64,000 nucleotides of DNA, taken from a virus (Duplodnaviria > Caudoviricetes). A program made the position numbers and the translations under genes. Shown piece by piece: positions 1-64,000 of the stretch. Numbering within the stretch: position 1 is the stretch's first letter; each line of letters begins with the position of its first letter. The notes below the pieces were generated by a model. That model ran no database searches and was not told the origin of the DNA. It was given only the letters and a program-made list of their open reading frames with translations. Location of the stretch: positions 1 to 64,000 of IMG/VR virus record IMGVR_UViG_2854418831_000003. One strand, 5' to 3'.

Positions 1-30
1 TTATATTGCGCTGGCGACTTCTGGGCGCAC
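1..30 (-). mobile_element. Probable 5' end of a group II intron inserted in virD4
   Basis: Minus strand reads GGT AAC TGT|GTGCGCCCAGAAG. GUGCG is the group II 5' consensus and GTGCGCCCAGA matches the start of Ll.LtrB. VirD4 similarity stops exactly at GNC. Only 30 nt are visible. Confidence 0.6.
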
Positions 31-1530
31 ACAGTTACCCAGAATAGTATCTGCACTATCCTTATACATTGCCTTTAGCTGACTCTGTGACTGCAAAATA
101 ATAGAAGCAGAGATTTCCCTGCTTCGGATGGTTGCAATCAGCTTGTCAAACTGAGGAATTTGTCCAATATTGGCAAACTCATCAGCAATGACACGCACAT
201 GAACTGGCAGTCTTCCACCATATTCATCATCTGCTTTGTCACAAAGCAGATTGAAAAGCTGTGACTGTAACATGGCAATCACAAAGTTAAAGGTTGTATC
301 TGTATCGGACATAATCAAAAACAAGGCTGTCTTCCTGTCCCCAATCTTATCCAGTTCCATTTCATCATAAGACATGATCTCACGAAGTTCTGCTATATCA
401 AATGGTGCCAGCCTCGCACCACAGGAAATAAGAATACTTTTGGCTGTTTTGCCAGCCGCCATTTTGTATTTTTTATACTGTCTGACCGCAAAGTGCTGCG
501 GATCTCTTTCTTCCAGTTCCTGGAACATCATATCCACTGGATTCTGGTAAGTTTCATCCTCTTCACGGGTTTCGCTTTCATTCAAAAGATCCAGAAGGGT
601 ATTCAGATTCTTTTCCTCTTCATCTCCTTCATACCAGATAAAAGCAATCAATGCCGTGTACAACAGCTTCTCTGCTTTCACCCAAAAATCTTCGGAAGCT
701 TTTTCCCCTTCGCCTTTGGTATTAACAATAATTGTTGTAACCAGCTTCAGGATATCTTTTTCAGACCGTATATAAGCAAATGGATTGTAATGAAGCGATT
801 TGGAAAAGTTGATAGTATTCAGAACCTTAATCACATATGGTTCGTGTACCACTTTTCCTGATTTATCTTTCATAATATTTCCATTCTTATCTTTCTTAGG
901 TGGTCCCTTTGCTAACATCTTCCCGCACTCCTCGATCAGAGTGCCTTTCGGATCTGTAATGACCATGGAACAGTTCATCTGCATGACTGACGGCTTAACG
1001 AAAAATCGAGTTTTTCCGGAACCACTGCCGCCAATGACCACTATATTTTTATTTCTTGCATACTTTGGCTGTTTAGGTCTACTTTCCATAGTCAATGCTT
1101 CTGTTGCTGTTAATGGAATATTCATCCAGGGATCTTCCGACATATAAGGTTTAATATCCTCAGCGTTTCCCCATCTGGCTGAACCATACTCGATTCCTTT
1201 CCGGAGTTTCTTTGCATCTGACTGTTTCTGCCATACCAGTAATTTCAGAATGACAGCTGCTACAATTCCTGTCAGCATATCACGCCAGTTAAAACTTGGC
1301 TGCAATCCAGTAAGAATCCTGTCTGCATGTTCCATCGCATATAATAGCTTGTTCCCAATATCTTCTCCCAGACTGTTTCTGTAAAGAAATGATGCCCGAT
1401 TTGTATAAAAAGCAGTTAAGATATATGGGATATTGGTAAGAACCAGTTTCTTTTTATCCAGGGCGGACAGCCTGACCCTGATCTTATTCTTCCATTTTTG
1501 CATCAGATTTTTACCGATTTGCTTTTTCAT
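1..1530 (-). CDS. virD4: VirD4/TraG type IV coupling protein, 5' exon (interrupted at nt 30/31)
   Basis: GGSGSGKT Walker A, TDPKG, YNPF, DEFANIG Walker B; last 9 residues are non-homologous. Confidence 0.9.
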   Translation of the reverse strand: MKKQIGKNLMQKWKNKIRVRLSALDKKKLVLTNIPYILTAFYTNRASFLYRNSLGEDIGNKLLYAMEHADRILTGLQPSFNWRDMLTGIVAAVILKLLVWQKQSDAKKLRKGIEYGSARWGNAEDIKPYMSEDPWMNIPLTATEALTMESRPKQPKYARNKNIVVIGGSGSGKTRFFVKPSVMQMNCSMVITDPKGTLIEECGKMLAKGPPKKDKNGNIMKDKSGKVVHEPYVIKVLNTINFSKSLHYNPFAYIRSEKDILKLVTTIIVNTKGEGEKASEDFWVKAEKLLYTALIAFIWYEGDEEEKNLNTLLDLLNESETREEDETYQNPVDMMFQELEERDPQHFAVRQYKKYKMAAGKTAKSILISCGARLAPFDIAELREIMSYDEMELDKIGDRKTALFLIMSDTDTTFNFVIAMLQSQLFNLLCDKADDEYGGRLPVHVRVIADEFANIGQIPQFDKLIATIRSREISASIILQSQSQLKAMYKDSADTILGNCVRPEVASAI

Positions 1531-2018
1531 CGGCTCTGCTCCTGATGCCGGTTCTTTACTTTGTCCTTCGATTTCTTTGGCATCATTGCTCTGTAAGTTG
1601 CAAGACGCTTGTGAATAGAAGGCTTATTCGCTTTTTGAATCTGTTTCTGGGAAAACTCACGGAAAGCAGCATTGAGGGCATCCTGATCACGTCCTTTAAA
1701 AAACACCAGATACATCGGTGGATCTTTACTCTTATCTTTTTTCAAAGCATAATTGATCCCGTATTTTCTGGCATAACGTTCAAAGGACTTGATATTCTTA
1801 TTTGTGATCTCGATATTGACCATCCCGGCATTTTGTTTTGCCAGCTCTTTTACCGTGACCTTTCCCTGTTTCGGCTGATTCTTCTTCGCTTTCTTCTCTA
1901 CCGATTTCTGCTTCTGATGACGCAGATAAGCAGCAAGAACCTTTTTCAATAAATCTGCTGTTACTTTGGTAGTCCGAATGCAGAACGTGACCGTTTTCTG
2001 AGTTACCTCTTCCTGCAT
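1527..2018 (-). CDS. PcfB family conjugation protein
   Basis: MQEEV start, ARKYGINYALKKD and VFFKGRDQDALNAAF motifs; directly upstream of virD4. Confidence 0.75.
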   Translation of the reverse strand: MQEEVTQKTVTFCIRTTKVTADLLKKVLAAYLRHQKQKSVEKKAKKNQPKQGKVTVKELAKQNAGMVNIEITNKNIKSFERYARKYGINYALKKDKSKDPPMYLVFFKGRDQDALNAAFREFSQKQIQKANKPSIHKRLATYRAMMPKKSKDKVKNRHQEQSR

Positions 2019-2088
2019 GATTTTCCCTCCTTTCAGCGATTTAACTGCTGTCCAGATCTGTAATCATGGCAACCACCTCCATCATTCT

Positions 2089-2865
2089 TTACTCTTCCTC
2101 CGCACACAACGCTTTAAAAAATTCTTTTCCTTTTGGTGTAACCAATGTCTGTGAACCAAGATGTCCATTGTTAAAATAGTCTTTTACAATAAACAGATCA
2201 TTGTTCTTCTCCACCGCATAGGGTAACAGCGTGCCGGATGGACTCCTATATAGAAATCCTCTATTTAAAAGAAGTTTCACAAATTTTCTTTCTGGAAATT
2301 CAATCTCTTTTGCCGTCGTTCGAATATTGGTGCATTCTCCTGTAATCATGAAATGATCATAATAATCTGCTTTTGGCTGCATATCCTTTACACGATTTTG
2401 CAATTCTCGATTTCGATTGTTTTCTGCCAAAAGTCTCTCGGCAAATTCCAAAAGAAGTTCCGGGTTATCTTTTACCCTGTCTAAAAGATCGGTCTCTAAA
2501 TATCCGCCTGTTTTCCTAATAGCCGGAAGTACCTCATCAAATACCCACTTCTCAAAATTCTGTGCTGACTTTAAACGACTTTTTGTAATCAGCCGATATA
2601 CATCTCCCTCTGGAATAAAAATCATTGGCTGTACCCCACCTGATGTAAGGACGCCCCGTTTCAGGGCCCCCTTGCAATGAACATTTATCGCATTTCTTGG
2701 TTTTGCATATCCCAAAGCAAATGCTACATCAATTCCAGAAAATAAAAGTCTGCCTCCATCTTCAATCATACGGATGGAACCAAACTCCGAATTGTGAAAC
2801 TCTGTGATTTTATAATCCGTCTTCTCCATCCTCTTCTCCATCCTCTTCTCCTCCTGAACCGGCAA
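2089..2865 (-). CDS. Bro-N / KilAC(ANT) phage antirepressor-like protein
   Basis: N-terminal EFGSIR..FSGIDVAFALGY..IPEGDVYRLI..AQNFEKWVFDEVLPAIRKTGGY; C-terminal QPKADYYD..TNIRTTAKE..QTLVTPKGKEF. Confidence 0.85.
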   Translation of the reverse strand: MPVQEEKRMEKRMEKTDYKITEFHNSEFGSIRMIEDGGRLLFSGIDVAFALGYAKPRNAINVHCKGALKRGVLTSGGVQPMIFIPEGDVYRLITKSRLKSAQNFEKWVFDEVLPAIRKTGGYLETDLLDRVKDNPELLLEFAERLLAENNRNRELQNRVKDMQPKADYYDHFMITGECTNIRTTAKEIEFPERKFVKLLLNRGFLYRSPSGTLLPYAVEKNNDLFIVKDYFNNGHLGSQTLVTPKGKEFFKALCAEEE

Positions 2866-3259
2866 GTAACATCAAACCATTTTCAATGATTGTGCTCCTA
2901 ATAAACTCTGCTACATTCACGGTTAAATAACCAAGATATTCTGCAAGGAAACTACTATATTCCTCTTCTGTCAACAATTCCTCCAGTGCTTCCAAATGAG
3001 CTGTCACTTTAGAAGTCTGCTTTCCGCCAAGCAGCTTGCCTAATATTTCTGTAAATTCCTCTGTGTCACATGACTCAAACATACATAAGATCATCTCCAT
3101 TGTTGTTTCCAAAACCAAACGATCCATTTTCATTTGCGTCAGCTCTTCCATTGTTTTCATGGCAGTCATAAGCGCATCACTTGTCATATGTTCTGTATTG
3201 ATTCTTCCTTCTGAATCAACCAATCCTATTGCAAATAATTCTAAAAAGTATTTTCTCAT
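2810..3259 (-). CDS. Hypothetical acidic protein (start MRKYFL re-chosen by RBS)
   Basis: ORF with AGGAGG upstream of the ATG at 3259. Confidence 0.5.
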   Translation of the reverse strand: MRKYFLELFAIGLVDSEGRINTEHMTSDALMTAMKTMEELTQMKMDRLVLETTMEMILCMFESCDTEEFTEILGKLLGGKQTSKVTAHLEALEELLTEEEYSSFLAEYLGYLTVNVAEFIRSTIIENGLMLLAGSGGEEDGEEDGEDGL

Positions 3260-3272
3260 AAATCTTGTCCTC

Positions 3273-3683
3273 CTATCGAAATGGCATTTCTTGTTCAAGT
3301 TCTTCTGGTATATCGAATGGAATCTTCCTCTTCTCTGCTGGTTGAAATCCGTCAGATTCTTCTTTTTTTGTTTTGGCTTCTGCAAACTCTACATTATCCA
3401 TAATGACTTCGGTATAATAGGATGCAGTTCCAGTCTGTTCATCTTTGATCTGAGAGATTACCAACTCTCCGGAAAGAGCAATCTTAATTCCTTTTTCAAG
3501 ATATTTCTCCACAAATTCTGCATTATTTCCATAAGCTGTGATCATCACTACAAATGCTTTGCTTGTGCGATTTCTTTTTACTACCAGTGGAAACCTAGAT
3601 ACTTTGGTTTGTCCCTTTTGCGTAGATGTCAGCTTAGTTTCTGGATCTCTGGCAAGTCTACCCATTAAAACAATCGTATTCAT
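3273..3683 (-). CDS. ssb: Single-stranded DNA-binding protein
   Basis: MNTIVLMGRLARDPE N-terminus, YLEKGIKIALSGEL, acidic tail ending MPF. Confidence 0.9.
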   Translation of the reverse strand: MNTIVLMGRLARDPETKLTSTQKGQTKVSRFPLVVKRNRTSKAFVVMITAYGNNAEFVEKYLEKGIKIALSGELVISQIKDEQTGTASYYTEVIMDNVEFAEAKTKKEESDGFQPAEKRKIPFDIPEELEQEMPFR

Positions 3684-3880
3684 TCTTTTTGTCCTCCCTT
3701 TCTTCCTGCAACACCCTTCCCTGGTATTTCAAACAGGATAATAATCTGTGCATTTTCTGCACGAAAAAATGAGGAATGGATTCGAACCATTCCCCACTTG
3801 CTACAGGATTTCTCCTGTAATATAAATAAGAAAATCTAAGTATTCACATTTGGGCTTTGTCTGTACATATACATCTGATC

Positions 3881-4020
3881 GTTATCATTCCAGATAACCC
3901 GGCTGTAAAAATACAGTCACAGTCTCTGTTTCAGCAGAGGTCCTGTACCCTTCGGTGGTATCATTATTGCTTCGCTCTTCCCGTAGGAGTCTTCGCCTGC
4001 ACGAGCCGGATTATCTCCGG
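3881..4020. ncRNA. Candidate structured leader RNA or ssDNA structure (run of short hairpins)
   Basis: Stems GTTATC/GATAAC, CTGTA/TACAG, CTCTG/CAGAG, TACC/GGTA, TCC-CGTA-GGA and CCGGA/TCCGG in 140 bp of non-coding DNA; family not identified. Confidence 0.35.
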
Positions 4021-4139
4021 TAAGCATGTTCCTCAAGATGTATCAGCTCCTTCAATTGTCAAGGTGCAATCGGAAGAACTGTCTGAACCTCTTTTACGTT
4101 TGTGATTTTTGGAAATCAGAGGATTTTCAATTTGCCTTC

Positions 4140-4198
4140 CATATACTCTGTATTGGGAGCGACAAAATCGGACATGATTTTAGAAATTTTTTGAAATT
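4140..4198 (-). promoter_or_regulatory. Conserved ICE promoter/operator motif, copy 1
   Basis: About 58-bp near-duplicate of 11051-11109 (CATATACTCTGTA..CAAAATCGGACAT.ATTTT..GAAATTT). Confidence 0.55.
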
Positions 4199-4268
4199 AT
4201 TTTTTGAAGTGTAAAAAGATATAAAAAAAAGATGCCAGGATTTCTCCTGACACCATAGTGACTATGCC

Positions 4269-4295
4269 AACTTCGTGCCCACTGGGCACAAGGTT
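4269..4295. repeat. GTGCCCA-N-TGGGCAC palindrome, copy 1
   Basis: AACTTCGTGCCCACTGGGCACAAGGTT; related copies at 6064 and 6129. Confidence 0.8.
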
Positions 4296-4302
4296 GATTG
4301 TA

Positions 4303-4512
4303 TTATTCTTCATTTCCTAATGATATTGGTTCTTTCTTTGTTTTCTTGTTTTTAGATATCATCTTATGACCTGTGTAAATAGCCATAATCATACAAAGCA
4401 AAGAACTTGCCGCAAAATATTTATGGCTTGATTTTGAACCTTTATATCCGCCATAAAAAGTTCCTAGCATCGTTATCAATGCTCCGACAGACCAATATTC
4501 ATGAGCTTTCAT
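4303..4512 (-). CDS. Small two-helix membrane protein
   Basis: Two hydrophobic segments and a basic tail, RBS GGGAG. Confidence 0.55.
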   Translation of the reverse strand: MKAHEYWSVGALITMLGTFYGGYKGSKSSHKYFAASSLLCMIMAIYTGHKMISKNKKTKKEPISLGNEE

Positions 4513-4587
4513 TCTAACATCTCCCTTTGTGTTAATTTTAATATGTACCGTTTGATGAAATATGCAAACAGGAATTTGGAACGTGCT

Positions 4588-5127
4588 TTATAAATTTTTT
4601 CCGATCCCCTCAAGTTCGTTCATGGAATCCTTGTTTTTTTCAAGTTCATCTCTGGCTGTTGCATAATATGATTTTTTGAAAAGCATATCCCATGAAAGAT
4701 ATTTTGCCATACAGTCAAACTGCTTATCAATCAGCTCATACTGGATACTGTCTACGGGAGAACCGCCTACAACAATCGTGCCAACTTTTTTATTTTTTAA
4801 CTGCAATCCACGGCAGTAGCACTTATCAATGATAAGTTTCAATTGTGCTGACATTCCCCACCAATAAACTGGTGTAGCAAAAAGAATCATATCTGCGGCA
4901 GCAATTTTATCAATTGTAGGATTTGTATCATCCTTATCGACGCATCCCTTAGAGCATTGACAGACACCACATCCCTTGCATGGTGCAATGTTGAGTTTGT
5001 CAGGTTCAATGATTTCAATTTCATTCTTTTCTGATGCTCCTTTTATAAATGCATTGATTGCTGTCAGCGTGTTTCCTTTTCTGGCACTTCCATTAATGAT
5101 TACAATTTTCATGCGTGTATCCTCCAA
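4588..5127 (-). CDS. Flavodoxin-like NAD(P)H-dependent FMN reductase
   Basis: INGSARKGNT, CKGCGVC, DMILFATPVYWW motifs. Confidence 0.85.
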   Translation of the reverse strand: MEDTRMKIVIINGSARKGNTLTAINAFIKGASEKNEIEIIEPDKLNIAPCKGCGVCQCSKGCVDKDDTNPTIDKIAAADMILFATPVYWWGMSAQLKLIIDKCYCRGLQLKNKKVGTIVVGGSPVDSIQYELIDKQFDCMAKYLSWDMLFKKSYYATARDELEKNKDSMNELEGIGKNL

Positions 5128-5136
5128 CTTCCGATT

Positions 5137-5694
5137 TCATGATATCATTTCTAATACAGATTTTACCGTATTTTTCAGATTCAGTCCATCTTTTAATCCC
5201 AGTCGATAGAAAAATTCTTCTGTTTCTGCTCCACTGCTAAAAATTGCATTACAGTATTCCGTAATCACTTCTTCCTGTTCTTGGGATAACGTTTCCAGTA
5301 ATTTCTGGTATTTCTTATCAATCTCACTTACTGGCTCTTTATCCTGCTTTAACTTCCATTCTGAATATGCTTTCCCCATATGCTCTGTAATTGTCAGATT
5401 CACAAATTCCTGCACTTCCTCGGATATGGTGCTCGCAGATTCCTGTTTATCTTTCTTTTTATCATTTGATTTTTCAAGTGTCGTGTCATCAATATAACGA
5501 ATGATTTCTCGAATATTTGACTTCATCGACTGCAGATATCCTTTCATCAGCACAGCTACTTTTCTAGCATCCGATTTTTCGGTTTCTTTTTCCAGCATAT
5601 AAAACTCTTCCAGTTCTTTCAGAATATCCATCCCTGCTTTCATCTGAAATTCCACCTCAAGCAAATCATCCATCACTTTATATAATTCTTCCAT
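5137..5694 (-). CDS. Hypothetical protein
   Basis: 185-aa ORF in operon; C-terminal FFYRLGLKDG motif is common in Clostridiales mobile elements. Confidence 0.55.
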   Translation of the reverse strand: MEELYKVMDDLLEVEFQMKAGMDILKELEEFYMLEKETEKSDARKVAVLMKGYLQSMKSNIREIIRYIDDTTLEKSNDKKKDKQESASTISEEVQEFVNLTITEHMGKAYSEWKLKQDKEPVSEIDKKYQKLLETLSQEQEEVITEYCNAIFSSGAETEEFFYRLGLKDGLNLKNTVKSVLEMIS

Positions 5695-5739
5695 TGTTTA
5701 TTTCTGCCTTTCCATATAGCGCCACTATATTTTCCACAA

Positions 5740-6078
5740 TCATCCAAAAATAAATTCCTGTAATCCACATTTCACAACTTCAATTACTGCAACTATCCCC
5801 ATACCGATATGTGGGAGTAGAACAAACACTACTGTCGTAATAATCGCTGATTTCATTGTCCAGTCCGTACTGATTCCAAACCCAATACTCAAAACTTCTG
5901 TCACAACAGAGATTCCGGCTATCAGATAGCAGAATCCAGCAGATAACCCAACCAGGAACACCAGCACAATATTCACCGCTGCAAGTACCAGCCAAACAGG
6001 AGCTGCAATAATTCGAAATGGCAGTTTTATCATAAATCTCAACATAATTCTTCCTCCTACTTTGTGCCCAGTGGACAC
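5740..6078 (-). CDS. Hypothetical membrane protein
   Basis: Hydrophobic ORF, likely start at MLRFMIK. Confidence 0.5.
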   Translation of the reverse strand: MSTGHKVGGRIMLRFMIKLPFRIIAAPVWLVLAAVNIVLVFLVGLSAGFCYLIAGISVVTEVLSIGFGISTDWTMKSAIITTVVFVLLPHIGMGIVAVIEVVKCGLQEFIFG

Positions 6079-6149
6079 AAGGTTATTTTAGCATATCTGC
6101 CAGATATGACTATCTCTTTTTAAACTTCGTGCCCAGTGGGCACAAAGTT
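6064..6149. repeat. GTGCCCAGTGG(G/A)CAC palindromes, copies 2 and 3
   Basis: GTGCCCAGTGGACAC at 6064-6078; AACTTCGTGCCCAGTGGGCACAAAGTT at 6123-6149, directly after the repA stop. Confidence 0.8.
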
Positions 6150-6150
6150 C

Positions 6151-7245
6151 TTACCTGTCTGGAATATCCTTCCCCCAGTACATGTCATGTCGAACTTCAG
6201 CATCATAAAACTGATTGATTGTTGCAGGAGCGTTATACAATACCGTCAGCATATACTGCCGGATATTCTTCACTTTGCTTGTACTCCTGTCAAGACTGAA
6301 AAACACATACTGGATGTGTTCATACCCGACTTTGAGCAAACGGCTCTTGACCACTTGTGTAGGCACAGCTTCCCCATTGATCTGTTGATATGTCTTTGTC
6401 GAACATATTGCATCCAGCATCAGCTCTACCAGCTCTTCTACTCGTCCAGTTCCATAGCTCTGACAAAGGATCTCATATTCGATATTATCATGAATTAACT
6501 GTCGATACTCATTTCTCTCCTGTATCCTATCTCTCCCTTTCTCTTGTTCAGATAGATATTGATAAGATTCATTCTCACTAAATTCAGTATAATTATATTC
6601 AGTATTATTACAGTTTGTTTTTGAAACTTCTTGAAGTTTGTTTTCTAAACTTCTTGAAGTTTGTTTTTCAAACTCCTTGAAGTTTGTTTTTGAAACTTCT
6701 TGAAGTTTATTTTTCAAACTTCCTGAAGTTTGTTTTTCAAACTTCTGTGTATTTACGGGCTTTTCCGGCTCTTTTTTCGCATATTCTTCTATTTCTGTCT
6801 CTGTATTTTCTTTTCTCTCTGCTACATTTTCCGGTGTTTCTTCCGAATCAAAGATTGCTGGCTCATCTGGATATTCTGTCAGGCTGAAATTTTTCACGTA
6901 AATAACATTTGTTTTTCCAAGTCCGATTCGCCTCTTCTCAATCAATCCAATCCCTTTTTCCTGATCCAGCTCTTTTAGACAATTCACAGCCTTATTCCTG
7001 CCACAGTTAAGCATTTCCATAATCTCTTCCACCGAAAAGAAAATATATGCCCTGTCCTCTTCATCAAACCACCGGTTCTTGATGGACAGTGACATCCGGT
7101 CTAACATCAGTCCGTACAGCACCTTTGCTTCGCAGGAGAGATTTTTAAAATATTCACTTGTAAACAGCAGTTTGGGAATACGATAAAAACTGTACATATC
7201 GCATTCCATTCCTTGAAAATAATGGAATGTTGCTCTTATACTCAT
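6151..7245 (-). CDS. repA: RepA_N family replication initiator
   Basis: FYRIPKLLF..LSCEAKVLYGLMLDRMSLSIKNRWFDEEDRAYIFF..GLGKTNVIYVK; C-terminal KVKNIRQYMLTVLYNA. Confidence 0.85.
   Translation of the reverse strand: MSIRATFHYFQGMECDMYSFYRIPKLLFTSEYFKNLSCEAKVLYGLMLDRMSLSIKNRWFDEEDRAYIFFSVEEIMEMLNCGRNKAVNCLKELDQEKGIGLIEKRRIGLGKTNVIYVKNFSLTEYPDEPAIFDSEETPENVAERKENTETEIEEYAKKEPEKPVNTQKFEKQTSGSLKNKLQEVSKTNFKEFEKQTSRSLENKLQEVSKTNCNNTEYNYTEFSENESYQYLSEQEKGRDRIQERNEYRQLIHDNIEYEILCQSYGTGRVEELVELMLDAICSTKTYQQINGEAVPTQVVKSRLLKVGYEHIQYVFFSLDRSTSKVKNIRQYMLTVLYNAPATINQFYDAEVRHDMYWGKDIPDR
6612..6746. repeat. Six tandem 23-bp iteron-like repeats inside repA
   Basis: AGTTTGTTTTTGAAACTTCTTGA units at 6612, 6635, 6658, 6681, 6704 and 6727. 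Confidence 0.85.
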
Positions 7246-7269
7246 GACACATCCCTCCCTTCGTACTTA

Positions 7270-8136
7270 TCAATGATTCTGATTGCTCCATTCCTCCAAA
7301 AGCTGACATATAACAGTCCGTATCTTCTGTTCATCATACTCTGGAGGAAAATACTTCTTAATTTCATCCTGTTTTAATGTTACCGTTGTTTTCTTTTTAC
7401 GCTCTCCTATAACCAGGAGCCGCACAATCTCTTTTGTCAGCGTTTTTTCTTCTCGATGTTGCCTTATTTTTTTTGCCTGTTCCAGACTTGGATATTTTCC
7501 GGTACTCTCATGCACTTCCTCCACCATCTCCTGTTCTGGAACCGTAAGGTAGGAAAGCTCTACACCTACCTGCAATCCGATCACATCACGATCTACTGCG
7601 TTTAATAGGTCATTCATCAGATAAGTAAGCCGGATATAGCGATACACCTGCCTTGCACTGTCATTTGCGTTCTTTCCAATGTCTTTCGCACTGATACCGC
7701 CTGATGTTCCCTGATGATTCATTGCTTCCATCTTCATACGGTAAGCAAATGCCTTTTCACTTGGGAGTATATTAGGTCTCTGCAGATTGCTGTCTACCAT
7801 CGCACGGACAGCTGTATCTTGATCCATATTTCTGATAATAACCGGAACCTCTTTAAGACCAGCAAGTTGTGCCGCATGTCTCCTTCTGTGACCGGCGATG
7901 ATTTCATATTCACCATCACCCAGCGGTCGTACCAGTAATGCTGTAAGAATTCCCTCTTCTTTCACACTTTCCACCAGTTCCGCCATTGCCTCATCATCAT
8001 TTACTTGAAATGGATGGTTCTCGAAAGAATGTAAATGCTCAAGTGAAACCTGCTGGATATCGTTCGTTTCTTCTCCTCCTCCAAGTAATTCATCATAAGA
8101 TGTCAGTTTTATCTTCGATGCACTTCTACCTTTCAT
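7270..8136 (-). CDS. parB: ParB/Spo0J partition protein
   Basis: LVESVKEEGILTALLVRP..YEIIAGHRRRHA..MVDSNLQR. Confidence 0.9.
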   Translation of the reverse strand: MKGRSASKIKLTSYDELLGGGEETNDIQQVSLEHLHSFENHPFQVNDDEAMAELVESVKEEGILTALLVRPLGDGEYEIIAGHRRRHAAQLAGLKEVPVIIRNMDQDTAVRAMVDSNLQRPNILPSEKAFAYRMKMEAMNHQGTSGGISAKDIGKNANDSARQVYRYIRLTYLMNDLLNAVDRDVIGLQVGVELSYLTVPEQEMVEEVHESTGKYPSLEQAKKIRQHREEKTLTKEIVRLLVIGERKKKTTVTLKQDEIKKYFPPEYDEQKIRTVICQLLEEWSNQNH

Positions 8137-8932
8137 CCAAAAGCACCTCCTGTGTCATCTGCCAATATGCAGCCGCTACTTTTCCTTTTGGATCATGCTC
8201 AAATATGCTGATTCCTTCCGCACTGATTTCAGCTGCTCGTACTGAAAATGGAATACTCTGTGGAAAAATCTTAATCTGGTTTCCATATGTATCAAAAATC
8301 AGATCAGATATATCTCTTGCATAGTTCGTTCGGTTATCCACCATTGTGATCAATATACCTCCAATTTTCAGTTGTTTGTTAAGCTGTCTTCGCACCTTTC
8401 CTATCGTCCGTATCAGCTGTTCTAGACCCTTTACAGGAAGATAAGCCGCCTGGACAGGTATAATAACTGCATCGACACTGGCAAGTGCATTGATCGTCAG
8501 CATTCCAAGTGATGGCATACAGTCAATCAATATATAGTCGTATTCTTCTCTCATTCTTTCTATATATTGTTTTAAGACAAGTTCCCTGCTCATAATATTT
8601 ACAAGTGAAACTTCCATTCCAGAGAGTTCGATGTTTGCCGGAATCAAATCAATTCCTTCCTGGTGATGTAAAATTCCCAGTGTATTTTCAAATAGTTCAT
8701 CTTCTACAATCTTTGTCAGAATAGTAGCCAGTGTGATTGGTAATTCATCTGGGTTATGATACCCAAGACTTGCTGTCATACTTCCCTGCGGATCATTGTC
8801 AATCACAAGCACTTTCTTCCCTGCTTTTGCAAGTCCGACTGCCAGATTCACGCAACTTGTTGTCTTGCCAACCCCGCCTTTTTGTGAACACAATGCCAGC
8901 ACTTTACAATCCTTCATTACTTTCTCTTCCAT
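8126..8932 (-). CDS. parA: ParA/Soj ATPase
   Basis: QKGGVGKTT, IDNDPQG, LIDCMPSLG. Confidence 0.92.
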   Translation of the reverse strand: MEEKVMKDCKVLALCSQKGGVGKTTSCVNLAVGLAKAGKKVLVIDNDPQGSMTASLGYHNPDELPITLATILTKIVEDELFENTLGILHHQEGIDLIPANIELSGMEVSLVNIMSRELVLKQYIERMREEYDYILIDCMPSLGMLTINALASVDAVIIPVQAAYLPVKGLEQLIRTIGKVRRQLNKQLKIGGILITMVDNRTNYARDISDLIFDTYGNQIKIFPQSIPFSVRAAEISAEGISIFEHDPKGKVAAAYWQMTQEVLLDER

Positions 8933-9296
8933 CCTTTTTATCCTCCCATAAATAACTTGAACCTTTCAGCATCCATAATGCTGCTTCCAAAAATGCAAGA
9001 TACCGTTCTGTCATACTATCAAGAACCGGTTCTGAAATAACTGGTTTTTCAGACTTCAAATCTTTTGCCACATCCTCCAAAACCAAACTCATTTCCTTCA
9101 TTTCTGACCGGATAATCTCAATTGTTTCTTTCTTTCCAACAACACATACATGATTGTAAATGCATGATCGGACGATATAATCCTGTTTTTTCATTCCGCT
9201 CACTTTCACTCGTTCTTCAATTGTTGCTTTTTCATAAGAATTCACCCGAAAAGAAATGGTCGTTGTGTTGTGTTTTCCATGTCTGTCACCAGCCAT
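8904..9296 (-). CDS. MobC-like ribbon-helix-helix protein
   Basis: TTISFRVNSYEKATIEERVKVSGMKKQDYIVRS; paralogous to 18122-18478. Confidence 0.55.
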   Translation of the reverse strand: MAGDRHGKHNTTTISFRVNSYEKATIEERVKVSGMKKQDYIVRSCIYNHVCVVGKKETIEIIRSEMKEMSLVLEDVAKDLKSEKPVISEPVLDSMTERYLAFLEAALWMLKGSSYLWEDKKDGRESNEGL

Positions 9297-9299
9297 CGC

Positions 9300-10379
9300 T
9301 TATTCCTCCTCTTCCTCATGTTTCTTATCTAGCAAACCTGCTAATTTACTCTGTGTAGACGGATACAGATGTGAATAAGTGTTCAACGTGGTTTCCACCT
9401 TTTCATGTCCAAGGCGTTCTGCAATCTCCAATGGAGCCACCCCCATATCAACCAGCATACTGGCATGGGAATGGCGGAGATCATGAAGTCGTATCCGCTT
9501 TACACCAGACCGCTCGATTCCGGTAGCCATACAATGTTCCATATGCGATTTGGTAAACCGAAAAAGTCTTTCCTTTTTCATAATTCCATACAAATGACTG
9601 CAATACTCCCTAAATTCCTCTGCAAGAAAATCCGGCATCGTAATCACACGGATACTCTTTGGAGTTTTCGGCTGCGTGATCATATCCTTTCCTTTCAGTC
9701 TCTGATAAGATTTATTGATTGATATGGTTTTCTCTTCAAGATTGATGTCATTATAAGTAAGTGCAAGCAATTCACCGATACGCATTCCGGTCCAGTACAA
9801 CAAAAGAAACGCCATTCTTGTCTCCGGCTTATCACTTACTGTTTCCAGAAAAGCATTGAACTCTTCCTGCATCCAGAAGTCCTTCGGTTCTCCTTTACTC
9901 TTGCCAATCGCTCCTGCCTTCCTGCAGGGATTATCCTGCAGGTTATAATACCGCATTGCATAATTGAAGATTGCAGTCAGCTGGCAGTTCACTGTTTTCA
10001 GATAAGTAGGAGAATATCCTTTTCCATTCTTATCCTTATACGTCAGCAACTCATTCTGCCATGCACGGACGTCTGCCACCGTAATTTCACTGAGAATCTT
10101 CTTTTCAAAATAAGGCTTGATTTTCAGGTCAATAATATATCGCTTCGTGTACATAGTGTTTTCTCTGAGACGGACATCCATATCTTTGTAATAAATCTCC
10201 AGAAAATTTCCAAATTCAATATCCACACCCTGGCTCTGCTGTTGCAGGAAATCTCTTTCCCATTCCTTAGCTTCACCCTTGGTCCTGAATCCTCTTTTCT
10301 GTTTTCTTTTCCGATTTCCCTGCCAGTCTTTGTAATAGACCTGTACTTTCCAGTTTTTTCCTTCTTTGTAAACCCCCAT
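9300..10379 (-). CDS. int: Tyrosine integrase of ICE A
   Basis: Arm-binding N-terminus KRGFRTK; catalytic TGMRIGE, PKT, HDLRHSHAS, LGH, Y. Confidence 0.93.
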   Translation of the reverse strand: MGVYKEGKNWKVQVYYKDWQGNRKRKQKRGFRTKGEAKEWERDFLQQQSQGVDIEFGNFLEIYYKDMDVRLRENTMYTKRYIIDLKIKPYFEKKILSEITVADVRAWQNELLTYKDKNGKGYSPTYLKTVNCQLTAIFNYAMRYYNLQDNPCRKAGAIGKSKGEPKDFWMQEEFNAFLETVSDKPETRMAFLLLYWTGMRIGELLALTYNDINLEEKTISINKSYQRLKGKDMITQPKTPKSIRVITMPDFLAEEFREYCSHLYGIMKKERLFRFTKSHMEHCMATGIERSGVKRIRLHDLRHSHASMLVDMGVAPLEIAERLGHEKVETTLNTYSHLYPSTQSKLAGLLDKKHEEEEE

Positions 10380-10381
10380 TG

Positions 10382-10579
10382 CTAATCCTCGACTTTCATG
10401 CCATAAATCTTTTCTGCCAGGAATTTCGTAGAGATTTTTCCAGCTACTACAATATAGCCTTTTGCCTTCAATTCTTTGTTGTATTCTCGCATCAGACTAT
10501 ATGCATAAGTTTTTGAAACTCCAAGAATTGCACACACATCATCCACATCCATATACATTTTTTCCTGCATCATACTCAT
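10382..10579 (-). CDS. Excisionase-like HTH protein 3
   Basis: MDVDDVCAILGVSKTYAYSLMREYNKELKAKGY. Confidence 0.7.
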   Translation of the reverse strand: MSMMQEKMYMDVDDVCAILGVSKTYAYSLMREYNKELKAKGYIVVAGKISTKFLAEKIYGMKVED

Positions 10580-10830
10580 ACCGCTTTATCCTCCTTCAAA
10601 TACTGCTCAACATGTTCCAGACCATAGATCTTGTCCTCTACATAGCGGGTTGGCACCCGACCGAGAATCACATAATAGTTCTTGCTTGCCAGATCGGCAT
10701 TCATTCTTTCCACTACCCGGTAAGCAAACGAAACTGATAATCCAAAGAGTTCTGCAATGTCTTCCACTGATAAATACATTTTTCTCTTACGCATGAAACC
10801 ATTCCTTTCCCTCTTCCTGTGGAATCTCAC
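10576..10830 (-). CDS. Excisionase-like HTH protein 2 (likely start MRKRKMY)
   Basis: LSVEDIAELFGLSVSFAYRVVERMNADL..GRVPTRY. Confidence 0.7.
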   Translation of the reverse strand: MRFHRKRERNGFMRKRKMYLSVEDIAELFGLSVSFAYRVVERMNADLASKNYYVILGRVPTRYVEDKIYGLEHVEQYLKEDKAV

Positions 10831-11014
10831 AAGTATCTTCTACTCCGTAGAAACGCTTCACAAAATACTTTGTCGGAACTTTTCCTCTAAGCGTCAGGTA
10901 GCCCTGTTCTTCCAGTTCCTTGTTCAGATTTCCGATGATTTCATAAGCCGATGTCTGTTTTACTTCCAGAAGTTCACATATATCGGCTGCCTTTAAAAAT
11001 AATTTATTCTGCAT
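10787..11014 (-). CDS. Excisionase-like HTH protein 1
   Basis: FLKAADICELLEVKQTSAYEIIGNLNKELEEQGY..GKVPTKY. Confidence 0.7.
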   Translation of the reverse strand: MQNKLFLKAADICELLEVKQTSAYEIIGNLNKELEEQGYLTLRGKVPTKYFVKRFYGVEDTCEIPQEEGKEWFHA

Positions 11015-11050
11015 AATCAGTACCTCCTGTGTTTTGAATATTTATCTCTT

Positions 11051-11109
11051 CATATACTCTGTACTGGCAGATGCAAAATCGGACATCATTTTCCGAAATT
11101 TATCAAATT
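11051..11109 (-). promoter_or_regulatory. Conserved ICE promoter/operator motif, copy 2
   Basis: Near-duplicate of 4140-4198, upstream of the xis-int operon. Confidence 0.55.
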
Positions 11110-11363
11110 TTCTTGTTTTTTAATTCTCCATCAGTGTGATTACTGTGTCATGGAGTTTAAGCTCATCGAAAGTAAAGAACCTTTCTGTGGTATCTGTTTT
11201 CTAAATGCAGGCAACAAAAAAACAGTCTGCCTTGACGAAAATCACTTCAATCAAAACAAACTGTTCTTCATATTTACTCTAATTTTATTTTATGAGAATA
11301 ACCGATTTCACGAAATTTGCAGGTGAATCTGGAATATAAACAAGAGAAAAAAATAATTTTTAA

Positions 11364-11587
11364 ACTCCATTTGCACTCCATTTGGTCTTTTCGACACCCC
11401 GCAAAGCCTTTATTTATGGGCTTTTCCGCGATTTTTCAAGCTACTCAAACTCGCAAATGAGTTTTTGTCACTATACAATTTTGTATAGGCGTTATGGTTC
11501 TATCTGGTTTTATATGTGTTCCACTATCCTTAGTCCACGGACTGTACTGAACGGTGTTATCAATTTGTTATCATATTTCTGTTATCA
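11364..11587. other. att junction between ICE A and element B
   Basis: ACTCCATTTG x2 (11364, 11375), core TCAAACTC (11445-11452), TGTTATCA x3 (11555, 11566, 11580). Confidence 0.6.
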
Positions 11588-11899
11588 ATCAAAAATTCTT
11601 GTAATATCCTGATACCGATTGATGACACGATAAATCTCCACATACTCGTTACCAACCTTGTAGATAATCACATAATCTTCCCATATCGCATATTTATAGT
11701 CTGTCCGAAAGCTGACTCGTTTGGAAAGATCTGATCCCATTCCCGGAAACATCTGAAGATTCTCAAATTTCCCGTAAATTTCCTTTATGGTTTTTGCCGC
11801 ATATTCCTCATTGTCTTCAGCAATGTAATCCCGAATATTCTTCAGATCCTTTGCAACAATCGGGTTAATCCGCAATTTTAACATCTTATTCCCCCACAA
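11585..11899 (-). CDS. RelE/ParE family toxin
   Basis: KDLKNIRDYIAEDN..FPGMG..YVIIYKV..VEIYRVI. Confidence 0.85.
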   Translation of the reverse strand: MWGNKMLKLRINPIVAKDLKNIRDYIAEDNEEYAAKTIKEIYGKFENLQMFPGMGSDLSKRVSFRTDYKYAIWEDYVIIYKVGNEYVEIYRVINRYQDITRIFD

Positions 11900-12134
11900 G
11901 TGCCTTCAGTTCATCCAAATCCAGCCATCCTTCGCCATCTTTCACTGCTTCTTCGGCTTCCTGCAGCTTCATCAAAAGCTTCTTTTCCGCACGATCACGT
12001 TCATAATCTTCAAAATCCATAACCACAAAACGTCCTCTACCATTCTTGGTAAGATATACAGGCTCGCCTTTGTGACAGTTCTTCAGGACTTCGTTATAAT
12101 TTCTCAAATCAGATACTGGTAAAATACTTGCCAT
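11886..12134 (-). CDS. Phd/YefM family antitoxin
   Basis: ILPVSDLRNY..EPVYLTKNGRGRFVVMD; overlaps the toxin gene. Confidence 0.88.
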   Translation of the reverse strand: MASILPVSDLRNYNEVLKNCHKGEPVYLTKNGRGRFVVMDFEDYERDRAEKKLLMKLQEAEEAVKDGEGWLDLDELKALVGE

Positions 12135-12303
12135 ATTCTTTCAGCTCCTTCCTTGATTTTATATTGTTTCTGCTACTTATATTATACACAAAAAGCTGTA
12201 AAATTCAACGTGAACTTTTACAGCTTTTTATTCAAGTGATAATCCAGACTTTGTTGTTACAGAATTCCGTATAAATAAAATATCATTCTTTATTGAATAT
12301 TAA

Positions 12304-13833
12304 CTACATTTTCACCAGTTTAGTAGAAAGCGTCTCCTTAAACTTAACATCATGTTCTACAAGCAACATCGTCGGGGCATAGTGCATTAACAATTTTTCA
12401 ATCTGCATTCTGGAAAAAACGTCAATATAATTCAGCGGCTCATCCCATATGTAGATATGTGCCGGTGTGAGCAGACTGGACGCTATCAGAACCTTCTTTT
12501 TCTGTCCCTCTGAAAATTCTATCATATCCTTATCAAACTGTACTCTTGAAAAATCAAGTTGTCTTAAAAGTGTCAGTAAAAGTGTATAATCAATATCATT
12601 TTTTTCTGCATAAGCTTTCAAAGTTCCTCTCAGATGAGAAGTATCCTGACTGATATACGAAATCTTAAGGCCGCTTACTACCGATAGAGTTCCTGTTGTT
12701 TCATAGTTCAACTCTCTTTCAGCTTTTCCGTTTACCTGTGCCAAAATTGATTTTATAAGACTCGACTTTCCACACCCATTATTTCCATCTAAAAACACCC
12801 TTTCCCCCTGCACTATTTCAAACGATATATTTTTCAGAGAAGGTTCTTCTGCATCCTTGTAACAAAGTGAAAAATCCTTACATTCTATCAGTCTTTCTTT
12901 ATGATGTGTAAGTGGTTGGAGCTTTAAATCTGTGATTTCTTCAATCTCATTCAAAAGTCCTTCCTTTTCTTCAATCTCATTCAGAATTCTTTTTTCAAAA
13001 GATTTTACTCTGCTTTGCATCTTTTTTGTTTTAGCACCAATATATGACCTTGTTCCAAGAAATCTATCGTGTTCTTTAACCGGATCAAAACCTATCTTCG
13101 TTCCTTCGTTTTTTTCAGCCCAACGCTTTGACCTGTCTGCTGATTTCCTAAGCTTATGTATTTCTTTTAGGTGTTTTTCGTTTTCGGCTTTTGCATTCAT
13201 ATCAGCACGTTCCTTGTTTTCCCACCAACTGGAAAAATTCCCCGTCTGGACTTCTATGCCAACACGCTTAAGCACCAGTACATGATCAATGCATGCGTCC
13301 AAAAAATCTCTATCATGTGAAACCAAAATAAATCCCTTCTTACTGGAAAGATACTTTTTTATAATCTCCCTGGCATCCTTATCCAGATGATTTGTAGGCT
13401 CATCAATCAATAAAAAATCATTCTCTCCAGAAAATAACACAGCTAACATCACCTTTGTTCTTTCTCCTAAACTAAGTGTCGAAAAAGGACGATACAAAAT
13501 TTCAATGTCAATTCCCAAATTTGACAATTCACACATTACACGCCAATTTTCCACACCTGGTTTCCATTTTTCCATCAAATCGTCTGCATTTTTTGACATA
13601 TCTTCAACTGAGATCTTGTATGGAAAATAATCATACACGATTCCCTTGCTGATACTTCCGCTATATTCATATTTCCCAAGTAAGAGATTTAAAAAAGTAG
13701 TTTTTCCCTTTCCATTTCTTCCTATAAAACCAAGTTTCCAATTTGTATCTATGGAAAAAGAAACGTCATCAAATACCTTATCAAAACTTCCTTCATATGC
13801 GAAGGTTAAATTACATACGTTAATTTGAGCCAT
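12304..13833 (-). CDS. ABC-F ribosomal protection protein (Lsa/CplR-like)
   Basis: Two ABC domains (GRNGKGKTT, SLGERTK, DEPTNHLD; GNNGCGKS, SEGQKKK, DEPLNYID), no TM segments; start MAQINV chosen by RBS. Confidence 0.85.
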   Translation of the reverse strand: MAQINVCNLTFAYEGSFDKVFDDVSFSIDTNWKLGFIGRNGKGKTTFLNLLLGKYEYSGSISKGIVYDYFPYKISVEDMSKNADDLMEKWKPGVENWRVMCELSNLGIDIEILYRPFSTLSLGERTKVMLAVLFSGENDFLLIDEPTNHLDKDAREIIKKYLSSKKGFILVSHDRDFLDACIDHVLVLKRVGIEVQTGNFSSWWENKERADMNAKAENEKHLKEIHKLRKSADRSKRWAEKNEGTKIGFDPVKEHDRFLGTRSYIGAKTKKMQSRVKSFEKRILNEIEEKEGLLNEIEEITDLKLQPLTHHKERLIECKDFSLCYKDAEEPSLKNISFEIVQGERVFLDGNNGCGKSSLIKSILAQVNGKAERELNYETTGTLSVVSGLKISYISQDTSHLRGTLKAYAEKNDIDYTLLLTLLRQLDFSRVQFDKDMIEFSEGQKKKVLIASSLLTPAHIYIWDEPLNYIDVFSRMQIEKLLMHYAPTMLLVEHDVKFKETLSTKLVKM

Positions 13834-14028
13834 AAAATCTCCCTTCGCCTGTAAATAACAAACGGCCCTATAATGCATACGCAAAATAGAACCGCAAAAT
13901 AAGCCTATATTATTATCATAAGATAAGAATAAGGAAAAATAAAATGCGATAATTCAATCTGAGCATACACAAATAATAGTCCCGTTTCACAGGTCTTATT
14001 CTATACTATGTGTTTTGCCTAAACCAAA

Positions 14029-14043
14029 TTATCTGTTAAACAT
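14029..14043 (-). promoter_or_regulatory. Putative leader uORF MFNR upstream of the ABC-F gene
   Basis: AAGGTGAGGAA ATG TTT AAC AGA TAA about 200 nt upstream of the ABC-F start. Confidence 0.3.
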
Positions 14044-14204
14044 TTCCTCACCTTACACGACATGTGCTCTTTCTTTTTTATTTGCCTTAAAGACTTTTCG
14101 ATTATATCATCCTTTTTGAGGTTATGCAACTTAAAATATTTTTATATTCACATTCGACATTTCTCTATTCTCCAAAGAGCAGCCTTTTCGACTGCTCTCC
14201 CTTC

Positions 14205-14579
14205 TTAGAAATGTACAATATTTCTCAGTACTATCTCTTCCGCACAATTTCTGATATTATTCATTAACCCAACCCATTTCATCTGCTCCTGTTTCTTCAA
14301 TGTTTCTGTCACACCCTGTTTTTCTGCCATCTGCTCCACTAACATCCATACCTGCTTTCTGGCTTCCTGATCGACCTGATTCAAATGTGTTGTCAGCTTT
14401 CCAGTCAATAAGAGATACTGATATTTTGCCGATCTGTTTTCTCTTAAAAACTCTTTTCGCAGCATTCCATACTTCCCATAGATCGGTTCTTCCTCATTTA
14501 ATTTCAAATCCGGGATGTAATAATCACCATGCAATGTATAACTTAATCCATTATTTTTGTCATAAATCTGTTTTTCCAT
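14205..14579 (-). CDS. tnpV: TnpV family protein
   Basis: NGLSYTLHGDYYIPDL..GKYGMLRKEFL..WVGLMNNIRNCAEEIV. Confidence 0.85.
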   Translation of the reverse strand: MEKQIYDKNNGLSYTLHGDYYIPDLKLNEEEPIYGKYGMLRKEFLRENRSAKYQYLLLTGKLTTHLNQVDQEARKQVWMLVEQMAEKQGVTETLKKQEQMKWVGLMNNIRNCAEEIVLRNIVHF

Positions 14580-14583
14580 AATC

Positions 14584-16002
14584 CTAAATCTCCATTCCTC
14601 TGTATTTCGTTTTGTTTTTCCTTGACTGCGTATTACGTTCCTGGCTTCTCTCCCTTGCCCATTGCAGCCTGTCACTCATTTTTCTTGGCATCTGCTCTTT
14701 CCGGAGTTTCTCTTCAAGTTCTTGCTGAATTTGAATATCTTTCTGTACCGCAGCATCCACTGTACTTATCCCCAGCACTCGCACTACCCGATCATACCGG
14801 TTGGATACATTCAATAACTTTTCATTTTTCTCAGATAAGCAGTTATTATCATGACGTAACTCCTGCAATTCGATTTTCATACTTTGACATTTCTGTTTTT
14901 CTTTCTGATACTTTCTTTTCCATGTTTCCACTTGTCTGGTAAGTTCTTTCACCTGTACAGCCATTGCAGCAATCTTATTTTTCATCTTGATAAACAATGG
15001 TTTTATTTTCTTATCTCGATAAGTTGCTGCACGTTCCAATGGTCCTGTTTCCGGCAATAATAGCTCAATTGCTCCAATCTCTTTTAACTCCTTGTTTACA
15101 GAATCCATGATCGGCTGTAACTGCTCTCTGTGCTGTTCCAGATTTTTCAATTCTTTTTCGGCTTTCTCTGCACGTTGTTCTGCCATCTCTTTATCTTTTT
15201 GTGCCTGATTTTTTTCTTCTTCCAGCATTTTAATTTCGGCTTTGATTTCTGCAATCTGGGATGTCAATCCTTCGTTTTCTGCTGTCAGATACTCTTTTTC
15301 CTGTTCCAGTGCCTGTACTTCCTTTTTACGCTCTTTCTTCTTAAAATTATATACGTCCAGATGTTCCTCATGGGTGCCCTTCTGCTCCCATTCTATTCCA
15401 TGTTCCCTGGCAATCTCAGCAAGTACTTCTTTTTCATGGTTTATCCACTGATTCAGCTCCGTATCATGTTTGTTTCCACCCTGAAATCCCAGACTTTTCA
15501 ATGCCTGCTTCAGTGAAACCCTTGTATCCATCCCTTTGCCTTTCCAGCCAGTCACATAAGGTACAAAATCAATATGCAAATGTGGAGTCGCTTCATCCTG
15601 ATGCAAACAACAGCTAAATACTCTCAGTGTCGGATTCCTCTTCTGAAAATCCTGTATATATTCATCCAGAACCTTCACTGCAAGTTCCCCATCGGGTGTT
15701 CCAGCAGCCATATCTTCACAATTTCCAATTTGAAAAATGACTTCATGGAACAGCTTTTCCTGCTTACCCTGCCGGATCTTCTCATAATAATTTGTAATCT
15801 GCCGATCTTTCCTTTTTCCGACATTATAACGCTCCACCGATTCATCAAATAGTTCCTTATATACTTGTTTTAAATTTTCATTCTGATAGCAGATATTCAG
15901 ATGTACTCTGTCCAGATCTACATTTCCCGCTATAAAATCTCGTCTGTTATGAGCAAGAGATCCAGCTCCAATCATACCGCTGATGGTTCTTTTCATCGTC
16001 AT
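14584..16002 (-). CDS. mobV: MobV/Pre family relaxase
   Basis: HNRR motif, HEVIFQIG, HQDEATPHLHIDF (HUH), coiled-coil C-terminus. Confidence 0.88.
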   Translation of the reverse strand: MTMKRTISGMIGAGSLAHNRRDFIAGNVDLDRVHLNICYQNENLKQVYKELFDESVERYNVGKRKDRQITNYYEKIRQGKQEKLFHEVIFQIGNCEDMAAGTPDGELAVKVLDEYIQDFQKRNPTLRVFSCCLHQDEATPHLHIDFVPYVTGWKGKGMDTRVSLKQALKSLGFQGGNKHDTELNQWINHEKEVLAEIAREHGIEWEQKGTHEEHLDVYNFKKKERKKEVQALEQEKEYLTAENEGLTSQIAEIKAEIKMLEEEKNQAQKDKEMAEQRAEKAEKELKNLEQHREQLQPIMDSVNKELKEIGAIELLLPETGPLERAATYRDKKIKPLFIKMKNKIAAMAVQVKELTRQVETWKRKYQKEKQKCQSMKIELQELRHDNNCLSEKNEKLLNVSNRYDRVVRVLGISTVDAAVQKDIQIQQELEEKLRKEQMPRKMSDRLQWARERSQERNTQSRKNKTKYRGMEI

Positions 16003-16029
16003 ATTGCCTCACCTCACTTTCTGAAACCA

Positions 16030-16128
16030 GTGCCAGATATGGCACATAATTTTTATTTACGCCAGTCATGGCAGTTATAAGAAATCTGCGCCGGATACGG
16101 CGGTTTTGTTACTTTTGTCAAAAGTAAC
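16030..16128. promoter_or_regulatory. Candidate oriT upstream of mobV
   Basis: Inverted repeats GTGCCA-GATA-TGGCAC (16030) and GTTACTTTT-GTC-AAAAGTAAC (16108-16128). Confidence 0.45.
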
Positions 16129-16223
16129 GCAAAAGCACTTTCGACAGCCGTACCGTCCATCAAAAGTACCCTTGCGCCCTGCCGGGGGCTATGCCTCCCT
16201 TCGGTCGGTGTGGCTGTGCCCGG

Positions 16224-16451
16224 TTATATCCTTGCCTGAATATATTCCAAATCACCACGGTAAGGTGTCCCTACCAGATACCAGTTCCGGGCAGCATCCA
16301 TTTCCATCCGAGTCTGTACCCATTTGCCATCCATCAAAATCTGCAGGCATTCCCCACAGTGCAATCCGGTATCGATCCATAAATCCGATGACAAGATACC
16401 GTATCTTCCGTTGCTGCTGTTGTAACCAAGTCTTCCTTCTCTCATTTTCAC
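16224..16451 (-). CDS. Small conserved protein (DUF5348-like)
   Basis: GLHCGECLQILMDGKWVQTRMEMD..WYLVG. Confidence 0.65.
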   Translation of the reverse strand: MKMREGRLGYNSSNGRYGILSSDLWIDTGLHCGECLQILMDGKWVQTRMEMDAARNWYLVGTPYRGDLEYIQARI

Positions 16452-16623
16452 GTTCTCCCTTCATTCATCTTTATCGCAAGGATGCCCTGAAACAGGGCTC
16501 CCTTCGCAGCCATTCACCTATCGTTAGTGCAAGAACATTCCGTCTGCACCTTACAGTCTGTTCCTTGTTTGCTATCTACAGGTGCGTGACACGCTCCTGT
16601 CGTAAGGTAGTCAACAAGAACTG

Positions 16624-16953
16624 TTACCATCGGAAACTGTCCGGTATGCCTCGTCTATCCAGATATTCCTGCCGGGATTTTTCCCGTTCTTCCTTTGTAG
16701 AGGCAGTTTTCGACTGTGTATATAATTGCCTGTTCGCCATACGATCCACCTTTTCCATAAGCCCTTTGCAGATTTCCTCCGAACAGCTTTGATCTTCCAT
16801 CAAATGATAGGAAACCAACTGTCTGAATAGAGTAAATGGTATCTGTACATTTTTTATTTCCATGTTGTATCCTTTCAAGGTGGCAAGATGCCCTGTTCTT
16901 AAGAAATGGTCATCTTGCCATCTTCTTTTTATTCTGACAGCATCCAGAACCAT
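16624..16953 (-). CDS. Hypothetical protein
   Basis: ORF ending REKSRQEYLDRRGIPDSFRW, a motif typical of such elements. Confidence 0.55.
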   Translation of the reverse strand: MVLDAVRIKRRWQDDHFLRTGHLATLKGYNMEIKNVQIPFTLFRQLVSYHLMEDQSCSEEICKGLMEKVDRMANRQLYTQSKTASTKEEREKSRQEYLDRRGIPDSFRW

Positions 16954-17999
16954 TGATTTCCACGTTTTACAGAATCGATCTCCAGTTCCAGTTTTGCATT
17001 TCGCAGTGTTTTCTTCTTAATCCCACGCTTTTCAGCTTCTTCTTCAATCTTTTTCTGAGCCATACCACCGTTAGCCAGTATCTCCAGCAAGAACTCTTTC
17101 GCTTTCCGACTTTTTTGCCCTCTGCTGTCACCACTAAGCAGGTCATCTGCGCTGATGTCATATTCCCCTATCCATTCAAAACCCGTCTCCTTATCCAGAC
17201 GGAATGCTATGGATTTTCCTTCCGGTGCAAGGGAACTTTTCACATGGCATACCACACGGATTTCCGGTTCATCCTTAATTCGCCCCACGATTAGCACGCT
17301 TCTGGCTGCCGCCTGAAAATCAATCGAACCCAATCCACGGTAAGAAGACTTGCCATTACTGTTTTTGTTCATATGCCCGATCAGAATTATTGCACAGTGA
17401 TATTTCTCTGCAAGCACTGCCACGCGTTTCATCAGTGGGCGGATTTCATTTGCCCGGTGCATATCCACCTCTGCACCAAGAAAGCCTTGTATCGGGTCTA
17501 ATACCACCAGACGGGCTTTTGTCTGGACAATAGCTTCCTCCAACCGAATATCCAGCATAGTAAGTGGCTGTTCCCGGTCATCAATGACCAGTACTCTGGA
17601 ACAGTCTGCACCAGCTGCCAGAAGTCTCGGCTTAATCGTATCGCCCAGTCCATCCTCTGCAGTCTGGTAAATAACATTCACAGGCTCTATTGGACTTTCC
17701 GATAATTTCACATCAGAATCAGCAGCCGTTTCTGCTCTGTCCTTTACTTCTGCTGTATTTTCCTTCCTCGGAAGAATCTCCTCACCCTTTGTCAGCTTTG
17801 CAATGACCTGAAGCACCATCGTAGTCTTGCCTTCACCGGGATCTCCCTGAATAATCGTTACCTTCCCAAAAGGGATAAACGGGTAAAACAGCCATTTAAT
17901 CTGCTCTACCTCCACCGTTTCCATATTGATCAGCTTCAGATCTGGCTCCATCCTTTTTGTTTCTGTTTTCTTTGTCTCTACTTTGTTCGTTTCCATCAT
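16929..17999 (-). CDS. AAA_25 / RepA-like ATPase (primase-helicase type)
   Basis: GDPGEGKTT, VIYQTAED, LVVLDPIQ, GHMNK..GLGSIDF. Confidence 0.85.
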   Translation of the reverse strand: MMETNKVETKKTETKRMEPDLKLINMETVEVEQIKWLFYPFIPFGKVTIIQGDPGEGKTTMVLQVIAKLTKGEEILPRKENTAEVKDRAETAADSDVKLSESPIEPVNVIYQTAEDGLGDTIKPRLLAAGADCSRVLVIDDREQPLTMLDIRLEEAIVQTKARLVVLDPIQGFLGAEVDMHRANEIRPLMKRVAVLAEKYHCAIILIGHMNKNSNGKSSYRGLGSIDFQAAARSVLIVGRIKDEPEIRVVCHVKSSLAPEGKSIAFRLDKETGFEWIGEYDISADDLLSGDSRGQKSRKAKEFLLEILANGGMAQKKIEEEAEKRGIKKKTLRNAKLELEIDSVKRGNQWFWMLSE

Positions 18000-18121
18000 T
18001 CCTCCTTATTTTCCCGTTGAAAGGAAGCGGGGATTTTGATAGAATACCCATAGAAAGATTTTGGATGAATATTCTACCAAATCCCTGCCTTTAGGTGTTT
18101 GCCGACACTTAAAGGCTTTTT

Positions 18122-18478
18122 CTATTCCTCCTTCATGCCATCCATCGTGATTGTGATCAGCCGGATCACTTCCAGTAAATCCTCCGACACATTATCACCC
18201 TTTTTCAAACGTTTCAGCTCATTCAGAACCTTTGTAAGCTCATTCTTCAACGCTTTATACACTCTCGGATTTCCTGTCACTACAACCTCTTTTTTCTGCA
18301 ATCTTCGGATAATATAATCCTGTTTGGTCAGACCGGACAATTTAACCGCTGTTTCCAGAAGTTCATCCTCCTCCGGTGATACCCGAAAAGCTACCGTTTT
18401 ATTTCTCCAACGCCCCTGTCTATCCAAACATTTAGCTGACATACGCAAGTCCTCCTTCCCTATCATTTGGTTCTTCAT
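18122..18478 (-). CDS. MobC-like ribbon-helix-helix protein
   Basis: TVAFRVSPEEDELLETAVKLSGLTKQDYII. Confidence 0.6.
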   Translation of the reverse strand: MKNQMIGKEDLRMSAKCLDRQGRWRNKTVAFRVSPEEDELLETAVKLSGLTKQDYIIRRLQKKEVVVTGNPRVYKALKNELTKVLNELKRLKKGDNVSEDLLEVIRLITITMDGMKEE

Positions 18479-19547
18479 TCATGTTTTCTGCATCCAACTG
18501 GTCTGCCATATCCTGCTGTACGGACGGGAACAGATGCGCATATCGGTAAGTGATCTTTTCTGCTGAATGACCAACCCTTTTTCCGATTGCCAGTGCTGTA
18601 TAGCCCATGTTAATCAGCAAAGAGACATGGCTGTGTCTGAGATCATGCACCCGGATTTTTTTCACACCGCTTGCTTTGCATCCTCTTTCCATTTCATGGT
18701 TCAGATAATACTTAGTTACAGGGAAAATACGGTCATCCGGCTGCAGGCTGTAATATAACTTCAAACAATCCTGCATTTCGTCACATAAGAACTTTGGCAT
18801 AGTTACAGTACGGACACTGTTCTTTGTTTTCGGAGTGCTGATCACATCTTCTCCCTTTAAACGCTGATAGGATTTGTTGATCCGCAACGTTCTCTTCTGG
18901 AAATCGAAATCCGCAGGAGTTAAAGCCAAAAGCTCCCCGGATCTGATTCCGCACCAGTACAATAACTGGAACGCATAGTAGGAAAGTGGTTTATCCATCA
19001 TTTCTTCTGAAAACTGTTTATACTCTGCCTTTGTCCAGAAGAGCATTTCCTTGCTTTCTTCTGAGCCGATTGTGCCAGCTTTCCTTGCCGGATTCATGCT
19101 AAGATCATAAAACTTGATCGCATGGTTGAAAATCGTACTCAACTGTCCATGGATTGTTTTCAGATAAGTAGGGGATAAAGGTTTTCCTTTCCTGCTTGTC
19201 AATTTGCGAAGCTCATTATGCCAGTCCAAAACATCCTTTGCGGTGATTTCTGACACCTTTCTTTTTCCCAGATAGGGTAAAATCTTGGACTTGATAATAT
19301 TTTCCTTTGTAAGCCAGGTACTCTTTTTCAGCCTTGGTCTCACATCTTCCTCATATAATTTGCAGAAGCTCTCCAGTTCCATATCCATACTGGCTTTCTT
19401 CTGGAGTATGAACTGCTGCTCCCACTGTGCAGCTTCTCTTTTTGTTGCAAATCCTCTTTTGCATTTCTGCTTACGTTCGCCGGTCCAGTCCTGATACCGT
19501 ACCATAACGTACCATGTGTTATTGCTTTCAGTCTTGTAAATTGCCAT
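18432..19547 (-). CDS. int: Tyrosine integrase of element B
   Basis: KRGFATKREA; CGIRSGE, PKT, HDLRHSHVS, VGH, Y. Confidence 0.93.
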   Translation of the reverse strand: MAIYKTESNNTWYVMVRYQDWTGERKQKCKRGFATKREAAQWEQQFILQKKASMDMELESFCKLYEEDVRPRLKKSTWLTKENIIKSKILPYLGKRKVSEITAKDVLDWHNELRKLTSRKGKPLSPTYLKTIHGQLSTIFNHAIKFYDLSMNPARKAGTIGSEESKEMLFWTKAEYKQFSEEMMDKPLSYYAFQLLYWCGIRSGELLALTPADFDFQKRTLRINKSYQRLKGEDVISTPKTKNSVRTVTMPKFLCDEMQDCLKLYYSLQPDDRIFPVTKYYLNHEMERGCKASGVKKIRVHDLRHSHVSLLINMGYTALAIGKRVGHSAEKITYRYAHLFPSVQQDMADQLDAENMNEEPNDREGGLAYVS

Positions 19548-19549
19548 TC

Positions 19550-19777
19550 TTAATTCCTCCCATCGTTTGATCTCGTTCCGTAGAACTGTTCGTAAAAATA
19601 CTTCCGGTCAACTTTTCCTGCAATTGTCTGGCATCCCATCGCCTGTAATTCCCTGTTCAGCCTTTTCATCAGCTTATAAGCGTAGGATTCCGATACTTCC
19701 AGAACTTCCATGACCTCTTTTACATTCATAAACATTTTACTCATTGTAAAATCCCTCCTTCGTTTCTCACTATACAT
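19550..19777 (-). CDS. Excisionase-like HTH protein
   Basis: MNVKEVMEVLEVSESYAYKLMKRLNRELQAMG. Confidence 0.7.
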   Translation of the reverse strand: MYSEKRRRDFTMSKMFMNVKEVMEVLEVSESYAYKLMKRLNRELQAMGCQTIAGKVDRKYFYEQFYGTRSNDGRN

Positions 19778-19921
19778 TTCTGTATAGTCCGTATGATACT
19801 ATACTTTTTTGTATTGGTCAAGTGTTTCAAAACAAAAATTCTATACTTTTTTGTATGGTTTCTCCTTGTCTGTACTATACATATATGCTATACTCAATTT
19901 ATCAAGTAAAAGACAGGAGAT

Positions 19922-20377
19922 ATGAGCATGGCAATAGGAGAAAGAATTCATCATTTTCGACTTCTGCGTGGATTCACGCAGAAATATTTAGGTCAACAGC
20001 TGGGATTCAGCGAATCACAGGCTGATGTCCGCATTGCACAGTACGAAAAAGGCTCTCGCAGTCCAAAGGAAAACTATCTGAATGCACTGGCTGACATTTT
20101 TGAGGTCTCCCCTCATGCACTCGCTGTACCGGACATTGACAGTTATGTTGGGCTGATGCACACCTTATTTACATTAGAAGACCTTTACGGACTTCATATT
20201 GGAGAAATTGACGGAGAACTCTGTCTCCGGCTGGATAAGTCCAAAGGAACCACCTACCTTTCTATGTTTGATATGTTCTACGCATGGCAGGAACAGGCAG
20301 AAAAACTAAAATCCGGGGAGATCACCAAAGAAGAATATGACCAGTGGCGGTACAATTACCCGAAAAAAACAACATAA
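19922..20377 (+). CDS. XRE family repressor
   Basis: GERIHHFRLLRGFTQKYLGQQLG..IAQYEKGSRSP; divergent from xis. Confidence 0.85.
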   Translation: MSMAIGERIHHFRLLRGFTQKYLGQQLGFSESQADVRIAQYEKGSRSPKENYLNALADIFEVSPHALAVPDIDSYVGLMHTLFTLEDLYGLHIGEIDGELCLRLDKSKGTTYLSMFDMFYAWQEQAEKLKSGEITKEEYDQWRYNYPKKTT

Positions 20378-20387
20378 AAACCAACGA

Positions 20388-20437
20388 AAAAAGGCCTTAC
20401 CAAATTGATTTCACTCAATTCAGTAAGACCTTTTTTG
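20388..20437 (+). terminator. Bidirectional intrinsic terminator
   Basis: AAAAAAGGCCTTAC...GTAAGACCTTTTTT. Confidence 0.6.
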
Positions 20438-20500
20438 TTGGTTTCACACATATTACCTGACAACCACCGGATTGCTGATAAATACTACCTAAATATCCGG

Positions 20501-20709
20501 TGTTATCATTTTGTTATCAAATAGAACTTCTTGTGCCCGGAAATGCCCTGTTTATAAGGGTTTCCAGAATTTTTTCATTATTCAAACTCAATAACAACGT
20601 TTTAACGGCTGCTGTTTTTGTATGTTTCATACACGTTTTTATTATTTATATTATTTATATTATTTATGGTTTTTCTGGCTCTCAAAATTTCCGGTACAAT
20701 TTTGGTACA
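20501..20709. other. att junction between element B and the prophage
   Basis: TGTTATCA x2 (20501, 20512), TTATTCAAACTCAAT (20578-20592), GGTACA x2 (20693, 20704). Confidence 0.55.
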
Positions 20710-20711
20710 CA

Positions 20712-20912
20712 TCATTCTGTTTGCCCTCTTCCCAGCTTTTCAAGATACAAGGCGGCTGCCTCCTCGTAAAAATCAGAGCGGCTGTATGCTTTTCCCTCTT
20801 GCTGGCGCCTTTCTTCCACGTACTCGTCAATAGCGTCAAGCCGATCAAGTGGTGTGTGGACTGTAATGGGTACCCGGCGCGAGGTTCCCTTTAATTTCCT
20901 ACCGTATGCCAT
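20712..20912 (-). CDS. Ribbon-helix-helix DNA-binding protein, 66 aa
   Basis: RVPITVHT strand, LDRLDAIDEYV helix, SRSDFYEEAAALYL helix; RBS GGGAGG. Confidence 0.6.
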   Translation of the reverse strand: MAYGRKLKGTSRRVPITVHTPLDRLDAIDEYVEERRQQEGKAYSRSDFYEEAAALYLEKLGRGQTE

Positions 20913-20914
20913 CT

Positions 20915-21085
20915 TTATGCCTCCCTTTTTAGAGGGCAATCTTTTCTGCACCCCTCTTCCGGGCATACAGGTCTTGTGCCCAATGCCGCGCAATGGTAAT
21001 GCTCTCCCTTTGAAAAACTCAACATACAAGCGGTGCAATTTATTCCCTTTTCATCAGAAAAACTTAAATTCAAGATAGCTTTCAT
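20915..21085 (-). CDS. Small Cys-rich protein, 56 aa
   Basis: CTAC..HC..C....C..DCPL; ATGA overlap with the ARH stop. Confidence 0.55.
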   Translation of the reverse strand: MKAILNLSFSDEKGINCTACMLSFSKGEHYHCAALGTRPVCPEEGCRKDCPLKREA

Positions 21086-22041
21086 CTCTTTTTCTCCTCG
21101 TGGTTTTTCGCTGCGTCGCCTGTCAGGCTGATCAGCGTGCTCTTTGTGCCGCTGTCCAGTACCATACGCCACCGGAGCGGAATCTTTTCATATCCATACA
21201 GGGCACCGGCCAGTCCGCCGGTAATAGCTGCGATTGTGTCTGCGTCTCCTCCCAGGTTGGCAGCTTTAACAACGGCCGCCTCAAAGTTCTTTGTACTTCT
21301 CAGGCAGTGCAGGGCGCAATGCAAAGAGTCAACCACAAAACCGCTAGGATTCAGGTTTGCCGGCTCTGCTTTTCGGCTGTATCGTGTGCCCCTTGTAATG
21401 CCGTTCAGGCCGTTGCATAGTTTTTGCACCGTATCTGCATGGTGCATGATTAAATAGTATAGCATTTTTGTATAAAGCTGGCAAGCCTCTGCGCTCAGGT
21501 CGTCCCAGTGCGTCAGGCGTCCGATTCTGTCCGCAACCTCTATGGCTCTGCTCTCGTCTGTATAGTACAAGCCTGGGTATACGGTACGCATCAGAGCGCC
21601 ATTGCCTGCGCTTCTGTTCCCGTTCTGCTGCGCTGTCAGCTGTGCTGCCTGCTCCCATAGTTCATATGGTGCCAGGCCCTTGCAATTTTTCAGTTCCGGC
21701 CGTCTCAGCATCATCTGCAGTGCGTTTGTGATCGCGCTGCGGCAGGTGCCGCCTATATCTTTCGGGCCACCCATGGCCCACTCTGCAAAGTGCTTGCCCG
21801 CCCACGGCTCCGGATTATCCGGGTGCATTGCTACGCCCAGGGCTGCTGCGATTGTCATTTGCGTGTCGTCGGTAACTTCTCCCGGCTTTACGTTCAGCCA
21901 TCCGCCGCCGATCATTTCTTTCACGGTTCCGTACTTGTGCTGGATTTCCTTTGCGTTCATAAATTCCAGCGGGGCGCCCAGTGCGTCCCCTACTGCTACA
22001 CCAAATAATGCGCCGCCGATTTTGTTTGCTAAATTCGTCAT
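21082..22041 (-). CDS. ADP-ribosylglycohydrolase (ARH/DraG family)
   Basis: GVAVGDALG, TDDTQM, GNGALMR, GGDADTIAAITG motifs. Confidence 0.92.
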   Translation of the reverse strand: MTNLANKIGGALFGVAVGDALGAPLEFMNAKEIQHKYGTVKEMIGGGWLNVKPGEVTDDTQMTIAAALGVAMHPDNPEPWAGKHFAEWAMGGPKDIGGTCRSAITNALQMMLRRPELKNCKGLAPYELWEQAAQLTAQQNGNRSAGNGALMRTVYPGLYYTDESRAIEVADRIGRLTHWDDLSAEACQLYTKMLYYLIMHHADTVQKLCNGLNGITRGTRYSRKAEPANLNPSGFVVDSLHCALHCLRSTKNFEAAVVKAANLGGDADTIAAITGGLAGALYGYEKIPLRWRMVLDSGTKSTLISLTGDAAKNHEEKKR

Positions 22042-22053
22042 AACTTTGCCCTC

Positions 22054-22236
22054 CTATGCGATTCTTTCAAATTCAAAAATACCAATGCTTGCAATAAAAG
22101 CCTTTGTTGTCCGGAGTCCGGTATTTACCTGCTGCCCGTCAACATACTGGCGTAAATAGTAGCCGCCTACCATCTTTACGACCTCCCATGTTTTCTTGCT
22201 GTTGTACCGGTCCCGGTACCATTCTCTTTTTACCAT
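22054..22236 (-). CDS. Small hypothetical protein, 60 aa
   Basis: Start MVKREW with GAGGAGGG RBS. Confidence 0.55.
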   Translation of the reverse strand: MVKREWYRDRYNSKKTWEVVKMVGGYYLRQYVDGQQVNTGLRTTKAFIASIGIFEFERIA

Positions 22237-22246
22237 GCCGCCCTCC

Positions 22247-22471
22247 TCATAAGTGAGCCGTTGCGCTATATCCGCGTCGGTCATAATAAATATAACAGCC
22301 CAGTTCCTCACAAGCCTTTTCAACGATCCACGAGTCATTGTCAAGCCCCAGGCGCACCCTGCCATTTCTCAGCAGTCTCAGCAGGAGCTTTGCAGCTCCC
22401 AGCTGTCCCTTTCGCACCATTTCCCGGTGCAGCTCCATTGCCTTATACCTGCGGATTTTCTTCTCTAACAT
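22247..22471 (-). CDS. Small hypothetical protein
   Basis: AGGAGG RBS, closely packed operon. Confidence 0.55.
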   Translation of the reverse strand: MLEKKIRRYKAMELHREMVRKGQLGAAKLLLRLLRNGRVRLGLDNDSWIVEKACEELGCYIYYDRRGYSATAHL

Positions 22472-22482
22472 GTCGCTGCCTC

Positions 22483-22746
22483 CTATCTACCTGCGAATCT
22501 CGGTACAAAAAAGCCAAAATCATCCGCCGGGAATTTATCTCTTACAATGTGATCCATAATTCCATAAAGATCATGGATAAAGTTAAAATCATCCGCGGCC
22601 AGCCACTCCTCTAATCTTAAATTAAACTTTTCGTCTGCGCTTTCGATATCCATTAACAAGCTCAATCTTTCGCCTGTATACAATCCACTTTCCTCAGCTC
22701 TTTTCGCAATCTCTACATACATTCCATATTTCTGTGCTTTACTCAT
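22483..22746 (-). CDS. Small conserved phage protein (DUF6874-like)
   Basis: LLMDIESAD..LRLEEWLAADDFNFIHDLYGI. Confidence 0.55.
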   Translation of the reverse strand: MSKAQKYGMYVEIAKRAEESGLYTGERLSLLMDIESADEKFNLRLEEWLAADDFNFIHDLYGIMDHIVRDKFPADDFGFFVPRFAGR

Positions 22747-22773
22747 AGCGTTCCCCTTTCCGGATCCGGCAGC

Positions 22774-23016
22774 TTACGCCGCCAGCTCCTGCACGTACTC
22801 CATACCCTCAAAGCTACAAAAGCCGCCAGCATCCAAAATGCTCTGCAGTGCTCTCTTACCACCGCACGGGATGTATGGTACCAAAATACCAAACTCGTCA
22901 CGGTCTGCACTAAAGGCAACCCAACCTTTTCCCGGCTCGTACAGCGCCCAACCTGTTACTACGCGGCTGATTTTCTTGGTTCCAAAATGTGTATTTCTCA
23001 ATCTTTTAATCTGCAT
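22774..23016 (-). CDS. Small hypothetical protein
   Basis: First gene after the promoter at about 23060; GGAGGG RBS. Confidence 0.55.
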   Translation of the reverse strand: MQIKRLRNTHFGTKKISRVVTGWALYEPGKGWVAFSADRDEFGILVPYIPCGGKRALQSILDAGGFCSFEGMEYVQELAA

Positions 23017-23050
23017 ATATCATGCCCTCCTGTGCTTGCTTTCTTTAACT

Positions 23051-23090
23051 GTCTATATTATAAACCAATGGCGGTTTATATTCCATAGAC
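23051..23090 (-). promoter_or_regulatory. Promoter with overlapping inverted-repeat operator
   Basis: Perfect TATAAT on the minus strand at 23057-23062, overlapped by TATAAACC-AATGGC-GGTTTATA (23059-23080) with outer GTCTAT/ATAGAC arms. Confidence 0.6.
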
Positions 23091-23314
23091 CGAATAGACA
23101 AACTTTAGTGTAGTGAAGTGCATGAAAAGGATACAAGATAGACAACTATTTTTAAGCACAAAAAAAGAGGGTGGCTCCCAGGTTTCAGACGTTTGCCTGA
23201 CCCCCTTGAGAACCCCCTCTTCGGCGCATTTTACACTATATTTTCATTTCTGTAAATCCCGGAATAACAGACAAAAAGTCTTGCTGAAAAGATACAGAAT
23301 AGACAACGGGCTTA

Positions 23315-24796
23315 TTATACCCGTTTTACATAGTCCAGACTGATCCAGCCGGCTCCGGATTTCAGGCGGCCCCACTTGGTCGCTCCCTTTCCGTTCGCTT
23401 CCTCAACAATGGTATAGGTTCCTACTGGAATATGCTGTGTTTTGGCGTAGCCGGTTCCTGGGCCTGTCCGGATGTTCAGGTCCGTAATTTCAACGCGCAC
23501 CTGGTACGGCCGGAATGCTGCCGCCGGATAAACCTGCTTGCCGTTCCAGTCGAACACCTTATAACCTTTGTTCTGATCAGCGCACGCTTTGGCGTTGTCA
23601 TAATTCTCAAAGGCTCCTTTCTGGCTTGCTGCATCCGTCCAGGTCTTGCGGACTCTGTAGTATTTCTTTGCAGTAGTTGGCTGCGTCGGCGTTGTCGGTG
23701 TAGCTGCTGCACCGCTTCCGATTTTTTTCTTGAAATCGCTCCATGCGCTCTCAGATCCGCTTGCGGAGTTCCATCCGTATACGCCAGGGCAATATTTGCC
23801 GTTTACATCAAAATGGCGGATAACCCTGGAAACGGGTACCCCGTACAGCTTCATGAGGTACTTAGTCAGCTCAATAGCGCTGTTGATCGTTGCCTGCTCA
23901 AAATACCAGTCTTTGCTGTTTGCGTTCTTGTTTCCTTTGTTTCTTACGCACATTTCAATGGACACGCTGTTGGCATTTCTGGCCACGCCGTACAAGCTGC
24001 CGCCCTGGCTGGACTGTCTGCCGCCGCCTACAGCCCAACAGTAACGGGCTTTCGGGTTCGGGTTATACTGCCAGATTTCTCCCTCGAAACCGACGTAAAA
24101 ATCAGCACTGGCCTGTGTCGTGCTGCGCTGATTATAATAGTCGATATTGTTCTTTGCGGTACCTGTTGCACCTACATAGTGGATAACAATGTACTCAATT
24201 CCTCCGCTGCGTGGGCTTGTGTTGTGTGTTCCGAAGTTCGGGTTCTGGTTAATTTTCAAGTTGCTCACTCCTCCCTTTGTTGCCTGGTCGTATTTCGTCA
24301 ACTCATATTTGTTGATAATACTCAGGACTTTACTCACATACTTTGTATCTGTTGCATATCCGCCTGCCTTAATGATTCCGATAGCTTTCGCCGGATCCGT
24401 TTCTCCTTTCAGGCCCGCATAACGCTGTTTGCTGCCATTCATGGCGCCCAGTAAATATGCGCTGTGGTCCGCCACACTGTCGGCAGCGCTCGCATATTTC
24501 CGGAAATCTGCTGTAATGGTGTATGCGTTTCCGTTCGCGTCCTCTTCTCCGGTCTGCTTCCGGTACTTGCTTACACCGTCCCAGGTGCTGCCTGGCCAGG
24601 TGTTCCCGGACAAACTGCATTTCATCCCGAAAAAGTTGTTGGCATTTCTGGCCAGCTCTGTGCTGCCGTAACCGGATTCCAGGACTGTCTGCGCCGTTGT
24701 TACTGAAGCCAGCACGCCACTTTTTGCCATGTCTGCCTGCGCCAGCGGTCCCATAAAGCTGATAAATTCCTGCTCTGTCATGTACGTCCCTCCCAT
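23315..24796 (-). CDS. Endolysin: GH73 glucosaminidase + Amidase_2 + SH3-like binding domain
   Basis: AQTVLESGYG..NNFFGMK..GYATD; IVIHY..EMC..RHFDVNGKYCPG; LNIRTGPGTGY..WGRLKSGAGWISLDY. Confidence 0.9.
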   Translation of the reverse strand: MGGTYMTEQEFISFMGPLAQADMAKSGVLASVTTAQTVLESGYGSTELARNANNFFGMKCSLSGNTWPGSTWDGVSKYRKQTGEEDANGNAYTITADFRKYASAADSVADHSAYLLGAMNGSKQRYAGLKGETDPAKAIGIIKAGGYATDTKYVSKVLSIINKYELTKYDQATKGGVSNLKINQNPNFGTHNTSPRSGGIEYIVIHYVGATGTAKNNIDYYNQRSTTQASADFYVGFEGEIWQYNPNPKARYCWAVGGGRQSSQGGSLYGVARNANSVSIEMCVRNKGNKNANSKDWYFEQATINSAIELTKYLMKLYGVPVSRVIRHFDVNGKYCPGVYGWNSASGSESAWSDFKKKIGSGAAATPTTPTQPTTAKKYYRVRKTWTDAASQKGAFENYDNAKACADQNKGYKVFDWNGKQVYPAAAFRPYQVRVEITDLNIRTGPGTGYAKTQHIPVGTYTIVEEANGKGATKWGRLKSGAGWISLDYVKRV

Positions 24797-24810
24797 AGGA
24801 AAAGGCGACC

Positions 24811-25137
24811 TTATCGGCCGCCCTGCGTGTTATTATCTGTTTTTTTCAACTGTGCAATAGCCTGGATCACTTTATCGTACCCAACCATAGAAGCAAGCCA
24901 GGACAGCAGCACAAGTGCAATTAAATATACCGCCATCTTGTCGTTGATCTGCGTCTCCGTCAGAATCAGGTACCCGGCGCCTACTAGGGCGGACAGCACT
25001 ACGGCCACGCCACCGGCCAGAAAATTAGAGTGGTACTTCACTCTCATTTCGTCCAGCAGCTTCTTAATGCCCTCGGTAAACAGTCCCGTGAAAATAGATA
25101 CGATCATCAGTCCCAGTAAAAAAATTTCTAAAGTCAT
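24811..25137 (-). CDS. Holin-like membrane protein
   Basis: Three hydrophobic segments directly upstream of the lysin. Confidence 0.7.
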   Translation of the reverse strand: MTLEIFLLGLMIVSIFTGLFTEGIKKLLDEMRVKYHSNFLAGGVAVVLSALVGAGYLILTETQINDKMAVYLIALVLLSWLASMVGYDKVIQAIAQLKKTDNNTQGGR

Positions 25138-25147
25138 GCTTTTCTCC

Positions 25148-25558
25148 TTATCCGATACCCTCTCCGGTATCTGTGTTATTTTCCGGCTCAAAGTCGGCCG
25201 GATCGTCAGTTTCTGCCTGTCTTATGTTCATGTCGTACACAATGCCGCCCTTGGTGTTCTCTTTTGCGGATTTCTGCGCATACGCCCAAAACACCCCAAA
25301 CATGGCCGCCGGTACGCCGATCAGTGCGTACAGTGCCGACAAGTCGAAGCGCATCCACATAACAATTTCTGCATAGATCACTATCTCAATGCAAAGACCG
25401 TATATAACCGCCATCATAGCCTTGCCCCAGGCCGGTTTCTTCCTGGTGCGTCTCAGTCCCAGCTCGCGCTCTCGGTCGCGTACCTGCTGCCTCAGCTGCT
25501 GCTCCTCTGCTATCTGATCCAGCTCTTTCATGCGCTTCTCATATTTAATTTTGTTCAT
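25148..25558 (-). CDS. Membrane protein of lysis module
   Basis: Two TM segments, YAQKSAKENTKGG motif. Confidence 0.6.
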   Translation of the reverse strand: MNKIKYEKRMKELDQIAEEQQLRQQVRDRERELGLRRTRKKPAWGKAMMAVIYGLCIEIVIYAEIVMWMRFDLSALYALIGVPAAMFGVFWAYAQKSAKENTKGGIVYDMNIRQAETDDPADFEPENNTDTGEGIG

Positions 25559-25568
25559 TGGTACCGCC

Positions 25569-26123
25569 TCACTTTCTGCTACCCATCAGCTCTGCGATTT
25601 TCGCATCTTCGTGCATTGGAATTACTTCCAGTGCCCTCATTTCAGGTTGTACAGTCGTGTGCATGTGCCCGTCGCCGTTGGCGTTCTCATACTCTTTAAA
25701 CATGGACCAAAATGCGTCTGCCTCCATTTCGCTCCATGCCTGCATGGGGTTCTTGTCCGGGTTCGTAAAATACCGGTGCGATTGTAATAGTCTGTCACGG
25801 AGCTTGCTGCGTTCTCGACTGGTGTTCTCTTTTTCGATTTTGTCCAGCTTTTCCTGCTGCTTTTCCATGCCCTCTTTCAACTCTGCAATACTGGTATTAA
25901 ATTGCTGCTGGATTTCAAGGCTTTGCTGGTGCCATGTTGGATACATGTTTACCTGATCCATTACTTTCTTAAACTGCTCATTTTTTTCCTTTTCATGGAT
26001 CGCCTTATCAGAAAAATACTTTTCCACTTTCCGGTAACACAACCCCAGGAATACAAGCGCCGCAATTACGGTTATGGCCCAGCCTATGCTATAATCTCCT
26101 AGCAATTTGATTAAATAGTCCAT
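25569..26123 (-). CDS. Membrane-anchored coiled-coil lysis-region protein
   Basis: N-terminal TM segment; LRDRLLQSH..YENANGDGHMH resembles the phage holin-associated family. Confidence 0.55.
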   Translation of the reverse strand: MDYLIKLLGDYSIGWAITVIAALVFLGLCYRKVEKYFSDKAIHEKEKNEQFKKVMDQVNMYPTWHQQSLEIQQQFNTSIAELKEGMEKQQEKLDKIEKENTSRERSKLRDRLLQSHRYFTNPDKNPMQAWSEMEADAFWSMFKEYENANGDGHMHTTVQPEMRALEVIPMHEDAKIAELMGSRK

Positions 26124-26156
26124 TTTTTCGTATTCCTTTCTGCTCCATTTTCTGCA

Positions 26157-26200
26157 AAATAAAAGAACCGGCCAGGGCCAGCTCTGCGGTCAATTCTTTT
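26157..26200 (-). terminator. Intrinsic terminator after the DGR cassette
   Basis: AAAAGAATTGACCG...CCGGTTCTTTTATTTT on the minus strand. Confidence 0.45.
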
Positions 26201-26208
26201 CACGGGTT

Positions 26209-26379
26209 TCATTCTTCTATGCCTCTCTGCAGGTCTGCCGCCTGCTGCATCATTGCCAGTTCTTCCTCTTCGATCATACCGTGCTGCAATAACGTGGCCG
26301 CCAGGCGGTCAATAACATTCCTTTGCAGCTGTATAATTTCCGACTGGGTTTCCAGTACCTCAGCAATACACTGTTTCAT
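26209..26379 (-). CDS. Small hypothetical protein, 56 aa (not in ORF track)
   Basis: MKQCIAEVLETQSEIIQLQRNVIDRLAATLLQH...; overlaps the RT stop. Confidence 0.55.
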   Translation of the reverse strand: MKQCIAEVLETQSEIIQLQRNVIDRLAATLLQHGMIEEEELAMMQQAADLQRGIEE

Positions 26380-27517
26380 AGTCAAGTGCTCCTGTTTCTC
26401 CTATTTCCATCACGTTTATGATCTGCTCCTCTCCGTTATCATCCGCATGGGTCAATACAAATTCGTCCAGCAATTTTTCCTTAAATTTCTTACAATCCAC
26501 ATGGCTCAGCATGGCCAGGTAGCTCTGCATGGTTGCGTTTGCTTCTTTGAATGTGATCAGGTTGTCATGGTAGTCCTGGCGCGTTTTCCGGAGCGTTCTC
26601 TTCATCCGAAGTGTTGTGCTCTTTCTCAGGATCACATGGTCGTTATAAATCACATAGCCCACAAACTCGCACCCAACCCGCACCGGCCGGAGTGCTGTCT
26701 TGTTGTTGAAATTTAAGTGCAGCCGCTCCTCTAAAAACTGTGTCATTCTTCTGCCGTATTCTTTCAGGCGTTCCTTGTCATTGTCTAGGATTATAATGTC
26801 GTCCATGTACCGGATATACCGTTTTATTCCCAGTACCCTCTTACAAAACTGGTCAAGTGGATCCAGATACATGTTCCCCAGCATATGGGACAGGCCGCCG
26901 CCGATAGGTATTCCTAAATCATACAGCATTTGCTCCTCGGTAATTGTCAGCTGGTTTGCATCCAGTGGCATACCAAACGGAACCGCATCATTGTTTATGT
27001 AATACCCTAACAAGTCAACGGTTCGCGGATCATCTATCTTTTTCCTGCAAATATCCATAAGTATTTCATGGTCAATGCGGTAAAAGAATTTTGCAACATC
27101 AAACTTGTAATAATACCATTCAGTTCCGGACGTCCTGGTTTCTCGCATCCAGGTATAAAGCTGTTCCATGGCTGCCAGCTGCCCGCGTCCCTTTACGCAC
27201 GCATAGGTATGTTCTATGAACGTCCGGCATATTTTAGGATTCAGCACGTCATATATTGCCCGCTGCACCACTTTGGACCAGTAGTCAATAAATATAACTT
27301 TCCGCACCTTTGGCACGTATACATAAAAGCTGTGATATTCGACTTTTGGTACCTTTCCAGCCCTCAACAGAGTGCTTATTTCTTCCAGGTTTCCCTCTCT
27401 ATTGTCGTAAAATCTCAGCCTCTCCGTGTTCTCCCTTTTGCCCTTTGATACGTGGGTATCTGCGACCATTAGTGTGTGAAATGAGGTTATTTCATAATAT
27501 ACGTTTCTAATTGTCAT
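26360..27517 (-). CDS. DGR reverse transcriptase
   Basis: YKFDVAKFFYRIDH, GIPIGGGLSH, YIRYMDDIII, GCEFVGY; no maturase or endonuclease domain; adjacent to TR and avd. Confidence 0.95.
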   Translation of the reverse strand: MTIRNVYYEITSFHTLMVADTHVSKGKRENTERLRFYDNREGNLEEISTLLRAGKVPKVEYHSFYVYVPKVRKVIFIDYWSKVVQRAIYDVLNPKICRTFIEHTYACVKGRGQLAAMEQLYTWMRETRTSGTEWYYYKFDVAKFFYRIDHEILMDICRKKIDDPRTVDLLGYYINNDAVPFGMPLDANQLTITEEQMLYDLGIPIGGGLSHMLGNMYLDPLDQFCKRVLGIKRYIRYMDDIIILDNDKERLKEYGRRMTQFLEERLHLNFNNKTALRPVRVGCEFVGYVIYNDHVILRKSTTLRMKRTLRKTRQDYHDNLITFKEANATMQSYLAMLSHVDCKKFKEKLLDEFVLTHADDNGEEQIINVMEIGETGALDYETVYC

Positions 27518-27734
27518 ATTTTTTTACAGTGGTGCAGGTTTCGCTGTATTCTACTTCCGGATGGGCCAGCGGCTCCGCTTTCGCAAAACATAACCCACGC
27601 ACAAGGGACTCCCCTTGGTGCCATCACTGCTGTTTTCCTTTTTCGCTCATTGTAAAGCGCGGGGACGAGATCCTTTATCCCCCTGCACTGCCAGGGCGTC
27701 CGTGGGCGCTCCTGTATCTGGCGTATGGGGGTAG

Positions 27735-27853
27735 AGCGGAGCGCCAGCCGATGTTCACGTTCACGTTGCCGCGGTTCGTCCAGTTGCCGTTACTGTAACC
27801 GACACCCGCGTTCGTGCCGTTGCCATAGTTGCCACCGGAGTTGAACAAGCGCT
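27735..27853 (-). ncRNA. DGR template repeat (TR), 119 bp
   Basis: Matches VR 28330-28448 except at 12 positions, all adenines in TR on the minus strand; 10 AAC codons. Confidence 0.97.
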
Positions 27854-27874
27854 ATATCCCATTCCCTACGTTAT

Positions 27875-28246
27875 TTATTTTTTAACGCTCGCCATCCATC
27901 CGCCGAGCATTCTTCCTATCTCATTTACCTTTTCGCTCCATTGCTTATATTTCTTGAAATCTATATATTTCAACCTGTATGAAAGACGAACGTATTTTCT
28001 CAGCTTGTCAATTTCCACATCCAGCTCCTGCAAAGTAGTTTTCTTGTAATACTTTTTATTTGCTTCAATGGTTCTTTCCATTGCCTGGTCCATACATCGC
28101 TTTATGTCTGCCGCTAAAACAAATCTTTCATACTTTGGATACGCATTTAGTACCGGATAGGCGTATAACATCATATCTTCAATTTTTCCTAAAATCAGGA
28201 GGGGATCTCTGTCCCCATCCTGATTTTCAATCTGTACCTCTTCCAT
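27875..28246 (-). CDS. avd: DGR accessory variability determinant
   Basis: 123-aa basic helical protein, YPKYERFVLA..LDVEIDKLR..EIGRMLGGW. Confidence 0.92.
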   Translation of the reverse strand: MEEVQIENQDGDRDPLLILGKIEDMMLYAYPVLNAYPKYERFVLAADIKRCMDQAMERTIEANKKYYKKTTLQELDVEIDKLRKYVRLSYRLKYIDFKKYKQWSEKVNEIGRMLGGWMASVKK

Positions 28247-28262
28247 GTTCCTCCTGCATCTA

Positions 28263-28311
28263 GTTGGCCTTATCGGTCCGCTATCGCGTCCCTATCAGAT
28301 TACAGGCCAAC
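28263..28311 (-). promoter_or_regulatory. Hairpin/cruciform downstream of VR (target-recognition element candidate)
   Basis: Outer GTTGGCCT/AGGCCAAC arms; inner imperfect stem GGGACGC-GATA-GCGGACC. Confidence 0.45.
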
Positions 28312-29400
28312 AGATTCCAGATCCACATAAGCGGAGCGCCAGCCGATGACCACGCTCACGCTGCCGCGGACCGACCAGATGCCGGTACTGTAACCGACAC
28401 CCGCGTCCGCGCCGTTGCCATAGTTGCCACCGGAGTAGAACAAGCGCTCGTCTGCAACGTTATTGAACCACAATCTGTCGTCGTCATAATCAGACGCTTT
28501 TGCTCCGTCTACCGGCAGTAAGCCGTATGCTCTCAGCACTGCCTTTGCAGCGTCGGAAATGTCTGCGGAACAAGTTAAAGCTCCCAGCGCGCAACTAAAG
28601 TTCTCAGAGGTCTTTGTAATGGTTTTACACCACTGGGCGCCGCCAGTTCCTGTTGCGTCAATCTTAATACTGTTCGCGGTTGTTCCGTTTCCATCCGGAG
28701 TAATAAATGCACCGGTGGTTGCGTCAATGGCTTTCCATGCGGTACTTGTCGCTGTCTGCGGGTTGTCGCTGTTGGCGCCGTTATTGTTTTCAAGTAACTG
28801 CAGCTCTCCTTTTACGGTGCGGAGCGCTCCGGTCCACTCAGAAACATTTCCGTTCAGGTCCCAAATTCCATCAGGCTGTTTATTGTGTGACCAGGTCAGC
28901 GGGCCGGTACCGGTTAAAACATGGTAAATTTTTCCTGCATCTGTTCCGCTTCCATAGGTCGCCGGAATAGCCTGCTGCAGCGTCTCTCTGCTGTCCTTGC
29001 CATAGTTATTGTTTCCCCATGGCTGGAAGCCGTTCTTTTTACACCAGAGCATAATTGCGGCCCACTCTGCCTTAGTCATCATGTGCCAGCCTTTTCCCTT
29101 AGATTCACAATATCCTCTGGCAGTGTCCCAGGTAATATTTACAGTCGGATCCTGGCCAGGCAGGGAGTACGCACGGCCATTATTTACAATGTTCTGGTAT
29201 TTACTGATCCAGATTCCCGGTACCTCTTTACCATTCACGATAAAGGCTGGGTGTGTGCTGTCTCCGGCGCCGTCGATCACGTCGCTCATTTTGAACTTAG
29301 GCACGTAAACCATAACGGACGGGATTCCCTTGTCGTCATAAATCAGCTTGTTATTAGGTGCTACCATTTTCAGGGCAAATTCTGCTAAATCGTACTGCAT
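28300..29400 (-). CDS. DGR target protein, CLec/FGE-sulfatase fold (probable receptor-binding protein)
   Basis: ISKYQN, WHMMTKAEW, IWDLNGNVSEW; C-terminal VR ending GWRSA; distal tail module position. Confidence 0.9.
   Translation of the reverse strand: MQYDLAEFALKMVAPNNKLIYDDKGIPSVMVYVPKFKMSDVIDGAGDSTHPAFIVNGKEVPGIWISKYQNIVNNGRAYSLPGQDPTVNITWDTARGYCESKGKGWHMMTKAEWAAIMLWCKKNGFQPWGNNNYGKDSRETLQQAIPATYGSGTDAGKIYHVLTGTGPLTWSHNKQPDGIWDLNGNVSEWTGALRTVKGELQLLENNNGANSDNPQTATSTAWKAIDATTGAFITPDGNGTTANSIKIDATGTGGAQWCKTITKTSENFSCALGALTCSADISDAAKAVLRAYGLLPVDGAKASDYDDDRLWFNNVADERLFYSGGNYGNGADAGVGYSTGIWSVRGSVSVVIGWRSAYVDLESVGL
28330..28448 (-). repeat. DGR variable repeat (VR)
   Basis: Encodes RLFYSGGNYGNGADAGVGYSTGIWSVRGSVSVVIGWRSA versus TR RLFNSGGNYGNGTNAGVGYSNGNWTNRGNVNVNIGWRSA. 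Confidence 0.97.
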
Positions 29401-29403
29401 ACC

Positions 29404-29769
29404 TTATTCCTCCTCTTCATCATCAGCGGCAACCGGATTTTCCAGTCCCCACAATGTCACTGTAACCTGGCTCATGTCCAGCGGTTTTGCCACCGGGGCT
29501 GTGCCGCCCTCTTCCTGGCCCTCTGCTGCCGGTTGCTGTTCCTCGTATTCCTTTGCCGGGATATCAACCTCAGCGACATAAAAAAGGCCGTCGCCGGTTC
29601 CCATGGTCAGGTCTCTGTCTGCGTCCATACAGATATCTTTGTGCACTGGCCAGTCTTTCTGGTACTTGTTGCACTTAATTGTCAGCATGTCGTCAAAGCA
29701 CAAATTGTAGCCTTTTTCTGTGTACGGGATTTTCTCCCCCGCGTTCTTTTCAATAACCTTTACGCTCAT
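29404..29769 (-). CDS. Phage tail-associated hypothetical protein
   Basis: Coupled ORF in the distal tail module. Confidence 0.6.
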   Translation of the reverse strand: MSVKVIEKNAGEKIPYTEKGYNLCFDDMLTIKCNKYQKDWPVHKDICMDADRDLTMGTGDGLFYVAEVDIPAKEYEEQQPAAEGQEEGGTAPVAKPLDMSQVTVTLWGLENPVAADDEEEE

Positions 29770-30305
29770 GCGTACATACCTCCTCTAACTTTGTATTTAA
29801 CCTTTACAGTCTTAGCACTTCCCTCAAATTTCAGTTTGAAACCGTTCAGCTGCTTGTCATATACGATCACATCCCCAACCTGGCCGCCTGCTACTTCCAC
29901 GACCTCAATATCAAGGTCATAGTTCATAGTTTTGCGGACCGTCTTTAATGCAATCGTGCTGCCGCTGTTATTAAAGCCGAAAAATACCTTGTTGGTATTG
30001 TTCAGGGTAACGGTTCCGGTCTCTGCCGAAAACTCAGCGTCGTGGTGATCCAGCCGCTCGTCAACCTCCTTTTCTCGTGCCTCAACATAGTGCATTTGAT
30101 ACTGCATAAAAATTGCAGCGGCCACATGGGCGTCATGGATTCCGTTTTCCATGTGGTTGAAATTGGTTGCGCTCTGCGGGGTTCCCTGCTGCATCACGGT
30201 ACCTGGGGACGGCTCATGTTCTACTGTGCCGTCAGAGTTCTGCGTCTCTTTGTACCGGTATGGGTACTGGACAACCTCGTCTTTCCATGGTGTCATACCA
30301 TACAT
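29766..30305 (-). CDS. Tail fibre-like protein
   Basis: WKDEV..QQGTPQSATNFNHMENGI N-terminal motif typical of tail fibre anchors. Confidence 0.6.
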   Translation of the reverse strand: MYGMTPWKDEVVQYPYRYKETQNSDGTVEHEPSPGTVMQQGTPQSATNFNHMENGIHDAHVAAAIFMQYQMHYVEAREKEVDERLDHHDAEFSAETGTVTLNNTNKVFFGFNNSGSTIALKTVRKTMNYDLDIEVVEVAGGQVGDVIVYDKQLNGFKLKFEGSAKTVKVKYKVRGGMYA

Positions 30306-30323
30306 AGGTCTTTGCCTCCTCTC

Positions 30324-30629
30324 TTATACCTCTGTAATTTCAATAGTAAAGCGGTAAAACACACCCTCTTGCGTGCTCTTTCGGGTAATGTTCTCCGTTT
30401 TTGTCAGCCACAACTTGCCGCTGCGGTTGTACAGCTGCACCTCTGCGATTTTTACGGTGCCGCTCATGGTGGGATCTATTGTAAAATCAATAGCCACCTT
30501 GCCCGTGCTGTCCACGTAAATGTCTGTAATTTCCGCCCTGTAATAGCTGCTGTTAATCTTATACATGGCGTGGGAAACTGTCTTTTTTACATGGTCCTTA
30601 AAGCCGTTCATGGCGTCTGCTGTCAGCAT
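30324..30629 (-). CDS. Phage tail protein (hypothetical)
   Basis: Start MLTADAM with AAGGAGGAG RBS. Confidence 0.55.
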   Translation of the reverse strand: MLTADAMNGFKDHVKKTVSHAMYKINSSYYRAEITDIYVDSTGKVAIDFTIDPTMSGTVKIAEVQLYNRSGKLWLTKTENITRKSTQEGVFYRFTIEITEV

Positions 30630-30643
30630 GTGCTCCTCCTTTC

Positions 30644-31423
30644 TTAGAGCCGTGTAGCTCCGCAAATTTTATACACAATACCGGCGGATTCTCCGGTAAT
30701 GCGAGCATTTACTCCTGGGGCGGTCATTTCTCCGATTGTGCTTACATCCGGATAAGTTCCTGCCCGTTTCTCTTCTCCTGGCGTCGGGTATGTGAACGCC
30801 TGGCCTGTTGCTTGTGGTGCAACGTCAACCTCTAAAGGCTGCAGTGCTCCTGGCCGGTTCACATCTGGCCGGGTTCCGGCTATAATATGCCGGAAAGAAA
30901 AATTCATACCCGCGGGCCGCACTTGCAGGCGAACAGGTGTTTCAAAGACAATCCTCACGTGCTTCTGGGACTGCTTAACCTTGTAAATTTCTTCTGCAAC
31001 AGCGGCCAGGTCAACGTTGCTGCTGCCCGGCCGGATAATGACTTCGTATGTGTGCGGTGCTACGTTTTCATAGATTTCAACCTCCCGCCCGGAAATTTCT
31101 GCAACCAGGCCTGCAATACGATACGGGTTCATAGGGCGTTTTGTGTTGCGTTTCTGCACAATCGGACGCCGCCTTTCTTCCAGGCTCTTGCCCTCGTTTC
31201 CTGTGATTCCGTAACGTTCTTCCCACCAGGGGAGTGACCAGGTTGCTGTTTCCGGAAATGCCTGGTTTTTCATATCTTCCACTGTCTCGCGTGCAAGTTC
31301 CATGGATGCCGCCATGACCTGGAAAATCCATTTACCAACATAGGAGCGGTCATAGATCGGGCTTATCATGCTCAGCATGTCTTTTGCAGTTTCCCTTGTA
31401 GGGAAGTTTTCCAGATCCATCAC
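30644..31423 (-). CDS. Baseplate wedge protein (DUF2313/XkdU-like)
   Basis: FPETATWSLPWWEERYGI; follows baseplate J. Confidence 0.7.
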   Translation of the reverse strand: MMDLENFPTRETAKDMLSMISPIYDRSYVGKWIFQVMAASMELARETVEDMKNQAFPETATWSLPWWEERYGITGNEGKSLEERRRPIVQKRNTKRPMNPYRIAGLVAEISGREVEIYENVAPHTYEVIIRPGSSNVDLAAVAEEIYKVKQSQKHVRIVFETPVRLQVRPAGMNFSFRHIIAGTRPDVNRPGALQPLEVDVAPQATGQAFTYPTPGEEKRAGTYPDVSTIGEMTAPGVNARITGESAGIVYKICGATRL

Positions 31424-32556
31424 TCAGCCCCCTTTGCTTCAACATTTTCTGTATACGGATATTCGTCGTTTTCAATGCGAATATTGTCCGTGCTGCCATT
31501 GATCAGCAGGTCTGTAAAGTCCTCGACGCCTGGCGTTCCGGTCAGCAGCGCGTGCACTTTTATGTACTTCACTGCTCCCTCATCCGCCACGATTTTATAA
31601 TAGCTTTCCAGCTGCTTTTTAAATCCGGATATAACGGTGCTCAGTTCAAACCCATCTGCCACCGTAACCGTAAAGGAATACGATATGTTTACCAGGTCCG
31701 GCGCTGCTACCGTCAGGATTGTGTTTGGCGGCGCCAGTCGGTCTGCGGGGTTGTCTGGAGCCATAATATAATTGTAAACTGCATCCAGCAGGGTCTTGTT
31801 CGCACCCTCGCCGTTCTGGTCGAGGCATACAATTTTTACTGTTTCCGGCCCGTTCCATTCCGGGATAACAATCGCGTCCCCGATTCCGTCTACTGCCTTA
31901 GCCCACCGTTTATAATCGGCATTGTTGCCTATATAACTGGTTTCCTCCGAGGCGTCTGCTTCCAGGATTCTTTCTCTTAAATCGTCGTCACTTTCTTCCT
32001 CGGTTCCTCCGGTGGCTTTTTCTTTGTTCGTAACCGTCTGGATTCCCTCAACTGGTTCCGACATTAAAACAATAGCGCCGGCATTTACGTTTGATTGCTT
32101 TCCGTCAAGTAACGCACGCACCAGCACGGTACCTTTTCCCTCTTCGTTCAATATGCAGCTTTCAACTGCCGCAAATTCAATGGACGGCTGATCGTTCTTG
32201 GCTTCTGTCGCAAAAACAGTGCCGCCCGGTACTATGGTGCCCGGTTCGCCTGTCAGCGTCAGCACTGCTTCTGCATAAGTGGACGCTTTTCTCTTTGTCT
32301 GTGACCCAGCTGCCAGGTAGTCCAAAAAGCTGCCACTGCTCCACTGTGGGAACATCAGTTTTATTGCTTCCGGAATATAAAACTGCAATAGCTCTGCTGC
32401 GATCAGTGCTGTGGGCCTTGTAAAATCCCACGGGAAGCCGCCCTCAGTCTTGTCAATGTCATTCGGAAGCTCGTCCATCATTCTTGCGTGGATCGTGTCC
32501 GCGTCACAATCCTCCAAAAATTCAGGTACAATAAAATCACTTGCCAACTCTCTCAC
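31420..32556 (-). CDS. Baseplate J-like protein
   Basis: DKTEGGFPWDF, GTEEESDDDLRER, GNNADYKRWA..PEWNGPETVK. Confidence 0.88.
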   Translation of the reverse strand: MRELASDFIVPEFLEDCDADTIHARMMDELPNDIDKTEGGFPWDFTRPTALIAAELLQFYIPEAIKLMFPQWSSGSFLDYLAAGSQTKRKASTYAEAVLTLTGEPGTIVPGGTVFATEAKNDQPSIEFAAVESCILNEEGKGTVLVRALLDGKQSNVNAGAIVLMSEPVEGIQTVTNKEKATGGTEEESDDDLRERILEADASEETSYIGNNADYKRWAKAVDGIGDAIVIPEWNGPETVKIVCLDQNGEGANKTLLDAVYNYIMAPDNPADRLAPPNTILTVAAPDLVNISYSFTVTVADGFELSTVISGFKKQLESYYKIVADEGAVKYIKVHALLTGTPGVEDFTDLLINGSTDNIRIENDEYPYTENVEAKGAE

Positions 32557-32560
32557 CTCC

Positions 32561-33004
32561 TTACAGCTGCATGCTCAGTGTTTCATCTTCCTCCCACGGG
32601 TACCCTTTTACTGTAAAACTGCAGTATGTTTCGTCTCCCTCATGGGTAAACTCAAAGTCTCGGACGTACTCGGTTGCTGGATGCACCAGCAGCGCCTCTG
32701 TGATCGTCCTTTCAATTTCGCTTTCACGGGATTCCCTGTCCGGTATCTCGGCCAGTTCATCAAACTCCGTGCCTATGTCGTCGCTATATGCCAGGCAGCT
32801 CAGCCGCTCCGTGCTGGCAACTTTCAGGCACCACTGCATATATGCCTCCCTGCCTGCGCTGGTGATCATCCTGCCTGCTCCATCCCGTAAAAAATCGCCC
32901 GTTTCAAAATCAAAATAAACGGACGGGTAATATCTTTCATCATATTCCGGGTTGTCTGGTATCTCAGGCAAGTCAAACACCGGAAAAAGCTGATTTTCTG
33001 CCAT
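32561..33004 (-). CDS. Baseplate protein (DUF2634/XkdS-like)
   Basis: FDFETGDF..QWCLKVASTER..AYSDDIG..EIERTITEALL. Confidence 0.75.
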   Translation of the reverse strand: MAENQLFPVFDLPEIPDNPEYDERYYPSVYFDFETGDFLRDGAGRMITSAGREAYMQWCLKVASTERLSCLAYSDDIGTEFDELAEIPDRESRESEIERTITEALLVHPATEYVRDFEFTHEGDETYCSFTVKGYPWEEDETLSMQL

Positions 33005-33013
33005 ATTTGCCTC

Positions 33014-33370
33014 CTAACTTACCACATCAATAACAACCGCCTCGTTTTGCACCCAGGCAACCAGAACGCGGTCCCCTGGCTTGATCTGTGGTGGCTTGGC
33101 CGTATGCGTATGGCTTCCGTTGCCTCCCTCATGTCCTCCATGGGAGCCTCCGGAAATCGTGTACGCCAGGCCTCCCACAAGCCTGCACACATGATAATCA
33201 CTGCGCGGTATCGGTATGGGGAAAGTATTTGTTAAAAGGCTCATGTCTCCTTTAATGCTGCCGAAATCCAGCACTAGATCACGCTCTGCCTTTCCGGCCA
33301 CGTTCTCTGCCCGCTGGGATATCACGCGGGCCAGTTTGCTCAGACCTGGGCTGCCTTTGTTTTCTGCCAT
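33014..33370 (-). CDS. Baseplate spike-like protein (XkdR-like)
   Basis: LDFGSI..HSHT-like His tip, KPGDRVLVAW. Confidence 0.65.
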   Translation of the reverse strand: MAENKGSPGLSKLARVISQRAENVAGKAERDLVLDFGSIKGDMSLLTNTFPIPIPRSDYHVCRLVGGLAYTISGGSHGGHEGGNGSHTHTAKPPQIKPGDRVLVAWVQNEAVVIDVVS

Positions 33371-33382
33371 ATCTGCCTCCTA

Positions 33383-34624
33383 TCAATCAAAGCTGCCATC
33401 ATCCACCCAGCCATAAACATGTGTTTCAGACCAGTTCTCATAAACCAGGTGCCACGGGTGCGCCTTGCCGCTGCCGTTTGCGATTGTAATCTTCGCACGG
33501 CCGGCTGATACGTTGTAGCCCTTTGCGCCTGGATAAGAGCTGATATAGTGCTTGCCGCCGTGGAAGTTCACAACGTCGCCCACTTTATAGGTCTTTTTCT
33601 TCGTTTCCGTTTTCTTCTTGGCTGTTGTATCTGCTTTTTCTACCTGCATAGTCATTTTCCCGCTGTCAGCGTCGTGCTGCACGCTCTTAACAATATAAAA
33701 GCCGTTCAGCGCACCGACAGCCAGGTGTACCATGTCGCCCTTGCGCACCGGTGGGGTATCAGGCGCCTGCACGGTTGCCGTCTCTTTCGGTTTTCCGTTT
33801 TCGTCCAGCATTTCCTGTGCTGTCTCCTGCGCCTCTGATAGGTTGTCGCTGCTGGCGTGGTTCACAATCCTTTGGAAAATTCCATATTCTGTTTTTCCGT
33901 TCTTGACTGCCTCAACCTTTGGCAATCCGTCCGTTTTTTCAGAGGATACAATCTTCACGCGGGTAACAAGGTTTGCAATGCTTACTTTGTGCTTACTGGA
34001 CACGCTGTTGTTACCCTCAAAGTGATAAATATCTTTGTTGCCACCTACGGCCACAATAGAAACTTTGTTCTGCGTACTCCGTACAATCGCCTTGCCTCCG
34101 CCTTTTTTCTTAGCTTCGTCCAGGATTCCGCGCACTACGTCGCCCAGGTATGAGTTTTTGTACAAAATCTTTGCGTGACTCACATCCGGACCGCTGTAGC
34201 TGCTCAGGGTAATGCCCCAGTTTTTGAAAACTTCCGTCAGGGCGCTCTTGGTGCCCTTTCCGGCAGCAAAATAAATATTGTCCTGGGAACGCTGCATACT
34301 GTACAGGTTGTCATAAGCAACCACATTAAAAACCTCGTCGGCTTTCGTTGTGCTGCGCTCACACTCTGTTACATTTCCCATGGCCACAATGCCCTTGCCG
34401 CTGCCCCAGTACGCTTTTATTGCCACCACGCACCCGATCTTTATCAAAGAGGACAGCCTGGAACCGTTATACTTGGCATTGTATAGCTCAAAGGTTATTT
34501 TCATGGCCAGCTCGTCCTCTTCTTCCTCCCATCCCAGGCCCTCGACCGCCTGGGTAATGTTTAGCTGCACTTTCTTTTCTGTGATTGCAATCACGTCATA
34601 GTGCACTTTGCTTACTTCAATCAC
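33383..34624 (-). CDS. Baseplate hub protein (XkdQ-like)
   Basis: Position after the LysM gene; YDNLYSMQRSQD, EYGIFQ. Confidence 0.7.
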   Translation of the reverse strand: MIEVSKVHYDVIAITEKKVQLNITQAVEGLGWEEEEDELAMKITFELYNAKYNGSRLSSLIKIGCVVAIKAYWGSGKGIVAMGNVTECERSTTKADEVFNVVAYDNLYSMQRSQDNIYFAAGKGTKSALTEVFKNWGITLSSYSGPDVSHAKILYKNSYLGDVVRGILDEAKKKGGGKAIVRSTQNKVSIVAVGGNKDIYHFEGNNSVSSKHKVSIANLVTRVKIVSSEKTDGLPKVEAVKNGKTEYGIFQRIVNHASSDNLSEAQETAQEMLDENGKPKETATVQAPDTPPVRKGDMVHLAVGALNGFYIVKSVQHDADSGKMTMQVEKADTTAKKKTETKKKTYKVGDVVNFHGGKHYISSYPGAKGYNVSAGRAKITIANGSGKAHPWHLVYENWSETHVYGWVDDGSFD

Positions 34625-34639
34625 TCAGCTGCACCTCCC

Positions 34640-35323
34640 TTACTTGGCCGGTATGGTCAGCTTTTGGCCGGGGTATATCAAGTTCGGATTCTTTATCTTG
34701 TCCCTGTTCAGGTTGTAAATTTCCGTGTATCTGGAGCCTTTACCCAGCAGGCGCTGTGCAATCCTCCATAAACAATCCCCGGATTTTACCGTGTAGGTGG
34801 TCGTCTTTTTGCCTGTTTTGGGCTGCTTCTTTTTAGGCGACGGTCTGGTTGGCGTTTTTATTTTCAGCTCATTGGTGGTGTAAATCTTTATATCTCTGGC
34901 AATAATAAATTTTATGTCATAGAAATAATCTCCGGATCCACCTTTGTACTTGCCTTTAAAACTGGAAACATAAACAGAATAGTTTATGCAGGTGCCAGTG
35001 CATAGCAAAGTACATTTTGTGCCATTGTCCCGATACTTTTCCAGGCTTTTGATCAGTGTGTCGGGTTTGGTATACTTTCTTACCAGTCTGTTTTTCTTCC
35101 GCACTGCCCCTGGAAACATCCCGGACCACGAAATCTCTTTTGTTCCTCGTCCACGGGGGAGTTTTACGTCCCCCAGTGAAATAATGCTGTACGTCATAAA
35201 TTTTGCGTCAGCACCCATTGTTATAGCTTCCGGCAGCATAGGGAACTGTATTCTGCTGCCGCCGGATGGTGTCAGGTAAATATCCATGTCCCTATGCCTC
35301 CTGTATAAGCGGCATGTTTGCAA
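34640..35323 (-). CDS. LysM-containing tail tube initiator (XkdP-like)
   Basis: QFPMLPE N-terminus; C-terminal [27 protein letters not shown]. Confidence 0.85.
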
Positions 35324-38300
35324 AAATTTTGCTCATGCGCTCTGCGATCTCGTCTCCCAGGTCGTCTGCCATTTCGCGGATCCGGTTTTTCATAACTTCA
35401 AAGACCTTTTCCTCGTCCATGTTTCCGCCCTCGATCTTAATAACTGGACTCATGTCCACGTTAATCTCAAAGTTGTTGTTGCCCTGCTGTCCCTGCACTG
35501 CTGCATTGACAGAAACGGCTTTCTTGCCCTCGGATTCCTCTTCGCTACTATCCCCCGACATTTCCTGGCCGGTTACACTCCACACGCTCTTGCTTTCGTC
35601 CTGTGGCTGTGCCTGCAATGGCAAAATGGTATTGCTGGCCAGTTCTTCGCCGCCAGGCCCTACGATTCCGCCGTTTGCGTGGGCTGCAATTTCTCCATTG
35701 CTGTCCAGCACGCCCAGGTCCTCGCCTGCCTGCTGCCACAACGCAATGCCGCGGCCACGTCTGCCCGGTACCGTCGGGATAACATACTCTTTGCCCTCTT
35801 CTCCTAACCAGGATAATTCTGCGCCATGCAGGCCCACCTCTCCACCGTTTGCATGTCCGGCAATGGATACAGAAACTGTTGATCCACTGCTGTGCGTGCT
35901 CAGTGAAGCGCTTGGGTTCGTGATATGGTAGGAAACTGTTACATTTACAGAAGCCCTTGCAGAATAAGGGGAGTTAAAAGCTGCTTGCAGCTCACTACCT
36001 ACTTGGCTGTAAACTGCTGCTATATTGTCGCTGGCTTTCTCGATTGTCACATCCGTGCTGCCATTGGTCTGCATAGTGTTGGAAAATGTATTATCAAGTT
36101 CCGCCTGTGCAGATGTGGCTGCCGGTGTTGCATCCGTGCTGCCTGCTTCTACGGTTAAATTGGTGGTCATTGTGGTGTCTGTGGTGTTTGTTTCACTGCT
36201 CAGAGCTGCCTGCGCTGCCTCTTCCACCGGTGTTGTGTCTGTGGATCCGGCTGTCGTTGTCACGTTTACCTGCTTCTCAACAGTCGTGTCCTCACTTCCG
36301 CTTGCTGTGCTCTGCTCCACTGCTGCCTCAATGCCGCTTGTGTCTACCTGTACCAGATCGGACGGTATAGTTACCGTTGCCCCGGACTGTACCTGTATAC
36401 CGGCACCGCTCAGGGTTCCGGTTTCCATTCCCAGGGCCGCCTCTATCTGTGCCATGGCTGTTTCAGAATCAACCTCAACGTTTGCCAGATCCACCTTTAC
36501 ACCGTCAGCAGTAACAGAAAACTCTGCACCCTCTGCGGTCAATGCGGACATAGCCTGGTCAATGGCTGTTTTGGCTGCGTCTCCGTCAACCTCTGCTGTC
36601 AAGTTATCCATGGAAATTTTCAGCTCGTCGCCTGCATGAATAATATACGGGCTTTCAATGCCGTTTTCTTCGGCTATTGTCTGCCAGTCTATTCCCAGGG
36701 CGTTGCCGATCTCCCATAAGCAATCCCCAGCCTTTACCTTAATGGTTGCGCCCTCTGCGGTCACGTCCTCGGTTTCGGCCAGGTCGCCCAGTTTTTCGTT
36801 TAAACTGGAAACCCATGCGTCTTTGTCAATGTCCACGCCGTCAACTTCCGCTTTCAGATCTCCCAGTTCCACCGGTTCGTCTGTAACAGAAGCCGTTGCA
36901 CGCTTCCAGGCTGCTGAAAATTCCTCACCCAGCTGCCCGTTGGCATCCATCTTACTTACCGCATCAATCAGGGCTTTGTCCCCGGAATCTGCAATGCTTT
37001 TTGCGTATACGTCCCAGGCTGCGCTTGTATCTCCGGAAGCAGCACCGATGGCCATAGTCTCGTTAAACTTGTCCATGATCTGCTTTGGCACATCCTGGCC
37101 AACTTTTACATATTCGTCCACCAGGCCGCGCATGGAGTCTGCATCTGGTTTCATGGCTTCCCACACCTTTTCAAGTGCGTTCTGGTCGCCACTCTGTAAG
37201 AATTTCCAACCGCCGCCCTGCTGTGCGTAATCCGCACCGAACATGTTCAAGTGATCATACAAGCTCTGCATGTCTTGGTTGTTCAGGTAATTCTTTAAAT
37301 AATCAACCTCATTTCCCATGCTTTTCTTTGTCTTTCCCTGGTTTGTTGCGATCAGGTCGCCATAAGTACCGCCCAGGGTGTTGTTTTCAAAGTCCAGGCT
37401 GGTCATGAGATCGTTTGCCTTTTGGTTTCTAATTGCCTGGCTGGCCAGGTCTTTGTAATGCTCATTCTGCCGCTTTGTAATTCGTCCAGAAGCCTCCGCG
37501 GCATTTAAGTATGAATAAAATTCTGTTGCCAGCGCCTGGGTTTCATCTGCTGCGGTTTCTCGCTGATCCGCCAGGGCTTCCACTACCGAAGTAAAGGAGT
37601 CTGCAGTCAGGTCTTTGCCGCTCAGGCTGCCGTATTCCTGGTTGATCCAGTCAAGCTGTGCCTGCGCTTCCGCCTGATTCCATTTGCTGGTTATGCTGTT
37701 CATTTTATCCTGTAAAGCTGCCACTGCCTGCGCTTCGTCAACATCAATAATGCCGTCCTGCAGCGCTTCCTCCACGGCAGTTTTCAGGTCATTGGATAGA
37801 TTGGTCAGTTCCAGGTGGTCTGCTCGCGCCCATTCCTCAATACTGCTCGCCAGGCTTTCACCCTCCTCAGTACCTCCCAGGAATGTCTGCACGCTTATAT
37901 GAGCCGCAAATGTCCGGCTTTCAAGCTCGGAAATTTTGCTTTCCACAAAGGTTGTTACATTGTCCTTATAGGACTGTTGCTCGTCAGCGGTCAGCTCAAT
38001 GCCGACGCTGCTTTTCCATGTCAGTGCCTGGTTTGCTTGCAGTGCTTCCTCTGCTTTCTTTCTCAGTTCGTCGGCGTTCTTAAATTCATTGATCGCCATC
38101 TCAACATTTACCAGGTACTTTGCGTTTAAGATTCCGGAAGCTGCTTCCTCTGCCTGCTTCGCGCTCAGCTCAATACTGCCAAAATGGTTCGCCAGGCTGT
38201 TGCTGATCTGCTTCTCGTTATAGTTATCTATGGCCACACCGATAGCAACCACGGCCGCTGTAATTGCCGCCGCTGCAATGCCAACCTTTCCGGCCATAGG

Positions 38301-38846
38301 AATCATGGATCCCAGGTCGCTCACAAAAGCGCCAACTGTCGGAGCTGTCTGTGCTGCCATCCCTATGTTTTTAATCGCGCTGCCAATAGGGGACAAGGCT
38401 TTCACAATACTGCCCGCTCCGCCGATCAGGGACGTTGCTCCTTTAGCAATCAGTCCAGCACTCAGCCATGAAGTCAGACCGGCCTGTTCGCCGCCCGGCA
38501 TAATCTTTGCAGCTTCTCCAAACAGGCCGCTCAGTCCTTTTGATAACAGGTGTTTGCCCTTACTGCCGGCCCATTTTGTAAATGGCTCTGCGATCAGTGT
38601 GTCCCATGCAATATCAACCTTTCCAAACAGGTCTGCGTTTTGCCATTCCTGGGAGTTGGTCATACCGCTCACGGTTCTCTTGATTCCCTCGGCTTTACCG
38701 TCAACAAAGTCCATCAAATTTGTAAGCGCTGCTGTTGCTGCCGGTGTTGCGTCTGTAATCGCGTCCACAACTCCACGGATGTACGGTGTCAGCCTCTTGC
38801 CAAAACTGTTCTGTACGCCCTCAACAGCGGACTGCATAAGTGTCAT
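35292..38846 (-). CDS. Tape measure protein, C-terminal fragment (contains a LysM domain)
   Basis: Begins with the duplicated MTLMQSAVE; [24 protein letters not shown]; HANGG motifs. Confidence 0.85.
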
Positions 38847-38916
38847 GGAACAAAGCAGATTATTATGATCATTTCATGATTACACTCAACAGCGGACTGC
38901 ATAAGTGTCATGGAAC
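38820..38916. repeat. 32-bp direct repeat / 33-bp insert / 32-bp direct repeat
   Basis: CTCAACAGCGGACTGCATAAGTGTCATGGAAC at 38820-38851 and 38885-38916; insert 38852-38884 is the reverse complement of 2341-2373. Confidence 0.95.
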
Positions 38917-40612
38917 CCTCTAGGTTATCCAGCATAGTGTCTGACATGTCCTGCGCTGCTCCGTCCGCATTATAAATTGCGTCGCTCAGCTTGTTATAAT
39001 CTTCCTTAGAAGCATTGATAATAGCCAACATTCCAGCCATTGCTTCCTTGCCGAAAATGGTGCTGGCCGCTGCTGTCTGTTCAGTCTCAGAAAGTCCTCC
39101 CAGGCTGCCGCGCAAGTTATCCATGACACCTTTCAGTGTTTTCATGTTTCCGGAGCTGTCGGTCAAGCTGATTCCGTACTTCTCCATAGCTGTTGCCATG
39201 CTGTCAGTAGGTGCTGCCATATTCGCCAGGGAAGTCTTTAAGGCTGTACCGGCCATGCTTCCCTTGATGGAACTATTGGCCATAAGCCCCAGTGCCATGG
39301 ATGTATCTTCAACGCTGTACTTCATTGCTCCCGCCACTGGCGCAACGTATTTGAATGATTCTCCCAACATACCAACGTTTGTGTTTGCGCTGGCGCTGGC
39401 TTTTGCCAGTACATCCGCAAAATGTCCGGAATCGCTTGCCTTTAGGCCGAATGCCGTGAGCGCGTCGGTTACAATATCGGAAGTGGATCCCAGGCTCTCG
39501 CCGCTGGCTGCTGCCAGGTTCATAATACCGGAAATACCGGAGATCATCTGTTTCGGCTGCCAGCCCGCCATTGCCATGTAATTAAATGCCTCAGCTGCCT
39601 CTGTCGCTGTAAACTTGGTCGTTGCTCCCATTTCCTGGGCTTTTGCTGTCAGGTCCTCAAACGCCTGCCCTGTTGCTCCGGAAATAGCCCCGACCTGGCT
39701 CATCATGCTTTCAAAGTTTTTGTAAGTGTTTACCGTATCGCCCAGACCTACACTGATACCTAGTGCCGCGCCTGCCTGTGTCAGCGGGTTCTTTGCAGCG
39801 TTTATTATTGCCGTCAGAGGTGCTGTGGCTGCATCCACGACGCTCACTGTTGCCGTCCAGACGCTGCCGTCCCAGGCTGCTGCCTTATCCCGCACACTAT
39901 CAATAACCGGGCTTGCGTTGTCGTCTGCTCCCAGCTGCGCGGATCCGGAACTTCCGGAAAAATTCTCAACAGCGTCCTCTGCTGCTCTTACGATCGGGGT
40001 GGCGTTATCATCCGCCCCCAGCTCCGCTGTGGCGCTCATGCCGTCCAGCATTTCCGTGGCGTCCTCCGTCGCTCGTATTGCCTGGGTGGCGTTGTCGTCT
40101 GCTGTTAGCTCTACGGTTGCCACATCCCCATCCAGGGACGCCAGCGCGTCGCCCGCGTCCCTTATCTCCATGGTGGCGCTATCATCCGCGCTTAACCCCA
40201 CAACCGCCTCATTGCCATTCAAGGCGGTCAGTGAGTCGCCCACGTCGTCAATAATTCCGGTTGCGTTATTGTCTGCTCCCACTTCAACATCCGAGGAGGT
40301 GCCGTCCAGGGTTGCTGCCTGGTCCGCTACGTCGCTCAGGGTTCCTGTGGCTGCGTTGTTCACGTCTACGTCAACGCTTGGGCTTACGCCGTCCAGGGAT
40401 TCCGCCTGATCAGATACCCGGCTCAGTCCCTGGCTTGCGTTGTCGTCCAGCTCAATATCAATATTGTGCGCTCTTTCCAACCGATCAAGGCGGCGCTGTG
40501 TGCGGTCCCACGCACGTTCAAACGCCGTCAGGTTTCTTGTGGCCGACTGCACACCAGCACCGGTGCGGTCAACCGCTTCTATCGGAATTTCAATAGTTAA
40601 TGTTTCGGCCAC
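38843..40612 (-). CDS. Tape measure protein, N-terminal fragment
   Basis: PhageMin_Tail core (FESMMSQVGAISGAT..GATTKFTATEAAEA..MLDNLEGS) and about 29-aa ADDNA repeats; aberrant tail [13 protein letters not shown]. Confidence 0.9.
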   Translation of the reverse strand: MAETLTIEIPIEAVDRTGAGVQSATRNLTAFERAWDRTQRRLDRLERAHNIDIELDDNASQGLSRVSDQAESLDGVSPSVDVDVNNAATGTLSDVADQAATLDGTSSDVEVGADNNATGIIDDVGDSLTALNGNEAVVGLSADDSATMEIRDAGDALASLDGDVATVELTADDNATQAIRATEDATEMLDGMSATAELGADDNATPIVRAAEDAVENFSGSSGSAQLGADDNASPVIDSVRDKAAAWDGSVWTATVSVVDAATAPLTAIINAAKNPLTQAGAALGISVGLGDTVNTYKNFESMMSQVGAISGATGQAFEDLTAKAQEMGATTKFTATEAAEAFNYMAMAGWQPKQMISGISGIMNLAAASGESLGSTSDIVTDALTAFGLKASDSGHFADVLAKASASANTNVGMLGESFKYVAPVAGAMKYSVEDTSMALGLMANSSIKGSMAGTALKTSLANMAAPTDSMATAMEKYGISLTDSSGNMKTLKGVMDNLRGSLGGLSETEQTAAASTIFGKEAMAGMLAIINASKEDYNKLSDAIYNADGAAQDMSDTMLDNLEGSMTLMQSAVECNHEMIIIICFVP

Positions 40613-40614
40613 TT

Positions 40615-40800
40615 TTACTCACCGCCCTCCTCAGTGCCGTCTCTTGCTTTCTGCTCAGCTATCAGCTGTATTTTCATACTTTCCAGCATGAGCACCTGCG
40701 CCCAGTCTGGTTTGCTCAAAAACTCGTCAAATGGGATATGATGCCGTTGGAAAATAATGTGCATAAGCGTTGTTTTGCCGCCGGCTTCGATTAGTTTTTT
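40615..40800 (-). CDS. Tail assembly chaperone -1 frameshift extension
   Basis: Slippery A AAA AAC at 40800-40794 just before TAA; the -1 frame stays open to 40615 (KLIEAGGKTTLMHIIFQRHHIPFDEF...). Confidence 0.8.
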   Translation of the reverse strand, partial: KKLIEAGGKTTLMHIIFQRHHIPFDEFLSKPDWAQVLMLESMKIQLIAEQKARDGTEEGGE

Positions 40801-41306
40801 GCTACATCCTCCATAGTCGGCTGATATCCGGAAATCTCGTCAAGTTTGGCCAGGATCTCGTCTTTCTCGCCGGATTTCAGAACCACCTCAACCAGGTCAG
40901 TACCGTTCAGCACGTTCAGGTTCTTCCATGCGTCACGGTTATCCCAAATCTTGTCACGATCTTCCTCAACGGTTGCCTCATAGATCAGCTGTGCGCGGTA
41001 TCTGGCAGCGTCAACACTCTCTGCCACTCTTGTACCCAGCTGCTTGTTGCGCTTGTAGTTTGTGTTATCTTTCTTGCACTTCAAATATTCATCTTCACCC
41101 ATAGGGCGGATGCGGAAAGACAGCACAACAGCGCCGTTTCTCTTAATTTCAATCGGTACTGCTTCCTCTGCGTCTGTCTTGTATGCGGCGGCTGCCATAA
41201 GTCCGCCCAGGATGTCATTTTCGTACTTTCTCACTGTTGCTTTCTTCTCGTCCTCAGTCATTTCAACAGCTGCCTCATTTTCTAAATTCACATTTTTAGT
41301 TGCCAT
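40791..41306 (-). CDS. Tail assembly chaperone (XkdN-like)
   Basis: Between tube and tape measure genes; ends at the slippery site. Confidence 0.8.
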   Translation of the reverse strand: MATKNVNLENEAAVEMTEDEKKATVRKYENDILGGLMAAAAYKTDAEEAVPIEIKRNGAVVLSFRIRPMGEDEYLKCKKDNTNYKRNKQLGTRVAESVDAARYRAQLIYEATVEEDRDKIWDNRDAWKNLNVLNGTDLVEVVLKSGEKDEILAKLDEISGYQPTMEDVAKN

Positions 41307-41334
41307 GTTCTCAAATCCTCCTGGTTTATTTTAA

Positions 41335-41362
41335 AAATGCCGCGAGGCTATTCCCCGCGGCT
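41335..41362 (-). terminator. Hairpin/terminator after the tail tube gene
   Basis: GCCGCGGGG-AATAG-CCTCGCGGC followed by ATTTT. Confidence 0.45.
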
Positions 41363-41384
41363 CTGTTTGTGCATTTATATGGTT

Positions 41385-41846
41385 TTAGGCTCTCAGCTTG
41401 CCCTGCTGGTTTACTGCGCCGTTTACGAACAGGCTCCACTGTCTCTTAATCAGGTCGCCCACTGTTACGTTCTGCAGGTCAATGTTTCCGGACGGTACAC
41501 AATCGTTGTATACCAGTCTTTCCTCAGAACCGTTGCGGCCCTTAATAACACCCTGGAAGTTCCAGGACGGCATTTCTCCGGACTTCATTCCGGCCAACAG
41601 ATCAGTAATAAACTCGCCATCCTCTACCACGATTTCGGTAAAAGTAAGCGTCTGGCCATAGCTGGTAAAAATCTCATGTTCCTGCGGGTCGCCCAGCGGC
41701 TGGAACTTGGTATTTGTTACATTTACCTGTGCCTGGTATGTTTCCATAGTGGCCAGCAGTTTGCCCTTGGCATTGTACAGTGCGCCGTTTTTTCCGGTCA
41801 GCACTTTCTTGGCGTTAGCAACCGCCTGTGTGTTAATAATACTCAT
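41385..41846 (-). CDS. Tail tube protein (XkdM-like)
   Basis: Directly after the sheath gene; LTGKNGALY..WNFQGVI..DLQNV. Confidence 0.8.
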   Translation of the reverse strand: MSIINTQAVANAKKVLTGKNGALYNAKGKLLATMETYQAQVNVTNTKFQPLGDPQEHEIFTSYGQTLTFTEIVVEDGEFITDLLAGMKSGEMPSWNFQGVIKGRNGSEERLVYNDCVPSGNIDLQNVTVGDLIKRQWSLFVNGAVNQQGKLRA

Positions 41847-41865
41847 TGTCCTTTATCTCCTTTCT

Positions 41866-43287
41866 TTACTCAGAATCTTCCTCAGCTGCAAAACGGAAGC
41901 GGAATGTCAGGTAAATAGTTTCAATGCTGTCAAGGTCGTCAACAGCAATAATGAACCATGCAGAGTCTCCCTGCGCCGGATTTCCCTCGTCCTCAATTAC
42001 AGTACCGGACAGAAGCTTCTTTTCTCCTACCATTGCGTCAACAACTCGCTGGGCGGCTGCGATAACAGCTGCGCGGCCGTCAGTGTCGTTGTCCACCTGG
42101 CCGATCAGGACCTCAGTAGTCTGTTCAACACGGTCCATAAGCTCAAAACGCTCTTTCACGCGGCGGATTTTCTTCCAACCTGCATCCTGGTCTTTACTCA
42201 GGGTTACAAGAGTGTTGATCGCCTTTTCAATCCATACCTGCTTGCTCTTGCTGGTGGACAGCACAAGGCAACCGGATTTCAGGGCTTTCTTAATGGTTCC
42301 GCTGTTCAGGGTCTCTTTCAGGCCTGCTGCTCCGCTGATCACGGTATGAGTCAGGGAAGCATTTGCAGCACCGGCGCAAATCAGACCGCCGATTCTTGCC
42401 GCCAGCATATAACCCTCATACTCAACGCCGTCTGTGCCAATGTACGGATTCAGTACATAGTGGATTTTTTCGTCATTGAATGCTGCTGCGTGCTGCATAC
42501 GGGTTTCAATCTCCACGGAGCTAGGCTCTGCCACGGTCGCCATGGTATATGCTCCCTCCTGGAACACTCTGGCAACGTGAGTTGCAATCAGTGTGTGGAC
42601 TGCTGCGTCGTTGGTGTCAACGATGATCATGTCTCTCACTTCTGCCTCACTTGCGTTTGCAGCTTCTCCGTATGCTGCGGTGTTTACTGTCGGGTTTGTA
42701 CCAGCAGTAAAGGCTTTCTGTGTAACATCTGCCAGAGTGCCGTTTCCTGGAGCTTTCTTTGTAGCTTTCACGTACTTGCTGTTTGCAAATGCGGCCACAA
42801 TTCCGTCAACCTCTGTTTTTCCGGCTGCAAAGGTTACTTTTTCAAGGGCTTTTGTTCCCTCATAGATGGTTGCCTCTTTTGCTGTTTCATCATCCAGGGA
42901 AGCCTTTACAGTAATGGTAAATGCTCTGTTTCCAGGATAAAGTGCTGTAAGCACAACAGCATCAACAGCAGCGCTGGCTGTGGTATCTTTCAGGGTAATT
43001 GTTGCCGGTGTTCCGCCTGTTCCAACACGTACCACAACGCACTCCTCCATGCCTCCGGCCATAAATGCTGTGATAGCATCATGTCCGGAACCTGCGCCGA
43101 TAACGCTGGTAATATCAGTGCTCTGGTCAATCGTAACCGGTGTGTTTAATGCTCCCCAGTTACCTGTTACAAGTGCGCAACCGACGCCGGATCTGGCTCC
43201 GGCTGCTTCTACTCCGCCCGCGTTCTCATAGCGTTTGTATACGCCAGGGCGTTCTTTCTTTTCTCCTACAACAAAAAATCCGCTCAT
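41866..43287 (-). CDS. Contractile tail sheath protein
   Basis: KKERPGVY N-terminus, LYPGNRA, IEKAINTL..WKKIRRVK. Confidence 0.9.
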   Translation of the reverse strand: MSGFFVVGEKKERPGVYKRYENAGGVEAAGARSGVGCALVTGNWGALNTPVTIDQSTDITSVIGAGSGHDAITAFMAGGMEECVVVRVGTGGTPATITLKDTTASAAVDAVVLTALYPGNRAFTITVKASLDDETAKEATIYEGTKALEKVTFAAGKTEVDGIVAAFANSKYVKATKKAPGNGTLADVTQKAFTAGTNPTVNTAAYGEAANASEAEVRDMIIVDTNDAAVHTLIATHVARVFQEGAYTMATVAEPSSVEIETRMQHAAAFNDEKIHYVLNPYIGTDGVEYEGYMLAARIGGLICAGAANASLTHTVISGAAGLKETLNSGTIKKALKSGCLVLSTSKSKQVWIEKAINTLVTLSKDQDAGWKKIRRVKERFELMDRVEQTTEVLIGQVDNDTDGRAAVIAAAQRVVDAMVGEKKLLSGTVIEDEGNPAQGDSAWFIIAVDDLDSIETIYLTFRFRFAAEEDSE

Positions 43288-43574
43288 TAGTTTTTAACCT
43301 CCTTATTGGCAAATTTCTTTACAAGCTCCTCAGCTTCCGCTTTGGTCGCTTCTTTCTTTCCGGCTACTGTAAAAGCAGCGCGCACAATGTCCGGGCTGTA
43401 TTTGCCATCAAACACTTTTGCAGCTGCTCTGGCGTATTCCTCGGCAGTGTAGACCGGTGCTGTGAGCTTCTCAGCCGCCTCATTTTCGGCTTTTACGGCC
43501 TCAGCCCTGGAATTGTCCGCCTGCACCTGTTCAGCCGTTTCTGTGGCTTCTGTGGGCTTCTTGGTTGTTGCCAT
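43287..43574 (-). CDS. Hypothetical virion protein
   Basis: Coupled to the sheath start. Confidence 0.6.
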   Translation of the reverse strand: MATTKKPTEATETAEQVQADNSRAEAVKAENEAAEKLTAPVYTAEEYARAAAKVFDGKYSPDIVRAAFTVAGKKEATKAEAEELVKKFANKEVKN

Positions 43575-43587
43575 TTCTTCGTCCTCC

Positions 43588-44457
43588 TTATTTGTTGAAA
43601 TAGGTTTCTTTCAGTGGGTGGGAATACTCACTGAAATTCTCAGTTGCATACTGCCCTTTGATGGTTATCTGCCCCCTGCTCAGGTAGTCGGCGGCATTAT
43701 CAACCGCCAATTCATCAAAAAGCAGCGGTGCACCGTCCAGGAGGATAATTTCTCCCAGTCTGGCCAGGGTGTCGTATAGATACCGTGTCCAGCTGTTCCT
43801 TGCCTCCGGCGTTGGTGCGATCACATGTATGGCCATGCTGCACTCCATCCACGTGAGTGCGCATGTCTGGCGTTTCTTTTTCGTCCCGGAAATGCGCACA
43901 TAAATAGCCGGGTGGAAGTCACTCGGCTCATAAAAACTTTCAATATGATCTTTGTTGATCACAAGGGCGTCTGTTTCCCAGCGTTTCAAAAATTCCTGCA
44001 TTGCAAGTGCCGGATCCGGTGCCTGTGTGATCTGCTGTGGGAATGCAATCAGCAAAAATGTAAGCGAACACCCGTTTACTAGGGTGTTAGGGTTCTGGCT
44101 GTCATTCATTTCAAACAGCTCCGTTCTGGCCCAGGTAATACAATAGGCTCCATCATCCGCCTGCATTACCACGTCGCAAAGTGCTATGCGCACCAGCGGC
44201 GCCAACTCCTCCGGTGGCTTGCCTGTGTCGTCGCTGTATACGTTCACGCTTACCATGCCGCTGCTGTGCCGTTCCGGGTCTGCTGTCATGTCTACCAGAT
44301 AATCAGCGCGGGGGTACTGGCTCACTCCCCACCCCTGGGCTTTGTCGTCCGGTGCTTTCTGTAAAAACACCGCCGGAACGCCCTCATACTTTGCCAGGCT
44401 CTCTGCCAGTTCTTTCTCCTGAACAAGCCTGGTATAGATCAGTTCTTCCAGAGTCAT
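43588..44457 (-). CDS. Tail terminator/neck-like protein
   Basis: Position upstream of the sheath; two-lobed repeat architecture. Confidence 0.55.
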   Translation of the reverse strand: MTLEELIYTRLVQEKELAESLAKYEGVPAVFLQKAPDDKAQGWGVSQYPRADYLVDMTADPERHSSGMVSVNVYSDDTGKPPEELAPLVRIALCDVVMQADDGAYCITWARTELFEMNDSQNPNTLVNGCSLTFLLIAFPQQITQAPDPALAMQEFLKRWETDALVINKDHIESFYEPSDFHPAIYVRISGTKKKRQTCALTWMECSMAIHVIAPTPEARNSWTRYLYDTLARLGEIILLDGAPLLFDELAVDNAADYLSRGQITIKGQYATENFSEYSHPLKETYFNK

Positions 44458-44753
44458 GCTGTCACGCCGTCGCTTTCATTTGCTGCGGGTACAATGTCCT
44501 GTACGGCCTGCATGTCCTCCGTCCAGGTTCCCTGCCATTCCCCGCCAGCCACTTCACTTGCCAGCATTACAAAGTGGTTTGAAACATTCCCTATGCCAGT
44601 GTGGTAAAGCACAACGAGCTCATTGCTGGTTATCCCAACAACAAGCCCGTTTCTGTACTCGTCCCATGTTTTATGCTTTGCCCTTATCAGGTCGCCTTTG
44701 TGCACCTGCTCACTGTCAAAAACAGGTGCCGCTCTGTCTTTTATCAATGCCAT
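44454..44753 (-). CDS. Hypothetical protein
   Basis: Coupled ORF in the neck module. Confidence 0.55.
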   Translation of the reverse strand: MALIKDRAAPVFDSEQVHKGDLIRAKHKTWDEYRNGLVVGITSNELVVLYHTGIGNVSNHFVMLASEVAGGEWQGTWTEDMQAVQDIVPAANESDGVTA

Positions 44754-44765
44754 GCTGGCACCTCC

Positions 44766-45185
44766 TTACACGTTGTACGGTGCTCCGAAAATGCTTTTGA
44801 TTTCGGGTTCCGCTTTCTGCTTAATCTTTTCCACGTATGGCCTTGCCGCCATTTTGCTTGTGCCATGTTCCAGGTACCCTGCATAATGAGTGTCTGTCTC
44901 AATGGCCACTTTTACGGATAAAGCCCCGCCGGAGGATCCTGCCACCGGTCTGAAGCTGCTCCGCAATTTTCCACTGCGCACTGCTGGCGGTTCGCCCGGT
45001 GCAGACGCCGTGTAACTGCTCTTTTTAAATGATTTCTTGTAGCTCCTGCCGCCTCGTTGCCCTCTCAGCACTTGCAGCTCCGCATTTTTCAGCGCCCTGC
45101 TGCCTCTTGTGGCTCTGGATTTCATTTCCTGGCCGATAGCGGTCACTTTCTTTGCTACTTCAACGCTTATATCAGGCACGCTCAT
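44766..45185 (-). CDS. HK97 gp10-like neck protein
   Basis: SAPGEPPAVRSGKLRSS..YAGYLEHGTSKMAARPY. Confidence 0.8.
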   Translation of the reverse strand: MSVPDISVEVAKKVTAIGQEMKSRATRGSRALKNAELQVLRGQRGGRSYKKSFKKSSYTASAPGEPPAVRSGKLRSSFRPVAGSSGGALSVKVAIETDTHYAGYLEHGTSKMAARPYVEKIKQKAEPEIKSIFGAPYNV

Positions 45186-45643
45186 ACGTCTGCCCTCTCT
45201 TCCACGTAATAGATGGTATACAGTCCCAGCTGCCCCGGTTCGTCAACGCCCTGCACATAAAACTTGCGGTTTCCGCATGTGAGCTGGTCAGTCTCTGCTG
45301 CTTTCGGGTGCCCCCGGTCAACAATCGTGTGAGTGATCGGGTGCTGTATCTGCTCCCACCTGGCTTTTTCCTGCGGTGTTGCCTGGGCCAGGACGGCATG
45401 TATCACGACGCTGTGATCGCTGTCATATTTTTTTACAGGGCGGCCTTTCCCATCTACGCCGCTGGTGCATTTTGCTACAAAAAAATCTTTGTACAAATTA
45501 CCTGGTCTTAAATAAAAGATCGCGCTCGCCCCCTCCGTCTTTTGCGTACACATTATCGTGCATACCACCATAAAAATAATGGCCTCCGTCTGCGCCCGAT
45601 TCCGGAGAAGCTTTTCCGGCCGTTGGTACCGTGTCGGCTCCAC
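45182..45643 (-). CDS. Head closure/adaptor protein (true start uncertain, near 45520)
   Basis: FYLRPGNLYKDF..HPITHTIV..GNRKFYVQGVDEPG. Confidence 0.6.
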   Translation of the reverse strand: MEPTRYQRPEKLLRNRAQTEAIIFMVVCTIMCTQKTEGASAIFYLRPGNLYKDFFVAKCTSGVDGKGRPVKKYDSDHSVVIHAVLAQATPQEKARWEQIQHPITHTIVDRGHPKAAETDQLTCGNRKFYVQGVDEPGQLGLYTIYYVEERADV

Positions 45644-45944
45644 ACTCTTTTTTCAGCTGCTCGTACTGCTTCCGCCAAAACTCTGCGCGTGCCTGCATTT
45701 CCAACTTTAACGGCCCCACTGTCGTGTTTACTTCCATGCCAAACCGTCGCATAATGCTTTCCAGTGCTGCCAGTTTGGCACGCTTCCACGTTTTCTTTGC
45801 CGCAATGATGGCCGTGTATTCTTCATTGCTCAGCGCGCTGGTTTCCTCTGCTCCCTCGACCATGGTGTCGCCCAGTTCGAAGCGCATACGGTCAACGCCC
45901 TGCTCTCCTATCTTCTCCGGATTGTAGGTATACGTTTTTTTCAT
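45498..45944 (-). CDS. Head-tail connector protein
   Basis: YTYNP..DRMRFELGDT..LSNEEY. Confidence 0.7.
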   Translation of the reverse strand: MKKTYTYNPEKIGEQGVDRMRFELGDTMVEGAEETSALSNEEYTAIIAAKKTWKRAKLAALESIMRRFGMEVNTTVGPLKLEMQARAEFWRKQYEQLKKECGADTVPTAGKASPESGADGGHYFYGGMHDNVYAKDGGGERDLLFKTR

Positions 45945-45955
45945 GCGGCATTACC

Positions 45956-46513
45956 TTACCCCTCTGCCGGTGTTTCGGCCGCTTCCTGGTGTTCTGCTGG
46001 CTCCGGCGTTTCTGATACTTCCTGGCTTTCTGCTGGCAAGTTCTCTGTTTTTGCCTGGTCATTCGTCAAGATTGCCTTATCATCCAGCAAAAGCTCCTCT
46101 GCCTGGCTTTTTGCAGCTCTCTTTACTGTGACACGAGAATCTGTTGCATGAAGTACAACTAAAATATTCTCACTTTTCACATCTTTAATGGCTTTTGCAG
46201 CCTCGTCTGCGTTCATCTGCATAATGGCAAAAACCTGCTGCATATCTCCCTCAGTCAGCGGCACGCTCATAACCTGGGCTGTGTCTCCGTCGATCTCCTG
46301 TATTACCGGAACGGAAAAAGTAACTTCCTCCCCTGTTTCCACCTGCACAAGCTCAGCAACGGGAAGCTCTGCGGCTCCCGTTACCTCAGCAATGCAGCCA
46401 GTGCGTAACAATGCACGCTCTCTGGTAGGGAGGATGTGTCCGTCCCGGATCATGTCGCCAGGCATGTAAGCGGTTCCGAGTAATGTAATCGGTTTTACGC
46501 ACACATAACTCAT
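45956..46513 (-). CDS. Hypothetical head-module protein
   Basis: Directly after the capsid gene. Confidence 0.55.
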   Translation of the reverse strand: MSYVCVKPITLLGTAYMPGDMIRDGHILPTRERALLRTGCIAEVTGAAELPVAELVQVETGEEVTFSVPVIQEIDGDTAQVMSVPLTEGDMQQVFAIMQMNADEAAKAIKDVKSENILVVLHATDSRVTVKRAAKSQAEELLLDDKAILTNDQAKTENLPAESQEVSETPEPAEHQEAAETPAEG

Positions 46514-46532
46514 AGCATCCTCCTTTCAGGCA

Positions 46533-47564
46533 TTACACACAATCCGTAAAGAATGTTGCCAGGTCGTCGGCTGTTTTTTTCATGTCGGTACTGATCAGGC
46601 CCTCAATGAACTCAGAATGTGTGCCGTTTTCTCCTTCGTACTGGTCCATAGCTGTATAGGATCCATTACCTAACATGTCCCAGGTAAAAATATAACCTGC
46701 GGATGGTTCATCCACCTGCGGGGTATTGGTTGCATAGCACATCAGGGCTGCGTTGCTGTCGCAAATAAACTGCATGTCAGCCTCTTCTCCCGGTTTTGCT
46801 ACGTTGTAGGTGGATTCAAGCACTTTTACCTGCTCAAATCCCAGCACCTGTGCCAGAACCTGCTGTGTTACGATTGCCGGGTTTGCTGTGGATCCGGTAT
46901 ACTTCACGCGCTCAACAATGTCCGGGTGCTCTTTCAGTGCCAGGTATGCGTCATAACCCAGGGCGAGGCGGTTCGGCTGTCTGCGGCCTCTGCGCTTAAT
47001 ATCGCGGCGGCGTTCATCAAAGAAGTGCACCGGATCAAAGTTCGCGTCGTTAAATTTCAGGAATTTCTTGCCAGACGGCGCGCTGTCAGTTCCCTGCCAT
47101 TCGTCTCTCCAAACGCCGCTGTGGAAAAATCCCTGTGCGAAAAGAATGTCAAGGTGCAGGCTCATCTGCTCGTTTGCAAAACGTACCTTTGCGCGGCGCG
47201 GATCCTGTACGCCCGGCGCGTGGCTGCGCTGGTAGTTCAAGGCTGCGATCTGGTCAATGCCAACAATAACCTGGTCAACTTTGCAGCCATACTGGTTTTC
47301 TCCGGTTCCCATGATGGCTGGATTAACTTTTCCGAATGCCGGTTTGCGGGCTACGTTGTCCCTTGCAAGATCTCCCTTGTCGAATGTGTAGTAAAATCCG
47401 GAGCTAGTAGCTACCGGGCAAATTGGGAAAATGGACGGTGCCACCCAGTCGCCAGGCTGTGCGAAATACGCCTGGGACATGTTAGTCAGGTACTGGTTCG
47501 GCTTCCATCCTTTTGCGATCTCTGCTGCAATGCCTGCGTTTGTGCTCATTACATTTCTGCTCAT
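46533..47564 (-). CDS. Major capsid protein
   Basis: 343 aa; LTNMSQAY..SIFPICPV..LKEHPDIVERVKY; position after scaffold and decoration genes. Confidence 0.8.
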   Translation of the reverse strand: MSRNVMSTNAGIAAEIAKGWKPNQYLTNMSQAYFAQPGDWVAPSIFPICPVATSSGFYYTFDKGDLARDNVARKPAFGKVNPAIMGTGENQYGCKVDQVIVGIDQIAALNYQRSHAPGVQDPRRAKVRFANEQMSLHLDILFAQGFFHSGVWRDEWQGTDSAPSGKKFLKFNDANFDPVHFFDERRRDIKRRGRRQPNRLALGYDAYLALKEHPDIVERVKYTGSTANPAIVTQQVLAQVLGFEQVKVLESTYNVAKPGEEADMQFICDSNAALMCYATNTPQVDEPSAGYIFTWDMLGNGSYTAMDQYEGENGTHSEFIEGLISTDMKKTADDLATFFTDCV

Positions 47565-47586
47565 AGTCTTTTATTCCTCCTGTTTA

Positions 47587-47973
47587 TTAGTCTGCTGGCT
47601 TATAGCCTGCTTTTACGATCTGTACAGCAATGCGCTGGCCTGCCTGGGTTGCAGCTTCCAGTGCAATGCCTACGATAAAGGCTCCGCTTGTTGCCTTTAC
47701 TGCCTTGCCGCCGGTTCCGACTGCCAGCTCGTCGCCGTATGCTACGGCTGCGCCCGCTGTCCATGCACCAATATCCTTGATCTGCACGTCCAGGTCGTCC
47801 CCTGCTGTTACTTTGTCGTCGCATCCAGGCAATACAATACCGATGGCGTTCTTACCTGCTGTTGCCACTTTTCCGTCAGCGCCAACTGCTAAAAAAGCCG
47901 GTGCCGGAATCTCTTCCCCGGCCTTTACCACAATTACTGCACTGTCATTGATAACTGTTCCGTAATAGCTCAT
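47587..47973 (-). CDS. Capsid decoration/cement protein (DUF2190-like)
   Basis: Start MSYYGT with AAGGAGG RBS; Gly/Ala-rich, GIALEAAT. Confidence 0.7.
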   Translation of the reverse strand: MSYYGTVINDSAVIVVKAGEEIPAPAFLAVGADGKVATAGKNAIGIVLPGCDDKVTAGDDLDVQIKDIGAWTAGAAVAYGDELAVGTGGKAVKATSGAFIVGIALEAATQAGQRIAVQIVKAGYKPAD

Positions 47974-47986
47974 GATCTCTGCCTCC

Positions 47987-49285
47987 TTATCGTCTTGTTG
48001 CCTCGTACTCATGTACAAGGTCAGGGTTCTGTACACATGCAGCGTCAATGGATTCTGCATAGCTCAGGGCGGCGTTGCTCTTGCGGATTTCTTCCGCTTT
48101 CTTTTCGATCTGGCTCCATGCGTCAGTGCCTCCTGTGGCTCCTACGCCTCTTTTGCCAACTTCTCCGAAAAGTCCAGATTTTTCTACCGCTGCCACTGCT
48201 CCGTCAAGTACGCCGATCATGTCGTCGTATGCAGTGCCGCCTGCTGCCTGCAGTGCCTTTAATGTCGGGACCAGTTCTTCCGGTTTCTTGCCGATGATCT
48301 CGTACTTCTTCGCAACGTTGTAAAGTTTTTCCTCCTGCGCTGCGTCTGCCTGCTTTCTCAGTGCGATCAGTTCAGCTGCCACTAACGGGTGCAGGCCCTT
48401 GTAAATATCTTCGCCTGCTGCCTGCTGTCCTGTTGCTCCCTGTGCGCCCTCAGCGGCCGCTCCTGGGGTTTCTACTACTCCGGTGCCCGCTGCCTTGCCT
48501 ACGCCCTCCGGCGCTGCTCCTGCGCCTGCTCCTGCGCCCTCAGCTCCATCCTCAACACCATAGCGCTTTTTAAGTTCTTCAAACGCCATGCGGTCTGTTG
48601 CTGTCATGTTTGCCTCGTTGAATTTCATGTCAGTTTCTCCTCCTATAAATTTCTTTGTTTTGGTTTTTCCGTTATCTTCCGGCGGTGTCTCCCCGCCCTC
48701 CTGTTCAGGATCCTCTGTTTCCGGCGGCTGCGGTTTGCCTGTCGCCTTTTCAATCATCCCTCCCAGGCGGTCAACGGTTTCCTGCATGTGCTCTACGCTC
48801 ACGGCACCAGCTGTTTTTACAATCTGTGCCGTTTTACCTGCGCCCCAGGAAGTAACCAGGCCCTTGATGGCCACGTCAAACTCGTCAATGCTCTGGTTCA
48901 TCAGTGCGGCCTTGTCCGTTACTTCTTCGTCCCGGATAATGCTGCACAAGCTGTTTTCCAGTGCAAAACACACATCCCAAATTTCATCAGTAATGCGGCG
49001 GAGCTTGCGTTCTTCCATCTTGTCATTGAATGTATCTGCTTTTTCAATGTCGGCCACTGCGCTGTCAATGTCTGCCTGGTCCAGCTTCAACGCCTTGCCA
49101 ATGGCAGAAAAGAACTTGTGCAGGCCGCTTTTTGCTGGTGCCTGTTCCGGATTCTGGCCCGTCGGCTGTTCTTCCGGTTTCCCGCCGTTTCTCTTATACA
49201 GGGCAACGTGCGCGTGCTGGTTTGCGCCAGCATCCACCAGGCTAACCTCTGTTACTTCCAGGTCTTTCAGCTTTGTCTTTGCCAC
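47987..49285 (-). CDS. Scaffold/prohead protease-associated protein
   Basis: LEVTEVSLVDAGANQHA N-terminus; helical, low-complexity body. Confidence 0.65.
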   Translation of the reverse strand: MAKTKLKDLEVTEVSLVDAGANQHAHVALYKRNGGKPEEQPTGQNPEQAPAKSGLHKFFSAIGKALKLDQADIDSAVADIEKADTFNDKMEERKLRRITDEIWDVCFALENSLCSIIRDEEVTDKAALMNQSIDEFDVAIKGLVTSWGAGKTAQIVKTAGAVSVEHMQETVDRLGGMIEKATGKPQPPETEDPEQEGGETPPEDNGKTKTKKFIGGETDMKFNEANMTATDRMAFEELKKRYGVEDGAEGAGAGAGAAPEGVGKAAGTGVVETPGAAAEGAQGATGQQAAGEDIYKGLHPLVAAELIALRKQADAAQEEKLYNVAKKYEIIGKKPEELVPTLKALQAAGGTAYDDMIGVLDGAVAAVEKSGLFGEVGKRGVGATGGTDAWSQIEKKAEEIRKSNAALSYAESIDAACVQNPDLVHEYEATRR

Positions 49286-49320
49286 TTGACCGTGTCCTCC
49301 TCTCTAAATTTTTATAAACA

Positions 49321-49345
49321 AAAAACACCAGTTTCCCGGTGTTCC
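49321..49345 (-). terminator. Intrinsic terminator
   Basis: AACACCGG-GAAA-CTGGTGTTTTTGTTT. Confidence 0.5.
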
Positions 49346-49351
49346 TGCTTA

Positions 49352-49819
49352 TCACTCTGCTACGGCTCCGTCGTCGTCCTCAACTTCTTCCCGGATCGCG
49401 GTTCCGCCAATGGAGAACATGCTGTATTCTCCACTTTTTACTTTCTCCCATACGTCATCATCAGTGACGCGGAAGCCAATCCACCAACCAACCGGCAAGG
49501 TGCCGGCGGCCAGTCCCATTGCTGCCTGCTTTTCCTCAGTCAGCACAACGCTTTCCACCATGACTGCGGTTCCTGTTCTTTCGTGCATTTCCCCGCCGTC
49601 TCGGTACAGCTCTGCGAATTTATAGGCTGCGGCTTCCAGGGTTTCCGGGTCGATCATGTCCTCCTGCAGGTCAACAACCTCATTGCCGCCCACATCTACG
49701 GACACATTGGCCCACCCAAATACAAGCCGCTTGTCCTCGTCTACTTTTTGAACCTTAAAGCGCCCCTTTTTCTCAACTGGCTGCGCCCGGCTCTTAATAA
49801 TGTCACTGAAAGTCTGCAT
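49352..49819 (-). CDS. XkdF-like putative prohead serine protease
   Basis: DEDKRLVFGWA..DLQEDMI..GEMH..VESVV..VWEKVKSGEYSMFSIGG. Confidence 0.8.
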   Translation of the reverse strand: MQTFSDIIKSRAQPVEKKGRFKVQKVDEDKRLVFGWANVSVDVGGNEVVDLQEDMIDPETLEAAAYKFAELYRDGGEMHERTGTAVMVESVVLTEEKQAAMGLAAGTLPVGWWIGFRVTDDDVWEKVKSGEYSMFSIGGTAIREEVEDDDGAVAE

Positions 49820-49840
49820 TTTCTCCTCCTTTTAGGCATG

Positions 49841-49868
49841 AAAAAAGCGCCTGGGTTCTTCCAGACGC
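49841..49868 (-). terminator. Intrinsic terminator after MuF and its partner gene
   Basis: GCGTCTGG-AAGAA-CCCAGGCGC-TTTTTT. Confidence 0.6.
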
Positions 49869-49965
49869 TCTGCGTTAAATGGCATTTCTGCACATTATTG
49901 TTGATTTTCTGCACGTTTTCCGCGTTTTTGTCACGCTTTACGCTCGAAAATGTACGTTTTTGATT

Positions 49966-50388
49966 TTAAGTGTCCGTGCGGTGTCCTTTTCGCCTGTTCT
50001 CTTCCATCTCCCAGGCTCCAATTTCTGCCACGCGGCTGTTTGGCCAGTTCTTCCGGTACCAGAAATGCAGATCTGCTGTATTCTGGCAGCACTCAGCAAT
50101 GTCCTTGCCCTGCGCGATCCACTTCCAGGTTTCTTTCCGGAATGTCTTAATATCCAGTGCAGAAAATTTATAGGTGCCGCCTCTGGCACCCATTACACTG
50201 TCATTACATTCAAACTCAAAATAGTCCCCGGTGTCCTTGATCACTTTTCCGGTCAAGGCCCATATACCGGAATCAGGTACCGCAAAATGCAGGCGCCCGT
50301 CCCGTGGATCCACAATAGGCTGTACGGCCACATTAAACATGCCAGGCATGTGCGGCTGTTCAAACCAGTATGCTTTTCTATAATCCAT
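49966..50388 (-). CDS. Hypothetical protein, candidate immunity partner of MuF
   Basis: TAATG overlap with the MuF stop; followed by a terminator. Confidence 0.55.
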   Translation of the reverse strand: MDYRKAYWFEQPHMPGMFNVAVQPIVDPRDGRLHFAVPDSGIWALTGKVIKDTGDYFEFECNDSVMGARGGTYKFSALDIKTFRKETWKWIAQGKDIAECCQNTADLHFWYRKNWPNSRVAEIGAWEMEENRRKGHRTDT

Positions 50389-53300
50389 TACAGTTCACTC
50401 CCTACGGTTATAAATTTTTCAATATCAATGCCGTTAATATCCATTATACCCCGTGCTCGAAGTTCACTCAACAGGTGCTGCCTTTCATATCTGCTATTGC
50501 ACATGATTTCTGTAAAATATCGGCTGTCTATTCCGTTTCGGAACATAATTTCATTACTTCCAGCAAAACTGCTTTCCATGTTCTTGACAAACTGTTCAGG
50601 GCTTGCCCCGTATTTACTTATATCTGCAACTTTTCCAAACTTATCCCCACCAAAAGAGTAATAGTCTGTACGTTCCAGGACTGCGGTACTCATTTTTATC
50701 TGGTAGTCTCCCGCTACACTGGCGTTGGAAAACTTTCGCTTTGCTTTCTGTGCGCTTCCGGTCACAAGTCTGGTAAACGCGTTATCAGCTCCGCCGGTTC
50801 CCATATCAGAGTACATGCTGGCACCAGCTGGCTGCTGTATGCCCTGCTTGATTCTGCTCATGGTGGACGAAATTCCGCCGCTTTGCAAAATTTTTATAAC
50901 GTCGCCCTCTCTGGAAACGCTATGGTAAACATACTTTGCACCGGCCTTTTCCAGGTCCTTTGCAAGTCCAGGCACCACATAGGTTATATAGCCGTTGTAT
51001 TCGCTCTGGAGCTTCATACTGGCCAGCTGCACCACATTGATATTTTCCTGGGCGATTATCTCGTCCAGTTTACTTACCAGTCTGCTGCCTGCCAGGTCTT
51101 TCAGTTCGTCCACACGGCCAGGGGCTTGTGACCACACAAGCCTTGCCTTTTTCAGGGTTTCCTCTGCTGCTGCCGTTGGCGTCCTGGCTACTTCGTCCAG
51201 GCCTACCTTTTTCAGCAGCTCCGTGGCTTTTTTGGCGTCCGCTATGCCGTCTCCGCTGCTTCGAACACGGATTCTAAAATACCCGTCCCAGGAATGCAGG
51301 CTTTGGCCGCTGTACAATTCAAAGGACGCATACTTTGGATCATAGGAATCCAGGTAGGTAACAACCCCGTGTATGTTTGCTTGAGTTTCAACCAGTGTGT
51401 TGCTGGTCCATGCTCTTGCCGTCGGGGCCGTGGTTTCAAAGCTCATGTTGATACGCTGCGCTGGGACCGTCGGGTTTGCCCCGTCCATCCTCTGCAGCAC
51501 ATCATCCCAGGCGCTAGACCTCAGCTTTCCGGTAATCTCATAGTGCACGTCTCCGTCTATGATCATACGGCGGGCGCTCAGGTTCATGCCCTCAACCTTG
51601 TCCGCGTCGCTCCATACCGCCTGCCCCTGCTTCGGTCCTGGGTGTATCTTGTCAAAATCTGTAAATACATCCTCGGCCGTTTTGGTCCCTGGAGGCAGGT
51701 GCCCGGTGTTGGTCGCTGCCGGTGCTTTCGGTGTCGCCTTGGCGTTTCTGGCCGCCTGGTTGGCCGCCAGTCTGTCCCGTACATCCTTGCTGCACTGTTT
51801 GGCCTTTACCGGGTCGGACAAGCTGTCAATGAGCTGTTGCTTGTTCATGTTGTTGCAATAGGCAATGTTTTGGGCCTTGGCCATCTGCAGCAGATCTGCC
51901 TTTCCCATCTTTTTCAGCGCTGCCGCATCATGCGTGGCTGCCTGGATGGTCTTGGCCGTGTTCTGCGCTTCGTCCGCCCACACAAAAGCTGCCTGTTTTT
52001 TACCGGTTCGCTGGGTCAACAGGTCCGTGTAAAATGTCCGGTATGTTTCCCGGAGGTTCTGCTTTCGCTCCACAATGGCATCCAGCAGCTGCTCTGCATC
52101 CTTTCCCTTGCCTTTCAGGCTTTCAGCATAGCCCCGGAATATTTCTCTGTATTCCTTGTCAGGTATTGCCTCGACCCGTTTTATATATGCCAGGGTGTCC
52201 TGCGGGTTTAGATCCAGCTCATTGTTGGCATACTTCCGGAAAACAGTGTTGTACAGCGGTTCTGTTTCGCCATACTTGCTGTTGGGATGGTATGCGTATG
52301 TCATTTTTCCGCTGGCCTTGTCGGTAATGTACCGGAAAGACTGTTCTTTGTCTACACCGATCAGCTGCCCGCTGGTATCTGTTACAAAATTGCCGCCGTG
52401 GCTGTCATAGTTCCCCAGCAGCCAGTCTGTAACATGTTCCCGCTGTATCTGCTGTACCTGGTCAGCTGTCAGGCCTTTGGTGCCATACTGCTGCCACGCC
52501 TTGAAGTCGAACCCGTTCGGGTCCACGTCAATTTTCTGCTGGTATGCACCAAACTGGCCGCCTATGTGTCCGGTGCCAACCTTGACGGCCGTGTCCGGAT
52601 CCACAATGCCCTGCACCTTGTAACCAGCTTCCTGCACATAGGCCCGGAACTCTTCCGGTGTGCCGCTTTTGGACTGTGCCGGTTTGAAAAGCCATTCCGT
52701 GCCGCTGTCATCCTCGCACAAGTGCATTTCTCCGGTACCGCCCAGGTGTGCCAGGCCTTTGTCTTTCATTCCCTGCGGCATTTGCAAGCTGTCAGGGATG
52801 GACGGTGTCGCCGGATCCGGAATGTTTGGCCCCGGTACCTGGCTCTGTGCCGGCTGTATTACCGGCGGGGAAATCTCCCTATACTCAACTGCACACCTGC
52901 ACTGCGGATGTGCCGGTGGCGTCAGCCTTTGCCCTCCAAAAAGTAATTTATTCAGCTTAAAATTAAAATCGTCGTCTATGCCTATCGTCTGCCCCTCTAA
53001 CCCGTTACAGATATCACAAACGCCGTCGTCATAAGCTGTTGACCATACCTTTTCCACAACGCCCATAAGGCCCTGCGCCTGGGCCATCTTTACTGCTTCA
53101 TACTCGCCGTGCTGATATGCGAATGCCATTTCTGTCTCCGCTATCATGTTAGCACGGTACCGGTGCTGTTGCGCTGCGTACTTGGCCGCTGCTTCCTGGG
53201 CTTTCTTGGCCGCTGTGGCCTCTTTCATGCCTGGATTATTCTTTAGCAAGGAATCTTTCACATGATCGTAATAGTTCGCGTTTGCAATAGCCTGGCGCTG

Positions 53301-53807
53301 TGTCAGGCCTATGCACGGACGTATTGCCCTGGATAATTCCTCCGCGCTCTCCCCTTTGCTGTACGCTCTGGCGATCAGGGCGCTCACTGCGTTCTTTTGC
53401 TCGGTGCTTATATTCGTTACAAACTCCGCGCCGTGCTCTTGAACCCACTTCGTTACCCCTGGCCATGTGTGATCAAAGAAAAAACTGTCATGCTGTTCCT
53501 GCACGCCCAGGCTTGCTGTTTCCATAGCTTTAACCCATACAGGGGACAGCTTGTCGCTTACCATCTTGCTATAATCCTGCTGCCACTGTTGGAAAGTGCT
53601 TTCGCTCATGTGGCCGTTCATTATAGCCTCGCGGATTTCCTTGTAGGTAATTGCATTTTGCTGGTTGGTCCATGTGCTATGCAAAATATATGCCGGTTCA
53701 GCGGACGCCGCGTTCAGGAAGCTGTTCAGCTTGTTCAGCGCATTTTGTCCGCCCTGGCTTTTCTTCTTGCCAGTCGCTTTGCGGATCCGTATTTTCTTAA
53801 ATTGCAT
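50388..53807 (-). CDS. MuF minor head protein fused to atypical kinase-like, Rho_N/HeH-like and ADP-ribosyltransferase-like domains
   Basis: MuF KVWST..DDGVCDIC..PPAHPQCRC; kinase LGGTG/WLFKP/DWLLGNYDSHGGNF/GVDK; Rho_N LKKMGKADLLQMAKAQNI..NKQQLID; ART-like YHSVS..ILQSGGISST..SNEIMF. Confidence 0.75.
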   Translation of the reverse strand: MQFKKIRIRKATGKKKSQGGQNALNKLNSFLNAASAEPAYILHSTWTNQQNAITYKEIREAIMNGHMSESTFQQWQQDYSKMVSDKLSPVWVKAMETASLGVQEQHDSFFFDHTWPGVTKWVQEHGAEFVTNISTEQKNAVSALIARAYSKGESAEELSRAIRPCIGLTQRQAIANANYYDHVKDSLLKNNPGMKEATAAKKAQEAAAKYAAQQHRYRANMIAETEMAFAYQHGEYEAVKMAQAQGLMGVVEKVWSTAYDDGVCDICNGLEGQTIGIDDDFNFKLNKLLFGGQRLTPPAHPQCRCAVEYREISPPVIQPAQSQVPGPNIPDPATPSIPDSLQMPQGMKDKGLAHLGGTGEMHLCEDDSGTEWLFKPAQSKSGTPEEFRAYVQEAGYKVQGIVDPDTAVKVGTGHIGGQFGAYQQKIDVDPNGFDFKAWQQYGTKGLTADQVQQIQREHVTDWLLGNYDSHGGNFVTDTSGQLIGVDKEQSFRYITDKASGKMTYAYHPNSKYGETEPLYNTVFRKYANNELDLNPQDTLAYIKRVEAIPDKEYREIFRGYAESLKGKGKDAEQLLDAIVERKQNLRETYRTFYTDLLTQRTGKKQAAFVWADEAQNTAKTIQAATHDAAALKKMGKADLLQMAKAQNIAYCNNMNKQQLIDSLSDPVKAKQCSKDVRDRLAANQAARNAKATPKAPAATNTGHLPPGTKTAEDVFTDFDKIHPGPKQGQAVWSDADKVEGMNLSARRMIIDGDVHYEITGKLRSSAWDDVLQRMDGANPTVPAQRINMSFETTAPTARAWTSNTLVETQANIHGVVTYLDSYDPKYASFELYSGQSLHSWDGYFRIRVRSSGDGIADAKKATELLKKVGLDEVARTPTAAAEETLKKARLVWSQAPGRVDELKDLAGSRLVSKLDEIIAQENINVVQLASMKLQSEYNGYITYVVPGLAKDLEKAGAKYVYHSVSREGDVIKILQSGGISSTMSRIKQGIQQPAGASMYSDMGTGGADNAFTRLVTGSAQKAKRKFSNASVAGDYQIKMSTAVLERTDYYSFGGDKFGKVADISKYGASPEQFVKNMESSFAGSNEIMFRNGIDSRYFTEIMCNSRYERQHLLSELRARGIMDINGIDIEKFITVGSEL

Positions 53808-55243
53808 TATGGGTCCCTCCCCAGTCTCTTCCTTGCCTCCTCAACGGCCTGCATATCTTCCTCGGTCACTCCGTCAGGATCTTCCTCTCCTCCGGGGTCA
53901 ACCGTGCTGCTACGCTGCTGTTGTGGTTTTGCCTGCTGCCTCTGCCGCGCATTTACTGGCTTTTCTCCTCCCTGTGCCGGTACCGCCGGGGTATCATCTT
54001 CCAGGCGCTCAGGCAGGTGTGCTGCTTCTCTCACATAGTCCTCTAACTGGCTGTCTGGCGTTAATATGCCGACGCCGGTCATTTCCTTTATGTAGTTGGC
54101 CAGCTTCTCGATGTCCTCGTCCTCAATGTCTCCGTGCTCCATTCGCGGGTAATCTGTAATGCCGTTGAAGTGGTCGCCGTTCAGGTTGATCAGACGGGGG
54201 ATTGCCTGGTTATTAAAAACCTCACAAATAATATCAAGGTACGCGCCTATTGCCATGGAAAACAGCTCTGTCTTGTCGCTGCTTAGTGCAAAGCTGCCGA
54301 CGCTCTGGTGCCCCAGGAAAATAAAATCTGCCAGCACGGTCATTGCCATGCGGGTGTCATATCTCTCAATGATCGCGTTGGTATCAAACTGGCGGCGGCC
54401 TCCGGTGCTCAACAGCTGGAACTGCCAGCCGTTCGGAAGTGCCAGCCCCTCGGTACTGTCTCGGCGCACATTTTTAACAATGGCCTCCATGCCTGCGCGG
54501 ATGGCTACCATGTCCGGATCATCCGTGTCCCATATGTTCATACCCTCTGGCGCTGTCAACACCGGGAAGCCAGCCAGATCTCTCTCTATACCGATTCCCT
54601 CAATCTCCTGTATGCGGCGCTTGAAGTACCAGGACCGGTATGCGTTCCTCAGTACGCTGCGCCCCTCCGGGTTGTTCTTCCGGCTCTTTGTCCGGAACAA
54701 CAGGGCTTTTTCTATCGGTATCGTGTACAGGCCGAAGTTTGGCGGCGGCATCTGTGTCATGCCGGTCAGGTTGTCATTGTCGTCATACTCCCACTGATAA
54801 AGGGTTTCTTGTGCTCTGATAGGCAGCTTGGCCCATCCGATCAGCCCGTCGTCATACTTGCTATTTAGGCGGCTGTCCCTATTTTTGCCGCAACGCCGCT
54901 TGTACACGATTTCGTGGTAGCTCCACCCGTATGTTAAAAAGGACAAGATTTCCGAAATGGTATCTGTCCAGGTGTCCTGCATGTCGTCCATGCAGCTCTC
55001 AACAAACTCTGCTGCCTCTTCGTCTGCGTTCTCCGGTCCTCCTGGCTGTATGGTCCAGTTCGTCTGCCGAATCAGCATTTCAATGGCAAACAGTATGGCG
55101 CCGATCACGTCGTCATTGTCCGCCATTTCTCTGTATGTCTCCACGCCTTTACGGCCCTGGAGCTCTTTCAAAAATTCCTCGTAAAAAAAGCCGCCATAGC
55201 GCTTTTGCCCTATGCGGCCGATTTCTCCTGCTGTGGTTGCCAC
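53807..55243 (-). CDS. Portal protein (DUF935/Mu gp29-like); GTG start at 55243
   Basis: YREMADNDDVIGA..LTYGWSYHEIVY..GRSVLRNAYRSWYFK..EGIGIERDLAG. Confidence 0.88.
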   Translation of the reverse strand: MATTAGEIGRIGQKRYGGFFYEEFLKELQGRKGVETYREMADNDDVIGAILFAIEMLIRQTNWTIQPGGPENADEEAAEFVESCMDDMQDTWTDTISEILSFLTYGWSYHEIVYKRRCGKNRDSRLNSKYDDGLIGWAKLPIRAQETLYQWEYDDNDNLTGMTQMPPPNFGLYTIPIEKALLFRTKSRKNNPEGRSVLRNAYRSWYFKRRIQEIEGIGIERDLAGFPVLTAPEGMNIWDTDDPDMVAIRAGMEAIVKNVRRDSTEGLALPNGWQFQLLSTGGRRQFDTNAIIERYDTRMAMTVLADFIFLGHQSVGSFALSSDKTELFSMAIGAYLDIICEVFNNQAIPRLINLNGDHFNGITDYPRMEHGDIEDEDIEKLANYIKEMTGVGILTPDSQLEDYVREAAHLPERLEDDTPAVPAQGGEKPVNARQRQQAKPQQQRSSTVDPGGEEDPDGVTEEDMQAVEEARKRLGRDP

Positions 55244-55401
55244 TATGACAGCCCTCCTTTCCGTCCACAAATCTTATACAGCAGCTTCTGTGCTGTCTGT
55301 TGTACCTTAACCTGCACGGAGGCGTTTCTGTCCATGTTCTTGCCGTCTCCCTTGCTGGTCTTATTGTTCCGGTTGATCCGGTTCATCAGCGACAGGCTCA
55401 T
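55243..55401 (-). CDS. Small hypothetical protein, 52 aa (not in ORF track)
   Basis: MSLSLMNRINRNNK...; overlaps both neighbours by 1 nt (TAATG, TAGTG). Confidence 0.45.
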   Translation of the reverse strand: MSLSLMNRINRNNKTSKGDGKNMDRNASVQVKVQQTAQKLLYKICGRKGGLS

Positions 55402-55751
55402 TATTCCCCACCTGCCTCTGCTACCTGGCCATATCCATAGTACATAATACCTGTACCGCTTGAAATCGTCACGCTGGCCGCTTTCAGGTACAAACAGTTG
55501 CCTGCTGTCAAAACCAGGCCGTCAACCGCTGCTGGCGCATCCCAGGCGGCTCCCACTGTTCTGATTGTCGTATCTGTCAGCGCCTGCACCGCAACAATGT
55601 GGCGGTTCTCTGCCTCCGGTTCGTACTTAGTGGCCGCTCCGGTTGCATTGTAAAGCATACAACCAAAACCGCCCATGCCGGCGATCATGCTTCCGTTTGC
55701 AGCGTTTCTGTTTCCCATTCCCATAGCCTTGCACCTCACTTTCCTCTCCAA
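55401..55751 (-). CDS. Hypothetical protein between terminase and portal
   Basis: Beta-rich ORF, coupled to its neighbours. Confidence 0.5.
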   Translation of the reverse strand: MERKVRCKAMGMGNRNAANGSMIAGMGGFGCMLYNATGAATKYEPEAENRHIVAVQALTDTTIRTVGAAWDAPAAVDGLVLTAGNCLYLKAASVTISSGTGIMYYGYGQVAEAGGE

Positions 55752-57235
55752 TAACTGCTCATGCCGCCCGCTACTGCCTCGGCCGGCGGTCCTGTCTGCG
55801 ATGGCTTGTCCATCAAATACAACACGGCCTGCACAAGGGCGTCAACCGTGTCTTTGTATACCCCTTTCGGGAACATCAATAAATCTTTTTGCAGGTCTGC
55901 GACCCATGACGCCGTGTTTGGATCCGGGAAAAATACGTTCCCAGCCTCGAAGTACGGCGTAACCGATATTGCTCTCTCTTCCTTACTGCCGCGCGGGTTA
56001 TATGGCACCATTCCAGGGATTTCCTTGTCCAGCACGTCCATGACCGCCGGTCCGTTCGCCTTATCCTCCACAACCTTTGCCCTGGCCTTTGGCCATTTCG
56101 CTGTCATGTCCCGGATAGCTTTTACCGACTGGGTAAAGCTCATTTTGTCATTTACCAGGTCAAAAACGTATATGTTCGGGCCACTTCTGCCGACCACATA
56201 ACCGGCAACCTTGGCGCTACCGTCGCTGTTCTTAAATGCAAGGTCCCAGCTCTGTATGATCATGTTACAGTGCGGGGCTGTTGTGTAATAGTGCTGCAAC
56301 CAGGCCTTTTTGAAGACGTTACCGTCTGCCGGTGCCGGCCGCTGCTGCATCTGTCCGGAATACTGTAAAGAGCCCATGCTCTTTTTCAGTCCGGCCAGAG
56401 ATTCCTTGTCGTATCGCTGGGGGTTCAGGATGTCCCCCTCTTCCCTTATGAGCTGCTTGCCGCTTTTCGGGAATGTTATTATTGTCTTTTTCTCTGCCTC
56501 AGCCGGTAAACACAAATGTTCATAGCCCAGGTTTTCTGCCAGCACATAGCCGGTCAGGTCCATTTCATGTAATCGCTGCATAACGATAATGATCGCGCCG
56601 TTCTTTGGGTCGTTCAGTCGTGTCTGCAGTGTATTCTTAAAAAAATCTATAGTGTTTTGCCGCTCAGTCTCACTGTTGGCCTGCGCTGGGTTCTGCGGGT
56701 CGTCAACTATAATTATGTCGCCGCCCTCGCCAGTCAGTGCACCACCGACAGATGTCGAAAACATCATACCTTGGTGGGTGTTCTTAAATTCGTTCTGCCG
56801 GTTTACGTCGTCTTTCAATTTTACAATGTCGCCCCAGTTCTCAGTGTACCAGGGAGACTGTATAATATCACGGCTCAGTACGTTGTGCTTACGGCTCAGG
56901 GAATCACTGTACGAAACCTTAATAAATCTTTTCTCAGGTGCCTGGGTCCAGGCCCAGCAGGGGAAGCACACCGTTACATTTATGCTTTTCATGTGTCGGG
57001 GCGGGATATTTATCACAAGCCGCTTTATTTCCCCGTCCCTAACAGCGTGCAGGTACTCACATATCAGATCAATGTGCCAGTTCGGTATATACGTGGTACC
57101 CGGCTCAATAATCGGCCAGGACTGCTGTATAAACTCCGATAGGGACCGCTCTGCCCGTTCCCTGCGAATCCCTTTTAACAGGGTTCCTGGGTCAAACTGG
57201 CTGCTATTTATGTAGCTTTCCCAGTATTTGCTCAA
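55736..57235 (-). CDS. terL: Terminase large subunit
   Basis: INIPPRHMKS, GGALTGEG, IIVDDP, IVMQRLHE, YSGQMQQRP, SWD, VEDKANG, DTVDA. Confidence 0.93.
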   Translation of the reverse strand: MSKYWESYINSSQFDPGTLLKGIRRERAERSLSEFIQQSWPIIEPGTTYIPNWHIDLICEYLHAVRDGEIKRLVINIPPRHMKSINVTVCFPCWAWTQAPEKRFIKVSYSDSLSRKHNVLSRDIIQSPWYTENWGDIVKLKDDVNRQNEFKNTHQGMMFSTSVGGALTGEGGDIIIVDDPQNPAQANSETERQNTIDFFKNTLQTRLNDPKNGAIIIVMQRLHEMDLTGYVLAENLGYEHLCLPAEAEKKTIITFPKSGKQLIREEGDILNPQRYDKESLAGLKKSMGSLQYSGQMQQRPAPADGNVFKKAWLQHYYTTAPHCNMIIQSWDLAFKNSDGSAKVAGYVVGRSGPNIYVFDLVNDKMSFTQSVKAIRDMTAKWPKARAKVVEDKANGPAVMDVLDKEIPGMVPYNPRGSKEERAISVTPYFEAGNVFFPDPNTASWVADLQKDLLMFPKGVYKDTVDALVQAVLYLMDKPSQTGPPAEAVAGGMSSYWRGK

Positions 57236-57782
57236 GGTTTTCCAGCTCCTCGTCTGATAGGTCGGACATGTCCGGAATGCTGCCGCTCAGTTCCAGGCCG
57301 CCGCTGTGCTCAACGGTTGCCTTTGCGCTCACGGCTATGCTCTCCGCACTGTCGCCGCGGCTCATTCTTTCTATCTTCACGCCGACGTCTGCCAGTCGGG
57401 CAATGTCCTGTGCAGACAATTCATTATCCGGGAGGGCTATCAGGCCACGGGTGGCTTTATTCAAAAGCTGTACGCCCAGTTTTGCGTGTAGATCGTGCAT
57501 TTTCTTGATTTCCTGCTCATTCTTGAAGCGTTCCAGCTCGGTCATGTAAACATCATAGGCCGCTGCACGTTCTACCCAGTTCCACTGCGTACTCAGCTTT
57601 TCAATGCTGCTTTTGCTTTTCATTCCCATAGCATCTGCCAGGCGTCGAATGCTTCTTTTCTCCGGTTCCCGTCCCTGGGTTCCGTATGGCATATCTCTGT
57701 ACTGGCAAAACTTTTGGTAATGCTGCGACTTCTCGCCCTCCTGCTGCTCCCATAGTTCAGGCGCGTCTCTCTTTGCTGCCAT
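57204..57782 (-). CDS. terS: Terminase small subunit
   Basis: WEQQEGEK..F..YRDM..WNWVERAAAYD; directly upstream of TerL. Confidence 0.75.
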   Translation of the reverse strand: MAAKRDAPELWEQQEGEKSQHYQKFCQYRDMPYGTQGREPEKRSIRRLADAMGMKSKSSIEKLSTQWNWVERAAAYDVYMTELERFKNEQEIKKMHDLHAKLGVQLLNKATRGLIALPDNELSAQDIARLADVGVKIERMSRGDSAESIAVSAKATVEHSGGLELSGSIPDMSDLSDEELENLEQILGKLHK

Positions 57783-57810
57783 GTGCTGCTCCCTCCTTTC
57801 TCCAAAACAT

Positions 57811-57839
57811 AAAAAGAACGGCCATGGTGGCCGCCCTCT
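57811..57839 (-). terminator. Intrinsic terminator
   Basis: AGAGGGCGGCC-ACCAT-GGCCGTTCTTTTT. Confidence 0.5.
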
Positions 57840-57845
57840 CAGGTG

Positions 57846-59492
57846 TTACTCTTTGCCAGGGACATTGATGTCCTCAGCAGCTTCCGGCGTTTCTTCCGGA
57901 TCCGGCATATTTGCCTTTATATTTTCATCATTCAGCTGCACGTATGCGTATTCTTTGCCGTCCCTGGTGCATGTAACACCAGCATTGCCGGTATAGCTTA
58001 CATACCGCCGAATAATTCCATCACAATAGGTTGGGCTTAACTCTACCAGCCTGGCCTGTCTCTCGGTCATTTCTGCGCCGATCAGCGTGAAGCCAGAACC
58101 GCCGAACAGGTCCAGGATAATGTCTCCCGGATCCGAGCTGTTCAGTATCGCCCTTGTGGCCAGCTCCACCGGTTTCTGTGTCGGGTGGAACGTCGCCGTA
58201 TCTCTTGCCACTTCCCAAACGGCTCCCTGCTTATCTTCCGGGTATAAGAAAACGCTTTTATCTTCCTGCAGTCTCAGGTACCGGATTTTCTTTCCCTTTG
58301 GTACCTTGTCAGAAATAAAAGCCTTGCCTCCTGCTCCGTCAGTTACAACAATGCCACCGCTCAGGGTGGTTGCCATGCCTGCATCATCCCGGAGGGTTAT
58401 CTTCCAGCAAGTGTTGTTGCTGCGATCTCCGCACCACTTGGCCGTATGCCCTGCTTTCTCTGCATAAAACATAGGCTCAAAGTCTCTCAGGTAATCGGTA
58501 CCGCTTAGGTTGTGGTTGTTCTTCAACCAAATAAGATATTGCTTTTCTAACAGCCCGGCCGCCGTCATGGCGTCCTCAAAGTCCCTGCGGGTGTCTGTTG
58601 CATGGTAAATGTAAAATGCAGCGTCTGGCTTGCTGTACTTCACGGCGTTCTTAAATGCCGGAATCAGTAACTTGCCGAGGAGGTCGTCGTCGGTCAGCTC
58701 GTCGTTGGCGATCATGCCGTTGTTTTCGATCTGCTGTTTCTGTCTCTTCCCGTTTCCTCCACCGCCATCCAGGCTTATGCCATACGGTGGATCAGTGTTC
58801 ACACACTGCGCCAGTTCATCCCCCAGCAGCTTCTGCAGGGTTTCTGGCTTAGTGCTGTCTCCACAAATCAGGCGGTGCTGTCCCAGGTGCCAAATATCTC
58901 CGGCGTGGGTCATAGGAATGTTTTTCGGTGGCGGTACGGTGTCCTCTCCGTTGTTCTCCGTATCGTCCACGCCTCCCAGGGCGTTGAGCAGATCTTCCAG
59001 GTCCTCCTCTGTGTAACCGCTCATTTCCAGCGGTATCTCTCCGGTGTCCATCTGCTGCAGCATGTCTGCCAGTGCCGAGGTGTTCATTTCGCTCAGCTCT
59101 GCCAGGCGGTTGTCTGCCATCAGATCAGCGTACTCCTCTGCCTCCGAGGCATATTCCTGGTATTCAACAGGCACAACACTGGCCTGCATGGACTGTGCAG
59201 CTTCCAGGCGTCCGTGACCGGTCACAACAAAGCCGCTGCGTTTGCTCACTGTAATAGGTTTCCTCCATCCCTGCCCCTTGATAATGGCAGCCAGCAGTGC
59301 GACCTGCTTAGGTGGATGGGTGTTTGGGTTTCCAGGGTTCGGAACCACTTTGCCAATAGGTACCAGCTCGTCAAAAGCACAAAAGACCTTTACACCCTCC
59401 GGCGTAACGGCCCTTGCTTCCGCTTCGGTCTGGTAGTTGGCCACGTTGTTGAAATAGTTCTCAACCTCGTCTTTTTTCTTCTTTCTTGCCAT
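57846..59492 (-). CDS. ParB-like domain + N6/N4 DNA methyltransferase
   Basis: PNPGNPNTH..GWRKPI..VVTGHGR..ADNRLAE; TDPPY; HPTQKPVEL; LDLFGGSG. Confidence 0.9.
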   Translation of the reverse strand: MARKKKKDEVENYFNNVANYQTEAEARAVTPEGVKVFCAFDELVPIGKVVPNPGNPNTHPPKQVALLAAIIKGQGWRKPITVSKRSGFVVTGHGRLEAAQSMQASVVPVEYQEYASEAEEYADLMADNRLAELSEMNTSALADMLQQMDTGEIPLEMSGYTEEDLEDLLNALGGVDDTENNGEDTVPPPKNIPMTHAGDIWHLGQHRLICGDSTKPETLQKLLGDELAQCVNTDPPYGISLDGGGGNGKRQKQQIENNGMIANDELTDDDLLGKLLIPAFKNAVKYSKPDAAFYIYHATDTRRDFEDAMTAAGLLEKQYLIWLKNNHNLSGTDYLRDFEPMFYAEKAGHTAKWCGDRSNNTCWKITLRDDAGMATTLSGGIVVTDGAGGKAFISDKVPKGKKIRYLRLQEDKSVFLYPEDKQGAVWEVARDTATFHPTQKPVELATRAILNSSDPGDIILDLFGGSGFTLIGAEMTERQARLVELSPTYCDGIIRRYVSYTGNAGVTCTRDGKEYAYVQLNDENIKANMPDPEETPEAAEDINVPGKE

Positions 59493-59570
59493 TTCTCCAA
59501 TTCCTCCACTCTATCATTTTAACATCTATGTAGTGCATTGAAAATGTCTACTTTTTGCACCGTGCAGGCA

Positions 59571-60215
59571 CTATGCAAGTCTTATGCCATCAATGCCGAA
59601 AATCAGGGCAGACAGCGGCTTTACGGCCTTTCCCAGGTCGCTGTAATAGGTGCGCTTTTCTACACAATTTTCGCGTGCAATTTCTTCTGCACTCTTCTTT
59701 TCCGGTGCGATATATGCAGCGTGCAAAATCCGGTACCGGCGCATTTCCTCTGCCTTGCCGCTCTGTTCGCATGATATCCGGTACAGATTCAGCATTTCGT
59801 CAATGTGCGTCAGTATGATCAATGTGCGCTGCTGGCTCTGCTTAATGCTGCCAATATAATAATTATCCTCGTATTCAAAGCTGTCCAGGCCGTCCAGAAT
59901 GTCCAGGGCGCTCTCTTTTGCCTTGCGGCCATTAAATACTGCACCGCTCACATGCTCTTTCAGGTTCCGGTAATTTGCCAGCAACAGGCGTGTGTTGTGC
60001 AGTCTCCGACTATATCTTCCCTTTGTCTGCTCCTTTTTGCCCTCTTCCAGGCGTCTCTCCGCCGCTGCCGTTCCTGCTTCTACGCCTATGCGGATAGCTT
60101 CATCAATAGCCCGCTGGCTCAGCACCTCGTACACCCCTGCCAGTGCGCCAGGCTCTCTGCTGGTTCCTCTTACCTCTTCTTTCTCTTCCACGCTCTGCTC
60201 CATTACTCTCTCCAT
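59571..60215 (-). CDS. Putative late transcription regulator (C-terminal HTH)
   Basis: NTRLLLANYRNL..RRYRILHAAY..SAEEIARENCVEKRTYYSD; position before the packaging module. Confidence 0.55.
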   Translation of the reverse strand: MERVMEQSVEEKEEVRGTSREPGALAGVYEVLSQRAIDEAIRIGVEAGTAAAERRLEEGKKEQTKGRYSRRLHNTRLLLANYRNLKEHVSGAVFNGRKAKESALDILDGLDSFEYEDNYYIGSIKQSQQRTLIILTHIDEMLNLYRISCEQSGKAEEMRRYRILHAAYIAPEKKSAEEIARENCVEKRTYYSDLGKAVKPLSALIFGIDGIRLA

Positions 60216-60484
60216 TCTGGATCAGCCTCCTCTCCTAACCATTCATCAATACGTTTTTCCTGCGCCTCCCTCAATAAAGGGCTTAAATACATTGTCGTTT
60301 TCCAACACATCCGTTTCAGTGCTTTTCTCAGCTGCTCGCGGTCTGCCAGTTTCAACATATCCTCATTTGTCTTGACCTTTTTCAGTTTTTCCTCATACAT
60401 GGTATTGGCTGCGCACAACGCCCATGTGATCAGGCTCCCGGCTCCCAGCAATGCGCCGGCCACAAATGCCGCTATAATTTCCAT
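60203..60484 (-). CDS. Hypothetical phage protein with N-terminal TM segment
   Basis: IIAAFVAGALLGAGSLITWALC. Confidence 0.5.
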   Translation of the reverse strand: MEIIAAFVAGALLGAGSLITWALCAANTMYEEKLKKVKTNEDMLKLADREQLRKALKRMCWKTTMYLSPLLREAQEKRIDEWLGEEADPEWRE

Positions 60485-60526
60485 GTCGGCCTCCTCTCCG
60501 ATATGTTCCCGACATAAATGTCGGGA

Positions 60527-60829
60527 TCAATCTATGTCCCAGTTTCTGTTGTCCCATATCTTTATGCCGTGTACCATTCTCCGGACGGTATAGCACACGC
60601 CCCAGCATTTCAATTTCTTAAAATACGCCTTTTCTCTCCATGTCAGCGGCCAGATTCTTCCTTTCAGCAGCGTAACCTCAACGGTACCACGATTGTTATC
60701 AACCATAACCCGCGCCCGTTTAAATCCCAGTGCCTCAAAGAAATCCGTCATATACATGGCTTCCATAGCGCAATCCATTTTTCCCATAATTCTCATGCTC
60801 TCCTGCCTGTCCGGGCGGCGTGTTTCCAC
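60527..60829 (-). CDS. Hypothetical phage protein
   Basis: ORF in early operon. Confidence 0.45.
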   Translation of the reverse strand: METRRPDRQESMRIMGKMDCAMEAMYMTDFFEALGFKRARVMVDNNRGTVEVTLLKGRIWPLTWREKAYFKKLKCWGVCYTVRRMVHGIKIWDNRNWDID

Positions 60830-60861
60830 GCTCGCCCATAATATTTATTGACTTATCCACA

Positions 60862-61689
60862 CTATCCCAAATTCTTAGGGGGATAACTAAATGGGAAATC
60901 CTGCACCAGTTCCCCGGTAAAATAAGGGGCCAGGTTATTTTTCAAAAATACCTTGCTACCGTGTGCCTGGGAAAATTCAAGGATATGCTGCACCCATTCT
61001 GCCTGTGGTATCGTTTTATTTTTCTGCTGGCCAGTCTCAGCTCCGACAATGATCCAGGGCGGCGCATAAGTTCCTTTTGTTTCACTGCGTATAACCCACG
61101 ATGCGTCAAAAGTAAAATCCTCCTGTATAGGCTCAATGCTTAAAAACCAGTTATACGTGCCAGGCTCAAACCAGGCATACTGCTGATCTGGTCTTGTTAC
61201 TGTCGTGCCATACCAGAAATTTCCCTGCTGTGGCAGCTTTCCTGCTTCTGCCAGCTGTATGTATCTCTGTGGGTTCTTTGTCAGAAACAAATACGTGTGC
61301 CACGGCGCGGCTTGCGCCGCCCCGAAAACTCTCCGGATCCATTCATCCGGTACCCACTCCCCGAATAGGTCGCCCATGCTTACCACAAATATAACCGCCG
61401 GTTTCTTTTTCTGTGCCGGCATAGGCAGGCAATACTCCCGAAACATAGGTTCGAACTTTACCGGGAACGGCGTCACTTTCCCGATCTCGTTTTTAAAAGG
61501 CTTTTCCAGCACCCAGCGGGTTCCTCTTTCGTCCCACTCTTTTCTCAGCTGCTCAGATGTTTTGTTGATCAGCACATTACCAGAAAATCTGTTCGCCTGC
61601 TTAGCTGCGTAACAATACAGGCAGCCATGCTGACATCCTGTCACGGGATTCCATGTGAAATCACACCATTCAATCAGGCTTTTGTTCAT
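60862..61689 (-). CDS. DUF5131 (Gp37Gp68) radical-SAM-like protein
   Basis: IEWCDFTWNPVTGCQHGCLYCYA, VSMGDLF, LFLTKNP, WIIVGAETG. Confidence 0.85.
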   Translation of the reverse strand: MNKSLIEWCDFTWNPVTGCQHGCLYCYAAKQANRFSGNVLINKTSEQLRKEWDERGTRWVLEKPFKNEIGKVTPFPVKFEPMFREYCLPMPAQKKKPAVIFVVSMGDLFGEWVPDEWIRRVFGAAQAAPWHTYLFLTKNPQRYIQLAEAGKLPQQGNFWYGTTVTRPDQQYAWFEPGTYNWFLSIEPIQEDFTFDASWVIRSETKGTYAPPWIIVGAETGQQKNKTIPQAEWVQHILEFSQAHGSKVFLKNNLAPYFTGELVQDFPFSYPPKNLG

Positions 61690-62101
61690 CACGCGTGTTT
61701 CCCTCCTCTCTATCTGCAAACATAAATGTTATTTCCGCTCTTTTGCTTTCATAAAGTGGACGGATTGTAATGTTGTACGCGCACCGCGAATTGTCTCTTG
61801 TAAACTCAAATGTTTCCGCCAGCGTATTCCCGAAATAAATGCCATACTCCGTGCACTCGTCCAATTTTAAAATAAAAGGCAGATACTGGACCACTTCTTC
61901 TGCATGTTTAAATACGTTTTTATTTATGCGAATGTTTCCACGGTAATCTTTATAGATGTACCGGTACAGCTGTGGGAATCCATTTTGCAAACCCTCTTGC
62001 ACAAAATTCTCAAAGTTTTCCATTGTATTGCAAATTGTTCCCCTTGCTATATATTCAATAGTCTTTTTCAGGTCAATCCAGCCGCTTTCATAAATTTTCA
62101 T
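61670..62101 (-). CDS. Hypothetical phage protein
   Basis: ORF in early operon. Confidence 0.5.
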   Translation of the reverse strand: MKIYESGWIDLKKTIEYIARGTICNTMENFENFVQEGLQNGFPQLYRYIYKDYRGNIRINKNVFKHAEEVVQYLPFILKLDECTEYGIYFGNTLAETFEFTRDNSRCAYNITIRPLYESKRAEITFMFADREEGNTRDEQKPD

Positions 62102-62114
62102 TATCTTGCCCTCC

Positions 62115-62300
62115 TCACTTGCATTTTACCTTTTCCAGGATCCGCTGCCTCAGTGATTCATTGCTTTCAAACAGTCGTGGCTTTACCCCAAAAATGTACG
62201 CATGTTTTTTTAAGATTCTTCTCTGCAGGCGCCAGGCTGTCCACTTGCTGGGTTTCTTAAAGATTATTATCTCTTTTTCATCCATTGTCTTGCCCTCCAT
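62115..62300 (-). CDS. Hypothetical phage protein
   Basis: Short basic ORF. Confidence 0.45.
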   Translation of the reverse strand: MEGKTMDEKEIIIFKKPSKWTAWRLQRRILKKHAYIFGVKPRLFESNESLRQRILEKVKCK

Positions 62301-62601
62301 ATCCCAGGTTTCCGGCTATCTTGTCCACGTCGTCGCGGGCTTTCTGGCTTTTCTCATAGTCCTCAAATCTTTCCAGGTCCATTTCCTGCCGCTCCGGATT
62401 GAAAGTTATATGTAAAAATGTTTTGCAACCCAGGCAGGCACCGTGGCCGGTATTGATTCCCATCTCCATTGCCAGGCTTTTGCAGATCCAGTTTTCTTTC
62501 CCACACACCGGGCAAATTCCTTTATATCTCTGTCTTGTGTCCTTTGGTTCATGGCTTTCTGTGTCTTGTGCCATGCGATCAATAATTTCTCCCATACTCA
62601 A
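62278..62601 (-). CDS. Zn-ribbon hypothetical protein
   Basis: CPVCG...CLGCK. Confidence 0.55.
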   Translation of the reverse strand: MSMGEIIDRMAQDTESHEPKDTRQRYKGICPVCGKENWICKSLAMEMGINTGHGACLGCKTFLHITFNPERQEMDLERFEDYEKSQKARDDVDKIAGNLGYGGQDNG

Positions 62602-62677
62602 CTGCTGCTCCTTTCCCAGGCAGCTTGCGCTGCCTGTGTCTTATTGTGTGATATATTTTGGATTTTAGAATAGCACC

Positions 62678-62902
62678 CTACTTGTATTCTTTGCCGGTTC
62701 CTTTGTCTCTCAATGTAATCCGGCCCACAACCTCAAAACCAGCAAGCTCAGCTGTCTGTTTCATTACCGGGATGAGATTGCTTATCATTGCCAGGCGTTC
62801 CGCTTCTTTCTGTTTTTCCTCCCGGCGTATATTTCCCCAGGCCCCTCCGAATGTTGGATCTGGATAACCTTCCCCGTTTTTATTTACTCTATCTGTACCC
62901 AC
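62678..62902 (-). CDS. Conserved hypothetical phage protein
   Basis: NKNGEGYPDPT..AGFEVVGRITLRDKGTGKEY. Confidence 0.6.
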   Translation of the reverse strand: MGTDRVNKNGEGYPDPTFGGAWGNIRREEKQKEAERLAMISNLIPVMKQTAELAGFEVVGRITLRDKGTGKEYK

Positions 62903-63128
62903 GTTTCTCCGCCTCCTCTGCTATCGGACAACCTGTGCAGGTTCCCCTTTCCGCTACAAAAATACAATTTTCATCTGTCAGCGCACAAATTGGCTGCTTT
63001 TCCTCGGTTTCTTCCTTCTCTTTCTTTTTCTCCCGGTGTGCGTCCATGGTAATGATCACAATTACCCATGCAATGCTCAACACGGTCAACGCTCCGATTC
63101 CGGCCAAAATATTGATAATTATCTGCAT
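62889..63128 (-). CDS. Hypothetical membrane/Cys-motif protein
   Basis: TM segment plus C..C..C..CP. Confidence 0.5.
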   Translation of the reverse strand: MQIIINILAGIGALTVLSIAWVIVIITMDAHREKKKEKEETEEKQPICALTDENCIFVAERGTCTGCPIAEEAEKRGYR

Positions 63129-63487
63129 TACTCTTTTACCTCCGCCAGGTTTATCTTTGTTTCTTCCACCAGCTTGTCCCGGAGGCTCTTAATCGTGTGC
63201 TTGCCGTCCTCAAATTCTTTCAACAGGTCCATGCAGCCATCATAATAATTTTCCAGCCGCTGCTTTCCCCAGCCTTTCTGCTCATGCAGGTATGTCATGC
63301 CGAACAGGAGAAGCATGTCCAGAGCAGTCTCCGCTCGCTGCTTTTCCTTGCCTTTCTCAATCTCCTGCACTCTCCGGACGGCTTCGTTGGCCGCTTTCTG
63401 TTTCAGTTCATAAATACGATCCGGCGTCATGCGGATACTTTCTTTTCTCTCTTGTCGTTCCTTGGCTCTGCGTTCTTTTCTTCCCAT
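63128..63487 (-). CDS. Hypothetical phage protein
   Basis: MGRKERRA..LHEQKGWGKQRL. Confidence 0.55.
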   Translation of the reverse strand: MGRKERRAKERQERKESIRMTPDRIYELKQKAANEAVRRVQEIEKGKEKQRAETALDMLLLFGMTYLHEQKGWGKQRLENYYDGCMDLLKEFEDGKHTIKSLRDKLVEETKINLAEVKE

Positions 63488-63496
63488 AGCTGCCTC

Positions 63497-63760
63497 CTAC
63501 TCTACCAGGTGGCTTACATCCTCAATATTCAGGATGTTTGCGTCGTGCAATACCAGGCTGTTGCCAATTTTCTCCGGAGTGCCGTAATACTCAACAATTT
63601 CTTTGCGGCTCCGATCATAGACCAGCACGTTTTTTGGTAATCTGCTCAGCTCCTCTACCTGCTTTTGCAGGCTCAGGCACATCAGGCCTGCGCTGACCAG
63701 TGCAACGCTGATCACAATCGTCCAGACTGCTTTTAATATTCCCGCTGCCTTTTTTCTCAT
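63497..63760 (-). CDS. Hypothetical membrane protein
   Basis: N-terminal TM segment. Confidence 0.5.
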   Translation of the reverse strand: MRKKAAGILKAVWTIVISVALVSAGLMCLSLQKQVEELSRLPKNVLVYDRSRKEIVEYYGTPEKIGNSLVLHDANILNIEDVSHLVE

Positions 63761-63778
63761 GCTTGCTGCTCCTTTCTG

Positions 63779-63994
63779 TTAGAGCCAGGCTTCCACAATT
63801 TGCAGGCTGTCCTGTTCTATCCGATTTACGATCCGCATCCGCTCCGGCTTTGCTTCTCTTATGTCCTCTAATGTGTCCGCCAGGGCTATCAGGTGAGTAC
63901 TTTTTCGGCCATCAAACAGGCGTGCCACAAAAAGACCCGGATAGTCTTTCGGATCTTCATACACGACTATCATAGGCGCCCCCTGTGGCATCAC
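63779..63994 (-). CDS. Hypothetical phage protein (start may lie outside window)
   Basis: VYEDPKDYPGLFVARLF. Confidence 0.5.
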   Translation of the reverse strand: MMPQGAPMIVVYEDPKDYPGLFVARLFDGRKSTHLIALADTLEDIREAKPERMRIVNRIEQDSLQIVEAWL

Positions 63995-64000
63995 TGCCCG

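Follow-up and report, generated by a model that had tools for sequence, protein, structure and literature searches.

A 33-bp fragment of a gene carried by a conjugative element (ICE) is found in the tape measure gene of a prophage on the same contig of a Blautia genome, where it splits the gene in two and is flanked on both sides by copies of a perfectly duplicated 32-bp target sequence. Most probably (we would put it at roughly 0.7), the type I-C Cas1-Cas2 of this Blautia lineage placed the ICE fragment at this non-CRISPR site. The analysed DNA, referred to here as the window, comprises the first 64,000 nucleotides of an 80-kb record and corresponds to contig PSQG01000006.1 (GCA_003324155.1) from about position 48 onward.

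The donor protospacer lies at positions 2341-2373 on the minus strand and the insert at 38852-38884 on the plus strand. Equivalently, the window contains two copies of the 33-mer and no more (2341-2373, plus; 38852-38884, minus), with 0 mismatches and with 0 such matches expected by chance, which bears out the original prediction that one site is the exact reverse complement of the other. The match also stops as sharply as had been claimed, the first base outside the 33-mer differing between donor and prophage on both sides; the donor reads ...TTC TCC, then the 33-mer, then TGG. The surrounding gene (2089-2865, minus strand) is still intact and encodes an antirepressor with Bro-N and ANT/KilAC domains (Pfam E values of 1e-17 and 9e-19). 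It adjoins genes for a DUF3801 protein and a T4SS coupling protein of a conjugative element with 39% GC, and the 33-mer represents 11 in-frame codons of its open reading frame (K-A-D-Y-Y-D-H-F-M-I-T), so that both the frame and the domains agree with the earlier description of a donor of 11 sense codons inside an ICE antirepressor gene. The antirepressor protein is also encoded on ICE copies in other assemblies; the 33-mer lies in the conserved open reading frame of many ICE copies, is 100% conserved in one of them (L003) and is absent from the relatives of the prophage. Transfer thus ran from the ICE into the prophage, in line with the proposal that the ICE served as the source of the prespacer.

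Two further features of the ICE were observed alongside the donor. The window starts inside the T4SS coupling protein gene (1-1530), and in another copy of the ICE (L045:3833-7504) a group II intron (RVT_N/RVT_1/GIIM) interrupts this gene at about the same place; such an intron may be the reason for the assembly break at the window start. On the side of the ICE that carries RepA_N, ParB and ParA (replication/partition), about six 23-bp tandem units of iteron-like appearance occupy window positions 6612-6745.

In the prophage, which has a GC content of about 51%, the insert is flanked by direct repeats at 38820-38851 (copy 1, a pseudo-repeat that is leader-proximal in the repeat-like orientation; plus strand) and 38885-38916 (copy 2, plus strand), which are identical to each other at 32/32 positions. 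The empty site is preserved in relatives: two related viral contigs (L001 and L002), 97-99% identical near the site, carry the 32-mer in single copy and no insert. The net event is a 65-bp insertion made up of 33 bp of foreign DNA and a 32-bp target duplication. In silico removal of 38852-38916 restores a single open reading frame of 1751 aa that is 99.5% identical, without gaps, to an intact relative (P0018). With the insertion in place, an N-terminal fragment of 589 aa with the PhageMin_Tail domain (38843-40612, minus strand) passes through copy 2 and the insert and stops in copy 1, and a C-terminal fragment of 1184 aa with a LysM domain (35292-38846, minus strand) makes up the rest. At 38843-38846 the TGA of the N-terminal frame overlaps the ATG (as ATGA) of the duplicated codons that open the 1184-aa remainder. 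The frameshifted tape measure should cripple tail assembly unless both fragments complement each other.

No mutation is present in either 32-bp copy or in the insert, the split tape measure products are recorded on one contig only, and the intact 1751-aa form is found on many contigs (its 90%-identity cluster has 1,964 members); the event is therefore recent and private to this lineage. The flanking 21.8 kb are otherwise collinear with relatives. Microhomology amounts to 0 bp at both junctions, which is consistent with integrase-mediated strand transfer and speaks against template switching. Insertion of a transposable element was considered and rejected, the insert being the interior of an open reading frame whose sole other copy is that same frame; a 32-bp target duplication is also atypical of transposons. 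A check of the other short-period direct repeats revealed no second such structure in the record. Among the candidates set aside, the direct repeat at 75463 lies in frame within a conserved and intact gene, and the 23-bp iterons account for the one at 6612. Metagenome scans for the 33-mer as part of an array or of an insertion yielded no further instance of the allele and no native array containing it, nor was a canonical TTC-adjacent version of the spacer found behind an I-C repeat end in these scans.

The dimensions of the insertion can be compared with those of the CRISPR arrays of the host genus. Arrays lying beside Cas1 were surveyed in Blautia, where Cas1 was found in 48 of 132 species genomes and Csd1, which marks type I-C, in 33 of 118 species. 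Type I-C arrays come in two repeat variants with repeats of 32 bp (33 bp in one sub-variant) and spacers of 32-38 bp. Type I-B arrays have 30-bp repeats and spacers of 34-39 bp, while a second class with 30-bp repeats has spacers of 32-37 bp. A class with 36-bp repeats has spacers of 33-42 bp, a class with 29-bp repeats beside a long Cas1 fusion has spacers of 37-45 bp, and type II arrays combine repeats of 36 bp with spacers of 29-31 bp. Repeats of 32 bp are thus confined to type I-C among the array classes surveyed in the genus, and the duplication has exactly this length. The 33-bp insert lies inside the native I-C spacer range, and spacers of this length make up 158 of 617 native I-C spacers (25.6%). 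A type II product was rejected, as it would require a 36-bp duplication and a spacer of 29-31 bp, and so was a type I-B product, which would require a 30-bp duplication and a spacer of 34-39 bp; splitting the 65 bp as 30 + 35 is impossible, because the donor bases beside the 33-mer mismatch the target. The original prediction had likened the donor flank to the PAMs of type I-B and type II systems; both type II and the local type I-B are excluded by the 32/33 geometry, which fits type I-C only. It had also proposed to compare spacer length and PAM with those of native spacers, and at the level of the genus the two diverge: the 33-bp length fits native I-C spacers, while CCA is not the TTC of type I-C.

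No cas gene and no genuine CRISPR repeat is present on the 80-kb record. Exact-protein matches to a widespread I-C Cas2, to the VirB4-like protein of the ICE and to the host GuaA included no further contig of GCA_003324155.1. The chromosomal neighbourhood can nonetheless be placed. Past the prophage integrase follow guaA, a Na/Ala symporter gene and a methyltransferase gene (L057:1-4855), which are 96-99% identical to genes in Blautia species genomes, including B. fusiformis; the ICE, an IME and the prophage form a stack at the 3' terminus of guaA. The segment 12304-16002 had been considered as host DNA containing guaA and was rejected, as it matches the genus poorly and guaA proper is located on the far side of the prophage. 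The guaA 3' terminus, with the core ...ATTGAGTTTGA(A/G)TAA, is a hot spot, as seen at L057:4820-4960, at window positions 11445 and 20582, at L073:1437 and in L110-L118.

A complete type I-C operon with its array starts about 450 bp downstream of guaA in one Blautia genome (G061) and in ten public assemblies, the guaA of which is 97.7-98.8% identical to that of the host. A mobile element at a further locus (L073) lies between guaA and cas3 and terminates at the att core, immediately ahead of DUF3892-cas3. Ten assemblies that encode a GuaA identical to that of the host were inspected; downstream of it, 1 carries the I-C system (L116), 3 a type I restriction-modification island and 6 mobile elements, and in these last six the elements hide what follows the guaA site. 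The I-C repeat is absent from the five nearest species genomes, and four of these also lack Cas1. Type I-C is a frequent but variable occupant of the guaA site in the host's species complex. In one assembly (L078; GCA_046986205.1) the guaA-linked I-C operon is annotated as broken genes, with cas3 and csd1 in pieces and no calls for cas5, cas7 and cas1; what remains is cas2 and an array of 41 repeats. Either the locus has decayed or the sequence contains errors.

The target itself bears some resemblance to the I-C repeat. On its plus strand, the 32-mer matches 11 of the 18 positions shared without exception by the I-C repeats of the genus, namely TC at 2-3, C9, G15, GTG at 21-23, TG at 27-28 and AA at 30-31, compared with 5 of 18 in the opposite orientation. 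A further match is the GC at leader positions -3/-2, and the site has no AT-rich leader. Counting both strands, 0.087% of the positions on the record score as well, a statistic chosen after seeing the data, and equally good sites would number in the thousands in a 3.7-Mb genome. With the full leader and repeat weight matrix of I-C variant 1 the site ranks only in the top 5.7%; variant 2 scored better. The likeness is suggestive of recognition by the I-C integrase and no proof of it. In its folding the pseudo-repeat differs from the genuine article, as it forms no stem-loop (-2.4 kcal/mol vs -12.5 and -13.0 for genuine I-C repeats).

The PAM of type I-C is 5'-TTC, and the PAM end of a new spacer is joined leader-distal of the first repeat (PMC6519985). 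For one native I-C spacer of the genus, the protospacer is directly preceded by TTC. At the donor, the PAM position reads CCA in the repeat-like orientation (TGG at 2374-2376 on the plus strand, equal to 5'-CCA on the coding strand), which is not a type I-C PAM, and TCC in the other; the canonical TTC (2335-2337, within the flank TTC-TCC at 2335-2340 on the plus strand) stands 3 nt from the protospacer and not next to it. The flanks TGG/CCA and TCC are hence present as first described, as is the lack of an adjacent TTC. Their interpretation as PAM-like is not supported: 5'-CCA and 3'-TGG denote a single trinucleotide, seen once from each strand, and 15% of random sites in the record have a CCN/NGG or TTC flank in one orientation or the other (3.4% for CCA), so that the flank has no evidential value. 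A PAM for Blautia type I-B could not be derived, as no protospacer was found for the I-B spacers collected. With no TTC adjacent, the prespacer was therefore non-canonical. One study reports PAM-less spacers when Cas4 does not act (PMC6519985); that PAM-less prespacers are more prone to ectopic integration is speculation. Separately, a TTC-flanked 36-bp protospacer starting at 2338 would end at 2373, the same base as the 33-mer, so that the insert equals this 36-bp protospacer minus its three PAM-proximal bases, in flipped orientation. The shared end may be a coincidence, of a kind that has a chance of about 1 in 8 when offsets and strands are allowed for.

We infer that Cas1-Cas2 was the agent, that it belonged to a type I-C system and that this strain itself carried the system. 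The I-C adaptation complex (Cas1-Cas2, with or without Cas4) would have captured 33 bp of double-stranded DNA from the antirepressor gene of the co-resident ICE. Instead of entering the leader-proximal repeat of an array, the fragment would have been directed into the tape measure gene of the prophage, at a site partly resembling an I-C leader-repeat junction. The two strand transfers, on opposite strands and 32 bp apart, would reflect the repeat-length ruler of the enzyme, and gap repair would then have duplicated the 32 bp between them. The resulting 65-bp insertion would have caused the frameshift that split the 1751-aa gene into open reading frames of 589 and 1184 aa. The repeat-spacer-repeat unit created in this way lacks both a repeat hairpin and a leader and so probably does not function as a CRISPR locus, and a working crRNA is unlikely to arise from it given that there is no stem-loop and no leader and that the matching protospacer has no PAM. 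Its practical effect, as far as can be read from the sequence, is the mutation of the prophage.

The same structure might have been produced without any CRISPR enzyme, through template switching, slippage during replication or the repair of a break, with 32 bp duplicated and a 33-bp filler added. Donor and target do lie on one chromosome, about 36 kb apart, and no cas gene has been demonstrated in the genome as represented by the 80-kb record. We consider this course of events unlikely, however, as it would require a chance agreement with a subtype native to the genus, in repeat length as well as in a common spacer length, and this at a target in the top 0.09% for resemblance to the I-C repeat; the lack of microhomology and of any other such structure in the record also speaks against it. 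A different adaptation module could also be imagined as the source of an off-target integration, for example the type I-B system of close relatives (G001, G013 and G059), which has 30-bp repeats and for which CCA would be a genuine PAM. The 5'-CCA stands at the PAM position in the repeat-like orientation, and the I-B array period, about 65-66 bp, is as long as the insertion. This is nevertheless quite improbable, since the enzyme would have had to apply the wrong ruler (32 instead of 30), the insert is shorter than any of more than 150 native I-B spacers (34-39 bp), the donor flanks rule out the 30 + 35 re-partition, and 3.4% of random sites would have a CCA flank.

Since the split allele comes from one contig only and metagenome scans gave no second instance, a chimeric read or mis-join in the sole assembly with the allele also has to be weighed. 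It is very unlikely: a chimera would not yield a perfect 32-bp target duplication around a 33-bp insert, a de Bruijn assembler should be unable to make junction k-mers that are absent from the reads, and the flanking 21.8 kb are collinear with relatives. Virus-borne mini-arrays are known, and the layout of repeat, spacer and repeat, with a spacer that matches a rival mobile element of the same cell perfectly, could be taken for one of them, that is, for a functional phage-borne mini-CRISPR array with a crRNA directed against the antirepressor of the competing ICE. This is scarcely credible in view of the nature of the 'repeat', which is ordinary tape measure coding sequence found once in relatives and has no hairpin (-2.4 kcal/mol, as given above), of the protospacer, which has no TTC PAM, and of the insertion itself, which breaks an essential tail gene. 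For similar reasons, the structure was rejected as a genuine CRISPR array: it has a single spacer, no hairpin and no leader, it is a singleton allele, and its repeat is single-copy coding sequence in relatives.

The proposed stray integration by a type I-C Cas1-Cas2 can be set beside several known systems. Off-target integration with a repeat-length duplication is an established activity of Cas1-Cas2 according to Nivala et al. 2018 as cited (10.1101/148544, PMC7054753). As far as those two sources convey it, the genesis of neo-CRISPR loci (Nivala, Shipman and Church 2018, Nat Microbiol 3:310) concerned type I-E in E. coli over-expressing Cas1-Cas2, and the natural evidence for off-target integration was circumstantial and came from two species (10.1101/148544, PMC7054753). 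Within the scope of that account, the present case shares with neo-CRISPR loci the placement of a spacer-sized fragment at a non-CRISPR site, the repeat-length duplication and the resulting repeat-spacer-repeat unit, as well as a target with a partial likeness to the leader-repeat region. On the same footing, it differs in being natural rather than induced, in its I-C geometry of 32 bp as opposed to 28 bp for type I-E, and in that the donor is an identified gene of a self-resident ICE and the target a prophage structural gene, which is inactivated. In vitro, off-target sites of Pyrococcus furiosus Cas1-Cas2 share specific sequence features with the repeat, and their spacing is set by the enzyme (PMC6698737). 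The Blautia site is similar in matching 11 of 18 invariant repeat positions and in having a stagger equal to the repeat length. Those experiments used plasmid targets in vitro and another subtype and repeat (PMC6698737), whereas a fixed genomic product is seen here.

Canonical I-C adaptation by Cas4-Cas1-Cas2 (PMC6519985) resembles the present event in the 32-bp duplication, the 33-bp spacer and the origin of the spacer from a mobile element. It differs in that canonical integration uses TTC-flanked protospacers and the leader-proximal repeat (PMC6519985), while the present site has neither a leader nor an array, and no TTC stands next to the protospacer. The mini-arrays and solitary repeat units of viruses and plasmids likewise consist of a repeat-spacer-repeat unit on one mobile element with a spacer against another; in contrast to the present unit, which is duplicated coding sequence without a hairpin and a singleton allele, mini-arrays have genuine host-type repeats and are conserved.

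What is new here is a natural instance with I-C geometry for which the donor, the empty site and the consequence are all identified. Natural off-target spacer integration is rarely documented, and this example involves another subtype (I-C) in an abundant human gut genus and gives a concrete case of the genotoxic side of CRISPR adaptation. It shows how a first repeat-spacer-repeat unit can arise, and donor and target form a defined sequence pair for probing the recognition preferences of the I-C integrase. The bolder proposition that adaptation enzymes in nature mutate resident prophages, and that a stray I-C integration fed by the ICE disabled a tail gene right beside the CRISPR locus's own site, we regard as doubtful. 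If it were true and recurrent, off-target integration would genuinely affect the fitness of Cas1-Cas2 carriers, for better or worse, and would be an observable way for proto-CRISPR units to arise on phage genomes.

Native spacers provide a separate view of the contacts between these systems and the two elements. A search for other native spacers matching the ICE, as the original prediction had suggested, found none among 698 collected (620 of type I-C and 78 of type I-B). The prophage family, on its part, is matched by two native I-C spacers of the genus. One spacer from a related Blautia (spacer 5 of L067, from the array of G030) matches the same prophage at 33 of 34 positions (48369-48402, minus strand), within an open reading frame of 432 aa that follows the gene for the S78 prohead protease. 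The PAM position of this protospacer reads TTT and not TTC, and may thus represent a PAM escape variant.

Follow-up and report, generated by a model that had tools for sequence, protein, structure and literature searches.

In a Blautia isolate, a contractile-tailed prophage has its tape measure gene split by a precise insertion of 65 bp, in which a 32-bp piece of the gene is duplicated on the two sides of a 33-bp fragment of an ICE antirepressor gene. We directly established the structure of this scar, the donor of the fragment, the intact ancestral state of the gene and the fit of the two lengths to the dimensions of type I-C CRISPR systems of Blautia. The best mechanistic fit, which we put forward tentatively, is off-target integration by a Cas1-Cas2 of type I-C geometry; we infer both which enzyme was at work and its presence, now or formerly, in the host. 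The window (the whole stretch of 64,000 nucleotides that was analyzed) comes from an IMG/VR provirus of the Blautia isolate draft genome GCA_003324155.1. Positions given below are those of the window, which is the first part of the 79,957-bp IMG/VR record; adding 47 converts them to coordinates of the NCBI contig PSQG01000006.1. No paper naming the accession was found in the literature.

Structure of the insertion

The scar and the two gene fragments around it are as follows.

35292-38846, minus strand: tape measure C-terminal fragment, 1184 aa, clustering with intact 1751-aa proteins
38820-38851, unstranded: duplicated tape measure target, copy 1, an exact duplicate of 38885-38916 and single-copy in relatives
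38852-38884, plus strand: 33-bp insert, which reads as the sense strand of the antirepressor gene in the ICE; none of the nine related tape measure genes contains it
38885-38916, unstranded: duplicated tape measure target, copy 2, an exact duplicate of 38820-38851
38843-40612, minus strand: tape measure N-terminal fragment, 589 aa (PF10145 PhageMin_Tail, 1e-58)

On the plus strand, the 32-mer CTCAACAGCGGACTGCATAAGTGTCATGGAAC was found at 38820-38851 and again, without a mismatch, at 38885-38916, and these are its only two copies in the 79,957-bp record. Read as their reverse complement, the intervening 33 bp (38852-38884) match 2341-2373 at every position; that stretch lies 36.5 kb away and in inverted orientation, and the record holds no copy of this 33-mer other than the scar insert and the donor. 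We calculate that 160 kb of sequence, both strands counted, would hold such an exact 33-mer match by chance approximately 2e-15 times. The match between donor and insert ends abruptly, with different neighboring bases on either side, and zero bases are shared at either scar junction; this absence of microhomology is expected of transesterification, not of template switching. No mutation was detected within the 97 bp of the two copies and the insert, and from this letter-perfect state the insertion appears to be recent.

The gene that was struck is encoded on the minus strand. The reading frame of the N-terminal fragment crosses copy 2, takes 11 codons from the insert and then ends with V-P-stop in copy 1, and its TGA overlaps the ATG of the C-terminal fragment in an ATGA at 38843-38846. 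When 65 bp were removed from the gene (35292-40612), a single open frame of 1751 aa was obtained. A sequence-only reading of this DNA had proposed the 32-bp target duplication, the inverted 33-bp insert from the ICE 36.5 kb away, the junctions without microhomology and the restoration of the frame by removal of 65 bp, and all four were reproduced here. The scar splits an essential tail gene, and the prophage probably cannot build tails.

The protein cluster that includes the C-terminal fragment has 1964 members; among the 14 full-length ones that were listed, 12 have 1751 aa, which is the usual length for this tape measure family here. No intact protein identical to the 1751-aa read-through was present among the listed cluster members, the best one matching at 1742 of 1751 positions. 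The site was single-copy in two IMG/VR contigs and seven metagenome contigs that are 95-98% identical to the window. The alignments of these nine relatives all end at 38851 or begin at 38885, and no other indel was observed near the scar in up to 4.9 kb on each side. As the nine relatives are uninterrupted and their alignments break exactly at 38851/38885, the window represents a precise 65-bp insertion into a clean, typical gene, and the ancestral state is an uninterrupted tape measure gene with a single 32-mer. The precision of the insertion relative to these relatives argues for Cas1-Cas2 activity.

We also scanned the 80-kb record for further repeat-spacer-repeat units of the same shape, a check that the sequence-only reading had called for, and found no second one, a result that counts against Cas1-Cas2. 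Of the other short direct repeats in the record, the best were iteron-like ones in repA and a 24-bp repeat that lies in frame in a gene for an ATPase. The earlier observation that the window is devoid of cas genes could be extended, as neither cas1 nor any other cas gene was found in the entire 79,957-bp record.

The donor element and the insertion site of the prophage

The insert has its source in DNA of the same contig, with 33 of 33 positions matching an ICE antirepressor gene. The donor features are the following.

2089-2865, minus strand: ICE antirepressor gene, Bro-N and ANT/KilAC (Pfam PF02498, 1e-17; PF03374, 9e-19)
2335-2340, plus strand: donor flank TTCTCC, directly 5' of the protospacer, with TCC adjacent and TTC 3 nt further out
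2341-2373, minus strand: donor (protospacer) within the ICE antirepressor gene; apart from the scar, the record has the 33-mer nowhere else

The ICE-like element carries genes for a T4SS coupling protein, DUF3801, RepA_N, ParB and a tyrosine integrase. In three other Blautia species and in one IMG/VR contig, this ICE gene likewise contains the 33-mer, with unchanged flanks. The ICE sequence surrounding the donor matches the IMG/VR contig (433 bp aligned) and the three Blautia species (153 bp compared) at 100% identity, and this identity across species suggests that the donor ICE moved recently. A recently moving mobile element in the same cell is a donor consistent with spacer acquisition. In the 132 Blautia genomes, no native CRISPR spacer carrying the 33-mer was found, and its only occurrences were copies of the ICE gene.

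The ICE (window 1-10400; L003, L144-L146, L149-L158) is very widespread in gut Firmicutes and has been moving recently. Its TrbL_2 protein was found in 20,582 blocks of the assembly collection, and its copies are often interrupted by group II intron RT genes. In the RepA_N gene (window 6600-6750), dense direct repeats of 16-28 bp with periods of 23, 46 and 69 are probably the iterons of an internal origin.

The integrase gene of the prophage abuts guaA, and the GuaA protein is 95% identical to Blautia proteins. Based on the DNA flanking guaA, the closest of 132 Blautia species genomes were G132 (99%), G016 and G079 (98% each), G028 (97%) and G031 (96%). The 3' end of guaA is occupied by a tandem stack composed of the ICE, a Mob_Pre mobilisable element and the prophage, and three related tyrosine integrases mark the elements of the stack (window 9300-10379 and 18432-19547; L011:4945-6060). 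Mobile elements are also found at the guaA site in G016 and in other contigs. Two considerations make this lysogen lineage the likely place of origin of the insertion: a phage whose tape measure gene is broken should not spread, and the ICE, the mobilisable element and the prophage lie side by side at guaA.

Type I-C geometry in Blautia

The type I-C marker Csd1 was detected in 37 of the 132 Blautia species. We derived repeat consensuses for 12 Blautia I-C arrays, all from genomes other than the host; nine of them are 32 nt long (GTCGYTCCC...GTGGATTGAAAT or GTCAGCC...GAGTTGAAAT), and the remaining three are 28, 31 and 33 nt by a crude consensus derivation. The 211 spacers of Blautia I-C systems are mainly in the range of 33-36 nt, with 57 of 33 nt, 81 of 34 nt, 44 of 35 nt and 18 of 36 nt and few of other lengths, such that 33 nt is the second commonest length (27%). 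Judged by the repeat and spacer lengths of these 12 arrays, 32/33 is ordinary Blautia I-C geometry. The statement of the sequence-only reading that these dimensions are typical of type I-C holds in this genus, and the agreement of the duplication with the repeat length and of the insert with a common spacer length supports the involvement of a I-C integrase.

One I-C spacer, in array L131 of G091, matches the head-gene region of this prophage (48369-48402) at 33 of 34 positions, with TTT as the 5' flank. This match suggests that Blautia I-C systems encounter this phage family, and it adds, together with the occurrence of I-C in the genus, to the case for Cas1-Cas2. The flank at 48369-48402, being TTT and not TTC, could be a PAM escape change.

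Against these observations, type I-C was not found in any of the five closest genomes (96-99% identical at guaA), two of which are small and probably incomplete. Cas1 was present in one of the five, in a type I-B locus with the order cas6-cas8b-cas7-cas5-cas3-cas4-cas1-cas2, and the I-B array of this relative has 30-nt repeats and 34-39-nt spacers, which do not fit the scar. A re-partition of the scar according to type I-B (30 + 35) was rejected, as the match to the ICE covers exactly 33 bp and the bases that this partition adds differ from the donor flanks. A homologue search with a Blautia I-C Cas1 gave NCBI-derived hits, and the two that were traced by exact match came from samples other than GCA_003324155.1.

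In several Blautia species, a I-C cas operon with its array is located immediately downstream of guaA: G005 (L130, G005:C21:575-12854), G077 (L132, G077:C14), G073 and G047. This is the position at which the host of the scar has its stack of mobile elements. If the host had the same layout as G005 or G077, its cas locus would be just past the contig break in the ICE.

PAM and target site

The canonical TTC does not adjoin the donor on either strand. The 5' flank of the donor is TTCTCC if the minus strand corresponds to array sense, and CCA in the other orientation. In Legionella, approximately 90% of type I-C acquisitions used TTC, 2-4% used TTT and 6-8% were slips or flips (Rao et al. 2017, bioRxiv 10.1101/137067). 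The same study attributed TCN flanks to +1 slips and noted that plus-slips favour spacers of 33 nt or shorter. For I-C interference in B. halodurans, TTC, CTC, TCC and TTT were reported to be functional, TCC being a weak PAM (bioRxiv 10.1101/137067). Cas4 is highly PAM-specific, and its loss leads to non-PAM spacers (Lee et al. 2019, PMC6519985). With TCC adjacent, and considering these published PAM and slip data, the donor flank fits only a rare class of I-C acquisition. The functional TCC and the preference of plus-slips for short spacers favor a Cas1-Cas2 origin, whereas the absence of an adjacent TTC, given its predominance in Legionella and the specificity of Cas4, argues against it.

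When the target 32-mer was compared with eight Blautia I-C repeats, 11-14 of 32 positions were identical on the plus strand (top 1.5-15% of the 32-mers in the record) and 6-10 of 32 on the minus strand. As eight repeats were tried on two strands, this likeness is not significant. The predicted fold energy of the target was -2.4 or -3.9 kcal/mol versus -10.6 to -13.3 kcal/mol for the I-C repeats, and the hairpin is missing. The target shows no significant resemblance to a I-C repeat, which is a further point against Cas1-Cas2. The attribution to Cas1-Cas2 in the sequence-only reading is partly supported, by the I-C geometry, and it is weakened by the donor flank, by the target site and by the CRISPR content of the five closest genomes.

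Proposed mechanism

We propose that a Cas1-Cas2 of type I-C geometry in the lysogen may have captured a 33-bp piece of the resident ICE, and that this fragment would have gone into the tape measure gene of the prophage instead of the leader-repeat junction of a CRISPR array. The 32-bp target would have been duplicated by two transesterifications with a stagger of 32 bp and by the subsequent repair of the gaps. The product would be a repeat-spacer-repeat unit that is non-functional as CRISPR and splits the gene into the fragments of 589 and 1184 aa. To our knowledge, no process other than staggered integration with subsequent repair accounts for a blunt-junction, repeat-length duplication around a spacer-length piece of resident mobile DNA. 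That Cas1-Cas2 can integrate off target in E. coli, as the sequence-only reading had stated, agrees with the literature, at least in the passages of PMC7054753 and bioRxiv 10.1101/148544 in which the work is cited (Nivala 2018).

Alternative explanations

It is possible, although unlikely, that the 65 bases do not exist in cells and were created during assembly or finishing, by concatenation of contig ends that overlapped by 32 bases and were left unmerged, with a 33-base fragment placed between them. The exact product of the N-terminal fragment was found only on NCBI contig PSQG01000006.1 (179,824 bp) of GCA_003324155.1, each split product is on record from one contig only, and the scar junction pattern was not found in the scanned species genomes or metagenome contigs. 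In addition, 32 and 33 correspond to k-1 and k for k = 33, which by our own reasoning may reflect the overlap and the minimal node size of some de Bruijn assemblers. However, the junctions share no base, so that the join cannot be a walk through a de Bruijn graph; a blind concatenation would be needed, yet the sequence contains no Ns. Moreover, the donor is too distant to be linked by paired ends and lies in an unbroken stretch of the assembly, and the surrounding kilobases are free of other indels relative to the relatives. We retain this explanation because a single draft assembly is the sole witness of the allele, which also weakens the case for Cas1-Cas2.

Similarly doubtful, in our view, is a real insertion made without Cas1-Cas2, either by a staggered double-strand break whose 32-nt overhangs were filled in and whose ends were then joined around a stray 33-bp ICE fragment or by an unknown integrase with a 32-bp stagger. 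This explanation would be compatible with the presence of Cas1 in only one of the five closest genomes and with a donor that has no canonical PAM, and blunt junctions also suit end joining. It requires, however, that the values of 32 and 33 both fall by coincidence inside the narrow window of Blautia I-C systems, and we know of no bacterial process that yields a 32-bp target duplication together with a 33-bp filler. It keeps its standing since Cas1-Cas2 in the host is itself deduced. The five closest relatives suggest that the host may lack a matching Cas1-Cas2; if the insertion is real and the host indeed has no Cas1-Cas2 of 32/33 geometry, a Cas-independent process that makes CRISPR-sized scars would have to be considered, an outcome that we regard as rather improbable.

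The strand of the insert, which is the sense strand of the antirepressor gene, and the DGR-type RT encoded at 26360-27517 are both compatible with an RT-templated insertion of antirepressor mRNA, by the RT of the prophage DGR or by an intron RT, or with double template switching. Such an origin is very unlikely: neither junction has microhomology and, with all 33 positions identical, the insert shows no adenine mutagenesis. A duplication of 32 bp of target is not known to us from DGR retrohoming or from template switching. The RVT_1 reverse transcriptase gene lies beside a gene for an FGE-sulfatase fold (window 26360-29400), which is the usual DGR layout in a tail-fibre region.

Finally, the unit could in principle be a working mini-CRISPR array that is carried by the phage and directed, with Cas proteins of the host, against the ICE. 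This is scarcely credible in spite of the repeat-spacer-repeat layout and the perfect match of the spacer to a competing mobile element, as the 'repeat' is ordinary coding sequence that occurs once in relatives, has neither the I-C-like hairpin nor the 3' handle, lies within a coding gene of a record that contains no cas gene, and forms part of a unit that destroys an essential phage gene.

Relation to known systems and implications

If off-target integration by Cas1-Cas2 is accepted, this kind of event has already been published, and the present instance stands out by its identified donor, documented ancestral state and essential-gene target. The neo-CRISPR units of Nivala, Shipman and Church 2018 (Nat Microbiol), as far as they are described in the citing sources, have in common with the scar a spacer-sized insert, a repeat-length duplication and blunt junctions. 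According to the same passages (PMC7054753, bioRxiv 10.1101/148544), those cases arose in E. coli overproducing type I-E Cas1-Cas2, and the natural cases were circumstantial and came from two species. The scar differs in its I-C geometry, in having its donor in the same genome, in the essential prophage gene that was struck and in that the enzyme is deduced. Canonical I-C acquisition (PMC6519985; bioRxiv 10.1101/137067) likewise duplicates a 32-nt repeat and draws on mobile-element donors, with spacers of 33-37 nt. However, it takes place at the leader-repeat junction of an array with a TTC PAM in about 90% of cases, whereas the scar is in hairpin-less coding DNA and its donor is flanked by TCC.

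Staggered integration followed by repair is also common to the scar and to the target-site duplications of casposons and transposons. The latter are 2-15 bp long and lie on either side of a complete element that has terminal inverted repeats, whereas the scar encloses a 33-bp fragment. Virus-borne mini-CRISPR arrays are similar in that a repeat-spacer-repeat unit on one mobile element carries a spacer against another, but their repeats match the CRISPR repeat of the host and are processed, whereas the repeat of the scar consists of duplicated tape measure sequence.

If the insertion is real and was made by Cas1-Cas2, it would be a clean natural case, with donor and target in one genome and the ancestry known from nine relatives, in which an essential tail gene of a prophage was disabled by the mutagenic action of the adaptation machinery. 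It would also indicate that off-target spacer integration occurs in gut commensals at native expression and that it can help lock prophages in place. In a host without the enzyme, the scar would suggest that insertion took place by some as yet unknown process. The scar also provides a defined target sequence for testing which sites outside arrays type I-C integrases accept.

Other features of the record

The accessory region of the prophage encodes an ADP-ribosylglycohydrolase (window 21082-22041; PF03747, 1e-63). The 24-bp direct repeat mentioned above is exact and in frame, with its copies 66 bp apart, in the gene for a 651-aa AAA_23 ATPase (G000 75463-75552; L005:11463-11552). Since an identical protein is encoded in many other contigs, this repeat appears to be native to the gene.
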